A stretch of DNA of 64,000 nucleotides. It comes from Somniosus microcephalus. Its lineage: Eukaryota. The translations under genes were made by a program, and so were the position numbers. Below the pieces are notes generated by a model that made no database searches, was not told the DNA's origin, and saw only the letters and a program-made list of their open reading frames with translations. The DNA is taken from assembly GCA_052327205.1 (NCBI GenBank), contig CM126213.1:107880001-107944000 (forward strand). Reading direction: 5' to 3'. Of this stretch, positions 1-64,000 are shown piece by piece (within the stretch, counting starts at the first letter, position 1; every line of letters starts with the position of its first letter).

Positions 1-420
1 AGTATTGTGAAGTGAGTGCGTGGCAGGGGATTCCTGGAGTGATGTCAAATCCTGCCCCATCCCTCCTCCACAATGGCCGAAATTTTAATCTGTAAGCGGG
101 ACAGGGGTTGGAAAGCAGTCGGGATACCCAAGAGAACTGGTTTCCCGCAGGCCCTGCCGAATTTAACGGCAGCACCTGATTAGCATTTCAAAATTCTGTT
201 TCCCACCCACAGCCACGGATGGAGAGGCTAGCTGTGGGCGGGTAGGCCTGCGACACTGGAGGAGGGAGGGAGAGATCGGGTGGGTGGTGGTCCGGGGGCT
301 GGAGGATTGGGGCCGAAGGAGCATCATGGGGGGTAAGTGTGGAGGATCGGGGCCGGCCAGAGGAGCATCGGGGCTGGAGTGGGGAGCCTGGGAGGCCGAT
401 CGGTGGCCTGGTGGGGGGAT

Positions 421-595
421 CAGAGGCCTCATGGGTGAGGGGGGAAGAACTGGAGGCCTCAGCAGGGGGGGATAGGAGAGCTCGTGGACCGGGGGAGTGG
501 GGGGGTTCAGAGGCCTCATGGGTGAGGGGGGAAGAACTGGAGGCCTCGGCAGGGGAGGATAGGAGACCTCATGGACCGGGGGGTGGTCGGAGGTC
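421..595. repeat. G-rich tandem repeat, 87-bp period, about 2 copies, within a GC-rich degenerate element (about 75-890)
   Basis: CAGAGGCCTCATGGGTGAGGGGGGAAGAACTGGAGGCCTC starts at 421 and 508; the 29-aa repeat is visible in the spurious ORF 163..834. Confidence 0.85.
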
Positions 596-1149
596 TCAGC
601 GGGATCAGAGGCCTTGGCGGGGGCAGGGGTGTCCGATCGCAGTGGGTGGTTGAGGCAGGGGCTCTGGATCCAGCAGTTAAGTGTAAAAGCACTTACCTCC
701 TGGATCCGGCAGTCCTCGCCTTGTTTTAGCTGGCGGGTTCCCTGAGAAACCCGACCGGCCGGAGTTGAATTTGTAATGGTGGTAAATCTGAGGCACGCCG
801 GCCTCATTATAATATTTATAAATGGCCAACCCAATTCCTGGGAGCGGGTTGGCTGCCCGCTCCCTGTCCTGCCTTCTGTAGAAAAATCCTACAAAATGCG
901 TTTTTCTTTTTTAATTGACCCTTTTCTGTGAAGAAAAATGATCAAAAATCCCATTAGGTAAATATAGCGAGTTCCAGGGGTCAAACAGATAACTTCTGTC
1001 CTTGCACTCCTACTCACTGGCAGACGATGAATGTACACCCCATCATACAAAGGCTCAACCAAGAGACATATTTATTTAACATTAAACAGGTAAATGAGCA
1101 ATATTTGGTACAATAGTACATTTGCAATCTTACAAACTTTGTACATAAT

Positions 1150-2400
1150 CTACATCCTAGGGTACTTAAGGAAGTGGCCCTAGAAATAGTAGATGCATTG
1201 CTGGTCATCTTCCAAAATTCTATAGACTCTGGAACAGTTCCCATGGATTGAAGGGTAGCTAATGTAACCACACTATTTAAAAAAAGGTGGTCGAGAGAAA
1301 ACAGGGAATTATAGACCGGTAAGCCTGACATCGGTAGTGGGGAAAATGCTAGAGTCCATTATAAAAGATGTAATAGCAGAGCACTTGGAAAACAGTGACA
1401 GGATCAGACAAAGTCAACATGGATTTGCAAAAGGTAAATCGTGCTTGACTAATCTACTGGAATTTTTTGAGGATGTAACTGGTAGAATAAATAAGGGAGA
1501 ACCAGTGGATGTGGTGTATTTGGACTTTCAGAAGGCTTTCGATAAGGTCCCGCATAAGAGATTAGCGTGTAAAGTTAAAGCACATGGGACTGGGGGTAAG
1601 GTACTGACTTGGATAGAGAACTGGTTGGCAGACAGGAAGCAAAGAGTTGGAATAAACGGGTCTTTTTCCAAGTGGCAGGCAGTGACTAGTGGGGTACGCA
1701 GGGATCGGTGCTAGGACCCCTGCAATTCACAATATATATTAATGATCTAGACGAGGGAACTAGATGTAATATCTCCAAGTTTGCAGACGACACAAAGCGT
1801 GTGTGTTGTGAGGACGATGCCGAGAAACTCCAGTATGATTTGGACAGGTTGGGTGATTGGGTAGATGCATGGCAGATGCAGTATAATGTGGATAAATGCG
1901 AGGTTATCCACTTTGGTGGCAAAAACAGGAAGGCAGATTAATATCTGAATGGCAATAGATTGGGAGAAGGGGAAGTGTAACGAGACCTGGGTGTCCTTGT
2001 GCACCAGTCGCTGAAGGTAAGCATGCAGGTGCAGCAGGCGGTTAAGAAGGCAAATGGTATGTTGGCCTTCATAGCGAGAGGATTCGAGTACAGGAGCAAG
2101 GATGTCTTGCTGCAGTTGTACAGGGCCTTTTAGCCATTTAGGACTGAGATGAGGAGGAATTTCTTCACCCAGAGAGTGGTGAACCTGTGGAATTCTCTAC
2201 CACAGAAGGCAGTTGAGGCCAATTCATTAAATATATTCAAGAAGGAGTTAGATATATTTCTTAAGGCTAAAGGGATCAAGGGATATGGGGAGAAAGCAGG
2301 GACAGGGTACTGAATTTGGATGATCAGCCATGATCTCATTGAATGGCAGAGCAGGCTCGAGGGGCCGAATGGCCGACTCCTGCTCCTATCTTCTATGTTT
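1150..2400 (+). mobile_element. CR1 LINE fragment (RT and 3' end), 5'-truncated with an internal deletion near 2130
   Basis: ORFs 1337..1714 (QHGF..GKSCLTNLLEFF, YLDFQKAFDKVPH) and 1708..1941 (SKFADDTK); CR1 3' tail ..CTCCTGCTCCTATCTTCTATGTTT; frameshifts and stops. Confidence 0.95.
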
Positions 2401-2789
2401 ACTATTCTTCTCAATGTCAAAACAACTGAGATGCTTTCTCTGCACTATTGGTCAAAATAAAACTAATCTTTGAAACACACTTGCTTCTTATACGGTGAAA
2501 TGTAACCAAAGAGCCCCTGATTTAGCTTAGTGCCTCTGCTGGCTTCAGACTTACCACTGGCTGGCATAAAGTCTGCATTAAATATATCACACACATTTCT
2601 TTGATATACTAAAGCAAATGACACAAGGCAAAAGTATCTCTCATAACTACATTAACAGCTATTCACAGGTTGTCAATGCAAAGGATGTGTGTCTACACAA
2701 AGTGTACCATTTGTGCCAGACCAAAATGTCATGGTGACTAAATTCAATACAATATTACAAAGTGTCAATAAATACTTCTAAGGAATAAT

Positions 2790-3255
2790 AAAAAGAAAAG
2801 ACTTGCATTTATATTGTGCGTTTCACGACCTCAGACTTCCCAATGCGCTTTACAGCTAATAAAGTAGTTTTGACGTCTAGTCACTGTTGCAATGTAGGAA
2901 ACACGGCAGCCAATTTGCGCACAGCAAGCTACCACAAACTGCAATGTGATAATGACCAGATAATCTGTTTTTGTTATGTTGATGAAGGATAAATATTGGC
3001 CAGGGCACCGGGGATAACTCCCCTGCTCGTCTTCAAAATAGTGCCATGGGATCTTTTACGTTCACCTGAGAGAGCAGACGGGGTCTTGGTTTAACGTCTC
3101 ATCCAAAAGACGGCACCTCCGACAGTGAAGCACTCCCTCAGCACTGCACTGGAGTGTCAGCTTAGAATTTTGTGCTCAAGCCTCTGGAGTGGGACTTGTA
3201 CCCACAACCTTCTGACTCAGAGGCGAGAATCCTGCCCATTGAACCACAGACACTG
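2790..3255 (-). mobile_element. Deu-SINE (SacSINE1-like) with tRNA-derived head and L2-type tail
   Basis: Same family as 45475-45905 and 59850-60240; tail reads ..TATAAATGCAAGTCTTT on the - strand; family name from recall. Confidence 0.8.
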
Positions 3256-3470
3256 ATATGAAGTGATTCATTTGCATCCCAGACTGTACAGTATTTCATG
3301 TAGCTCGCAGGTAGCAGTAACCAGTATTATCCTGTGCACTACAGCTACCAAGGAAAAAAATCAGTAAATAATCCAACATGTAATCTACATGTCACAGTAA
3401 CATTTGTTGAAGAAAGCTAGTAAAATCTGGATTGTTACAATTGGGTAGGAGGAGAGGAGGTTTCAACTTC

Positions 3471-3506
3471 TTTGATTGCATTATCAATATTGATAATGCA
3501 ATCAAA
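3471..3506. repeat. Perfect 36-bp spacerless palindrome
   Basis: TTTGATTGCATTATCAAT|ATTGATAATGCAATCAAA. Confidence 0.95.
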
Positions 3507-3615
3507 AAGAACTTTTCAAAATGTATAATAAGTAATCATTGTGTGATGCGATTATTTCCACCAATTATTCACTAGGGAGGACATATGAAACATGCCCGTC
3601 CCAAGTAGTGGTAAT

Positions 3616-3734
3616 CAATGTTCCCCCTAATTTTTTGTGCGCGCGGCCCATTCACAGTTTCGCGCAAGCGCAAAATTTAACCTTAAAAAAGCCAGCAGAG
3701 AGCTGCATGGCCACGCAGCTTAGAGGGAACATTA
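3616..3734. mobile_element. Small hAT-like MITE
   Basis: TIR CAATGTTCCC..GGGAACATTA; 8-bp flanks GTGGTAAT/GTGGTAAC; a related copy lies at 6627-6780. Confidence 0.75.
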
Positions 3735-3827
3735 GTGGTAACCTGAGTAGAATTCATGACTTCAATGTAAATCTGATGGAAATCTTAGACCGGCTATAAG
3801 AGATCTAAACAAACAAATCCCCTTTTT

Positions 3828-3930
3828 TCCAGTTCTGATGAAAGGTCTTCAACCTGAAACGTTAACTCTGTTTCTCTCTCCACGGATGCTGCCCTGGCCT
3901 GCTGAGTTTTTCCAGCATTTTCTGTTGTTG
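3828..3930 (+). mobile_element. Penelope-like terminal (pLTR) fragment with a minimal hammerhead motif
   Basis: CTGATGA(3835-3841)-AAGGTCTTCAACCT-GAAAC-GTTAAC, then ..CTGCTGAGTTTTTCCAGCATTTTCTG shared with the Penelope end at 49630-49760. Confidence 0.75.
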
Positions 3931-4319
3931 TTCCTCCATCACCATCCCTGGGTATGTCCTGTTCCACTGGCACGAGAGGTGGCGGCACTGTGATACACAG
4001 CTGGGAATCCTCAACATTGACTCCAGACCCCATGAAGTCTCGTGGCATCAGATCAAACATGGGCAAGGAAACCTCCTGCTGATTACCACCGCTCTCCCTC
4101 AGCTGATGAATCAGTTCTACTCCATGTTGAACACCACTTGAAGAAGCACTGAGGGCAGCAAGGCCATAGAATGTATTCTGGGTGGGGGACTTCAATATTG
4201 ATCACCAAGAGTGCTTTGGTAGCACCACTAGTGACTGAGCTGGCCAAGTCCTGAAGGACATTGCTGCCAGACTGGGCCTGCAGCAGGTGGTGAGGGAACC
4301 AACAAGAGGAAAAAACCTA

Positions 4320-4546
4320 AATAACAACAGAAAATGCTGGAAAAACTCAGCAGGTCAGGCAACATCCGTGGAGAGAAATTTGAGTTGACGTTTCGGGTCG
4401 AACCCTTCTTCAAAACTGGAAAGAAAAGAAAATAGATCGTCAACTCAAATTTCTCTCCACGGATGTTGCCTGACCTGCTGAGTTTTTCCAGCATTTTCTG
4501 TTGTTATTTCGGATTTCCAACATCTGCAGTATTTTGCTATCGTACT
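4320..4546. mobile_element. Fold-back Penelope pLTR insertion (71-bp perfect inverted repeat) with 15-bp TSD
   Basis: Arms 4320-4390 and 4438-4508; TSD AGAGGAAAAAACCTA at 4305-4319 and 4547-4561. Confidence 0.9.
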
Positions 4547-4936
4547 AGAGGAAAAAACCTACTTGACCGCGTCCTCAAGAATCTACCTGTCGCAGGTGCA
4601 TCTGTCCATGACAGTATTGGTAGGAGTCACCACCGCATAATCCTTGTGGAGATCACGTCCCGTCTTGACACTGAGGACACCCTCCATCGTGTTGTGTGGC
4701 ACTCCCGCCGTGCTAAATGGGATAGATTCAGAACAGATCTAGCAGCTCAAAATTGGGAATCCACGAGGTGCTGTGGGCCATCGCCAGCAGCAGAATTCTA
4801 TTCCACCGCAATCTAACCTCATGGCCCGGCATTTTCGTAGAATCATAGAAATTTATGGCACAGAAGGAGGCCATTTGGCCAAGAACAAGCTAGACAGCCT
4901 AATCCCACTTTCCAGCTCTTGGTCCATAGCCTTGTA

Positions 4937-5258
4937 CAGGAAACTTTGGTTTATCCGGAGGCTGTATGTCCGGAATACTCGATCTAACGGCAAAAATCAG
5001 GAGCCGTTTTCTATAAGTTTTTTTACTTCTCGTTCTTTTTTTTTTCCCAGTCAGGCACTGCAAGGTCTGTAGCGATAGCAACAGCTTCAGCTAGAGACGC
5101 TTGCAGCTGCAGCCGACTCTTTAGAAGCTGTTGCTAAGCAAGTGTTTGTTGTCAGATACGGAGATGAAAACCTCCGTATGCTTCAGCATTAACTTTGTAT
5201 GTCCGGCAGTTTTGATAGATCGGCAACACGCCGGTCCCGGATATCACAAAGTTTCCTG
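4937..5258. mobile_element. Tc1/mariner-type (pogo/Tigger-like) MITE inside a CR1 3' fragment, itself inside the LINE
   Basis: TIR CAGGAAACTTTG..CAAAGTTTCCTG with TA on both sides; an inverted homolog lies at 31049-31574. Confidence 0.9.
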
Positions 5259-6626
5259 TAGGTTACAGCACTTCAAGCGCATATTCAAGTACTTTTTAAA
5301 TATCAGGCAGTGAGTTCCAAATTCCATATTCCTCACTCTACCATTAACATCAAGTCAGAGGATCAATCCTGGTTCAAGGAGGAAGCGCATACCAGGAGCA
5401 GCACCTGGCGTACTTAAAAATCAGGTGCCAACCTGGTGAAGCTACAACACAGGACTACATGCATGCTAAACAGCGGAAGCAACATGCTAGAGACAGAGCT
5501 AAGCGATCCCACAACCAAAGCTCTGCAATCCTGCCACATCCAGTCATGAATGGTGGTGGACAATTAATCAACTAATGGCAGGCGGAGGCTCCATGAACAC
5601 CCGCGGAGTCCACCACATGAGTGAAAAAGACATGGCTGAAGAATTTGCAACCTTCTTCAGCCAGAAGTGTTGAGTGGATAATCCATCTTGGCCTCCTCCT
5701 GAGGTCCCCACCATCACAGAAGCCAGTCTTTAGCCAATTTGATTCACACCACATGATTTTGAGAAACGGCTAAACGCATTGGATACAGCAAAGGCACTGA
5801 GCCCCGAAAACATCCCGGCTCTAATGCTGAAGAGTTGTGGTCCAGAACCAGCCGCGCCTGTAGCCAAACTGTTCCAGTACAGCTACAACACTGGCATCTA
5901 CCCGACAAAGTGGAAAATTGCCCAGGTATGTCCTGTCTCCTGTCCACAAAAAGCAGGACAAGTCCAATCCAGCCAATGACCACCCCATCAGTCCACTCTC
6001 AATCATCAGCAAAGTGATGGAAGGTATTGTTTACAGTGCTATCAAGCAGCACTTAATCACCAAAAACCTGTTCACCAATGCTCAGTTTGGGTTCTGCCAG
6101 GATCTCTCCACTCCAGACCTCATTACAGCCTTGGTCGAAACATGGACAAAAGAGCTGAATTCTAGAGCTGAGGTGAGAGTGACTTCCCATGACATCAAGG
6201 CAGCATTTGACAAAGTGTGGCATAAAGGATTCCTAGTAAAATTGAAGTCAATGGGAATGAGGGGAAAAACTCTGCAGTGGCTGGTGTCATATCTAGCACA
6301 ATGGAAGATGGTTATGGTTGTTGGAGGCCAATCATCTCAGCCCTAGGACATCACTGCAGCAGTTCCTCAGGGCAGCGTCCTAGACCCAACCATCTTCAGC
6401 TGCTTCAACAATGACCTTTTCTTTATCATAAGGTCAGAACTGGGGATGTTCGCTGATGAATGCAGTGTTCAGTTCCATTCGCAACTCCTCAGATAATGAA
6501 GCAGTCCGTGCCCGTATGCAGCAAGACCTGGACAACATTCAGGCTTGGGCTGATAAGTGGCAAGTAACATTCACTCCACACAAGTGCCAAGCAATGATCA
6601 TCTCCAACAAGAGAAAGTCTAACCGC

Positions 6627-6780
6627 CAATGTTCCTTGTAATTTTTTTTGGTGCATGGGCCTTTTAATTGGCTACGCCACCGATTCAATTTCTCATGCAT
6701 GCATGGTTATTTCAATTGTAAAGCCGTTCAGCGGCTTGCGCAGGACCTCCAAACTGCCGCGCAGCTCAACAGGAACATTC
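6627..6780. mobile_element. hAT-like MITE related to 3616-3734, interrupting the LINE RT
   Basis: CAATGTTCC..GGAACATTC termini; the LINE sequence TCTAACC..CCTCCCCTTGACATTC resumes after it (compare the uninterrupted copy near 48110). Confidence 0.75.
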
Positions 6781-7689
6781 CCTCCCCTTGACATTCAACG
6801 GCATCAAATCCCCCACCATCAACATCCTAGGGATCACCATTGACCAGAAACTTAACTGGACCAGCCACATAAATACTGTGGCAACAAGAGCAGGTCAGAG
6901 GCTGGGTATTCTGTGGCGAGTGTCTCACCTCCTGACTCCCCAAAGCCTTTCCACCATCTACAAGGCACAAGTAAGGAGTGTGATGGAATAGTCTCCACTT
7001 GCCTGGATGAGTGCAGCTCCAACAACACTCAAGAAGCTCAACACCATCCAGGACAAAGCAGCCCTCTTGAATGGCACCCCATCCACCACCTTAAATATTC
7101 ATCCGTCCACCACTGACGCACTGTCTCTGCAGTGTGTACCATCTACAAGATGCACTGCAGCAGCTTGCCAAGACTTCTTCGACAGCGCCTCCCAAACCCG
7201 TGACCTCTACCGCCTAGAAGGACAAGGGCAGCAGGCACATGGGAACACCACCACCTGCAAGTTCCCTTCCAAGTCACACATCATCCTGAATTGGAAATAT
7301 ATCGCCGATCCTTCAGCATCGCTAGGGCAAAATTCTGGAAGTCCCTCTCTAACAGCACTGTGGGAGTACCTTCACCTCGGACTGCAGCGGTTCAAGAAGG
7401 CGGCTCACCATCACCTTCTCGAGAGCAATTAGGGATGGGCAATAAATGCTGGCCTTGCCAGCGACGCTCACATCCCGTGAATGAATAAAATAATTTATGA
7501 GGCCACCTTTTACAAATGTTTTTAGTTCAAGAGAAACAGAGTTCATGAGGGTGACATGGAAGCATGCCAGGCCTATTTTTGTGTTGGACAAGGAATAGTT
7601 ATCCATGTCTTTATTTGTTTGGATTCATTTCTGTTATTCCAGGGATAAGAATTTCCATATTTTTGTTTTTGTCTTGGCAAATTGGAGTT

Positions 7690-9400
7690 TACGAACATAC
7701 GAGCAATGACAGACAGAAAAAGACCCTCTGGTCTATCTAGCCTGTCTCTCACAATTGTGATATCACAATATATACACTCCCCACCCCATGTGAGTGAGAG
7801 GCAGAAAACCAGATAAAAACCCAACCCACCTGAGGGGGGGTGGAATTCTGGGAAAGTCCCCTCTGACCCCGTAGGCACTCGAAACTCATCCAGAAGGACA
7901 CTGTGGCCCTGATAATACAATGCAATACCTACCTTTTTGTAAGAGGTGATCTCTATCCACCCCAGCCAGCAACAAGTCCAGCTCTCGCTTGAAGGAATTC
8001 AGCGAATCGGCATCTACCGCACAAGCTGGCAGCCTGTTCCAGAGATCCACTATTTGCTCGGAAAAGAACCACCTCCTGACATCGAACCTAGATCTGGCAT
8101 TGTACAACTTAAAATTGTGACCCTGGCCCTCCATAACCTACTTCATTGGAACAAACTGTCAACTCAAACACAATCTATTCCCATCATCCTCTTACACACC
8201 TCAATCAGATCACCTCTGTGCTTCTCTGAAGTGCAGAGTCCCAGCTCTTTTAGCTTATCTTGATAACTTTCCAAAGCCTCAATATCACCCACCATGTGAG
8301 GAGACCAAAACTGGACACAGTATTCCAACTGAGGTCTGACCAAAGTCTTGTACGAAACAAAATAGTATAGTTAGTTGTCCTGTAAATGTACCCTTTTCAT
8401 CAAGATCCACCTGAAGCAAATTTGCTCATCATGCCCTCAATAGCTACATCTAGATCATTAATAAAAATAGTGAAGAACAATGGTCCCAAAACTGATCCCT
8501 GCAGGACACCACTGGTGACCGGTCTCCAAACAGATCCAAATCCATCGATAACTACTTTCTGCCGAAGGCCTTCTAGCCAGTTCTCAATCTAGCTCAATAC
8601 TGTATATTACCACTAATTCCAGAGGCTTCGATCTTGTAGAGAAGCATCTTGCGTGGCACCTTGTTAGAAGCTTTTTGGAAATCTAAGTAGGCAATGTCTA
8701 CTGGGCTTCCCTCATCCAGCACCTGGGTGACTTCTTCAAAAAATATAATCAAATTTGTAAGAAATGACTTTTTTTTGAAGCGATGTTGGGTGTCCCTAAT
8801 ATGTCCCTCTCCAGCCAGGTAATCCTATATTGCATCCCTAATGATTTCCGCAAGAATCTTTCCTATTACTGATGCCAGACTAATGGGCCTATAGTTACCT
8901 GGGTCCATCTTGTCTCTTTTTTTTAAAGAGGGGGACTACATTAGCCTCTTTCTAGTCTACGGAACCATCCCAGAGTACAATGAGCTATTAAAAATACAGG
9001 CAAGGCGCTTGCACAGCACGTGTCCTATCTCCTTGAGGACCTTCTGTTGGATATTGTCTGACCCAGCTGCTCTATCTATTTTCAAGTTCTTAATTCTATC
9101 TAAAACAATGTGTTTATGTTAAAATTACTAATTTTATTATCAACATCATCATTAAATTCTAACAGTTGAGCATCATCTTCAAGAGTGAAGACTGATGCAA
9201 AGTACTCATTTAATATTTCCGCCATACCCAGTGAGACCTTCGTAACCTGTCCTTAAGCATCCTTCAAAGGCCCAATACAGTCTTTAACAGTTTTTTGGCT
9301 CTTCACATGACTGAAAAAGCTTTTCCCATTCCTTCCACAATTGTCTACAGTCCTCTTTTCCATTATCCTTTTTGCTGATCTAATAGCAGCCTTTTTTTTT
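7690..9400 (-). mobile_element. CR1 LINE fragment (subfamily with a long 3' UTR)
   Basis: ORF 7886..8134 (GHNFKL..RFDVRRWFFS..LWNRLP..NSFKRELD); RT remnants YLDFQKA and [10 protein letters not shown] on the - strand. Confidence 0.9.
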
Positions 9401-10399
9401 TAGTTGTTCCTTGTATTTAGCTGTTTAGTTGAGTATTAAATGTCTTTAGATTTGTAGAAATTTTTTTGTTTACATCTTGTGTGATATATGCTTTTAATAA
9501 AGGGTTAGTAAGTAAGTAAACCAATAACTTGCTAGATACATCCTGTGAAGGTTCATATATACAAGTCAAGATCTTCCAAACAAGTGGGCATGAGCAATTT
9601 GGAAAAGAGCCAGAGATACATCTCTGTCCATTTAGTGCATCAAGCACATTTCTGGTGGGGGATTTTGTGAGTACAGGAAGCTCTGACCTGAAATAAACGA
9701 AAACTTCATTTCAGTATGTTAATACTGTCCTGATAACTGATTTAGATGTTCATGCAATTCCTTTAAGTTCATATGTGCCTAATCGTGATTCACCTGCCTG
9801 TTTTGTTTTCTTTTTGGGTTCAATAAAGACTCATTTCTGAAAGAGAATGTTGTTTAATCTAAAGTCTTGTTCAAGACTTTCTACAGCTTTTTACAGAACA
9901 CACTATGCTGTGATGCATCTAGAATGAAACTGAAAGTAAAACTCCTCTGGACTGCTTGTCTCTCACATGACCTCTGCTGGTCAGGCACAAGTAATCAAAA
10001 ACACAGACAAATATGCTGTAAGGCATAAGTAATCAAACACAGACAAATATCATCACTATTTGCTGATATCATTACACTGCCCTCCCATTTAAAACAAGTG
10101 TCCACCGTTGCGAGGAACTGGGCTGTTTACAGTAGTTAATTTAAAGAGTCCTACAAAAAGATTCTCCGCACAGTTTTCACTTCACTTCTCAACCATTTCA
10201 CTGGGAGTTTTTTTTTGCTGCCGTCACTTAGGTGTTCAGGTGCCTTCGTGGCAATTGTGTTACAGCTATTTTGTCCCAACTGCTGTAACAGTGAAGTGTT
10301 TTTTTTTCATGGGAATTCCCCTAAATCTATGCATTTTGGTTGAAGTTGAGAGGGGCCAACAGGGTTGTAAGGCAGGTCAGGCTGCGACAAAGGCATGCT

Positions 10400-10875
10400 G
10401 TATCCAACCACTGGTACCCTCACACTATTGCAGACAGACCTATAACTATCAGAGGACCAATGCTTGCACAGACTGCGATTGATAAGGAGCCTGTGAATGG
10501 GTTGTGTCATGTGCTGCAAAGTAACCTGCAGCTAAGCCCGTACAAGGACATCATACTGCCAGTGGCTTTGAAAGTTAAAGCAGCCCTCTCTGCGAATCAT
10601 TCAAGGGTGCACTGATGACATGACCCACATTAATCAATCCACAGTACAGAGATGTATAAAGGCAGCTGCCCTATTTTCTCAAACAACCAATTTTATCTCC
10701 TTCCCCGTAGACTGTTGGCAGCAACATGAGATGGTTGTGCAATTTTATCAATATCTGAAGCTCTGTTAGTTACAGATGGTACACTTGTCCTTAATGCTCC
10801 ACTGCACAAAGCCACTAACTATATGATTTGGAAAAAATTTCACTCTGAATGTTCATTCATTTGCAGCAACAGGAC
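10400..10875 (+). pseudogene. Degenerate PIF/Harbinger (HARBI1-like) DDE transposase fragment
   Basis: Hand translation across frameshifts: VNGLCHVLQSNLQ..LPVALKVKAAL / TDDMTHINQSTVQRCIKAAALFSQTTNFISFP..QFYQ / VTDGTLVLNAP..YMIWKKFHS-LNV, colinear with the Harbinger motifs ISQS..RC, FI.FP, DGTHV..AP and NRKG.HSLN. Confidence 0.75.
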
Positions 10876-10890
10876 TAGATTACACAAATC

Positions 10891-11240
10891 GGCACGGTGG
10901 CATAGTGGTTAGCACTGTTGCCTCACAGCGCCAGGGACCCGGGTTCGAATCCGGCCTCGGGTGACTGTCTGTGTGGAGTTTGCACATTCTCCCTGTGTTT
11001 GCGTGGGTTTTCTCCGGGTGCTCCGGTTTCCTCCCACAGTCCAAAGATGTGCGGGTTAGGTTGATTGGCTATGATAAATTGACCCTTAGTGTTAGGGGGA
11101 TTAAATACGTGGGGTTACGGGGATAGGGTGGGATATGTGTTGGTGTAGGGGTTACGGGGATCGGGTGGGATATGTGTCAGTGCAGGCTCGATGGGCCAAA
11201 ATGGCCTCTATCTGCACTGTGGGGTTTCTGTGATTCTGTG
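10891..11240 (+). mobile_element. V-SINE (HE1-like), tRNA-derived
   Basis: A-box TGGCATAGTGG, B-box GGTTCGAATCC, V-domain TGTGTGGAGTTTGCACATTCTCCC, tail CTGTGATTCTGTG; AAATC on both flanks. Confidence 0.9.
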
Positions 11241-13769
11241 AAATCAATGAACTTGCGCTCAGTCAGAAAATGTAAGCTCCTGTGTCTTATATTGCCTCAC
11301 AGGTATACACATTCCTTTTTTGAGAGAGGGCTTTTTTGCTGCTGATTCCTATTAATGGCTCAGGCTTACTGTATACCATGAATTTAGTGGAACCTTTGCA
11401 GTTCTAGTTTAGTTTGTAAAAACTGGTCACACATTATTGTTGAAATGGGCTGCCAACAGTGTTTCTAATCTCCAAGATCAACTTGTTAGTATTTTGTTTG
11501 TCCCTGGAACTTGATATTTGTGACGTCATTCTGGTAAATCTTTTTTCATATAGATCTGGAAAATTCAGTAGTGATCTATCTCAATTGATCAGTGAGTAAA
11601 AGATGAAGTGCATTTTGTTTCTGGGTGCATGGAGGTCTATCATTAGAGTGTGTTGCTTTTATGACTGTCCTGTTACCTGCAGATCGTGCATATCTGGGAG
11701 TGGAAATGCAAGTATGAATGTGCAAATAAAATTGCATTAATTTCACTTTAGATGAAGGCCGTGTTGTCCCTGCTTTTGTAATTATTAATGCAAATCAAGA
11801 TGACAGTTCAACTTATTAATTATTGATTGAGCCATATGATATCATGTTGTACATCCGAACAGAGCTTGTACCTAGGAAAGTACTAGAGAAAATGGAGGAG
11901 CCTCAGAAGCCAGAAAATGAAGTCCATGTATGGCCCCATTTTATGCTACACCGAGGGGGCAAGAAAATAATTTTTTAAACTTATCTGTTCTCTTAGATCA
12001 TGAACATGCTTGCCCCAAATGTTTCAATGAGTTGTATTTAATGTTCTGACAGCAACTTTTTATTTCCCTTTTCCAAAAACACAGGTAGTAGAAAACAAAA
12101 TCCTTATCCATATAGGAATTTCTACATGTAGTGGTCAACTGAAAATGTCTGTTTTCTTGCTGCATAGTGGTGCGGGTATTGGATGTGCCAGACTTGAGTT
12201 GGCAAACTCAGGATATTTGTGAGGGCTTTATCATACAAGAGCTGACCAAACATGTACTTTGAGTTGAGTTTAAGGGCACTGTTCTCAGTGGATATGGAAT
12301 AAAACATGCAATGAATCAGACCTGTACATTTTAATAGTAATCTCTTTGTTGTTTAATTTTATGTAACAGTCCAAGTCTTGCATGAAAACTATTGTTGGCA
12401 GCACAGGCAACAACTGGCTAGAGACTCTTTTGAAGAGCCGGCACAGGCTGAATGGGCCGACTGGTCTCCTTCAGTGCTGTATCACGCTATGATTCTAGAA
12501 CCACTGGTAATGGCATTCCATAAGAATAAAGAACAGCCTATCACGCTGGATCTGCTATTGTGGGAACATACTTGGAGAATAGAATCTTTTATTCTGGAGT
12601 TGATATTTGACTTGGTTTTCATAACACCTTGTTTGAAATTGATGGTGATGCATTTTGAAGTGTTTGTAGCCAAGTTGAAAGAAATTTGGATTTATTTTGT
12701 TTAAATCTCTGAACATGATTTTAAAACTTTGAGTAAAGATACTTCTCATGCCATTATAAAATTTCATTAATGTGACTAGCTTTTCCAGCATTACTTTTCC
12801 TAATCCACAATTGGTTTATTGACAGTTTGTTGGTTGGATCAGTAACATTTCCATTGGTGCCCTTTAACTGTAGGACAATTATGCAATTGGAAACCTGGAC
12901 CTGTGAGGACCTGCATGGTGGATACCTTCTTGGCATCAGGAATATCTGCGCAAATCCACATTCTCGCGAGGAGGGAAAGACAATCATGTTTAAGTAGTCA
13001 CACGTTAGCCAATATGAATGAGTTTTGAGAAGCACTAAAAATGGTCATGAAAGTTAATTTTTAAACTATTATTAGTTTTTCAGTTGTATTACAAGCATTT
13101 TTAATGGTTCTAAGTTCACATAAGTGGTTGCTGGCAGACCTTTGTATTTTCGGTTTGATTGTTGATGCACCTCCTAAGCAGACACTGCTTCTCTCGGAAG
13201 AAGTATTAGTACTGTGGTTCGTTATTAACTGGTGGGTGCAACTACACTTTTAAATGGCTGCATGAATCTGCAGAGCACTCATCTGCACCATTTTTAGAAC
13301 TTTTTTAACTTGAAACTGGTAGGAAACAACAGTACAAAAAGGAGAACATAATTCTTCTATCACAATATTGAGGGGAAATGGTTTTAACAGATCCTGGTGA
13401 CTCGTGGCGTAACCTCATCAGTGAAATCCAATGATCATTAAGGCTGTTGACTGTTCACTGCAGCATGTAGTACATTGTCACAAATTTTCCTATGAAAGGT
13501 CTGTCAGAGATGTTTAAACATTGATCATTGGAAGTTTGCACTCTGTATTTGGGAATGGAGCTTAAAGTCCTGTTTGAAGGCACCTATCTGTTCTTGAAGG
13601 CATTTTGAATGACAGCTACTTTGTGAACATTCAAAAGCTTTCTTTTTAAATTGGCAGTAAATTATTTAAATAGCATGTAATTAATTTATAAACTGGCAAA
13701 GGATACACTGCTGTTTTTTTAATTTGATATGCAGCATTAAATTATTGACTCAATAGTCCATTTCAACAG

Positions 13770-14045
13770 AACTACATATAGAAGGTAGGTGGATATTAGA
13801 GGATGTGTCTCCCAGCCATCCTGGTCTCCTGGAACTTAGTTGATTGCCTTTGGGGATCAAAGAGGAATTTCCCAGTATTTTCCTCAATTGGCCTACGTTT
13901 TTTCTGTCCCTCCCAGGAGATTGTAGAGGTTGGGGAGTTGTGTGGGGGTGCGGATGGGGGTCATGGTGTGCAGAAGTTACACCGTGACCATATAGGACAG
14001 GCTTGATGGAACAGCTGATCTTTCCCTGTCCTTTATTGCGTTTCA
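13770..14045 (+). mobile_element. Old CR1 3'-end fragment (same long-UTR type as 7690-7930)
   Basis: Similar to the reverse complement of 7690-7930 (GGAATTTCCCAG.., GGACAGGCTTGATGGAACAGCTGATCTTT). Confidence 0.55.
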
Positions 14046-14134
14046 TGGACTAAATAAGACTTTTTTTGTCAGGTTTGTAAAGCCTGTTTGGCTCAGTGGG
14101 GTATGTTTCAAACTTCTTGTATTTTTTCCCCCAG

Positions 14135-14481
14135 CTCCCCGTGTGCGTCGTGCACATTCATCTGTGCCACTTACACCTCAGCCGAAGAAAGCAAAGAAAC
14201 ACTCGCTGGAGGACATAATGGATGGTATGATGGAGAAGTTCATCCGCTATAGTGAAGCCGCAGATGAGAAATTTCTCCGTTACATGGAGGCGTCCGAGGA
14301 ACGGTTTGCTCGTCTTGAGCAACTCCGTATGGAAATGGAGGAAAGGATGAGACAAAGCGACAGAGAACATGAAGCCCGTGTTCTATTCATGCTGGGACAG
14401 ATGATGGGCCATAATATGGCTGACTTTCCTTCCACGTCTTCAGCTGCTGAGGGTGAAATAACTGAAAGGAAAGTGTTTTAG
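14135..14481 (+). CDS. Terminal coding exon of a probable Myb/SANT-like (trihelix-type) DNA-binding protein; coiled-coil C-terminus; upstream exons not found in the window
   Basis: Strong acceptor TTTTTTCCCCCAG|CT (phase 1); open frame ..PRVRRAH..PKKAKK..LEDIMDGMMEKF..EERFARLEQLRMEMEERMRQSDREHEARVLFMLGQMM..KVF-TAG; NLS-like basic patch plus heptad E/R/M pattern; followed by repeat-poor AT-rich sequence. Confidence 0.75.
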
Positions 14482-16690
14482 GTTACGGTTAAATTCACTG
14501 TTCAACTTATTCACTTAAAAATGAAGTTGTATCTTTGTAGCGCATTTTTATTTTATATACAGTATGTTTTCTGATGCAACTGCATACAGGTTCATAACCA
14601 AAAGATTTTTTAATTGTTGGTAAGCTTGCATGTTGAGTGGAAAACAATTTTGTTTGGTAAAACTATTGAGAGCAATAGCTCAAAAGTAAACCAGCCATCT
14701 CTTTGTAGACTAATTTCTGGGGGGTGTGTTGAGTGCAAAAATTGACTTCACTTTTAAGCCAACATGAAGTCAGGAAGAAATAATTGTAGCAATGCAAAGA
14801 TAGTACAAGAGTTTCATTTTATGACTTTATTTAGGACTTAAAAATAGGTTACCTATAAAGTCAATCACTAATGTTCTTTCATATAACCCTAGGTAAGACA
14901 ATACATCAAATGATCCAATGTGATCTTTTCAACCTATATGAAGGAAAATCTTGCATCAAGTCCACTGCCCTGCCTTCATGTTTTCCTTTTATTTCACAGC
15001 ACTATTGGAAGTGGTTTGCTGTAGCATAACCAGTCTTTCATTCTATTGTTTCCCTCGTAGCAGTTACTTTTAGTATACAATGCACTTAGCAGTTCTTCAA
15101 TAAATGGAAATCTTACAACACTATGTAATAGGGCAGTGTTCCATAGTGAGAAATATAGCATATAGTTATTTTGCATAACTGAGTCTTGACACCATGAATT
15201 GTGAGTGAGTGAATTTTTTTTAAAATAAATGTATTAAAGGAATTGTCTGATTTGTTGGCATTCCAGTTTTAGCAAATGGATTCAACATGGCCTTGTCGAG
15301 ACCTTCCCCCTTGCTGTGCTGAAGGGCATGTGCTCAGACCTGAATGCTCACAAACCATCATTACCTTAACGGAGGATCCAGCCTTCTGTTACCTACAGGG
15401 CAATAGCTATTAGTTTCTATTTTTAAGAAATGGGATTCTTAAAATTTTTAAATATCACTTTTACAGAGTCAGCTTACTTTGTTTTAAATTTTTAGATGAT
15501 GTAAGAAATTCTGAATAATTAGTTTTAATTGATGCTGTAGCAGCCACAAATAATGATGTGCATTTGATTTGAGATGCATGTATTTCTACATTGGCCATTA
15601 TGAAATAAATGTGGCTAAATGTTGCTATAAAAAGGAGTTAATAATTCCCAGGGACTTGTAATGAAAGATTTAAATCTTTTACCCCAAAAAAACAAATACA
15701 AGTGCTTGTAAATGTGTTTCTTGACAAGAGAGCTGACTCGAAAACTGTTGGTAAAACAAAGTTACAGCTGAGCTGTTCTATCCAAATTGAGCCACTCTTA
15801 ATAAGAAACCTAAAAGCCTTAAACATGATTGGTAGATGGTGAGTTCTCATACAGACATCATTGTAAATGACTCTGTTAACGTTGGGTTGTTAATGAGAGG
15901 TGCTAGTTAATTAACTATTTTCTTTTAATTCACTATGGATATTACTAGATTAAGGTGCTGAATACAATTAAACTGAGAAATGTTATGTTAACTGGTTATT
16001 GGGGTAGGGTGGACATGACATGGTTTGTGTTTGCTTACCAACCCCTAGTGGCCAAAGCATGCTTCAAGTCTTGGAAGACGCAAATGTTAAAGATGCTTAA
16101 TACTGGTAGTTACTAATAACTTGTGTGGAAAAGCAAGGGCATATTTTAATACTGAGGTTCAGTTTCCAAGTTGTGTGGCTTGTTCACTTTTTAGTTACTG
16201 TAATTTCATGACAATAATCTTCAGTCTGTATACTTAATTTGTGTCCTTCCCTATGTAGATATTTTCTACCCAAAGGCACTCTGTTAAATCACAGAACATG
16301 TAAACCGAAGAAAAGCCTTTTTTAATATCTTTAACCATACAAATGGAAGATTAACCCTTTCTCATTGAGGAATTTCTATTTTTAGTGGAACGCTGCAGCT
16401 ACTATTTTGTCCACTTAAGATGGAAAAGGGTTTAATAGAACCGATTCAGATATCTGAATTACAAATATAATCCAGTTGTGGTTTGATTTTTTTTTTAAAA
16501 ACAAGTCCTTGTGAGTGCACAATTCATTTAAGCTTTGAACAACTGAATTGGATGACCTATCCCACAAACTGTGAATATACCTACTCGTCCCACAGTGGGA
16601 GAGGGATCATTTCTCTTTCACTTTGAAGTATTTTTACAATTTTATACTGTAGAATTGACTGTTACTGAAGTAAAATAAAAACCTAATGTT
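14482..16690 (+). other. Putative 3' UTR of the Myb/SANT-like gene with candidate poly(A) signals
   Basis: AT-rich and apparently free of transposons; AATAAA at 15224-15229 and 16674-16679. Confidence 0.45.
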
Positions 16691-17372
16691 GAAATTTGGT
16701 TTCACAGTGTGATCTCGATGTCCATTTTCAGAATGTAGAGATCATGCAAAGGGTCAAGGTCCAACCAAGAGAAAGGAATAACGGGAAAGAAAAAAAACAT
16801 GTTTTTCTCGTATGTGACTTTATCATGGTTAAGTGAAAGAGGATGCAGTGCAGGTATTGTGGGAGTAGAGAAATAAAGGATTTGGCAGAGCAACAGCTCC
16901 AATTCCACATATGTAAGGGACAGGAGGTCTGAGATATTATGAGCAAAATGTTTCCTTGTTTCTCTGTGACTTAACATTTCTTTGCTTGTATATTCCTTGG
17001 GTCTGATTGTTTTTCCTGTCTTCATTGGGTTCACCCTGCAGCACAGAGAATATTACAACTGGGAAGTGGCCTGATTCCAAATTCCTGCCATTGGTACTGT
17101 TGAGAGGTTCCCAGGAAATTGGCACGGGTTGACTCTACCTTCTAGGCATCCCGACTGAGATAGTTATCTCAGTGTCAAGCAATTGTAAAAGACAATCTCT
17201 GTCGAAGTACTCTGTGTGCTAATGACCTGTGCTACAGAAAAGGTGCCCCACCAAGCTATGCACTTGTTTCATATTCTTTATTTATATTTGCCTCGTTTTT
17301 GTTTCTCTGTTTTCCTCCACTTGAGTTCCTCTTGTTCTGTTGTTCCTTTCCTATTATTTATCCTCTCCAATA

Positions 17373-17816
17373 CAGGTAGACTATCCTTTATCCGAAAACC
17401 TCGGGACCAGCCGAGTTTCGGATAAAGGAGAATTTCGGAAGGTGGGTCGGCGGGGGGGTCGTGCGCACGACTTACGCTGACGCTCAGCGTAAGTCAGTCG
17501 GGGCCGGCGGGGTCCGCGGTTGTCGGGGGCTGGCGGTTGTCGGGGCCGGCAGGGGGGGTCGGCGGCTGGCGGGGCCGGCGGGGGGGGTCGCGGTTGTCGG
17601 GGCCGGCGGGGTCCGCGGGGGGGGGGGGGTCGGCGGTTGTCGGGGCCGGCGGGGTGTCGTGCGCACGACTTACCCTTTATCCGAACTTCCGAAACCGGAA
17701 CCCTCTAAAAACCGACGGTTTTTTCGTTCGTACGCACGACTTACGCTGAACGAAAAAACCTTCGGTTTTTAGAGGGTTTCGGTTTTCGGAAGTCCGGATA
17801 AAGGGTAGTCTACCTG
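17373..17816. mobile_element. Young CpG-rich Tc1/mariner-type (pogo/Tigger-like) MITE with nested palindromes
   Basis: 22-bp TIR CAGGTAGACTATCCTTTATCCG / CGGATAAAGGGTAGTCTACCTG (1 mismatch); TA at 17371-72 and 17817-18; internal GC-rich TCGGGGCCGGCGGGGG repeats. Confidence 0.92.
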
Positions 17817-20537
17817 TACTTACATTTTTTGATCAGGAGCCCCTGACAACAGAAACTCAGAATTTAACAGACGTGATAAGAAAAAAACCAGCATGACCCA
17901 CAGAGAAGCGAGTGAGTGCAGTTGGACTGGAGATTACGCTGAGCTGGAGCTGCAGCGTGCACACACAAAATTGATTTCTGTTCAAGTTTGAGTACTGAAG
18001 TTGATTCAAATGATTGGAAATGTGAAAAAGAGGAAACTCTTGGACATTTCTGGTCAATGTTGAGCCTAAAGTCAATGAATGCACTGATTGCAATGGAGAT
18101 AAAACAACTTATAATAGACTGCAGGACCTAGCATTTATAAAATTTGATTGTAAAGCGGCTTCACAGCATTCATCTAATGAACAGTTTCATTTTATAAATT
18201 ATGCGTATCACTCTGATGCCTTTCTCTAATTCACAGGTCGCAGTTAATTCTTCGACAATTTTATCTTTCCTATTGTGTTTCCGTTTTAAATTAATCACCT
18301 TTGAACCCGTACATTTCCACTTTACTCATTGTACCATCAACATCCTTTGTTCTTGCTACACATGGCTTTTTTTCTTTGGGGTAAGGTAGTTTATGGTGGA
18401 ATTTTATGTTTTTGATTTCATACCCTAGTTCTGGCATGTGCAGCTATGACACAAAAATATATTGAATGAGATACTCCAGGTCTAGTGCCTTATAGTTACT
18501 GAATCAGTGTACTGAGCAGCACTTGTAGTTCCACAGATTATTCTGCCAAACTTTTTATCCCAAGCATTGTTTAATTCCTCGATATTCCACCCCCCCAAAA
18601 AAAATATAGTCTTAAGTTTCAGCACCTTACCAATAGCTCTATATTTACCAATTCATGAATTTAAGCAGTTCCTAAAATGTTTGAGGAACAGAAACAACCA
18701 CTGTTAAGACACACTATTAAGTAATCATGGCTTCTGCCTGCTGTTTACTGGGGGATTGAAGGTAGTTGGTTCTGGAGTTGAAGGAGGAGCTTTTGATTAT
18801 CCTCAATTCTGCAGAATTGAGCAGATGAAGTCTTTATTATTTGATTATTGTTTCAGCTGCTGTTTGAGCCAATTCCTCATTTTTCTGAGCCACTCCCTCA
18901 TTTTTCCAATAAATTGTGGCTTAAACATGCGGTTTGTTCATTCTTCAGCTGTTGCCTAGAAATTATGCATTGTTGACACGCTGATGTGTCTTGACACCTT
19001 TCTGAGATTTATTTAACTGTTAATAATCAAGTTTGGGTGAATGCTGCCATCAAGCTCATCTAGGTCAGGCTAAAACATGGGTTAAAGTGGAGAGTGCCAA
19101 CTAATGTTCAAGAGTGGAGAGTGCCAACAATAAAAAAGTCAAAAATTAATGCATAAACATTTCTGTAATGGCACAGTTTTCCTTCATCTTGCTTCCCAGG
19201 CAGTGCCTTGGTTCGAGCCCACTTCCTCCTTCCTGTCCGCTTTTTCAGTCTCATTGTTTGGTATTGTATAGGACAACCCAGCCAAGATCAGCAACTTGCC
19301 ATCTAAAAAAAGCCCAGAGCTAAGTGGCAAATTGGATCTTTAATTGTTACAAAGGGATTATTTATTTGTTATGTTTTACACAACAAATCTGTGTAAAGAG
19401 TGTTACATATTTCAAGTTTGCTGTAACTGAATATTTTGTTGATTAACCAAAATAGGAAGTGTCTCCATTCCACTTCCTTCAGTTTCACCATTTTGTATGT
19501 GTGAAAATTTACCACAGGTTTAAAATAGTGTCTCATTCCAACCAAAACAGGTCTTTCTATTCCGTTTACATCTCTAGATCATTAAAGAGCTCCTTAGTAT
19601 TTTTCCAAGGAGTAAAATTTCCTCATTAGAGGTTTGTATTATGGACTCTGAGCTGTTGACTTTCATGTATTGTTGATATGCTGGGGGGAATCCAGTATTC
19701 CTTGTCTTAAGAATGTTACCTTCAGTATCGGTACATAGAAAAGGATAAGTTGCCTGGATAAGTTGGTACTGATCCTTACCATGTAAGCCTTATATAAATC
19801 ATTGTTTACTCTAAGTTAGTAATTCTCTGATTGCTGCTTCAATGTCCTCACATAGTTCTTAGAAAAGGTTACAATTATAACAAATAATGTGTTTGCACCT
19901 GTGTGTGGCTGTTAAATCAGCTATTCAAAATGTCACTCTGAAATGTGTGCACTCATGCTGCTAATCCTGTTATCTGATTGGCTGGAACTTGCAATTAATT
20001 TAAAATACAGGTTTAAACAATCCAGTTGAAAAATCTTGGCAAAATGGGTTTCAATATTGATATTAACTATATTGAAAAACTGCAGCTTTTAAAATGGTTG
20101 TAAATATATACTTTTTTTCTGTTATGCCTTTTTTTAAAGAAGGAAATGTGAACAATTTTGACACTTCTGTTTGTGTAAACACTGAAATGTTACCAGTCCT
20201 GCATATAATGAAAAATATCATACCAGTAATGTTTCCAGGAGTCTTCCAGTTGGATGAAGATGCAGTGGTACTTATTAGTTATAAATCTTTCAAGTTAGTG
20301 AAAGAATAATAGTACCTACCTGTCACTGGTATGATAACCAAGGTTTCTCCAGTATGTTATAAACTGGCATGTGTGCTAAGATTTATCCTCATTGTGTTCT
20401 TTATTATCAGTATTGTTTCCCCAAAATATTGTAAGTGTGATAAAAGCATTTGTTTCTCAGAAATAAAAAGAAATCCTTCAAGCCTGAAAAAATTGTTTTT
20501 TTCCTTTATTCAGACAATTCTTCAATGTGCATACCTT

Positions 20538-20660
20538 GTGCTGATGAAGGGCAATGCCTGAAACATTAACAGTCTTCCTTTCTTTACAGATGCTGCTTGA
20601 CTTGCTGAGTGTTTCCAGCATTTTCCAGTTTTGTTTCAGATCTCCAGTATTTTGTTTGTC
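20538..20660 (+). mobile_element. Penelope pLTR fragment with a minimal hammerhead motif
   Basis: CTGATGA(20541-47)-AGGGCAATGCCT-GAAAC-ATTAAC, then GATGCTGCTTGACTTGCTGAGTGTTTCCAGCATTTT. Confidence 0.7.
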
Positions 20661-21979
20661 TTCAGTTGATGAAATAGTCTCCAAGATTATCTAGAAGCTC
20701 TTAGTATAAAAAGACCATGGAAAGTGTGCTGCAGTAACTTCTAGAGGATTCAGCTCAGGATTGTAGCTGTTGGCTTCTGATGAAAACTTAATGTTACCTA
20801 ATTATGATTTTCTGATTTACAGAGTTTTTTACTCCAGCTCAAATTTTTTTTAAAGAATTAAAGACTAGGTAAATTTATCCTGAAAGCCAGCTTTGATCAT
20901 CTGTGTATTACATGATCTGCAGAGACATCAAAATTGGCTATTTGATGCTTAATGAATGTAATCACAGTGGTCATTGGCATTCTCTTCAGCAGCGTGGTTT
21001 GGAACTGTATGTGTATATTTGATTCTGTATTCCAAGTTAATTCAATTGTGTTTTGTTCTTCGTAAGTTGAGAGTTCTGTTCTTATCAGCACTTCTTGATT
21101 GATTTCCGGCCCTATATTGCCATGTTCTATGTGTACCATTCAGGCACAAGCATGCAACTTGGTTCTTCTATTTATGAGTGGTTTCACAAACCATGACGCT
21201 TTCATCTGTTTTTACCTCTTGCATCGAGCTTCTTTTTTAAAGTATCACACCGATGCAGCAGGAGGTGCTCTTCTGAAGTTTGAATGAAATAACATTGCTG
21301 GGGAAGAACAGCTAACCACATACTGAACCAGTAATTTATCAGGTGTGGAAATGCTTGATGGTGAAACTGGGAAAAAATATTCCATCCTTCAACACACCTG
21401 TCTCCAGGGTGATTGAAATGTCCTGGGCACTTTTTTTTATTTGCAATGAACCAACAATGACAAATTAATAATCCAGTGTAACAATACTTTTGGATGGAAA
21501 ATAATAGAAGCCTCTCATACACCCTCAAGTGTGTGGTTTAACTTCATAAAAAATAGAATAGCAAAGGATTTATTATAATTGAATAGGAGTTACAGCAATC
21601 AATCAAAACTATAGACACAAAACAACTACATAACAAATCCTACAAATAGGAGCTCTTTGATAAAAGTAAAGAAATTACACTAAGATAATCAAAATTTCCA
21701 ACGGAGCATAAAAAAACAGATGGTAATGTGTTTCCAAATATCCTTCCAAGTGCATCATCCTGACCAAGGAAGCAAGCTGACTGAAAAATGCCACATTTTC
21801 ATTTTAAAAGAGACCAATCAAGATTCAGGAGAGCACAACTATGGAGGAAAACTTCAAAATAGCTGCACATTAACAACTCCAGTTTCCACAGGCTAGTGTT
21901 AACAGATTTTTAGAAAACAGGCCCTGTATTTTCACAAAAGAAGTTGAAGGAATAGAAAAACAAAGTAACATCAAAAAGT

Positions 21980-23355
21980 TTAAATATAAGGAAGAAGGTG
22001 ATGAAATGTGGGAGTTTTGTAGAAATATAAAATTGGATATCACTGACTTAACAGAGATCTGGTTAAAATCAAAGGATGAGTATTAGTTTCATTTGATAAT
22101 TTTAGGATATCTAAAAGGGTTACTCACCTGGAGTTGGGGAATGAGACATTGCCAGCATGGGAGGGTCTGAAAATTAGAAGAACTGATTGAATTTGGAAGT
22201 GAGAGAGTCTGTCAACCTGACACTGAGAAGGTAACTAGCAATTATCACTTGTAATGCATGAATGGACAAAAGGAGAAACTGATCTGGGATTATTTGGACA
22301 AATAAGGAATGCAGCAGAGCACACTGAGGACTTTCAAAGGCGGAGTTAATGCCGGTCTGCTTCCTGACTGTTTTAAAAGATGCAGAAAGAAGCCTAGTAT
22401 TGGGGTGGACATATGGGAAATCTGGAGACTGGGAAGCTTTTGTGCAAAAGTTATCATATTGTAGTTGAGTCCAATATTGTGACAAGGGTGAAAGCAAGAA
22501 AAAAATAAATTACCCAGATTTGAGAAGAACTCATTTTAAAGCCACAACAGTCAAAATGGTGGCAGGAAATAGGGAAATAAGCAGCTAGGAAAAATAGCAA
22601 ACAAAATTGAATGGTTTTAATAATATATGGTGGGCAAATTAAATATGTACTGTATACAAATAAAATTAGTATCAAAACCAACACCTCAGTTGTCAAGTAG
22701 TAAAGTTAAAAATAGCATAAAGGAAAATCAAAAATTTCAAAAAATTTAAACACTTTTTCGAATTGGTGAAATTATGTACCCCAGCATCTGTGCTTGCAAA
22801 TCTTTTTTGTTTTCCATTTATATATAAATAATTTGGACATAGGCATAAGAAGATTCTTGTGAAGTTTGCTGATACCAAATTAGGTGGCATGGCAAATTTT
22901 GAGGAATATTGCAGGACATAGGTTTGCAGACTGCAAAATAGGTGACAGATGCAGTTCAATGCAGAAAAATGAGAAGTAATATATTTTGGGGGGAAAGAAA
23001 GGTGAAAGGAAGTAGACCCCAAATGACAAAGATTTTAAAGAGTTCTACGAGTGGGGATAATAGATCCTTAAATAGCTAAAAGTACAGACACAAAAGACCA
23101 TTAAAAGGCTAATGTGATTGTGGGTTTTATATAATAGGGGCATTGAATACAAAAACAAGACATGATGCTGAACACATACAAGGCATTGGCTAGGCCACAT
23201 ACAGTTCTGGGCATCTGGTTAAAGGAAGGATATTAGAGCCACAGAAAGGGTATCGTGAAGAGCTGTTGAAATGATACCAGGAATGTAGTTACTGTACAAA
23301 GAAAACCTGAAATAGAGGTTAAGGAGGGATCTAATGGAGCTTTTCAAAATTATGC
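21980..23355 (+). mobile_element. Highly decayed CR1 ORF2 remnants
   Basis: KFADTKLGG, MQFNAEK, GIEYK and 3' ORF2 remnants, with many stops and deletions. Confidence 0.65.
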
Positions 23356-24019
23356 GTACAAAATACATGCTATTCACCAGCCTCAGAAGGGTTTGACACT
23401 GTTGTCGTTCCTCGCAACCCCCCACCGCTACCAGTAGCAACTCTTGGGAATTTGGTATAAAACCTGTCTCCACTTGCCACCCGACAGTTAGCTCGGTGCC
23501 ACAGTACAGTTCACTTCGTCCTACTAAATTGATTCATTAAGAACTTCAATCACATTATGCTTGCTTTTCCAATTCTTCAATACGGCCTGTTAGCTCAGAT
23601 GCAAACTCAGTATAGCCTAGAGGATGTCTCACAGGTCTCTTGAAAAGGAATGGATTTGATAGTTATTGGCGCTGGACTAGAGAGACCCTTTGAACCACGA
23701 TTGATGACAAACTTTAGCCAACAGAAAAATTATTTAGAATTATTTTTGTATAATTGTGCATCCTCGTGGATCAACACAACCCACTGTTCCTGCTTAATCT
23801 CCCTGATAACCCCATGAGGATGGGGATTCAAGCATGTGTCAGCCCACACTTAATTTCTGAACTCCTGGCCCCATGAGGGCCAGCAATGCTTTTCTGAGTC
23901 ATTCTTGGTTAAAACAGCAGTACACGTAACAGCTGGGTGATGCAATATTTTAACTATGGTTGAGAAGAAAATGTAATGTGGGCATTCTAAGGTGCAAATA
24001 TGTGTGTTAGTTTCATCTG

Positions 24020-24515
24020 GTAGCTTGGCTCAGTGATAACACTCTTGCCTCTGAGTCAGAAGGTTGTGGGTTAAGCACCACTAAAGGACTTTGAGCAGAA
24101 AATCTAGGCCAACACGTAATTGCAATACTCGGGGAGTACTGGATTATTAGATGTGCTTTCTTTCAGATGAGATATTAAACCAAGGCCCTGTCTGTCTGTT
24201 TAGGTGAATGTGAAGGATCTCATGTAACTATTCAAAGAACATTGTCGAGAATGAGGGGCTATAGATACAAAATGAAATTTAAGAGTTTTAGCACAGATAT
24301 TTGTACGGCTGTGGAATTCATTTCCAGGGTCAGTGGTTGAGGTGGAAACTATGTCAACATTCAAGATTAGATTAGACAGGTGAATGAAGGAAAAAGGGGA
24401 TGGGGATAAAGGGATATGGGAATGTGGTGAGTAAATGCACTCGGACTAATTGCTCACATGGAGGGTAAACGCCAACATGGACTAGTTGGCCTGTTTCTGT
24501 GTTGTAACTTCTATG
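24020..24515 (+). mobile_element. Deu-SINE 5' part joined to a CR1 3' fragment
   Basis: GGCTCAGTG..CTCTTGCCTCTGAGTCAGAAGGTTGTGGGT head; later TGTGGAATTC..GGATAAAGGGATATGGG..CTTCTATGT. Confidence 0.65.
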
Positions 24516-25159
24516 TAAATAATTTTGCAGAAAAATATATGGCTCTTATTATAGCAAAAAAAATACTAGTTTTAAACAATGCAATTATGTTTGGTTCTGT
24601 TTTATAGATTTTTTTTTTTTACCCGAACAAAAGAAAACAAGTGAATCGTTAAAATATGCTTGTAAACAGCAAGAGGTTCTCGTCAAATTACTAGGAGTTA
24701 ATTGTTCATAATGTTTCTGTTCTCAGGTGCTCGGGTTCTAATACTCAGAATGGCCACTTTTTCTTGCAGTCAGTGCAGAATGTCCTTCCTGTACATGGTT
24801 TTCATGCAGAACAAATGATCAACATTCACATTTCAGTGCGCACCATAAATGAAAATTGTCAGTGATGTAATAAAGCTCACGATACACTTGGTTTGAGCAT
24901 AAAGCAAGGCTTTAATCAACTTGTTTCAGAACATGGAGGTCTAGTTGTACTTCACTAGTTCCTTGTCTTACAAAATGTCCCTGGCAAGCTGGGCCCACGC
25001 CTGAGTATTTATACTCCTTGGACGGCACCACCAGCTGGCCGTCCAGCGTTATTTCATGAGTAGTTTCTTGATGAATGATGAGATTTATAACAGTCAGCAC
25101 TTGAGGCATTGGAAATGCTGATGTGGGTGAGATTCAAAAATAGTTATGTAACTTCTTCA

Positions 25160-25525
25160 GCACGGTGGCATAGTGGTTAGCACTGTTGCCTCACAGCGCC
25201 AGGGACCCGGGTTCAAATCCGGCCTCGGGTGACTGTCTGTGTGGAGTTTGCACATTCTCCCCGTGTTTGCATGGGATTCCTCCGGGTGCTCCGGTTTCCT
25301 CCCACAGTCCAAAGATGTGCGGGTTAGGTTGATTGGCCATGATAAAAAAAAAATTGGCCCTTAGTGTTAGGGGGGATTAAATACGTGGGGTTACGGGGAT
25401 AGGGCTTGGGTGGGATGGCTGTCAGTGTAGGCACCGGGTGCTAGGGTTTGGATGATCAGCCATGATCTCGTTGAATGGCGGAGCAGGGCCGAATGGCCTA
25501 CTCCTGCTCCTAGTTTCTATGTTAA
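25160..25525 (+). mobile_element. V-SINE (HE1-like) ending in a different CR1 tail
   Basis: Head and body near-identical to 10891; from about 25445 it matches the tail of the CR1 at 2315-2400. Confidence 0.85.
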
Positions 25526-25814
25526 CACGTGCACTCTCCTCATATGGAGGATGGGATTTCTTGGTGTCATTGGTCAAAATCCCAAGCATATAAGAAGCTT
25601 GCTCAGGGTGTGCAAAAATTTAGTGCAAGGTCAAAATTCGATAATGTGTTTTTTAAAAAGTGTTTAGTAAGTACTTTTAAATGAAATGTTGAGAAATTTG
25701 AGAAGCTCTATTGATTGATTTTTTTATTTCGGTCTGATGTGATGTGCACTGATGAGACAGAAATGATTCAAACACCTGCCCCACAATAGCTCAATGGATA
25801 ATTTGTCACGTTGC

Positions 25815-26330
25815 ATAGAGTCATGAAATTTTACAGCACAGGTGGCCATTCAGCCCATCGAGCCTGTACCAGCTCTCTAAAAGAACTCGCCCATTAGTCC
25901 CATTTCCTTAAAAAATATTTCTTTGAAATATTTATCCACTTCCTTTTTAAAATCTATTATGGATAATGCTTCTACTGCTGTTTCTGGTAGGGCATTCCAT
26001 GTCATAACCTCTGCATAAAACAAATTCTACTAATCTCTCCCTTTGTTCTTTGATTACCTTAAATTTACACCCTCTAGTTATGGGCTCACCAACTACTGGC
26101 AATAGTTTTTTCCCCTATTTACCTTATCAAATACTACCAGCAGATCTCCTTTTAAGCCTTCCTTGTTCTAACAAAATGATGCCCTGTCTTTCTATTCTCT
26201 CCTCATAACTAAAGCCTCTCATGCCTGGTATCCCAGTAAATCTCTTCTGCACCCATTCCACAGACTTGATATCCTTCCTAAAATAAGGCATCCAAAACTG
26301 GACACAATATTCCAACTGCAGCCTTACCAG
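25815..26330 (-). mobile_element. CR1 3' fragment
   Basis: ORF 26127..26381 (LEYCVQFWMPYFRKDI..VQKRFT..SYEER). Confidence 0.85.
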
Positions 26331-28184
26331 TGGTCCTAGGCCACACACAACAAAAATTCCCCATCTTGATCCCTGGTCCATGTTGAGCTCATCTGGAATG
26401 GTATTAAGGACACTTTTATTGGCTTTAGAGTTGCTGATCCTGATTGAAATTCAGTGGCTCTTAGTGGAAATACACTTGTGTCAAATCGGGAAAAAATCTC
26501 ACAATTTAATAGTTATTTCCCCCAACATTCCTTGACTGGTCAATCAAAATGACACTTGGACAAGGTACTTGGGGGCCCATTTTGCTCTTGGAACAATACC
26601 CCAGTAGAGGCCAATAACTTAAGGTGTGGAGGAGTAAGAGCCCAATGACTAATTGCCCCACCCTAATTGCTGGCATGGCTAAAATCAACTCCCTCTTAGA
26701 TTAAGCATTGAACATATGATCTCCAGATCTGTAAGTGGATAACAAATTTAAATCATTGAACTAAAATTAATCATATTTGAAGGAAAGATATAAATGTTCT
26801 TGTGTTTAAAAAAACTGTCCAACTGATATAGTTATCACAATGATCGGTAATGGATATTGTGTGCTCTCTCCCTATAGCTTTAAAAGGTTTTTTAAACAAG
26901 TTTTCCTTAACTGTGCCTGTGAGTTCTTATCTCCAACAGCTCATAAAAGCTTTCAAGCAAAAGTCGTAACATACAATTTTTTTTAAAACCTCCATATGAA
27001 TCGTAAAATCAATCCTTGAACAGATCACTGACAAGACTCATTCGGGTAAATGACACCCCAGCACCCTACCCCACTCCTGACCTTGACACTTTCCTGAGTT
27101 GAAATCCACGTGTGCACAGTACCAGACAGCAAGGGTAAATGATATTCATTTAAGATTGCCACAGGACAATGATTGGCATAAAACTCAGATTTTGGAAAAA
27201 TTAAATATAATTATGCAGGTAGTTGTCAAAAATCAGAAATGCAAGGTTGCATCTTACATATAATTGCTTCATGCCACATCAGTCAGAATTAATAACTTAG
27301 AGTGGAATAAAATCTATCTTAAATGCTAGCTTGATGAGGGAGAAGAGTGTCAGGGGAACTGCTTATCAGTGACCAACAATGTCCTTTTATCTCTAGACCA
27401 GGTCAATGTGATGAAAGTCCCCTTTCTTAGTTGCATGTATATGGGTTATATGAGAAATGATTTGTGGCAGTTTTAACCCAGTTCTTAGAGAGAGCAGCAC
27501 TACAGTACAAAACTGACCACAATTTAGTCCACACTGATACTAAGTTGGCCAACTTCATAGAATCGTACAGCACAGAAGGAGGCCAACTTGTTCCTAATTT
27601 CCACTCAGTGAGTCTGTAACAATGTAGGAAGTAAACAAAAAATGTTTAAATCATTGGTCTCCAGCAAGCTTTAGCAAATAACAAAGCTATGTATTTCTTG
27701 TAGCACTAGATGAACAACATTTCAGCACTTATCTAAGGACTTTAATCAGGTTAAGCACGCTGCATTCTTGTTTTATGCCTTAGCTGGGGGAAAACAGACC
27801 AATACATAAGATAAAATGGAGGGTTCTGTCTGCAGCCTCTCAAAATAGATTTGGGGAGGAGAATATCTTTCCATTAATATTTATCTGCAACCATTGTTGA
27901 AGCCATAAATATCTTCAACAAAGGTAATAGTTTTCTCAGAGAAATTAGGTAAGCTTACTCGATACTCCAAGCCAAACTTAGTGATTGAACAGGTAAAATT
28001 CACTTGTTGCAGAAATGCAGGAATTACTTTTCCAGAACAGATTTAATTTGTCTGAGAATAAGAACACATAGTTCGTACTAAACATATAGTTGGCATTACT
28101 TGTGCTGTTAAATCAAATATATCAAGGGAATTATAGCTCTTATTCAGGTACCGTTTTTCACTTTGGGGGGAATGTTCCTTGGAA

Positions 28185-30105
28185 CATAGACTCATGGAAT
28201 TTTACAGCATGGAAGGAGGTCATTCAGCCCATTACACTTGTGCCGACTCTGAAAGAGTTATCCACTTAATCCAGTTCGCCTGCCCTTTCCATGTATCACT
28301 TTTACATTTTATTTTTCAAATATTTACCTACTTCCTTTTTAAAAGCTAGTATAGTCTACTTCCAACACTTTTTCTGGCAGGGCATTCCTTATCTGTAGAA
28401 GTTTACAGCACAGGAGGCTATCTGGTCCATTGTGTCTGTGCAAACTGTATGCTACAGAAATCCAAAACTAATCACACAGCATCACTCTCTCTCCATTGCC
28501 TTGTCGCTTCCTCTGCTTCAAATATTTATCCAATTTCCCCTTAAAACAATACAATGGTCTCTACCTGAACCTCTACTTGTGGTAAAGCATTCCATGCTCC
28601 AACAATCCTCTGAGGAAGGAAAGTTCTCCAAACCCCTCTCCTCACTCCCTTCAAGAATTTTAAATTAATGACTCCTTGTCACTGACTCCCCAATTAGAGG
28701 AAATAGTTTTTGCTATTGATTCTATCAAAGCCCTTCATAATTTAAAAAAATTACCCTGTATTAAATCTCCACAGTGTCCATTACTGCAGTGGAAATATTT
28801 CTAGTATCTCAAATCTTTCCTCAAAGTTTCCCATCCTAGTGAATCTGTTGCTTTCTATGGCTTCCCTGCAATTTATATAATGAGGCACCCAAAACGGCAC
28901 ACACTATTCTAACTGCTACCTAACCAATATTTTGTACAAATTCAACATGATTTCTTTACTCTTGTACTTTATGCCCCTATTTATAAACCCCAAATTTCTA
29001 TTGACCTTTTTTAATGTCTTTCGCGACTGAGACTCACTTTCAGGAAATTATGTATTTGAACCCCAAGGTCTCTCTATTCATCCACACCCTTTAATGTCTT
29101 TCCTTACTTTTTCTACCGAAATATATTACCTCGCACTTATCCACATTAAATGGCATCTACCACCTATCTGTTCACTCAGATAACCTGTCTATATTTCTTG
29201 AAGTCCTAACAACCCTCTGCATTAAAAAAATCTCCTGACTCCCCTTGTTCTTTTGGTGATAATCTTAAATTTATGCTCTCTCGTTATCAACTCAATCGAC
29301 CAATGGAAACCGTTTTTCCCAATTTCCCTTATATTTTTAAGACCTCCTCAACCATATTTATTCTAATGAAAAGAGCCCCAGTTTCTCTATTCTCTCTTCA
29401 TAACTAAAGCCTTTCATCCCTGGCACGATCTTAGTATATTCCTGCTAAATCCTATCCATGGTCTTGACATCTTGCTTTTTTAGTCTATACCTCCACGTAT
29501 AAAGCCTAGAATAGCACATTTTACTTTTGTAGCTTTATCAACCTCCCACTTTCATTGATTTGTATATTTCAACCCCTAAGTCTCTCTACTCATTTTAAAG
29601 TTTAATTATTCTTCCCCCCCCCCCCCAAAATGTATCGTCTCACATTGCTCCACATAAAATTTCATCTGACGTCTCTCTGCCCAATCTACAAAACTTATGT
29701 CGGCCTGAAGTTACTTAAAATCCTCTTCACAGTTAACCATGCTCCCTCTTTTTGTGTCATCTACAATTTTTGATACTTTCCCCCCAAAACCAAGTCCAGA
29801 TGAACAGTACTGGTACCAACACAGCCCCGAGGGAAACCACTGTTTGCAACTCTCCAGCCCGAAAAACATCCAATACTCTGTTTAATGAATTTTCTTTTCA
29901 TGCTGCCACATTGCATTTAATACCATATGGTTCAATTTTATCAACAAACCTCCTATGTGGCATCTTATTAAACACCTTTTGAAAATTCATAAACACAACA
30001 TCCATGGCATTTCCTTTATCAATATATTCTGCTATATCATATTTATATTGGCTGTCTTTAATTAACCCATGTCTTTCTAGGTGAGTGCTAATTTTATCCC
30101 GTATT
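28185..30105 (-). mobile_element. Cluster of nested old CR1 fragments
   Basis: ORF 29898..30203 (DKGNAMDVVFMNFQKVFNKMPH); two CR1 tails near 28190 and 28395. Confidence 0.75.
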
Positions 30106-31048
30106 ATGGCCCAGGGTACTCGACGTTTAGAAAAGACAGGCAGAATAGAAAGGGGGCGGGGGTGGTGGGGAGAGACGGTAGCCTTGATAATAAAGGATGA
30201 CATAAGGGTAGTGAAAAAGTATCTTGGCTTAGAAGATCAGGAAGTAGAATCAGTATGGGTGGAGATAAAAAATAACAAAGCAGAAAACACTGGTGAGAGT
30301 AATTTATAGGCCCCTAAACAATAGCTATACCGTTGGACAGAGTATTAATTAATGAATAACAGGAGCTTGTAACAAAGGTAATACAATTATCATGGGGGAC
30401 TTTAATCTTCATATAGACTGGGCAAATCAAATTGGCAAAGGTAGTCTGGAGGACGAGTTCATGGAATGCTTTTGAAACAGTTTCCTAGAACAATAAGCCA
30501 TGGAACCAACCAGGAAACAGGCTATTTTAGATCTTGTATTATGTAATGAGACAGGGTTAATTAGGAATCTCATAGTAAAGGATCCTCTGGGGAAGAGTGG
30601 TCATAATATATAATTTCACATTGAGTTTGAGAGTGAAATACTTCAGGCGGAAACAAGAGTCTTAAACTTAAATAAAGTCAATTACATAGGTATGGGGGCA
30701 TGTTAGCTAAGGTAGATTGGGAAATTAGGTTAAAGGGTACGATGGTAGATATGCAGCGGCAAACACTTAAAGAAATATTCCAAAATTCTCAACGAATATA
30801 TATTCCATTGAGAAATAAAAATTTCACGAGAAAAGTGATCCATCCGTGGCTAACTAAAGAAGTTAAGAATAGTATTAGATTAAAAGAAGAGGCTTATAAT
30901 GTTGCAAAGAATAGTAGTAAGCCTAAGGATTGTGAGAGCTTCAGAAACCAGCAAAGGATGATCAAAAAATTGATAAAAAAGGAACAAAATAGAATGAGAG
31001 TAAACTAGCAATAAATATAAAAAAGGATTGTAAGAGTTTCTACAAGTA

Positions 31049-31574
31049 CAGGAAACTTTGTGCTATCCGGCACCTGTTATGTTCATTAATAACTAGTCGT
31101 TTTTATTAAGAACAGCTAGCTTTTGCTAGACACTTTATTGAGCACATGTAGACTAGGTACAGTATCTGTAGAGGCATCCATTTTGACTGCAGCCTTGTGG
31201 GTAGCCTAGTGCATCCTGGGTAGCCCACTCTTATATAAATACAGCACCACCTAGTGTACCATTCCAGAATGACAGGTTACTGATCATTACAGCACCGACG
31301 GGACTGAGCTGTTGCCGTCCCATCAAAACTGCCGGACAAACCAGCGCTAATGTTGAAACATACGGAGATTTTGAGCTCCGTATCTGGCAACAAACCCTGT
31401 ACAGCTTCTAAACAGTCGACCGTACCTTGCAAGTGTCTCTGTAGTTTAGCAACAGCTTCAGCGAGACCTTGCAGAGCCTGACTGGTGAAAAAAAAGCAAC
31501 GAAAAGAAAAAAAAACTAACGAAGCGGCTCGAGCATTCCGGACAGTTAACCTCCGGATAAACCAAAGTTTCCTG
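31049..31574. mobile_element. Tc1/mariner-type MITE (family of 4937-5258, opposite orientation) containing a solo LTR
   Basis: TIR CAGGAAACTTTG..CAAAGTTTCCTG; TA at 31047-48 and 31575-76. Confidence 0.9.
31075..31291 (-). mobile_element. Solo LTR (217 bp)
   Basis: TGTTATG..CATTACA termini; 5-bp TSD GCACC at 31070-74 and 31292-96; TATA-like box and AATAAA on the - strand; absent from the sister MITE. Confidence 0.85.
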
Positions 31575-34496
31575 TATGTAAAAAAGAGTAGCGAAAGTAA
31601 GTGTTGGTCCCTTAGAGGCTGAGACAGGTGAAATTATAATGGGGAATAAAGAAATGGCTGAGACTTTAAACAAATATTTTGTATCTGTCTTCACAGTAGA
31701 AGTCACAAGCATACCAAAAATAATGAGAAACCAATGAGCTAATAAGAGTGAGGAACTTAAAGTAATTAATATCAGTAGAGAAAATGTACTAGAGAAACTA
31801 ATGGGACTAAAAGCTGACAAATCCCCTGGATTGATGGCCTACATCCTAGGGTTCTAAAAGAGGTGGCTGCAGAGATAGTGGATGCATTGGTTGCGATCTT
31901 CCAAAATTCCCTAGATTCTAGTACGGTCCCAGCAATTGGAAGGTAGCAAATGTAACCCCGCTGTTCAAGAAAGGAGGGAGAGAGAAAACAGGGAGTCAAT
32001 CCATTATTAAGGAAGTGGTAACAGGGCACTTAGAAAATCATAATATGATTAGGCAGAGTCAACATGATTTTATGAAAGGAAAATCATGTTTGACAAATTT
32101 ATTAGTTTTTTGAGGATGTAACTAGCAGGGTAGGTAAAGGGGAACCAGTGGATGCAGTATATTTGAATTTCCAAAAGCCATTCGATAAGGTGCCACATAA
32201 AAGGTTGCTACGCAAGATAAGGGCTCATGGGGTTGGAGGTAATATATTAGCATGGATAGAAGATTGGTTAACCGACAGAAAACAAAGAGTAGGGATAAAT
32301 GGGTAATTTTCCAGTTGGCAGGCTGTAACTAGTGGGGTGCTGCAAGGATCAGTGCTTGGGCCTCAGCTATTTACAATTCATATTAATGACTTAGATGAAG
32401 GGACCGAGTGTAATGTATCCAAGTTTGCTGATGATACAAAGCTAGTTGGGAAAGTAAGCTGTGAAGAGGACACGAAGAGCCTGCAAAGGGATATAGTCAG
32501 GTTAAGATAATGGGTAATAAGGTGGCAGATGGAGTATAATGTGAGGAAATGTGAGGTTATTCACTTTGGTAAGAAGAATAGAAAAACAGAATATTTTTTA
32601 AATGGTGAGAAACTATTAAATGTTGGTGTTCAGAGAGATTTAGGTGTCCTCGTACAGGAAACACAGAGAGTTCGCATGCAGGTACAGCAAGCAATTAGGA
32701 AGGCAAATAGCATGTTGGCCTTTATTGAAAGGGGGTTGGAGTACAAGGGTAAAGAAGTATTACTAAAATTGTACAGGGCTTTGGTGAGACCACACCTGGA
32801 GTACTGTGCACAGTTTTGGTCTCCTTATCTGAGAAAGGACATACATGCCTTAGAGGCGGTGCAACGAAGATTCTTTGGGATGAGAACATTGTCCTATGAG
32901 GAGAGGTTGAGTAGATTGGGCTTATACTCTTTGGAGTTTAGAAGAATGAGAGGTGAGCTCATTGAAACATATAAGATTTTGAGGGGGATTGACAGGGTAG
33001 ATGTTGAGAAGTTGTTTCCCCTGGCTGGAGAGTCCAGATCTAGGGGGGCATGGTCTCAGGATAAGGGGTCAACCTTTTAAGACTGAGATGAGGAGGAATT
33101 TCTGCTGTGAATCTTTGGAATTCTCTACCCCAAAGGGCTGTGGATGCTGAGTTGTTGAGTATATTCAAGGATGAGATAGATTTTTGACCTCTAGGGTAAT
33201 CAAGGGATATAGGGATTGGGCGGGAAAGCGGAGTTGAGGTTGAAGATCCGCCATAATATTATTGAATGGCGGAGCAGGCTCGAAGGGCAGTATGGCCTAC
33301 TCCCGCTCTTAACTTTTTGGAAGGTTACCCACTGCTGCTGTTAGGCTGACCAATCTATAATTAATTGGTTTATTCCTTTTTTGAACTGAGGTATTACATT
33401 AGCAACCCTCGAGGCCTCTGCCACAACTTCCATATCCAAGGATGTTTGAAAGATTGTGGTCAGAGTCACTGCTTTTTCCTCTCTGACTACCATGAGCATC
33501 TAGCACGCATCATTTTCAAACATTTCCATTTTGAGTTCCACCGTTTTTCCAGCACTACTTCTTTGTCTATAATCATCTTATCCAATTACTTCACCTTCTC
33601 CTCTTGTACCCTTTCTTTCCCATTACTGTGGTTTTTGCAAAGTACTTGTTGAGTATGTATGCAATGCCATCATCCTTCACAAGAAGTTTCTTTCTTGTCT
33701 TTGATTGACCCTACCTTTTCTTGAATTGGTATTTTACTTTTTGTGTGTTTATAAAAATCCTTATTATTTCCCTTTATGTTCTGACAGTTTATTTTCATAG
33801 TTCCACTTAGCCTTTACTATATTCAGTGTGTATTATCAGATTTGTCATATGCCGCATAAAATTTTTCACAGCATCCTTCTCTGCATTGTCTCATAATTTT
33901 ACTATGCACAGACTGCAGTCTGTAGTTAATATGCTTTTTATGGTAATTTTCTGCTTTATGTTATGTTCAATTAGAATTTTGCCATGCAAATAACATTTTC
34001 CTGGATGACATTTCTCCTGCTGGTAGTGGCGGATGGGTTCCTGTGGCTGCTGCGTAAGGTAAAAGCTGCACATCAAAGTAACTTGATGAAATACAAATTA
34101 ACAAATGTATTAGTTCTACTTGTTAACTGAAATTAGCAACCAGCTCTGATATGTTTAAGCTTCAGGTGGCAGTTTTTCCCCCTGTGCAGTTGAAATTATC
34201 TTATATTTCCTTAGTCACACACGAGCAGTGAGAACGTTTAAAGGGAAGCAAAATCTAGGGAAGTATTTTTTGTTCAAATTAGTCCTCAACCATACAGAAG
34301 AAAATATCCACCTCACTCAACTCTTGATTGACAATATTATAAAACTGTCAGTTTTATTACCAACAATGGAAACCCTCCAATTAGGCTCCGTCAATCCTGA
34401 GTTGCCAGAGTAAGATCATTGATGGAGAACATCTCAGAGTGGATTGAAGCTGCAGTTCCTGCTATTTTTTAAGAGTCTATCCAAGTAAAGCCACAG

Positions 34497-34835
34497 CACG
34501 GTGGCATAGTAGTGGTTAGCACTGTTGCCTCACAGTGCCAGGGACCCGGGTTCGAATCCGGCCTCGGGCGACTGTCTGTGTGGAGTTTGCACATTCTCCC
34601 CGTGTTTGCGTGGGTTTCCTCCGGGTGCTCCGGTTTCCTCCCACAGTCCAAAGATGTGCAGGTTAGGTTGATTGGCTATGATAAATTGACCCTTAGTGTT
34701 AGTGGGGTTACAGGGATAGGGTGGGATATGTGTTGGTGTAGGGGTTACGGGGATCGGGTGGGATATGTGTCGGTGCAGGCTCGATGGGCCGAAATGGCCT
34801 CTATCTGCACTGTGGGGTTTCTGTGATTCTGTGAT
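34497..34835 (+). mobile_element. V-SINE (HE1-like)
   Basis: Near-identical to 10891-11240, including the A and B boxes. Confidence 0.9.
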
Positions 34836-35324
34836 GAACCTCAGGAAACCATACTACTAGCTGCAGATGGAGATTTCCTCCCACAACCCATTTCCTATAA
34901 AGTCACTCCAGGTCACTCCCCATCAGTGGCATCACCAGAGTGGCCTAGTTGTGAGAAAGAAACAATGTGGGAAATAAGATTAGTATTTTTTAAATCTAAA
35001 TTTAAGTTAAACTATTATTCTGTTCTATAAACTAGCACTTTAAGCAAAATATACGCCCCTACATTTTCCTTCCACTTGAAAGGATATGTAACCAAGTGGA
35101 ATATGAAGGAGTAAACACTCAATTAAAAAGAAAGCAAAATCTCTACTAAATTGACTGAAAACTCATACAAAATTTTTTTAAGGAATTAATTTAAAATACT
35201 TGGCTTTGCTATGTGGAACGAGATTGAGTAGGGCAGTTGATTTTTCAAGATGGATGGAGTGATGCAGCCATTCTTCTTCACAGAAATTCTCATTTTTATT
35301 GGAGAAGATAACACACTCTGAGTC

Positions 35325-35855
35325 ATAGAAACATAGAAGATAGGAGCAGGAGTAGGCCGTTCGGCCCCTCGAGCCTGCTCCGCCATTCAATGAGATCATG
35401 GTTGATCATCCAAATTCAGTACCCTGTCCCTGCCTTCTCTCCATATCCCTTGATCCCCTTAGCCTTAAGAAATATATCTAACTCCTTCCTGAATATATTT
35501 AATGAATTGGCCTCTACTGCCTTCTGTGGTAGAGAATTCCACAGGTTCACCACTCTCTGGGTGAAGAAATTCCTCCTCATCGCTGTCCTAAATGGCTTAC
35601 CCCTTATTCTTAGACTGTGACCCCTGGTTCTGGACTCCCCTGCCATCGGGAACATCCTTCCTGCATCTAGTCTGTCTAGTCCTGTTAGAATTTTATAAGT
35701 TTCAAAGAGATCCCCTCTCATTCTTCTAAACTCCAGCGAGTATAAGCCCAATCGACCCAATCTCTGTTCATACGTCATTCCTGCCATCCCAGGTATCAGC
35801 CTGGTGAATCTTTGTTGCACTCCCTCCATGGCAAGAACATCCTTCCTCAGATAAG
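35325..35855 (-). mobile_element. CR1 3' fragment (young subfamily)
   Basis: ORF 35416..35829; near-identical to 2133-2400 and 38300-38770. Confidence 0.95.
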
Positions 35856-36769
35856 TCCAAACAAAATACAGACTTATTGGACACCATCAATCTCCCTCAG
35901 ATATCAGTAGCTGAACAAGAGTAGAATGACCCAGGGAATTGCAAAAGCAATTTTCCAATTTCCTTTCCTGAAGGCATTAACTCCTGCTGAGATACAGTTT
36001 CACAGGCCCCTCCAGTATCTTATCCAAATAGTCCTTCTACATTTGTGTTAGGGGGCTTTCAGTTAGAGTTGGGTATCCTAGCCACGATTGATCCCATCTT
36101 CATCCAATCTTCATATGTGCACTTTCCAATCCAGATCACTGTCGCCTCCCTCGTTCAAGGGTCTGAGGCACCCCTGCTGCCAACCTGGCAGAGATGAGCT
36201 AACTTAGCAGAGACTTTGAATCAAATCTGGAATCTTGAAGTGCAATTTCATCTCGGACTCTGAAGGTTTCCTGTATTTAAGGGCACTCGATTCTAAACCC
36301 TTTTGTGAAGTCAGGTGAAGGGAACAGTATAGTAAACATTTTAATACGTTTCCGGAGATTCTTGCTGGCATTCTGAAATAATTATGCAATATTGCTCAAA
36401 TGTGTTAGCCTGAAGCCAAGACGTATGGATATTCAACACATCCAGGATGGGAAGAAAAGACAACACAAAGGGATTGCAAAATAAAAGTCAATACAAGCAA
36501 TAAGACGGGGAAAAACAAAATATGAAAGAGCAATACAGGTAAAAAGAACCTGCATTTATATAACAGCTTTCACATCCTCGGAATTTCCCAGCTAAAGCTT
36601 TTAGGTGGGAACTCCTAATGCAGGTTCAATCACATTTTAAAAAGATCTGTTTCAAACAAGTTTCCAAGCACCAACAACTTGCATTTATATAGTACCTTTA
36701 ACGTAGGAAAACGTCCCAAGGTGCTTCATATGAACATAATACAAAAATTGATAGTGAGCCAAAGATGAG

Positions 36770-36892
36770 AGTCGGCCCGGCGCTGAAAGACACCACGTGC
36801 TGAGAGTCCTCAGGAAGGCAGGCCTTTCTCCCGCCACTATGCGCACGCAGCTGCGGCTGGCCGGTAGTTTCCGGCGGAAGTTGCTGCTGTCC
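36770..36892 (+). promoter_or_regulatory. DTD2: DTD2 CpG-rich promoter / 5' UTR
   Basis: E-box CACGTG 36794-99, NRF1-like TGCGCACGCA 36840-49, opposed ETS/GABP cores TTTCCGGCGGAAGT 36868-81; local CpG enrichment. Confidence 0.7.
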
Positions 36893-36982
36893 ATGGCGAC
36901 TCGTGCGTTGATGCAGCAATGTCTTTCGGCCCGGCTGCAGGTGAAGCCGGCGGAGGAGGGTGCGGCCGCTGAATGCATTCAG
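36893..36982 (+). CDS. DTD2: D-aminoacyl-tRNA deacylase 2 (ATD), exon 1
   Basis: MATRALMQQCLSARLQVKPAEEGAAAECIQ matches the DTD2 N-terminus (ARALLQQCLHARLQ); donor CAG|GTATTC, phase 0. Confidence 0.9.
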
Positions 36983-37294
36983 GTATTCGACAGCCATACT
37001 GGCCATTGCTTTTCCGTTGAATTAAGTCACTGTTGACAGACCAGCCTGGCGTGCTGGCAACCAGCTCAGGGTTTGGGTTTGGACTTGGACTTGGACTTGG
37101 ATCGGGGGCGGGGCCGGGACTCTGGTCCTGTGAAATGAGAGAAAGCTTGAAATTCCTCCCCATCCTCTCTACCCCTCCCTCCCAGAGGTAAATGAATAGT
37201 GTTTTACCCTGCATTTCACCCAATCTCTTCAACTTTATTTTGCTGGAAGAAATCTTTTATATTATAATTTTACATCGATTTCCCTGTTTTACAG

Positions 37295-37364
37295 ATCCAA
37301 AGAGGGACATTGATCTACGTCTGCTTTTGTAAAGGTGCAACTGTAGACATGATTCCTAAAATGG
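37295..37364 (+). CDS. DTD2: DTD2 exon 2
   Basis: Acceptor TTTTACAG|ATC; IQRGTLIYVCFCKGATVDMIPKM; donor G|GTAAGT; 70 nt, phase compatible with exons 1 and 3. Confidence 0.95.
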
Positions 37365-37550
37365 GTAAGTATACAGTATATTAATGATGTACATTCATAC
37401 TCGCCATCATTTCATGCACCTTCTGGAACTCCTAATGCAGGTACAATCGCATTTTAAATAATCTCTCAAACAATTTTCCAAACACAACTTGTATTTACAT
37501 AACCCCTTTAATGTAGGAAAACATCCCAAAACACTTAACAGGCACATAAT

Positions 37551-38798
37551 GGCCCGGAACTTGTGGTCAGCGGCGAAGCAAAAGGTGCTCGCCGCTGGCT
37601 CTGAAGAAAGCTGCCCACAAAGATCTTGCGATCTCTGTGGTGAAAAGTTTGCCTTTTTTGACGTGCAAATCATTTAAGTGGAATAGTGGGAATTCCATAG
37701 CGTGAGCTGTTGTGACATCAACAAGCTGTCTAAACAGCCAATCACAATGCAGAATTCTCAAGACAGGGAACCAGGAAGTAAAGAAGTTGCTTTTATTCAG
37801 ACTTTTAAAAATGTTACAAAACAAAGATTGGGGCTCTCATGTGGAATAGGTAAAGCTGAAATAAATATGAACAAACTTTAAAAAAATATATTTTTTTAAT
37901 GTTTCTTAAACTGTAATTTTCATCATCATTAAAATGGATAAATTTGACATTCCACAAAATTAAAATTAGTTTTTCAGGGCCATAATGTTTGTTTAGCAGT
38001 CAATTTGCTGTTAAAACCCCAGTTACACCTAATCGAACAAGGCCTAACTTTTAATGGGGTATTTAACATTGATATTACCACAGAAAAGCTCAAATTTTCA
38101 TCAGTTTCACTAATTTCCCTGATTACACTGATTGCCGGCTATGGGGGTGTATGTGTTGGGGGTGGGGTCGTGTGGGCACAGCAGAGCCAGTGTTGAAGCA
38201 GTGAATGACAACGCAACTTCAGGATTTCCTCGTTAGGATGCGCTTGCGCTACATCCTGAAGTTGTGGTCAGTTTCAAAGGGGTAATAACAGTGAATGCTG
38301 CTGGGATGGCAGGAATGATGTATGAGGAGAGATTGTGTCGATTGGGCTTATACTCACTGGAGTTTAGACGATTGAGAGGGGATCTCATCGAAACCTATAA
38401 AATTCTGTCAGGCCTGGACAGACTAGATGCTGGAAGGATGTTCCCGATGGTCGGGGAGTCCAGAACCAGGGGTCATAGTCTAAGGATAAGGGGTAGGCCA
38501 TTTAGGACTGAAATGAGGAGGAATTTCTTCACCCAGAGAGTGGTGAACCTGTGGAATTCTCTGCCACAGAGGGCGGTGGAGGCCAGTTCATTAAATATAT
38601 TCAAGAAGGAGTTGGATATATTTCTTAAGGCTAAAGGGATCAAGGGATATGGGGAGAAGGCAGGGACAGGGTACTGAATTTGGATGATCAGCCATGATCT
38701 CATTGAATGGCGGAGCAGGCTCGAAGGGCCGAATGGCCTACTCCTGCTCCTATCTTCTATGTTTCTATGCTGTTATTACACACTGCAAATTCTGGGCC
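37551..38798. mobile_element. PIF/Harbinger-like non-autonomous element in DTD2 intron 2, inserted in an L2 tail and containing a CR1 fragment
   Basis: Imperfect TIR GGCCCGGAACTTG / CAAATTCTGGGCC; 3-bp TSD AAT; L2 sequence continues on both sides. Confidence 0.7.
38300..38768 (+). mobile_element. CR1 3' fragment (young subfamily)
   Basis: ORF 38264..38677 (YEERLCRLGLYSLEFRR..RRNFFTQRVVNLWNSLP) plus tail. Confidence 0.95.
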
Positions 38799-39785
38799 AA
38801 TATGACAAAAATTGGCACCGAGCCAAAGGAGATATTGGGACAGGTGATTAAAAGCTTGGTCAAAGAAATAAGTTTTTTGAAAGAGGAGGTAGAGGTGAAG
38901 AGATGTAGCAGTATCAGGATGGAATTCCATAGCTTAGAGCCTAGTGGCTGAAGGCATGGCTGCCAATGGTCGGGGGAAGGAAGTGGGAAAATGCACAACA
39001 GGCCTGAGTTGGAGGAACGCAGAGTTCTTGGAGGGTTGTAAGGCTGGAGTTTTGGATGAGCTCATGTTTATGGAGGGTGGAAGATGAGAGGCTGGCTAGG
39101 AGAGCATTGTGGAGGGGTCAAGAGAGATGGTGAGGTAGAACTGGGTATCGTCAATGCATCTGACCATGTTTTTGGATGATGTCAAGGGCAGCATATAGAT
39201 AGGAAGTAGGAGGGGGGCTAAGGATAGATCCTTGGGGGGACTCCAGAGTTAACGGTGCGGGGATGAGAAGCGATGCCATGCAGGAGATTCTCTGGCTACG
39301 ATGGGAGAGGCAAGAGTGGAACCAGGCATGGGAAATGGAGGAGAGGCGTAGGAAGCAGAAGGTGTGGTCAGCCATGTCTAAGGCTGCATAGAAGTCGAGA
39401 TGGACGTGGAGGGATAGTGCCTCACAGTCACAGTCACTTCGATTAGGATTGTTTCAGTGCTGTAGCAGGGGCAAAAACTTGACTGAACAAGTTCAAACAT
39501 GGAATTGCAAAAAAGATGGTTACTGATTTGGAAGGCAACAACATGTTCAAGGCCTTTGGAGAGGAAAGGAAGGTTGTAGTTGAGGTGGTAGTTTGCAAGG
39601 TCAGAGGGAGGAGAGGGAACCATTAACAATATCAGCTAGCATGGGGGCCAGGAAGGGAAGTTTGGCGGTCAGTAGTTTAGTGGGAATAGGGCCAAGAGAG
39701 CAGAAGGTGGGTCTTGTGTACACAATGAACTCTGAGCAGGCATGAGGGGAGATACGAGAGAAACTATAGAAAGATACGAGTGAAC
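38799..39785 (-). mobile_element. L2 LINE remnants
   Basis: LDPIPT-like, NY..NLPFLSK.LE, PQGSILSP and LWNS motifs on the - strand; tail at 37485-37550. Confidence 0.8.
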
Positions 39786-40179
39786 ACATTTTTATTCATT
39801 ACAAATGGAGCAAGTGGAGGAATTCCCTTTTTATACAAATATCCCTGTAGATTTCAATTTCACTTTTCTGTACATTTCTGACAGACCTCATTCCCTCCAG
39901 AAGAAAATTACCTTTTTGATTTTTTTTAAAATCTCCAATTTATCACTGGTGTTATTTAGCTGTGTTAACTGTACTTGAATGTTAAAGTAATAGAAAATGG
40001 TTTCCTGCATTACAACAGTGACTACACTTCAAAAAGTACTTCATTGGCTGTAAAGCGCTTTGAGACATCTGGTGGTCGTGAAAGTCGCTATATAAATACA
40101 AGTCTTTCTTTCAAGTGCTGAAAATTTCTACTTTTTGACAAAAGATGACAATATAATTATGGATGAGGATGGTGATTCA

Positions 40180-41110
40180 ATCTATCTTAATTTATCCATC
40201 CAGAACAATCCCATAGTCCTTCCATTGCTGCATCTAATTCTTTCTTAAATAAATCATGGGTTTTCACCTCTATTGCCTACTTTATTTAGAAGTTAATTCT
40301 AAGTGTCGATCACTTTGCCTGAAGAAGTACTTGCTGATAGTCTTAACTTTACCTGTTACTAGTTTGAACTTGTATCCCACTGTCCAATTTGTCACTACTT
40401 AAATTGAAGTAGTATTGCTGATTTTACGATTTCTAATCCCGTAACTATTTTATATATCTCTTACAAGACCACCTTCCTCACTCCTCCTATCCAGGTTGAA
40501 AAGCCCAGGTTTCTCCAGCCTTTCCTAATAACAGACCCCTGACACCAGCAATCAGTCTCATGCCTCCTCTGTGTACTGCCTGCAGTGCCCAAATGACTCC
40601 CCTGTTTCTTCTCAACCAGAATTGGACATAATAGTCGAGGTACGGTCTGATCAGAGCACTCTACATTTTGATCATGATCTCCTCTGACTTGTATTGAACT
40701 GTTTTGGCTATGTAGTTCAATGTTCTGTTAGCTTTGCTAATTGTTGCTCTGCAATGGTTGGACATGTGTGCCAAGGCTACTTGGACTTTTGGATCTCTTT
40801 CAACCTAATCCTTCGCTATTTCAACACAGTTCGTGGAGTACAAACTTTATACTTGCCTGCATTAAATTGCATCTGATCATTGTTTTGCTCACTCACACAT
40901 TTTGTCCAATTTCTGCTATAATTACTGAGCTACCTCATTCAATTTACCCCCCCCCCCCCCCCCCCCCCCCCGTTTGATATCGTCTGAAAGGTTATCAATT
41001 TGCATTGAGTTTCTGAATCCAGGTTAATTATGTAAATTAGAAACAATATTCTGTGTCAGTTTGGTCACCCCTTTTGAATATAGGTGCCACATTAGTCTAT
41101 TTCCAGTATT
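40180..41110 (-). mobile_element. Old CR1 fragment containing a C25 tract (40947-40971)
   Basis: RPYLDYYVQFW- and MQFNA-like remnants on the - strand. Confidence 0.65.
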
Positions 41111-41660
41111 GAGTACAACAAACAGAAACATTCTTGTTACGTTGGGATTGCTAACGGTTTGGGAACAAGTTGTCGATCTCCCCTTTTGGTCACCAAAGCA
41201 GTGGGATAAATAAAAACTTGGGGGAGGGGAAGGAAGAGGAACAAAACAAAATGAAGTGTTTTTTTTTGCCACTGGTGACTAATAGCTCACAATGATACTA
41301 TTGATTCTGACACTGGATGTTTGAAATGGAAGTATTCAATTCTCCTGAGCACAAAATGAGTTGTATTGAAAGGAATGGGACAAGAATAGCCTTTAGGAAA
41401 TATGTTTGCGAACAGATTAAAAGTTGAAATTTATAAATCTTGAAAATGTTGATGTTTCAGGCTTGCTAAGAAATTGCAACTTGGGAACAATACAATATTT
41501 AATAGATTTAAGTATAAATAGAAATAGGATACCTTTTTATATGTTTCAATTTTATTCTGATAGATTTGGTGAAATGTATTCCAGTTAAGCAGTTTGTTAG
41601 GCTATGAAATGTAACGGGATCAGTGTTAAGTTTTTGTTACAATTTTTTCCCCTGCTGCAG

Positions 41661-41986
41661 TTAATACATTGTTGAATGTGAAGATCTGTGAGAACAATGA
41701 AGGGAACTATGTATCTGTGCTGGATCTACCCGCTAATGTTCTCATTATACCTCAGGCCACATTGGGTGGCAAAGCCAAGGGACGCAGCATGCAGTACCAT
41801 TACAACATTGGAAAAGAGGAAGGAAAAGAGCTTTATGCACACTTTGTAGCTCTATGTGAAAAGGAGTTTGCCTCAAACAGTAAATGTGCTGAAGCTGGAG
41901 TTGTGGTCAGGCATGGGACTTATGGGACCAGACAAGTGTTGCAAATGGACACCAATGGACCATACACACACTTGATTGAATTTTAA
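41661..41986 (+). CDS. DTD2: DTD2 exon 3 (terminal)
   Basis: Acceptor TTTTTTCCCCTGCTGCAG|TT; (V)[44 protein letters not shown]; spliced CDS 486 nt = 161 aa; AATAAA at 42396-42401 and 44672-44677. Confidence 0.97.
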
Positions 41987-44924
41987 ATCATGATTCCATA
42001 ATATATAAATGTGTACTCCTTTATTTTTTCTTCTCTTAAATGTCTGCTCCTTTTATCGTAACAGCTCATTTTCCAGAGCAGATTCGCAGGTCCATTGATG
42101 ATATTACCAGAGTGTTGCACTGATATTCAGAGTGGCTGGGTCTCAATGGTAGGCTTGACTAACATTTGAACCCTGCTCCACCTTGGGTGAATTTTTATTT
42201 GGCAGTTTTGGCTGGATTGTTGGAACAATTACCTCAAAATAAGAATACTCCGACCCAGGCTAGAAGAAAAATAACTGGATAGGCCTGTCACACTCCAACA
42301 TAACATATTTCCTTTAGCTGATCGTGAACAATGATGATCACAAATATTGAAAAGTTCATGACCCAGATTATGTTCCGTTAAAATTTCAAGTATTAAATAA
42401 AAGTACGTTTCTCTCGGCACTGTTTCACAGTGATTCCTTGAAGCAGACTTTGCTCCCTGTTATCTGGAAGCTGTACTTTTTCTGATTATCTGCCCTGGCA
42501 GAATTTCATAACCCAAGGATTGACAATTGCCCTATTTGCAATAACCATTTTACTGGATTAAAAAGAATCCTGCCCAATGGTGGATACATTTTATGAATAA
42601 GTCAATATTACACATGAACCAGACTTTTTTTGTGCTCAAGAAACTTAAATATTTATCTACAATTAAATGGAAATATGAAGCAGAAAATAATTAGCAAATC
42701 AGGAGTGAATTTTTGAGTATGGTTCACTTCTTAAAGGGAACAAGATCCATTTATGCATGTTGTGAAAAACAAAATATTTTTGTAGAATTCCTAAAATTAT
42801 ATTGGAGCATAATCTAGGTCATGGACTTTTCCATACCCATACATCCGCTTAACTTAGTTGATGACACCTTTGACTATGGGTCAGGTTGTTTGTTTGAGTG
42901 TTATATCAGAAACTTGAGCATACAATCTGACACTCCAGTGCAGTACTGAGGTGATGCTCCACAGTTCAAGATGCTCTGATTGATTGAGATGAGCTATCTA
43001 ACTCTATCTGGAGGTTCGGGGGTATGTTAATAATCTCATAGCTCTATTCAAGAAGAGCGTGACATTCTCTTGGTATCCTGGCCAACGTTCCTCCCTTAAC
43101 GCTGCCAAAAACAGGCAAACTGGGCATTTGTTTCATTGCTTTTTTTTAAAACTTTGTAACTGTTACACTAAATTATTTTGAAATGTAGTATGTGAATGCT
43201 GTGACATTTTCTGAGGGATGCAATAGCAGCTATGCAAATGCAATTCTTTTTATATAATATACCATAAGTAAATTTTTATATAGTATGCAATAAGTATAAT
43301 GAGCCACGGGTTCATTAGCCCTTTCAAGAAATGGTTTTTGATAATATTGCCTTTGAATTGGGAAGTTCTTCTAATCTTTGACCTGCTGTATCCTTGCAGT
43401 CTTGCCAATTGGATTGTGATTATGTAACTTAAGTTACAGATTGCAGAGTCCAATGTCTAGAAATTAAATGGCACTGTGCCCATTTTCCTGGCATAAAATG
43501 GGTGCCTAAGCGTCCAATATGGCATGCATGTCCTTATTCCATGACACAAGTTTACCACCCACCATACTGGTAAAGGCTCCTCCACAGGCATCCAGGGCGT
43601 GCACCTGATACAGGCATTGAGCTGTTTGAATGTATAAATTGGAGACCTGAGGCCTGTTTGAGGCTCCCTCTGCAAAATTCGATTGCGCAGCATGCATGCT
43701 GCAGTCAGTTTCTTCAAGTGCTTGACAACAAAACTAGCTGTCCTTAAAGGGACTGCAGGAGGCTGCCAGTGGAGAAGTAAGTTTTATATTTTTTATTTGC
43801 TTATTGTGGAGCTGGGAAGAGCATTAAATCTATGGCCACTGCCAGTAACTGCTCGCACACTCTCCCCTCCCAGACTCTCCTTATGACCTCAGCCAACGTT
43901 TGAGCCGGACGATTTTGATGCCCTAGGGGACCGCAATTGCACCTGTAGCTCGTTGTAAAAAGTAAATGAGGCCAGCGGACCAATTTCCCATGGTCCTGCT
44001 ACTGGCCTCTTTAGGCTCGTGCAGTGTCCGCTGCATCTGCATCACATTTAGATTTGGGCGTGATCTAATTTTTTGGCCCAAATCTCAGAAAAACCGGTGG
44101 CTTGGGGCATTGGAGCCATCTGTTTTGAGAAATCTCATGTTCCTTTGCAAACAAAAGCAAATAATGATTCATGCTCTCTGATTAGTATTTGACATGCTCC
44201 ATAGATGATTTTTCTAAATAAAGATGATACTTGATATTATATGTCAAAAATTCATAAGCTTTAATCAACAGTTTGAGTGTTTACATTGGTAATTATTAGC
44301 TAGCTGGTGTTCCCGATAGTCACTGGCTAAACAAACCATATGCTTGTGAAGAGTGCAGGAAAGTCTTCTGTCTACAATTACATAGTCATTAACAACTCAA
44401 AATAGCAGTGACTGTTCAAGTTTTACTGTAAACAAGCGTTAATCCACTGATTTGTGGACACTATCCCAGCTCAAAATCTTGGCTATGTAAAAAGGGGAAA
44501 AAATTGAAAAGCAATATTTAAAAAAAAAAAAATTGAATTGATGTCCACAGTATAAATTCATATTTAAATTTTGACCTCACTACAATGAGTGGTTATAAAT
44601 GTTAAAGGTTGATGCCAGTGAGCAATACTTGTAATTGTAAGTTGACTTTTTGTATCAATCTTGGGGATTCAAATAAAACCATATTTGAAATGCTTCTTTT
44701 GGGTAAAATCTGTTCTTGATTAAGGTCAAGTGGATTTTTTTCTGCACATTCTAGTCTTAAAACTATCCGATTATAAGATCAATATCTGCACTATTTACAC
44801 TGCAGAGTTGCACAAAGAAGGAATTTGGGTAAATATAATGGCCGCCAATACTATCTGCACCTGAGCATAAAAGTTTCACCAGATGCTTATCCTAATAAAT
44901 CTTTGCGCTTTCATTCAGAACTGA

Positions 44925-46060
44925 GAAGTGTTTTGAACTCTCAATACTGAGGAAGTGCTGCATTGTTGGAGATACTGCCTTTTGGATGAGATGTTAAACC
45001 ATGACCCTGTCTGATCTCTCGGGTGAACATAAAAGATCCCAGGACACTATTTCGAAGAAGAGCGGGGAGTTATCCATGGTGTCTTGGTCAATATTTATCT
45101 CTCAACCACCATCATAAAAAAAAAAAATAGATTATCTGGTCAAAAGAACTTAAGAAATAGAAGCAGGAGTAGGCCATTCGGCCTTTCGAACCTGCTCCGC
45201 CATTCAATAAGATCATGGCTGAACTTTGACCTTAACTCCACCTTCCTGCAATATCCCCATATCCTATGGCTCCCTTAGTATCCAAAAATCTATTGCTATC
45301 TGTCTTGAATATACTCGATGACTGAGCATCCAAAGCCCTCCTGGAGTAGAGAATTCCAAAGATTCACAACCCTTTGAAGGAATTTCTCCTCGTCTCAGAC
45401 CTAAATGGCCAACCCCTTATTCTGAAACTGTGACCCCTAATTCTAGACTCCCCAACCAGGCCATAAAGAAAAAAGAAGTACTTGCATTTGTATAGCGCCT
45501 TTCACGACCACCAGACGTCGCAAAGCGCTTTACAGCCAATGAAGTACTTTTGAAGTGGACTCACTGTTGTAATGTGGGAAACGCGGCAGCCAATTTGTGC
45601 ACAGCAAGGTCCCACAGATAGCAATGTGATAATAACCAGATAATCTGTTTTTGTTACATTGGTTGAGGGATAAATATTGGCCAGGACACCAGGGATAACT
45701 CCCCTGCTCTTCTTCGAAATAGTGCCATGGGATCTTTGACATCCACCTGAGAGAGCAGACGGGGCCTTGGTTTAACGTCTCATCCAAAAGGTGGCTCCTT
45801 CGACACTGGAGTATCAGCCTAGCTTTATGTGCTCAAGTCCCTGGAGTGGGATTTGAACCCACTCTGACTCAGAGGCAAGTGTGCTACCCACTGAGCCACA
45901 ACTGACACACTGCTATTTGTGGGACCTTGCAGTGCCCAAATTGACTGCCATGTTTCATACATTACAAGAGTGACTACGTTTCAAAAGTACTTCATTGACT
46001 GTAAAGCACTTTAGGACATCCTGGGATAGTGAAAGGCACTATATAAATGCAAGTGTTTAT
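44925..46060. mobile_element. Deu-SINE (+) split by a CR1 3' fragment (-, about 45143-45460) and a second Deu-SINE (-, about 45475-45905)
   Basis: The SINE body stops at ..GATTATCTGGTCA (45140) and resumes at TGCTATTTGTGGGACC (45911). Confidence 0.8.
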
Positions 46061-46084
46061 TTTTTCTTTTAATCCACTCAGATC

Positions 46085-46400
46085 ATAATGGTGTCAATTC
46101 CTGATGTGTGCTGAATTAGTCCATCTCGGCTTGGGCACCAGTTTGGGTGCTTCAATTGGCCTCAGCAGCCCGGGCTAGGGAGGGGATAAGTTAGCCAGGG
46201 TTCGAGCTCCTAATTGCTATCTGGTGACTTGATGGAAAGTATGCATGTGTGGCCATCAAGTGAGAACAAAAATTAGTTCAACTGTGATGCTCTCCTTTTG
46301 GCAAATAGCTTGCTCATGCACACTCTGGGTTCATGAGAAATATCCACTTGGGTGAGGTACTGGAGGACCTTAGTGCCTGAAGAACCATATCCCACCAGCA
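46085..46400 (+). repeat. Old interspersed SINE-like repeat (related pieces at about 47140-47229 plus 49764-50060, 26340-26480 and 35870-36250)
   Basis: Shared motifs TGTGCTGA.TTA.., AATTGGCCTCAG, GGGAGGGGA.AA.TAGCCAGGG. Confidence 0.55.
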
Positions 46401-47344
46401 GTTAGAAGAAGGGGAAGAAAATTGGCTGAAGTAAAAAAAATAAATTAAAAAAATCCTAAATTGGTTTAAGCATGTGTTTAAGGGATTTGTTACGGAATTG
46501 CAATGCTGCATTATGGAATGTTTATAGACCTTGGACTGTATAGTTGATCATGGACATCACTGAAATGTAATTGTCCACCCTTCCTTTAAAATATGACTGG
46601 TAACTTTAATTGAAGATGTTAATTCATCTAGAATATTGCTATTCACAATGAAAATGCAGCTCTTCCAAGGTGCTCCTGTGGGATCGATGCTTGCCTTTCA
46701 CCCAACTATTTGGGTTTGAATTTGGACGAGGGAGATTGTCTCTTGTGGCTGTAAGGATGTGTGTTTTGAAATCTCAGTCCAGTGAGTAAACTGCCAGAGC
46801 AAATGTTCCCCTAATTTGGCCACAAATTGGTAATCTTACAAATGCAGTTTGTTAGTGTGGGAAATGGAGAAGTGTCACTTTGATGTGGTATGTGGTATTT
46901 TTTTAGGATTGGGCAGAGTGAAAATAGGTTTCCTTTGCCTATGTTGTACCTGATCAGGGATTTTTTAATTATGTGATGGTGGGTTCTTAAAAAAGCTCCT
47001 ATGAGATGACTTGCATTTCCTACATTAGGCTGTGAGTTTTCAGGAAATACATTTTTCATTTTAGTATCCATGCACACGCATATTTTTTAAAGCAACATTC
47101 ATGGTAGTCCTTTCTTGACTTGTAAGTCATGTGTACAAGACACAGAAATCTGGTGTACAGCTCCTTGATAGCTCAATGAATGACAGACCACAGTAATCTT
47201 GATCTCTAGTCTGTGCTGAGTTAACTGATATAAAAACAGAAAATGCTGCAAACCAGCGGCACCAATACAGTCATCAATGTATCGGGGTGAAAAAAGGTGA
47301 GGAAGGGGACCTGTATAGGACTGGAACAATGAGTATTCCGTGTA

Positions 47345-47705
47345 TCGGGTGGCTGCGGTGAGGATGTTTCCACTGATGGGTGAGACTAGAACTAGGGGGC
47401 ATAATCTAAGAATAAGGGGCTGCCCTTTCAAAACTGAGATGAGGAGAAACGTCTTCACTCAGAGGGTAGTAAATCTATGGAATTTGCTACCCCAGAGAGC
47501 TGTGGAAGCTGCAACATTAAATAAATTTAAAATGGAGATAGACAGTTTCCTAGCAGATAAGGAAATTAGGGGTTACGGGGAGAGGGCAGGGAAGTGGACG
47601 TGAGTCTAGATTCGGATCACCCATGATCCTATTGAATGGCGGAGCAGGCCCGAGGGGCCATATGGCCTACTCCTGCTCCTACTTATTATGTTCTTATGTT
47701 TATGT
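47345..47705 (+). mobile_element. CR1 3' fragment nested in the Penelope RT
   Basis: ORF 47340..47603; same subfamily as 58920-59230 and 60890-62112. Confidence 0.9.
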
Positions 47706-47807
47706 TAAGGCAGGCATAGCTCGGACCCATATGAGCTCCCATAGCAACACCTTTTATTTGGAGGAAGTGAGTGGAGTCAAAAAAGTTGTTCAATGTGCGA
47801 ACAAAGG

Positions 47808-48812
47808 AAGATGGTTGTGGTGATTGAAGGTCAATCATCACAGCCCCAGGACATTGCTGCAGGAGTTCCTCAGGGCCAACCATCTTCAGCTGCTTCATCA
47901 ATGACCTTCCCGCCAACATAAGGTCAGAAATGGGGATGGTCGCTGATGACTGCACAGTGTTCAGCGCCATTCACAACTCCTCAGATAATAAAGCAGTCCA
48001 TGCCCGCATGCAACAAAACTTGGACGATGTTCAGACTTAGGCTGATAAGTGACAGGTAACATTCGCACCACAGAAGTGCCAGGCAATGACTATCAACAAG
48101 CAAGAGTCTAACCACCTCCCCTTGACATTCAACGGCATTACTATCAACATCCTGGGGATCACCATTGACCAGAAACTTAACTGGACCAGCCACATAAATA
48201 CTGTGGCAAGAAGAGCAGGTCAGAGGCTAGGTGTATTCTGTGGTGAGTGTCTCACCTCCTGACTCCCCAAAGCCTTTCCACCAGCTACAAGGTACAAGTA
48301 AGGAGCGTGATGGAATACTCTCCACTTGCCTGGATGAGTGCAGCTGCAACAACACTCGAGGAGCTTGACACCATCCAGGACAAAGCAGCCCGTTTGATTG
48401 GCACCCCATTCACCACCTTAAACATTCACTCCCTCCACCACCGGCATACCGTGGCTGCAGTGTGTACCATCTACAAGATGCATTGCAGCAACTCGCCAAG
48501 GCTTCTTCAGCAGCATCTCCCAAACCCGCAACTTCTTCCACCTAGGACAAGGGCAGCAGACGCATGGGAATACCACCACCTCCAAGTCACACACCACCGT
48601 GACTTAGAAGTATATTGCCGATCCTTCATCGTCGCTGGGTCAAAATCCTGGAACTCCCTACCTAACAGCACTGTGGGAGTACCTTCACTACACGGACTGC
48701 AGCGATTCAAGAAGGCGGCTCACCACCACCTTTTCAAGGGCAACTAGGGATGGGCAATAAATGCTGGCCTTGCCAGCGACGCCCAGATCCCATAAGCGAA
48801 TATAAAAAAAAA
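47808..48812 (+). mobile_element. 3' part of the LINE family of 3930-7490, nested in the Penelope RT
   Basis: ORF 48247..48747 is colinear with 6900-7430; A-rich tail at 48800-48812. Confidence 0.9.
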
Positions 48813-51800
48813 GTTCAGCCAGGCGGAGGAGGGTGGTGGTGGATGGGGTCTGGTTGGGCCTCCGTTCAACTATGAAGCGGAGAGCCCTCAGGCCATCCTG
48901 ATGGGGGATGGAGGTTTGGAGGGATTGGATGACCATGGTGAAAAGGAGACGGTTATGGCTAGGAAATTGGAAACTGTTAAATTGGCAGAGGGTGCTGGCA
49001 GAGTCGCGGATGTAGGTGGTTAAAGACAGGGAAAGGTGAGAAAATAGTTGAGATAGGAAGAAATAAGATCCGTGGGGCAAGAACAGCAATTTACTTCTTT
49101 CAATTTAGTATACTGTATTCGCTGCTAATGATGCGGTCTCCTCTACATTGGGGATACCAAACACAGATTGGGTGATCGCTTTGCCGAACCAGTCCGCAAG
49201 CGTGACTCTGAGCTTCTGGTTGCTTGTCATTTTAATTCTCTATCCCGCTCTGACCTCGGCCTCCTGCACTACTCTAATGAAGCTCAATGCAAGCTCGAGG
49301 TACACACCTCATCTTTCAATTAGGCACTTTACAGCCTTCTGGACTCAACACTGAGTTCAACAATTTCAGATCATTACCATTGCTCCCATTGATTCTGCTG
49401 TCGCCACTTACAGCTCCTCCGAGACCAATCTTTTGTTTCTTCACTTGTCCCATTATCACCCCCTTTTGCTTTGCACCATCATCCCTTTCGTCATTTAGTC
49501 TCTCCTGCCTTCCACCCAATCACAGGCCTTCCACCCGATCACAGACCTTTCCTTTTGTTCTTTCCTCCCCTCCCCCCTTTCCCTGCATCCGTACTTGCTT
49601 AAAACCTGTTACATCTCTAACACTTACCAGTTCTGATGAAAGGTCAACAACCTGAAACATTAACTCTTTTTCTCTCTCCATGATGCTGCCTGACTTGCTG
49701 AGTGTTTCCAGCATTTTCTGTTTTTATTTCAGATTTACAGCATCCACAATATTTTGCTTTTGTCTGAGTTAACTGATGTTGGCCAGAACCCTACAGCTAG
49801 CCTTTCACCCTCAGTTTGGGAGAGGAAAATCAGCTTATATTCCACTCTTGATGGCTACCCAGTGACCTCTGTTGGAATTGTTGGATGAGGACAGGATCAG
49901 ACTTGGCTCTGTTGTATCTCATGATTAAATAGCCTTCCAATTTTGTTAAGATTCATACATGAATAATGGACATTTGGGGATGTACTGGAGAATGCCTATG
50001 GAGCTGCTTGCAACAAGGAGTCAACACCTTGAGGAATATGGGGAAGAGCGAGAAAATTGGCAATGCAATATATATTGTGTATTAAATTCAACACAGGAGA
50101 CACATGTTCCATTTAAAAACTCCAATGCCAACTCCTCCAATGGGAAATCCCATTGTAAAAGTGTCCACATTTACCTGCAATACCCCATATTATGCCTGTA
50201 GATGGTGCTGTGACAGGACTTTCAATGTTAAAGGCATGACAACTTGTCTCATCACGTAAAGCTTGGTGTTGCACAATACCTGCTGATTTATAGTGAGTGT
50301 TTTTAAAAAAAAAAAACTGCTTTGAATCTGTGTGCACTGGGTGTCACTGGTTTAGTTATTCAGCCTCCACTGTTTGGGCCACCTTGGTAAAGATCAGTAA
50401 TTAGCAGGTAAAAATTACATTTTCCTTTTTAATCTATTTTTAAATTTACTTTTTTAAAGTTATGCCTCTTTATAGGTTTCCTGGAGCTCCACCATTTCCT
50501 CCCTTTGGGTATTTTTAGGGCTTCTCTTTCCTGCTGTTCGCCATGGGCCTGTCCCATTGTGACTGCCTTCTACTGCCAACAGTTAGCTTCTCAAGGTGCC
50601 ACTCTTCGCCTCTCATTAGGCATCCTGGCTTATATCTCACTCCCTGTTCATGTCAGTTTCTACCGCTGGCCCACCTTTTGCATCCACGGAAGGACTACAT
50701 TTCATGGACATGAATGTGTAAAGATTGTTTTGTCATGAACTTGCTTTTTAATTAGTTAGAAACAATATATTGTGTAATATATCAAATTTCAGGGCGTAGT
50801 CAATCTTGACATGTGTCGAGTATCAAACTTAACAATAGGTTTGCCTCTTGCTCCACAATGAGGATGATAATTGTAATGGGGAAGAGAAGTAAACTATTCC
50901 ATGCACACAAATAAAAAGATTGACCAGCAAGAACTTTCCCTTTAGGAAATCTTTTTAACTCATGCTTTCTGTTTATTTTTAGTCCTATTGCTGCTGTTTC
51001 TGCTTTTAAGTATTACTCTGCTGTTTCCTTTTAACTCCTGCTTCCACTTTCTCTTTAAGTGTTCATTTTCATTCCTCTCATTGTTAGTTTATTTAAAACC
51101 TGTGAATCCAGGTACTTGTGCTTTTTTTTAGTGCTGCTCTGATTATTTTTTTTAACTTCCAATTGCAATACTTGTATTTTAATTACCACTCTACTGTTTC
51201 AATTTAAGTTCTGTTCCCAGCATTTCTCCCTTATTTCATCTTGGTCCCTGACTTTTTTTTAAATTTCCACTTGCGATGTTTGTATTTTCTGGTCTGACTA
51301 TCAGTGTTTCTTTTATTAATTACAACTCTCCTTTTTAGTTCTGCTCCTGGTTTTCTGCTTTTTATAAATTGACACACTAGGCAGCCTTGCAAGACTCCCT
51401 TCTCAATGCTTATTAATATATTTTTAGTTTTCCTCCCTATTTTTCCCTCCCCGTTCTCTTGATCATAACTGCCCTCCTGTCCTCATCAAACACCAAATTC
51501 TCCAATCTCACATGAGCAATACCACAGAATATCAACCAGTGAATAAAACAATGGGATTATAAAAATAATCTCTGAAATATAATTCAGTTTTATCTTTTTT
51601 TTTTCCTGAGGACAGTGTCTTATTTCCAACACAATACATCTTCAGGAACAAGTTTAGGCAATGGGAAATAATACTGTGTTATTAGTGGTGATGCCAACTG
51701 CAACCTTAACTTAATTGCTGGTGCCTCTGGTAACACAGATCACTACCTTTAGAGATGGATATTCTTCACACTGCTGTCCCCAAATGATTGCCAAAAGCAG

Positions 51801-52429
51801 CACTGCATATCACACGTTGACATTTTATTTTGGCTACCACTGCTGGCTAACAGTATCGTTTTTGCATTGCTGGGCATCATGGACCTCCCCCTGGCATTGG
51901 GGAGAACCTTACCAGTTTACAAGTAAAGATAAGCCTGTGCCTAAGCCTTGATTTCATAAATGGTCTGGTAGGTAACAGCTCACGGTTTATTAATAGTTTT
52001 GGAACAGAGATGCAGCCAACACCTTCCACTCAATCTCAGGAGATGTCAGAGAAGAACTCAAAGCCTCACTGAGTTAAAGAAAAACTTGAATGTATATAAT
52101 GCACTTTATTTCAAGCACTTTACAATGAATTACTACTGGGGTGTATCAAGTGTTGTGTGGGCAAATGCGACAGCTACTTTACGCTGCTCTTGGATGGATG
52201 CGTGGATAACTCTGAATTCATTCCGTCAGCCTTGGGTCAATTTGGATTTTGAAGGGCCTCCTCAAAAATTATAAAATGTAAAGTGGAACCAAAAATCTGA
52301 TTTCAAGAGCAGAAAGTCATTTTATAAACTTTGTGTCTAATATGAGGAAACATTAGTTATGATGTAATTAATTTTCAGGAACAGTGTAAAAAATTTAAAT
52401 TCTAACCATGAGATACCACATTATTACCC

Positions 52430-52816
52430 CAGCTCACTGCCCATTTGAGGACTTTCTGCCGGGCTGTTCCGCGCTCGAGGAACAGCACCTCATCTTTCGA
52501 TTCAGCACTTTACAGCCTTCTGGACTCAACAATTTCAGACTATAAACCCACCACCCATTTTTTCAGGCGGCAACTGTTGATGATTCTGCCATCCCCATTT
52601 GCAACATTTTATCTCTCCTGCGTTCATTCCTAGCACAGACTATGCCTTTAATTCCTTCCCCTGCCCCAAACCTGTTACATCTTCAACTTTTTCCAGTTCT
52701 GGCAAAGGGTCATTGGCCTGAAATATTTCTCTCTCCACGGATACTGCCTGACCTGCTGAGGGTTTCCAGCATTTTCTGTTGTTATTTCAGATTTCCAGCG
52801 TCCGCAGTATTTTGCT
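52430..52816 (+). mobile_element. Penelope 3'/pLTR fragment
   Basis: Homologous to 49290-49760; degenerate hammerhead (CTGGCAA..GAAA). Confidence 0.75.
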
Positions 52817-53053
52817 CTTCTTCTTCTTAGGCAGTTCCTCGGAACCGAGGATGACTTGCTTCCACATTAAAAATGAGTTTGCAGGTGACTGATGAGTCCA
52901 ATGCGGGACTGACAGTCTCTGTCACAGGTGGGGCAGACGGTGGGTGCGATGATTGGGTTGACGTGCGCTCCTTGCGCTTGGCTTCCGCTTGCTCCCAGCG
53001 AAGAGACTCGAGGTGTTCGGTGCCTTCCCAGATGCTTCTCCTCCACTGCTTCT
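52817..53053 (-). mobile_element. RTE-clade LINE 3' fragment with (GAA)n tail and 11-bp TSD
   Basis: TSD AGTATTTTGCT at 52806-16 and 53054-64; CTTCTTCTTCTT tail; family assignment from recall. Confidence 0.7.
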
Positions 53054-53074
53054 AGTATTTTGCTATTGTATTAC

Positions 53075-53780
53075 TGTTCGGCGCTCTGCTGGTTGTCCTA
53101 GCCATTAGGTCACGACGCTCCGTCCCTGATCGTTTGCTCGGAGTTCGATTGACTGCCCTGGCCGCTCGGCGCTTACCCCCTGATCGGTTGCTCGGAGTTC
53201 GATTGGCTGCCCCGCTCGCTGATCCGTTGCTCGGCGCTCCGCTCTCCCTTGGTTACGGCACCTGTAGCCGGGTGGCTGTTCGGCTGGGCTGGGCTCCTGA
53301 GGGCGGCTCTAGCCGGCGCTGCCTGCGAATTGGAGCCCGGGGATACTAGCTGTTGCTGTGTGAGGAGCTTGGGGAGCAGTTACCCGGGAGGGAGGGAGTG
53401 AGCTGGCTCTGTGCAGGTGAGTGACGGCTGTGGAGGAGGCGGGCCGGGTCACAGCGGGATGAGGTGCGGGGCCTGGCGCCCTAAGCACGGGATATGGCCG
53501 GTCGAGAGGACCGCTTCCTGCGTCCGCCCGGCGTTCCGCCTGTTTCCTCCCGTAAGAATATCGCCGAACCAATGGCTGAAGTTTGCACTAAAAGTCAACG
53601 GGGTACGGCTCCTCTTTTAAGGGACTGCGAAGGCGGATTAAAGCCCCGAGCCGGAGAGGGGTCCGGGCGGAGTGGCTGCAGAGCGGGTGTCGGTGCGCGG
53701 AGGCGCTGGCCAAGTGACGCAAACTCTGATGTGGTGTCTGATTCCAAGTGGACCTTGTCGCCAAACCCCGGGATATTTGT
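53075..53780 (+). promoter_or_regulatory. CpG-island promoter with non-coding exon 1 ending at 53416 (probably HEATR5A by synteny; no coding exon seen)
   Basis: High GC and CpG; ATTGG/CCAAT boxes; 54-bp tandem module; consensus donor CAG|GTGAGT at 53417. In human, HEATR5A lies directly downstream of DTD2 on the same strand. Confidence 0.7.
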
Positions 53781-54294
53781 GGATGTCTCGATTAATTGTT
53801 GCGTTATTTATTGCAGGTTGGGAGTTAAGCGTTTTGTGCCGGTGGTTAAAGGTCGGTTTGGGAAATATTGCAACTTAGAACTTCGATATTTTGTAACATT
53901 GAAACAAAAGTTATTAAATAAAATTACTTTATACATCGATGTAGTGTTGCATAGCGTAACAGTGGTTGGCATTTGCTTCTGTTTGTGGATCAAGTTATTT
54001 TTTTAGTAAAGAGCCTCTGATAACCTGAGAAGTAGCTGACGTTTTGCCTAAGTTGCGGACAGTGAAGCTGAAGCGTGTATGGTGAGAGTACAGAGAGGGA
54101 GAGATAGTTCGATGGCACACGGTTCTGTGCAAATAAAATTGGACCGAAGAAGCCACCGAATAATTATAAGGGGAAGGGAAAATATTTTGATGTGTTTCAT
54201 TCAGTACATGTGTTTGGCGATTCACTGCTCAGGAATATTTCACAAGAGTGAATTGAGACATTATGATCTGCGGGTGGTTTTCCCGAAATAATTT

Positions 54295-55145
54295 TAAGCA
54301 TAGGAACAGGATTAGTCCATTTAGCCCCTGTAGCCTGTTCCGCCATTCAGTGAGATCATGGCTGATCTGCGATCTATCTAACTCCATATAACTGCCTTGC
54401 CCCATATCCCTTAATATCTTTGGTTAACAAAAGTCTATTAATCTCAGATTTAAAATTAACAATTGATCTAGCATCAATTGCTGTTTGTGGAAGAGAGTTC
54501 TAAACTTCTACCACTCTTAAGCAGTTATTAAGATCAGCCTTGTGAGCAGGGGGGTTATACTTCAACTGTATAAAACCCGAGTTAGGCCTCAGCTAGAGTA
54601 CTGCGTGCAGTTCTGGTCACCACATTACAGGGAAGATGTGATTGCACTAGAGGGGGTACAGAGGAGAGTTACAAGGATGTTGCCGGGAGTAGAGAATCTT
54701 AGCTATGAGGAAAGACTGGATAGGCTGGGTCTGTTTTCCTTGGAACAGAGGAGGCTGAGGGGAGATCTTACTGAGATGTATAAAATTATGAGGGGCCTAG
54801 ATAAAGTGGTTAGAAAGGACCTCTTTCCCTTAGCAGAGGGGTCAAAAAACCAGGGGGCACTGATTTAAAGTAATTGGTGGAAGGTTCAGAGGGGATTTGA
54901 GGGGAAATTTCTTCACCCAGAGGGCTGTGGATGTCTGGAACTCACTGCCTGAAAGGGTGGTAGAGGCAGGAACCCTAACCACATTTAAAAAGTACTTGGA
55001 TGTGCACTTGGGATGCTCTAACCTGCAGGGCTACGGACCTAGAGCTGGGAAGTGGGATTAGGCTGGATAGCTCTTTGTTGGCCGGCGTGGACATGATGGG
55101 CCGAAATGGCCTCCTTCCGTGCTGTAACTTTCTATGATTCTATAA
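54295..55145. mobile_element. Two CR1 3' fragments (- about 54295-54520; + about 54540-55143)
   Basis: ORF 54542..54868 (RPQLEYCVQFWSPHY); tails at both outer ends. Confidence 0.9.
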
Positions 55146-57179
55146 TGTTGGAATGTTATTGCCAGCAAGGAGCTTTGTATTTTGGACTTTTCTTGCGTAA
55201 CTTTAGTTTGTTGCAGACAGATTTTCTGTGAGGATAAGTGGTTTTATTTTCCTTGGGGGAAGGGAACGGTCCTTTCTAGCATACAACAGCCTGTGTGTGG
55301 ATGCAAGGAATGATCATGACTTAGTAAAAATAAGTGTCATTGAGGAGGGAAGGAATGAACTGTCCATATTCTGGTTTAATCAGATGAGAAGCTACTTGAG
55401 GGAAGAAGCATATTTTTAAAAATTCCATTTGGATTCATCTTTTTAACTGTTTTACCTTGATGTTTCAATTTTGAGCATTCAGTAAAATGCTTTGCACTCC
55501 TGAAAGAGGGATGTGCAATTAATTATTACTAGTGAGACATCATCTGCTTTGAGTTTGTTGTCCATATTTAAAATTGATGGCATTTCCCCTCCCAATTTGA
55601 ACTTTAGTTTAAATGCTGCAGAAATATTGATATTAAACCATTGCCTCTGGTGTACTACTTCATGATTTATCTTAGTCTTATTACGAATGATTAATTGACA
55701 GTTTGTGTTAAAGGTTTCAGTAGGATGTGTTGTATGTTCTTCATCCTGCTCCTGATAATGCACAAGCACAACACAATTTCTGAAACCTATTCTAACTGCA
55801 TCGAGCAATGTCTGCACTATTACTACTTTCATTTTTTTTTTTGGTCAATGTTCAGCTTTGGAAAGAGTAAAGCAATAGAATGTGACTCCAAGCAAGAAAT
55901 GGTTACATTTATACAAGGCTTGAAATTAGTTCTGGTCTATTGTACTACAGTGATCAAGACTGATCTGATAAACCAGCAAATGTATTCCATTACTGGTAAT
56001 GTTTGCTGCATTGCCTGGTGCACTTAATATGTAGCTAACTTCTGTCCAGGCCTTTTCCAAACCACCTTCAGTAAGTTTTTACAGTCTGTATATAAAGATA
56101 CAGGAAGGCTGTGGATTTTTTTTAGTGGACACATTATTTCCCCTTTAACCATAAGGCAACTGGTTCTGTAACTGATGCTTTGAGTATTGCCTGTATACTT
56201 TCTACTGAAGGGGTTAACAATTCTTCTGAGGTCTGGATCAACTGCAAACATTCCTTTGAAATCCAGTGAACTTGTAAAAAAAAAAGTATTAATCTTGCCA
56301 CCAGATGTCACTAGTGCATTTACACAAGCTGCTAGTGGCAGAAATCGCATTTTGAAGAGATCTGCTTATTTTGATGCATTACCAGTGCATTTGGCAGATC
56401 CTGGACCCATATATCTGCTGTGATACCACACAGTGCACTTGGGCTTATGGTAAATAATTTATGCTAACAGTTACATACTGCTGCAGCTGCCGACCCCGTG
56501 GTCCAAATTCAAAGCAGTAAATGAACCAGTTTAAAAAAAGTTAGACATGCAATTCAAAGGGTACCTGGTACAAGTAGAAAACATGATGGAGCAGTGATAA
56601 TTCAGTGAAATTCAATTACCAGTCCAGTCACTTTTTTTTTATTATCTGTAATCCATTGCTTATTGCGCATCCATCATTTAAATGATTTCTATCCTTTTAC
56701 TTGGGAATTTGAAAGCTGTATTATCAAAAACATAGGATGCATTGCAGCATGAGGGTTTCTTTACACCTCTGTATCCTTCTCTTCCATTTAGCAATTTGAT
56801 CTTGCATTGGACCAATGAAGTCACACTTTTGATGACCGATACTTCCCTTGAGAGTTTCAAAAATTGCAATGAGGCATGATTTCCAGAGTTCCGTACAGAT
56901 AAAGAATGTTTTTGTGATTGCCTGAGCAGGAAGACTGATAGTTTGGCAAGAGTATAGCTGTCTTTAAGACAGGTTGGAGAAAAATAATTGTTTGTTTCAG
57001 TGAAATTCTACCCACCCTCAGTCCAGTTGAAATGAGCACCTGACACACGCACACCTCAGCTTCACAGCCAGCTGAATTATCACCTCTTTTAAGTTACAAT
57101 TAAACCAGCGCCATTACCATTTTTGATTATACTATTTGTGTATGTTCTACATAGTACTAGAAGTAATACATCCTACTCG

Positions 57180-58920
57180 TGTCAATCGCAGATAAGGACG
57201 TCTCTGACCACTTTCTCGTATCGCTCTCCACCCACAGCCCCGCCCCCCCCCCCCCAAAACCCTACTTCCTTCTATATACACCCCTGGGGGGGAAAAAAAT
57301 CTCCCCACTCTCTTACAACTGCACTTACAAAATCTATCCTTGGCCCCCTCTGATTTCTACATGCTGCCTCTTTGTGATGTCATCTGAAAACACCGCGTCA
57401 GTTTCCACATGTACGCTGACGACATCACTACCACTTCCCTCCACCCCTGCACGGTCTCTAAATTGTCAAACTGCTTGTCCGACATCCAGTTCTGGATGAG
57501 CAGAAATTTTATCCAATTAAATATTGGGAAGACCGAAGCCATTGTTTTCGATCCCCGCCACAAACTCCGTTCCCTCTCCCTAACATCTGTCTGAGGCTGT
57601 ACCACACTGTTCGCAACCTTGGTGTCATATTTGACCCTGAAATGAGCTTCCCACACATCTGCGACATCTGCAGCATAACTAAGACCGCCTATTTCCACCT
57701 CCATAACATCGCTCGTCTCCACCCTTGCCTCAGCTCATCCACTGCTGAAACTCTCATTTGTTACCTCTAGACTTGACTATTCCAACGCACTCCTGGCTGG
57801 CCTCCCACATTCTACCCTACGTAAACTTGAGGTCATCCAAAACTCAGCTGCCCATGTCCTAACTCGCACTAAGTCCCATTCACCCGTCACTCCTGTGCTC
57901 GCAGACCTACATTGGCTCCCAGCTAAGCAATGCCTCGATTTCAAATTCTCATCCTTGTTTTCAAATTCCTCCATGGCCTCGCCCCTCTCTATCTCGCTAA
58001 TCTCCCACAACCCCCCAAGATATCTGCGCTCCTGTAATTCTGCCCTCTTGAGCATCCCTGATTATAATCGCTCGACCATTGATGGCTGTGCCTTCTGTTG
58101 CCTAGGCCCAAAGCTCTGGAATTCCCTGCCTAAACCTCTCTGCCTGTACTGGCCTCGCTAGACGTGCTCCTATCTAGTTATCCAGCAAGTTAAACACTCA
58201 TTCAAATAATTCCTCGTGAAGCCGTTTCACTGTTTTGAAGCTTTACTTGAACAAATTTGTGAAACTGTAAACAAAGACAAAGTATGTTTTGTACATAAAC
58301 TGAGTACTCTACATTCGATATTACATAAGATATAAACATATTTACAACAGTAGAATAGACTAATTGTATAACTAACTAACATTTGGACTGTACTTCTGTA
58401 AATATCAAATATTAACCTTTTATAAACATAGTGTTATCAAAATACTATGCTGACAAAGTTACTATCATGCTAACAGACAAAGATACTCACAGATATTGCG
58501 CCTGGCCTAACATACGAGGTCAGATTACATTGGATTGAGAATCCCTCATGGCAGATTCTCCATTGGTCTGCTAGGTTCTTTCTGGAATTCTACTTCCTGG
58601 GTCAAACAGGAAGAAAGGTAGAAAGGCCAAAGGACCTCTGCTACATACAAACACTGCTAATACAATAACCACCACCAGAGGGTGCTATCTGCATGTAAAA
58701 TGTCCGTAATGTCCATAAGCCCAGAACATCACTGCTATACAATAGGTACCACCAGAGGGTGCTATCTGCATGTAATAAGTCCAGAACACTGCCACTCTAC
58801 CTCTTTCCTCCTTTAAGACAGTCCATAAAACCTACTTCTTTGACCAAGCCTTTGGTCACCTGCCTTAATATCTCCTTATATGGTTTGGTGTCAAATTTTT
58901 GGTCTTATAATACTCCTGTG
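57180..58920 (+). mobile_element. L2 LINE fragment interrupted by a solo LTR
   Basis: HMYADD, LNIGKTEAIVF, SRLDYSNALL, LADLHWLP and LWNSLP motifs. Confidence 0.9.
58145..58788. mobile_element. Solo LTR (644 bp) with a duplicated terminal segment and two CTCF-like motifs
   Basis: TGTACTGG..CCAGAACA termini; 5-bp TSD CTGCC at 58140-44 and 58789-93; the L2 resumes after it. Confidence 0.85.
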
Positions 58921-59230
58921 AAACATAAGAAATAGGAGCAGGAGTAGGCCATACGGCCCCTCGGGCCTGCTCCGCCATTCAATAGGATCATGGCTGATCT
59001 GAATCTAGACTCACGTCCACTTCCCTGCCCTCTCCCCGTAACCCCTAATTCCCTTATCTGCTAGGAAAATGTCTATCTTCATTTTAAATTTATTTAATGT
59101 TGCAGCTTCCACAGCTCTCTGGGGTAGCAAATTCCATGGATTCACTACCCTCTGAGTGAAGAAGTTTCTCCTCATCTCAGTTTTGAAAGGGCAGCCCCTT
59201 ATTCTAAGATTATGCCCCCTAGTTCTAGTC
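58920..59230 (-). mobile_element. CR1 3' fragment inserted in the L2 tail
   Basis: Near-identical to 60890-61200. Confidence 0.9.
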
Positions 59231-59849
59231 TATGTTAAAGGCGCTTTTATAAATATATAAGATGCATGTATGAGCAATAAATCCATGCATGTTTCAGCAG
59301 ATTTTCACCTCTGGTATAAATGGAAAAATTATTTTAATTTTTACTGAAGAATGATACAAGTGTGTCTCTTTAGCTCCTAGATCTAATGCCAGAGTAAATT
59401 CTTGGATTTATTCAAACAAATTGCAGTTTGATTTTTAAATCTGAAAGACTGTTTAATTACCCAGACCATGCTGAGCATGTTACAAGGATGATCTAGGACA
59501 GGAGTGTTGAATCTTTCGGAGATTCACGTGTCAGAACAAGTGAGTGGGTCGTTGTTGTACTTATACTAGTAGTAGTAGTTATTATTCGTAGAAGTAGTTG
59601 ACCCACTTCCAGGCGTTTGCTTTGCAATTCAGGTACCTCTGGGCCATCATCTCTATCAGTACAACTGCCCTGTGGAATATCCAACTCTTGGAAGTGCAGC
59701 TGTTGCTTACTCGCAGTTTTAGCAACCTAAGGAATGATGCTCAATGGCAAGCCAATCAAGTCACTGTCTTTGTATCCGCATTTCATAGTGTTTCCCAGAT
59801 GTTACTAATTATGTATAATATATTTTCAGAGTAATAGTGAATTTCTCCA

Positions 59850-60242
59850 GGGACTTGAGCACATAAATCTAGGCTGACATTTCTGTGCAGCGCTGAGGGA
59901 GTACTGCACTGTCAGAGGTGCCGTCTTTCGGATGAGACGTTAAGCCGAGGCCCCGCCTGCGCTCTCAGGTTGACGTAAAAGATCCCATGGCATTATTTCG
60001 AAGAAGAGCAGGGGAGTTATCTCCAGTGTCCTGGCCAATATTTATCCCTCAACCAACATAACAAAAACAGATTATTTGGTCATTATCACTTTGCTGTTTG
60101 TGGGAGCTTGCTGTGCGCAAATTGGCTGCCGCGTTTCCCACATTACAACAGTGGCTACACTCCAAAAGTACTTCATTGGCTGTAAAGCGCTTTTGAGACG
60201 CCCGGTGGTCGTGAAAGGCGCTATATAAATGCAAATCTTTCT
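59850..60242 (+). mobile_element. Deu-SINE (SacSINE1-like), 5'-truncated
   Basis: Similar to the reverse complement of 2790-3255; tail GGCGCTATATAAATGCAAATCTTT. Confidence 0.85.
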
Positions 60243-60889
60243 TTGGCTCTTTTTGAAATTATGCCATTGTCTGTTACTCGCCTGGTACATTGAAAGGAAA
60301 AAAATACCTTTCAAGGAATAAATGATTACTTGTGGTACAGTGGATTCAGTCTGTGATTGCAATTTGCATTTTAATTACGTAGGTGGAATGAATATTCATT
60401 CCTCTGTAATCTTTTTTAATGAGTGGGCTGTTCATAACAAGTGATCGTGCAACTGCTAACTTTAAAAGGAGATTCAACTTGGGTTGAAAATGTTTTGTAT
60501 ACTTTTATATTCTAAATTTATAGTTTCAGTGTTGAGCCTTGCAAGGCACCCTTGCACAGTAAACATTAAGTTACTGTGTCTAAATATAACATAATTTCAC
60601 AAAAGTAATCCCCTTCCAGCTCTATATGTTAAGACCTGGATGTGATTTGGGTTATATTTATGGGAGGGTTACATGTACTTTTTCTAGAAAGCTTTCTGGT
60701 TTCATTCAGCAGTAATGCCTTGTAAGTGTTCAGATGACTTGAGACTGGTCTTGTATAAATAGGTGACTGAATTTGTTAGTAAATTGTGAGTTATCAAGTT
60801 TATTTCAATTTTATGTAGCCATAATGTAACATCATGAATGATACTGAGATAGAGGGTGTGTTCAAGATATAAATAATATTCATGAAATA

Positions 60890-62112
60890 ACATAACATAA
60901 GAAGTAGGAGCAGGAGTAGGCCATACGGCCCCTCGGGCCTGCTCCTCCATTCAATAGGATCATGGCTGATCCGAACCTAGACTCACGTCCACTTCCCTGC
61001 CCGCTCCCCATAACCCTTAATTCCCTTATCAGCCAGGAAACTGTCTATCTCCGTTTTAAATTTATTTAATGTCGCAGCTTCCACAGCTCTCTGAGGTAGC
61101 AAATTCCATAGATTTACTACCCTCTGAGTGAAGAAGTTTCTCCTCATCTCAGTTTTGAAACGGCAGCCCCTTATTCTAAGATTATGCCCCCTAGTTCTAG
61201 TCTCACCCATCAGTGGAAACATCCTCCCCGCATCCACCCGATCAAGCCCCCTCACAATCTTACATGTTTCGATAAGATCGCCTCTCATTCTTCTGAATTC
61301 CAATGAGTAGAGAGAGGCTCAACCTTTCCTCATAAGTCAACCCCCTCATCTCCGGAATCAACTGAGTGAACCTTCTCTGAACTCTCTCGAGAGCAAGTAT
61401 ATCTTTTCTTAAATATGGAAACCAAAACTGTACGCAGTATTCCAGGTGTGGCCTCACCAGTACCCTGTATAACTGAAGCAAGACTTCCCTGCTTTTATAC
61501 TCCATCCCCCTTGCAATAAAAGCCAAGATTCCATTGGCCTTCCTGATCACCTGCTGTACCTGCATACTAACCTTCTGTGTTTCATGCACCAGGACCCCCA
61601 GATCCCTTTGTACTGTAGCACTTTGCAGTTTCTTTCCATTTAGATAATAACTTGCTCTTTGATTTTTTTCTGCCAAAGTGCATAACCTCACACTTTCCAA
61701 CATTATATTCCATCTGCCAAATTTCTGCCCACTCACTTAGCCTGTCTATGTCCTTTTGCAGGTTTTTTATGTCCTCCTCACTCACTGCTTTCCCTCCCAT
61801 CTTTGTATCGTCGGCAAACTTGGATACGTTGCACTCGGTCCCCTCCTCCAAATCGTTAATATGGATTGCAAAGAGTTGGGATCCCAGCACTGACCCCGAC
61901 AGAACGCCACTAGTTACTGATTGCCAACCCGAGAATGAACCATTTATCCCAACTCTCTGTTTTCTGTTAGATAGCCAATCTTCCACCCATGCCAGTATAT
62001 TACCCCCAATCCTGTGATTTTTATCTTGTGCAGTAATCTTTTGTGTGGCACCTTGTCAAATGCCTTTTGGAAGTCCAAATACACCACATCCACTGGTTCC
62101 CCTTTATCCACC
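60890..62112 (-). mobile_element. CR1 RT plus 3' fragment
   Basis: ORFs 61582..61986 (SKFADDTK), 61260..61736 and 60983..61303. Confidence 0.95.
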
Positions 62113-63317
62113 TAGGCCTTTCAGGAGTGAAATTAGGAAACACTCCTACACCCCATGCTTACTGGTTTTAGGGCATAGTCTTTACTAATATTAATAATTT
62201 AGCTGCAACAATAGATTTGAGGTTACATATTCTGATTTATTTCTTCACAATGTGTGCATGAATTCCAACCAAATTATTTAGTTACTGGATCAAAATTTTA
62301 GGTTTATGCAACATAATTTTGATCAGAAACAATTTAAATTTGGCCCTCTTGGGAAATGAAACTTTCTTTTAGTTTTGTGTATGATTGCACTGAAATCATT
62401 GAAGATTAGTTGTTCTTGAATCATTCCTGAAATAAATATAGTTAATCGAGAACTTTCTGAATAAACTGGAAGACCATGGAGAGAGCTTAGAACTTGTTGA
62501 CTAACTCTTTAATTCTCACCCATCTAGACATTTTTTGGCACTGTTTATTTAGTATCAAGAGTTTATTTCATGAGCTGAGGAACCTTGCATCAATACTGAT
62601 ATAAAATCAATAAAATCTCCATGTACTAAATCTCAACAACCGACATGTATTTAAAATTGTCATGTTCATCATATAATAAAAACTGTATATGTGCATGCAT
62701 TTGTTATCTCATTTTGGACTTCCTGTATTGACAGTCAAATTACTTGCAGCTGATTGGTTCATATGCAATTTTTTTCCAGCAATCTTTAAAAAAAAACCAA
62801 GTCAGTCATTTGGAATGTGCACAACAACTTCACTACCAACAGAAAATAGATTAAAAACTTTGTCAGAATGTCTGTCACCAGTGACTTAAACCTTAGCAAT
62901 CACACTTCGGAGGGCAGTGGAAGAGAGAAAACCAGTAAATTAATTCTGGATTCTGACTTGCAGCCTGAAAAACAATTGAACTCTGACCTCAACCTGCAAA
63001 ATTCCCTCCCTAAACAATTCAACTCTGAGCTGAAGTTGTATTTACTCAATGACAATTAGAGATTTTGTGACTTTAAAAGGACATGATTTCCTCTTACCTG
63101 GATAATACATAATGCATTATATTGATTAGCATTTGTCCTTATAAAGCAACATATTCAACTTCTCTTAAGCAATACCATGAGAGATATGCTAGTATTATAT
63201 TGATAAATTGGCACAGAAGTGTTCCCATCATTTTAAAATAACTGGGAGAAAATAATTTGCAATTTGAATTTGATTCTACTGTGCAGATGAAACAAGAAAC
63301 ATGAATTCTTGCTGAGG

Positions 63318-63830
63318 GTTCTGGGCACCACACCTTAGGAAGGCTATGTTGGCCTTGGAGGAAGTGCAGCGTAGATTAACCAGAATGATACCCGGATTTC
63401 AAGGGTTAAATTACGAGGAGAGATTACACAAATTAGGGTTGTATTCCTTGGAATTTAGAAGGTTAAAGGGCGATTTGATTGAAGTTATCAAGATATTAAG
63501 GGGACAGATAGGGTAGATAGAGAGAAATTATTTCCACTGTTTGGGGAGTCTAGGACTAGGGGGCATAGTCTAAAAATTAGAGCCAGGCCTTTCAGGAGTG
63601 AAATTAGGAAACACTCCTACACACAAAGGGTGGTAGAAGTTTAGAACTCTTTCTGCAAACGACAATTGATGCTAGATCAATTGTTAATTTTAAATCTGAG
63701 ACTGATGGATTTTTGTTAACCAAAGGTATTAAGGGATATGGGGCATAGGCGGGTATATGGAGTTAGGTCACAGCCGTGATCTCATTGAATGGTGGAACAA
63801 GGGGCTAAATGGCCTACTCCTGTTCCTATG
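63318..63830 (+). mobile_element. CR1 3' fragment
   Basis: FWAPHLRK..LEEVQRRLTRMIP..YEERLHKLGLYSLEFRRL and a CR1 tail. Confidence 0.9.
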
Positions 63831-64000
63831 AGGGCTCAATATTAGAGGACTGTTCTTTATATAATAAATGTAAATTCTTTACAGTTTTCTTCTAACATTG
63901 TTTGATTAACCTTGAAATGAAAAATAATTTCATTTGTGGCAAAATGGTTTTGCATTGATTTATTGTTGAACCAGTTAATGTGATGGGCCCAGACTGTTAA

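Follow-up and report, generated by a model that had tools for sequence, protein, structure and literature searches.

A conserved cartilaginous-fish Myb/SANT gene of likely Harbinger origin, and a transposase relic, probably from another Harbinger lineage, within its intron

Harbinger3_DR-type elements are the source group of HARBI1. The same elements also gave rise to NAIF1 (PMC9710019), and recurrent capture of Harbinger Myb helpers is documented in vertebrates (PMC9392472). NAIF1 and MSANTD1-4, which originated from Harbinger Myb-like ORFs (PMC9392472), are single-copy, conserved, spliced genes with one Myb/SANT trihelix domain and without a transposase. Among mobile fish Harbingers the transposase and Myb trees are largely congruent, and four elements with swapped partners have been reported (PMC9179366).

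The window described here is a stretch of 64,000 nucleotides of Somniosus microcephalus (contig CM126213.1, positions 107,880,001 to 107,944,000). We are fairly confident that it holds the last exon of a conserved, domesticated Myb/SANT gene and, in the intron of that gene, a relic from a separate Harbinger lineage (Table 1).

Table 1. Features of the window (positions counted from its first letter).
Feature	Position	Strand	Basis or remarks
Intron, 3' part of the single coding-region intron	1..14134	+	LINE pieces, SINEs and the relic inside
Degraded 5' portion of a Harbinger transposase gene plus some non-coding sequence on its 5' side	10083..10890	+	Family homology, frameshift-aware alignment
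SINE with a 5-base duplication at both sides, inserted 4 bases before the relic end	10891..11245	+	Coordinates approximate
Final coding exon (residues 177-291) of the Myb/SANT gene	14135..14481	+	Basic patch, one long E/R/M-rich helix, stop
3' untranslated region, long, at least 2.8 kb	14482..17300	+	Transcript-like contigs of runs X1 and X3 continue past the exon

The exon had been described in a first-pass annotation of the window as spliced and stop-free, with a basic patch and an E/R/M coiled coil, and several lines of evidence agree with this. The frame is open from 14135 to 14478 and closes with a stop at 14479-14481, a pyrimidine tract and an AG precede 14135, and one helix is predicted over residues 197-272. 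In run X1, from a relative, a contig begins exactly at 14135, and its loose end corresponds to the end of an upstream exon (29 of 30 letters). This upstream exon carries a PF13837 domain (69.5 bits). The same annotation had noted that no Myb domain is visible in the window; the Myb exon lies at C12:107860920, 19 kb upstream of it, which places the relic inside a coding-region intron of 32,686 bases starting at C12:107861449. LINE-like frames are also present in this intron. Spliced contigs were found in both of the two transcript-like runs from relatives, whose RNA status is a guess of the tool, and there were no exon reads in X23, the sole raw RNA run under the label of the window species, of which about 24% was read. 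The spliced product is a protein of 291 amino acids from two coding exons, composed of a Myb_DNA-bind_4 domain and the long helix. The profile of the protein family matches the trihelix structure of plant GT-1 (PDB 2ebi, 2jmw) at E 2.6e-11; no other solved structure was matched, and GT-1 is also the top fold match, if a weak one in Foldseek (E 0.055). At 24% identity this is a fold analogy that is silent on the sequence bound. A search of the ESM Atlas gave only PF13837 clusters, which are automatically named. A homodimer prediction for residues 185-280 scored 0.01, which speaks neither for nor against a dimer. In this genome the gene is flanked by a ParA/NUBPL-type gene on one side and a D-aminoacyl-tRNA deacylase gene on the other. 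The gene models of several species display alternative last exons that are drawn from within the same intron.

The top matches of the exon are PF13837 proteins from basking shark (97%) and ray (94%). The protein belongs to a cluster of 21 members, and all 15 of the 15 among the matches listed come from sharks, rays or chimaera. The spliced protein is identical to that of Heptranchias at 284 of 291 positions and to that of the chimaera Callorhinchus at 272 of 290; for the last exon alone, the latter figure is 110/114. Of the differences listed between the X1 contig and the coding exon with its stop, 5/5 are silent, and together with the protein identity to the chimaera this points to purifying selection. 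A genome search returned one locus at 96-97% identity, with the next matches at 50% or less, and the exon alone as a query found one further match at 32%; the gene is thus single-copy. Strong PF13837 matches in this genome number 6, and the gene accounts for one of these loci. It is a Myb/SANT host gene that is intact, sits at a single locus in this genome and is conserved across sharks, rays and chimaera. To the Harbinger-derived regulators, a known class, it contributes a member from cartilaginous fishes that has no name and is very strongly conserved. As for NAIF1 and MSANTD1-4, its age is at least that of the shark-chimaera split. No description of the gene was found in literature searches with a coverage that stopped short of subscription journals, Repbase reports and bioRxiv supplements; the text of PMC9392472 mentions neither NUBPL nor NAXD nor shark. 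Some databases mislabel the gene as MSANTD2. Compared by description, MSANTD2 has 559 amino acids and four exons (PMC9392472), against 291 amino acids and two coding exons here, and orthology with MSANTD2 was rejected on both size and exon number.

The gene was likely domesticated from a Harbinger helper gene more than 400 million years ago. The helpers of Harbinger-3_OL, -1_ON, -5_DR, -1_DR, -2_BF and -3_BF share with the gene the succession of a Myb4-type domain, an acidic linker, a basic patch and a helix end (by eye, from the supplement of PMC9179366; the trees presented here contain unnamed relatives only). These helpers come in many mobile copies, each with a transposase as its partner (PMC9179366), whereas the gene is fixed at a single locus and split by a 33-kb intron.

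An old cellular trihelix-type factor without transposon ancestry, resembling Harbinger helpers in fold only, would be a different starting point, and one that we consider quite unlikely. It would account for the finding that, among the relatives, solved structures exist for plant GT-1 domains alone. It would also fit the searches for transposases among the relatives: a Myb-transposase fusion was found in 0/40 long relatives scanned (of 150 listed), no transposase was seen beside Myb4-type relatives in the searches run, and a single Myb4-type metagenome locus of 1.9 kb is too short to reveal one. However, the likeness extends beyond the domain to the whole layout, as many and diverse invertebrate proteins align across both the Myb domain and the helix and the named helpers have the same build, and repeated vertebrate capture of such helpers is on record (PMC9392472).

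For the protein we propose a role in nuclear regulation, with an N-terminal trihelix domain that would contact DNA and a basic patch that is a putative signal for nuclear import; the long helix at the C-terminus would bind protein partners, as the helper of a transposon does for its transposase. Transcription probably starts from a CpG island common to the gene and NUBPL, which are arranged head-to-head, and this shared island may have been the route by which the gene was captured.

Among bony vertebrates the most similar relative is an unnamed Myb4 + helix gene linked to NAXD, present in birds, turtle, sturgeon, bonefish, killifish and elephant (e.g., KAK2524147.1, RXN01871.1, KAI1885337.1, XP_049723842.1). 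It is closest over the Myb domain and the helix (E 3e-48), agreeing with the shark gene in 79/167 conserved columns versus 69/172 for the best outside row, and in both genes an intron apparently lies just before the basic patch. Its neighbours are other than those of the shark gene, and in several gene models it is fused to NAXD. The two might be orthologs or early duplicates that go back to a single capture in the jawed-vertebrate ancestor, a view to which we give somewhat less than an even chance and which would leave the reading of the relic unchanged. The best match of the NAXD-linked gene in this genome is the shark gene, and no such Myb4 + helix frame occurs in 160 kb around shark NAXD (located by protein search; a PF01256 search missed it). 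The two genes are sisters in two trees (SH-aLRT 83-84), and C15 carries another gene built of two exons in the same way. Against a single capture, the two genes have different surroundings (NUBPL with the deacylase gene, versus NAXD), a third tree places an unnamed pair, P0160 and P0203, nearer to the shark gene and is not rejected by the AU test (p 0.74), and independent captures from one Harbinger subgroup would yield similar proteins. A more specific version is tentative, and we regard it as possible but rather doubtful: the shark gene and the NAXD-linked gene would be one Harbinger domestication from the jawed-vertebrate ancestor, overlooked by human-centred surveys, that stayed beside the NUBPL promoter with 93% shark-chimaera identity and was moved to, or captured beside, NAXD in bony vertebrates. 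If so, read-through beside NAXD can join a DNA-binding domain to a metabolite-repair enzyme.

The second feature, the transposase relic, had been annotated as a frameshifted HARBI1-like transposase beginning at 10400. Its homology is well above that of shuffled sequence, but the start is near 10083. The relic aligns with an intact transposase encoded in this genome, over residues 60-216 of the latter, at 46/146 identical residues and with 3 frameshifts, and its frameshift-aware score of 110 compares with a mean of 31.6 (sd 3.9, maximum 47) over 200 shuffles. By tblastn it matches the L082 transposase, itself a carrier of PF13359 at 125 bits, with E 9e-10. Similarity to DDE_Tnp_4 transposases is established through these alignments. 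A direct Pfam scan of three readings of the relic gave no match, as only about the first 40 residues of the DDE_Tnp_4 domain are left in it. The ORF remnant runs from about 10309, has at least 3 frameshifts and ends soon after the region of the first catalytic aspartate; the second D, the E and all 3' parts are missing. The SINE, by its resemblance a putative V-SINE, had been thought to cut the transposase. It marks the 3' end of the relic instead of splitting a gene in two: behind it homology continues for only 4 bases, and the score of the 1,060 bases on that side, 33, is close to the mean of shuffled sequence, 32. No 3' half of the transposase was found there. Close copies of the SINE occur at two other loci. 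There were no Rfam matches in the window.

No convincing inverted or terminal repeats were found around the relic or the exon, and two profiles detected no Myb frame in the intron. With an incomplete DDE triad, no Myb ORF of its own and no convincing terminal inverted repeats, the relic is not a whole or autonomous PIF/Harbinger element. Nor is it a domesticated HARBI1-like gene. Against the consensus of its family the relic reaches 72% identity (K2P about 0.36), where sister copies range from 52 to 75%. The relic is old, so that age on its own does not tell relic and gene apart. The 15 loci behind the family profile were chosen for their likeness to the relic, and for this reason the profile was applied to the extent of the relic only.

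The relic family is dispersed; apart from the relic itself there are 17 matches at the DNA level (66-84%) and 76 at the protein level. The transposases L082 and L087 show 53-56% identity to the family consensus, and a Myb gene of the PF13873 type lies tail-to-tail with L087. At the 15 family loci a Myb4-type frame occurs in none and Myb5-type pieces occur in five. The partner of the family itself is indicated by decayed antisense Myb5 remnants at 2/15 loci and by relatedness to Myb5-partnered elements. Downstream of 7 of the 11 sampled transposase relics the opposite strand carries a Myb5 frame, and a narrow motif search of short flanks found an antisense helper in 3/25 young copies. The family has the N-terminal transposase motifs and the PF13873-type partner of Harbinger3_DR-type elements (PMC9710019; PMC9179366), from which the relic differs in being a frameshifted 5' fragment without the remaining catalytic domain, partner and terminal repeats. 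The transposases that are paired with the Myb4-type helpers named above have N-terminal motifs unlike those of the relic (by eye; PMC9179366).

The first-pass annotation had favoured one element as the source of both the relic and the gene, and had offered an unrelated intronic insertion as the alternative. We find the latter to be the better reading; the relic probably landed there by chance, from a Harbinger lineage other than that of the gene. The shark transposases nearest to the relic family pair with Myb5-type (PF13873) ORFs on the opposite strand, and the gene is of the PF13837 type with another intron position; on this evidence the two ORFs belong to different lineages. No Harbingers were detected in the elephant shark (PMC9179366), a species that has the gene. 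Harbinger density was taken from 60 evenly spaced 10-kb stretches, because the first-look candidates (96,623 for PF13359 and 93,085 for PF13873) are not copy numbers. Nine of these stretches contained 11 transposase relics, i.e. one per 54 kb, which gives a 45% chance of such a relic in a 32.7-kb intron. At this density such neighbours are to be expected, and the pairing of relic and exon that drew attention to the locus is ordinary in this genome.

For both to descend from one Harbinger, the transposase would have died after landing while its Myb helper became a host gene with an intron that grew around the dead transposase, a course of events that we find scarcely credible. Relic and exon are on the same strand and 3.2 kb apart, the relic is very old, and co-domesticated pairs are known from insects and plants (PMC9710019; PMC9392472). 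For any one exon, the chance that a relic lies within 3.7 kb on its own strand is only about 3%, but the exon was chosen from many. On the other hand, the transposase would sit in the intron of its own helper, between the two coding exons and about 29 kb from the Myb exon, whereas elements have separate ORFs a few kb apart, on opposite strands in sharks. Elements have a phase-0 intron after the Myb domain; that of the gene is in phase 1 and lies about 70 residues further on. In a quick tree, from which 2/113 rows were dropped for short matches, a separate branch (SH-aLRT 98) unites 14 of the 15 Myb5-type rows from sharks. Terminal repeats, as stated, were found around neither relic nor exon.

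With the relic as a chance insertion, it has no predicted role and would be removed with the intron in splicing. An unrelated insertion might instead have been co-opted later as a regulatory element or an alternative exon of the gene, which we judge to be very improbable. The relic is old and yet recognisable, and several gene models end, as noted, in exons from within the intron. Nevertheless, it is no closer to the family consensus than its sister copies are, the alternative ends that are listed do not read as transposase, and the spliced contig skips the relic.

The exon at 14135-14481 is the last of a two-exon Myb/SANT host gene. The two longer proteins that match it bear PF13837 (the Myb4-type domain), and of the 21 members of its cluster the 15 listed come from sharks, rays and Callorhinchus, mostly at a length of 291 aa. 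Residues 1-178 of the protein map to C12:107860920-107861453 and residues 177-291 to the exon; joining at phase-1 splice sites gives an 876-base frame with an intron of 32,686 bases. The first-pass annotation had tentatively assigned the exon to a Myb gene whose Myb domain lay outside the window, and this was borne out: the PF13837-bearing exon sits 19 kb upstream of the window and is spliced in frame to 14135. Identities of the spliced protein are 284/291 in Heptranchias, 264-274/291 in three rays and 272/290 in a chimaera, and the 3' UTR extends to at least 17300. In the predicted structure, residues about 11-108 form a confidently modelled helical domain, followed by a disordered linker and a single helix (197-272). 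Structures matched by the family profile are GT-1 trihelix only; these also top the Foldseek ranking, but weakly. Some records carry the name MSANTD2, which is ruled out because length and exon count differ.

A 4,680-base contig from sequencing run X1 starts exactly at 14135, and 29 of 30 letters at its loose end agree with the end of the Myb exon; following the junction into 14135, as the first pass had proposed, recovers the upstream exon. A contig from run X3 likewise starts at 14135. Both runs are from other organisms, and their RNA status is the tool's guess. In X23, a raw RNA run labelled with the species of the window and about 24% read, no read fell on the exon. All five differences listed within the coding exon and stop are silent. 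Gene structure, constraint, single copy and splicing in relatives are shown. Gene models from several sharks (proteins P0017-P0020, P0001) have alternative last exons that lose the helix, and one has a shortened linker.

Upstream of the gene are minus-strand exons of a ParA/Mrp-family gene, which we take to be NUBPL. Its likely first exon, presumably also NUBPL, starts about 570 bases from the ATG of the Myb gene inside one CpG island, probably a two-way promoter. Downstream, the deacylase gene is presumably DTD2, and the coding exon near 55990-56230 reads like what we assume to be the start of HEATR5A.

Features neighbouring the Myb gene
Feature	Position	Strand	Remarks
Shared CpG island, gene ATG and likely (presumed) NUBPL first exon	G000:C12:107860200-107860920	opposite strands	L003, L028; about 19 kb before window
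Miniature-DNA-transposon-like insert, GC-rich, with long terminal inverted repeats	window 17374-17801		shortly after mapped 3' UTR stretch
D-aminoacyl-tRNA deacylase exons	window 36900-41983	+	PF02580 at 41630-41983
CpG island (53-54 kb) and coding exon near 55990-56230	window 53400-56400	+	

The frameshifted Harbinger transposase noticed in the first pass is real. Pieces of it lie in three reading frames at about 10400-10880. The suggested direct Pfam scan for DDE_Tnp_4 gave no match on these frames. When frameshifts are allowed, the relic aligns with residues 60-216 of L042, an intact transposase from the same 6.45-Gb genome and one of 150 scored PF13359 matches; 46/146 positions are identical, 3 frameshifts are needed, and the score of 110 compares with a shuffle mean of 31.6 (200 shuffles, maximum 47). 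The proposed bounds, 10400-10875 and cut by a SINE, hold only in part: a profile built from the DNA of 15 related loci widens the homology to 10083-10889, and excising the SINE gains only 4 bases. Behind the SINE, transposase homology is at shuffle level (33 vs 32, 100 shuffles). Because the profile match stops and this stretch is at shuffle level, only the 5' part of the gene is represented, and most of the catalytic domain is missing. At least 17 relatives of the relic turn up by DNA (local identity 66-84%) and 76 by protein, nearly all of them broken. Compared with a leave-one-out family consensus it is 72% identical (K2P about 0.36; sister copies 52-75%), and the family is old and dispersed.

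The first-pass annotation had proposed that one Harbinger element gave both relic and gene. For any one exon, the chance of a relic on its strand within 3.7 kb is only about 3%, and age cannot decide the matter for a relic this old. Nevertheless, position, lineage, layout and chance argue that the two are not from one element. The Myb exon is about 29 kb away from the relic, which lies within the gene's intron. The gene is of PF13837 type, strong loci of which number 6 in the genome, each at one place, whereas the relic family nears PF13873-partnered transposases: its consensus is 53-56% identical to the transposases L082 and L087, and at L087 a PF13873 helper (Harbinger Myb-like protein) lies tail-to-tail with the transposase. 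The 24 weaker Myb loci read were transposon Myb frames of this Myb5 type, and 14 of 15 Myb5-type tree rows fall on their own branch (SH-aLRT 98), the exception being a very long branch. No Myb4-type frame was found beside 15 relic-family loci; 5 have Myb5-type pieces, 2 of these decayed, antisense and downstream. By eye, against the PMC9179366 supplement, the relic's N-terminal motifs match the Harbinger-3_DR group, while elements with gene-like helpers have transposases of another subgroup; the paper itself describes transposase and helper trees as congruent with four exceptions.

Layout and density were sampled in 60 evenly spaced 10-kb stretches (598 kb). Elements mostly pair the transposase with an opposite-strand Myb5 frame, downstream for 7 of 11 relics (at 2.1-2.6 kb for six and 7.2 kb for one) and upstream for 1; the other 3 have no Myb frame of their own, and one stretch has same-strand Myb pieces 3.9 kb from a relic. 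In the elements a phase-0 intron comes after the Myb domain; in the gene the intron is in phase 1 and lies some 70 residues further on. At the density of 11 relics per 598 kb, an intron of this length would hold one or more with a probability of 45%. The Myb host gene stands, a shared element is unlikely, and the dead transposase is a commonplace fossil within the intron.

The gene itself is very probably of Harbinger origin. Its Myb domain, linker, basic patch and helix all align in many diverse invertebrate and vertebrate proteins, and named helpers from medaka, tilapia, zebrafish and amphioxus have the same build by eye. Harbinger elements are very abundant in this genome, with a transposase relic roughly every 54 kb in the sampled stretches and a young family of at least 150 near-intact copies. 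PMC9179366, in which none were detected in elephant shark, called for checking other cartilaginous fishes; the gene is retained in elephant shark. According to PMC9710019, the Harbinger3_DR helper has two binding targets, the transposase and a subterminal DNA motif. By analogy with it, NAIF1 and plant genes, the protein would be nuclear, its trihelix domain would bind DNA and its long helix would recruit partners; a DNA-binding regulator is its likely predicted role.

The most similar relative is a NAXD-linked family in birds, sturgeon, bonefish, killifish and elephants, found by search from a turtle match; several gene models run it together with NAXD, and its best match in the shark genome is this gene. 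The 160 kb examined around shark NAXD contain no Myb4-plus-helix frame. In two trees the NAXD-linked group is sister to the gene's group (SH-aLRT 83-84); a third favours an unnamed pair (P0160, P0203) as nearer, a placement that stands in the AU test (p 0.74). Models in which the Myb4 and helix gene runs into NAXD/CARKD, by either read-through or an annotation merge, occur in pigeons, a manakin, sturgeon and several killifish (P0040, P0053, P0061, P0108, P0131).

At G000:C15:74367486-74375232 (L002, L005, L035, L036) lies another intact gene with two exons and the same build: a Myb4 exon, an intron in phase 1, a basic patch and a long helix. It is identical in 66 of 173 conserved columns. Four further strong Myb4 loci are on C15, C3, C34 and C26. 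Unnamed proteins (P0140, P0171, P0175, P0149, P0096, P0085, P0165, P0102) join Myb4 domains to aminotransferase, PAICS-type and TINF2-type domains; the Myb4 fusions suggest repeated capture or read-through beside housekeeping genes.
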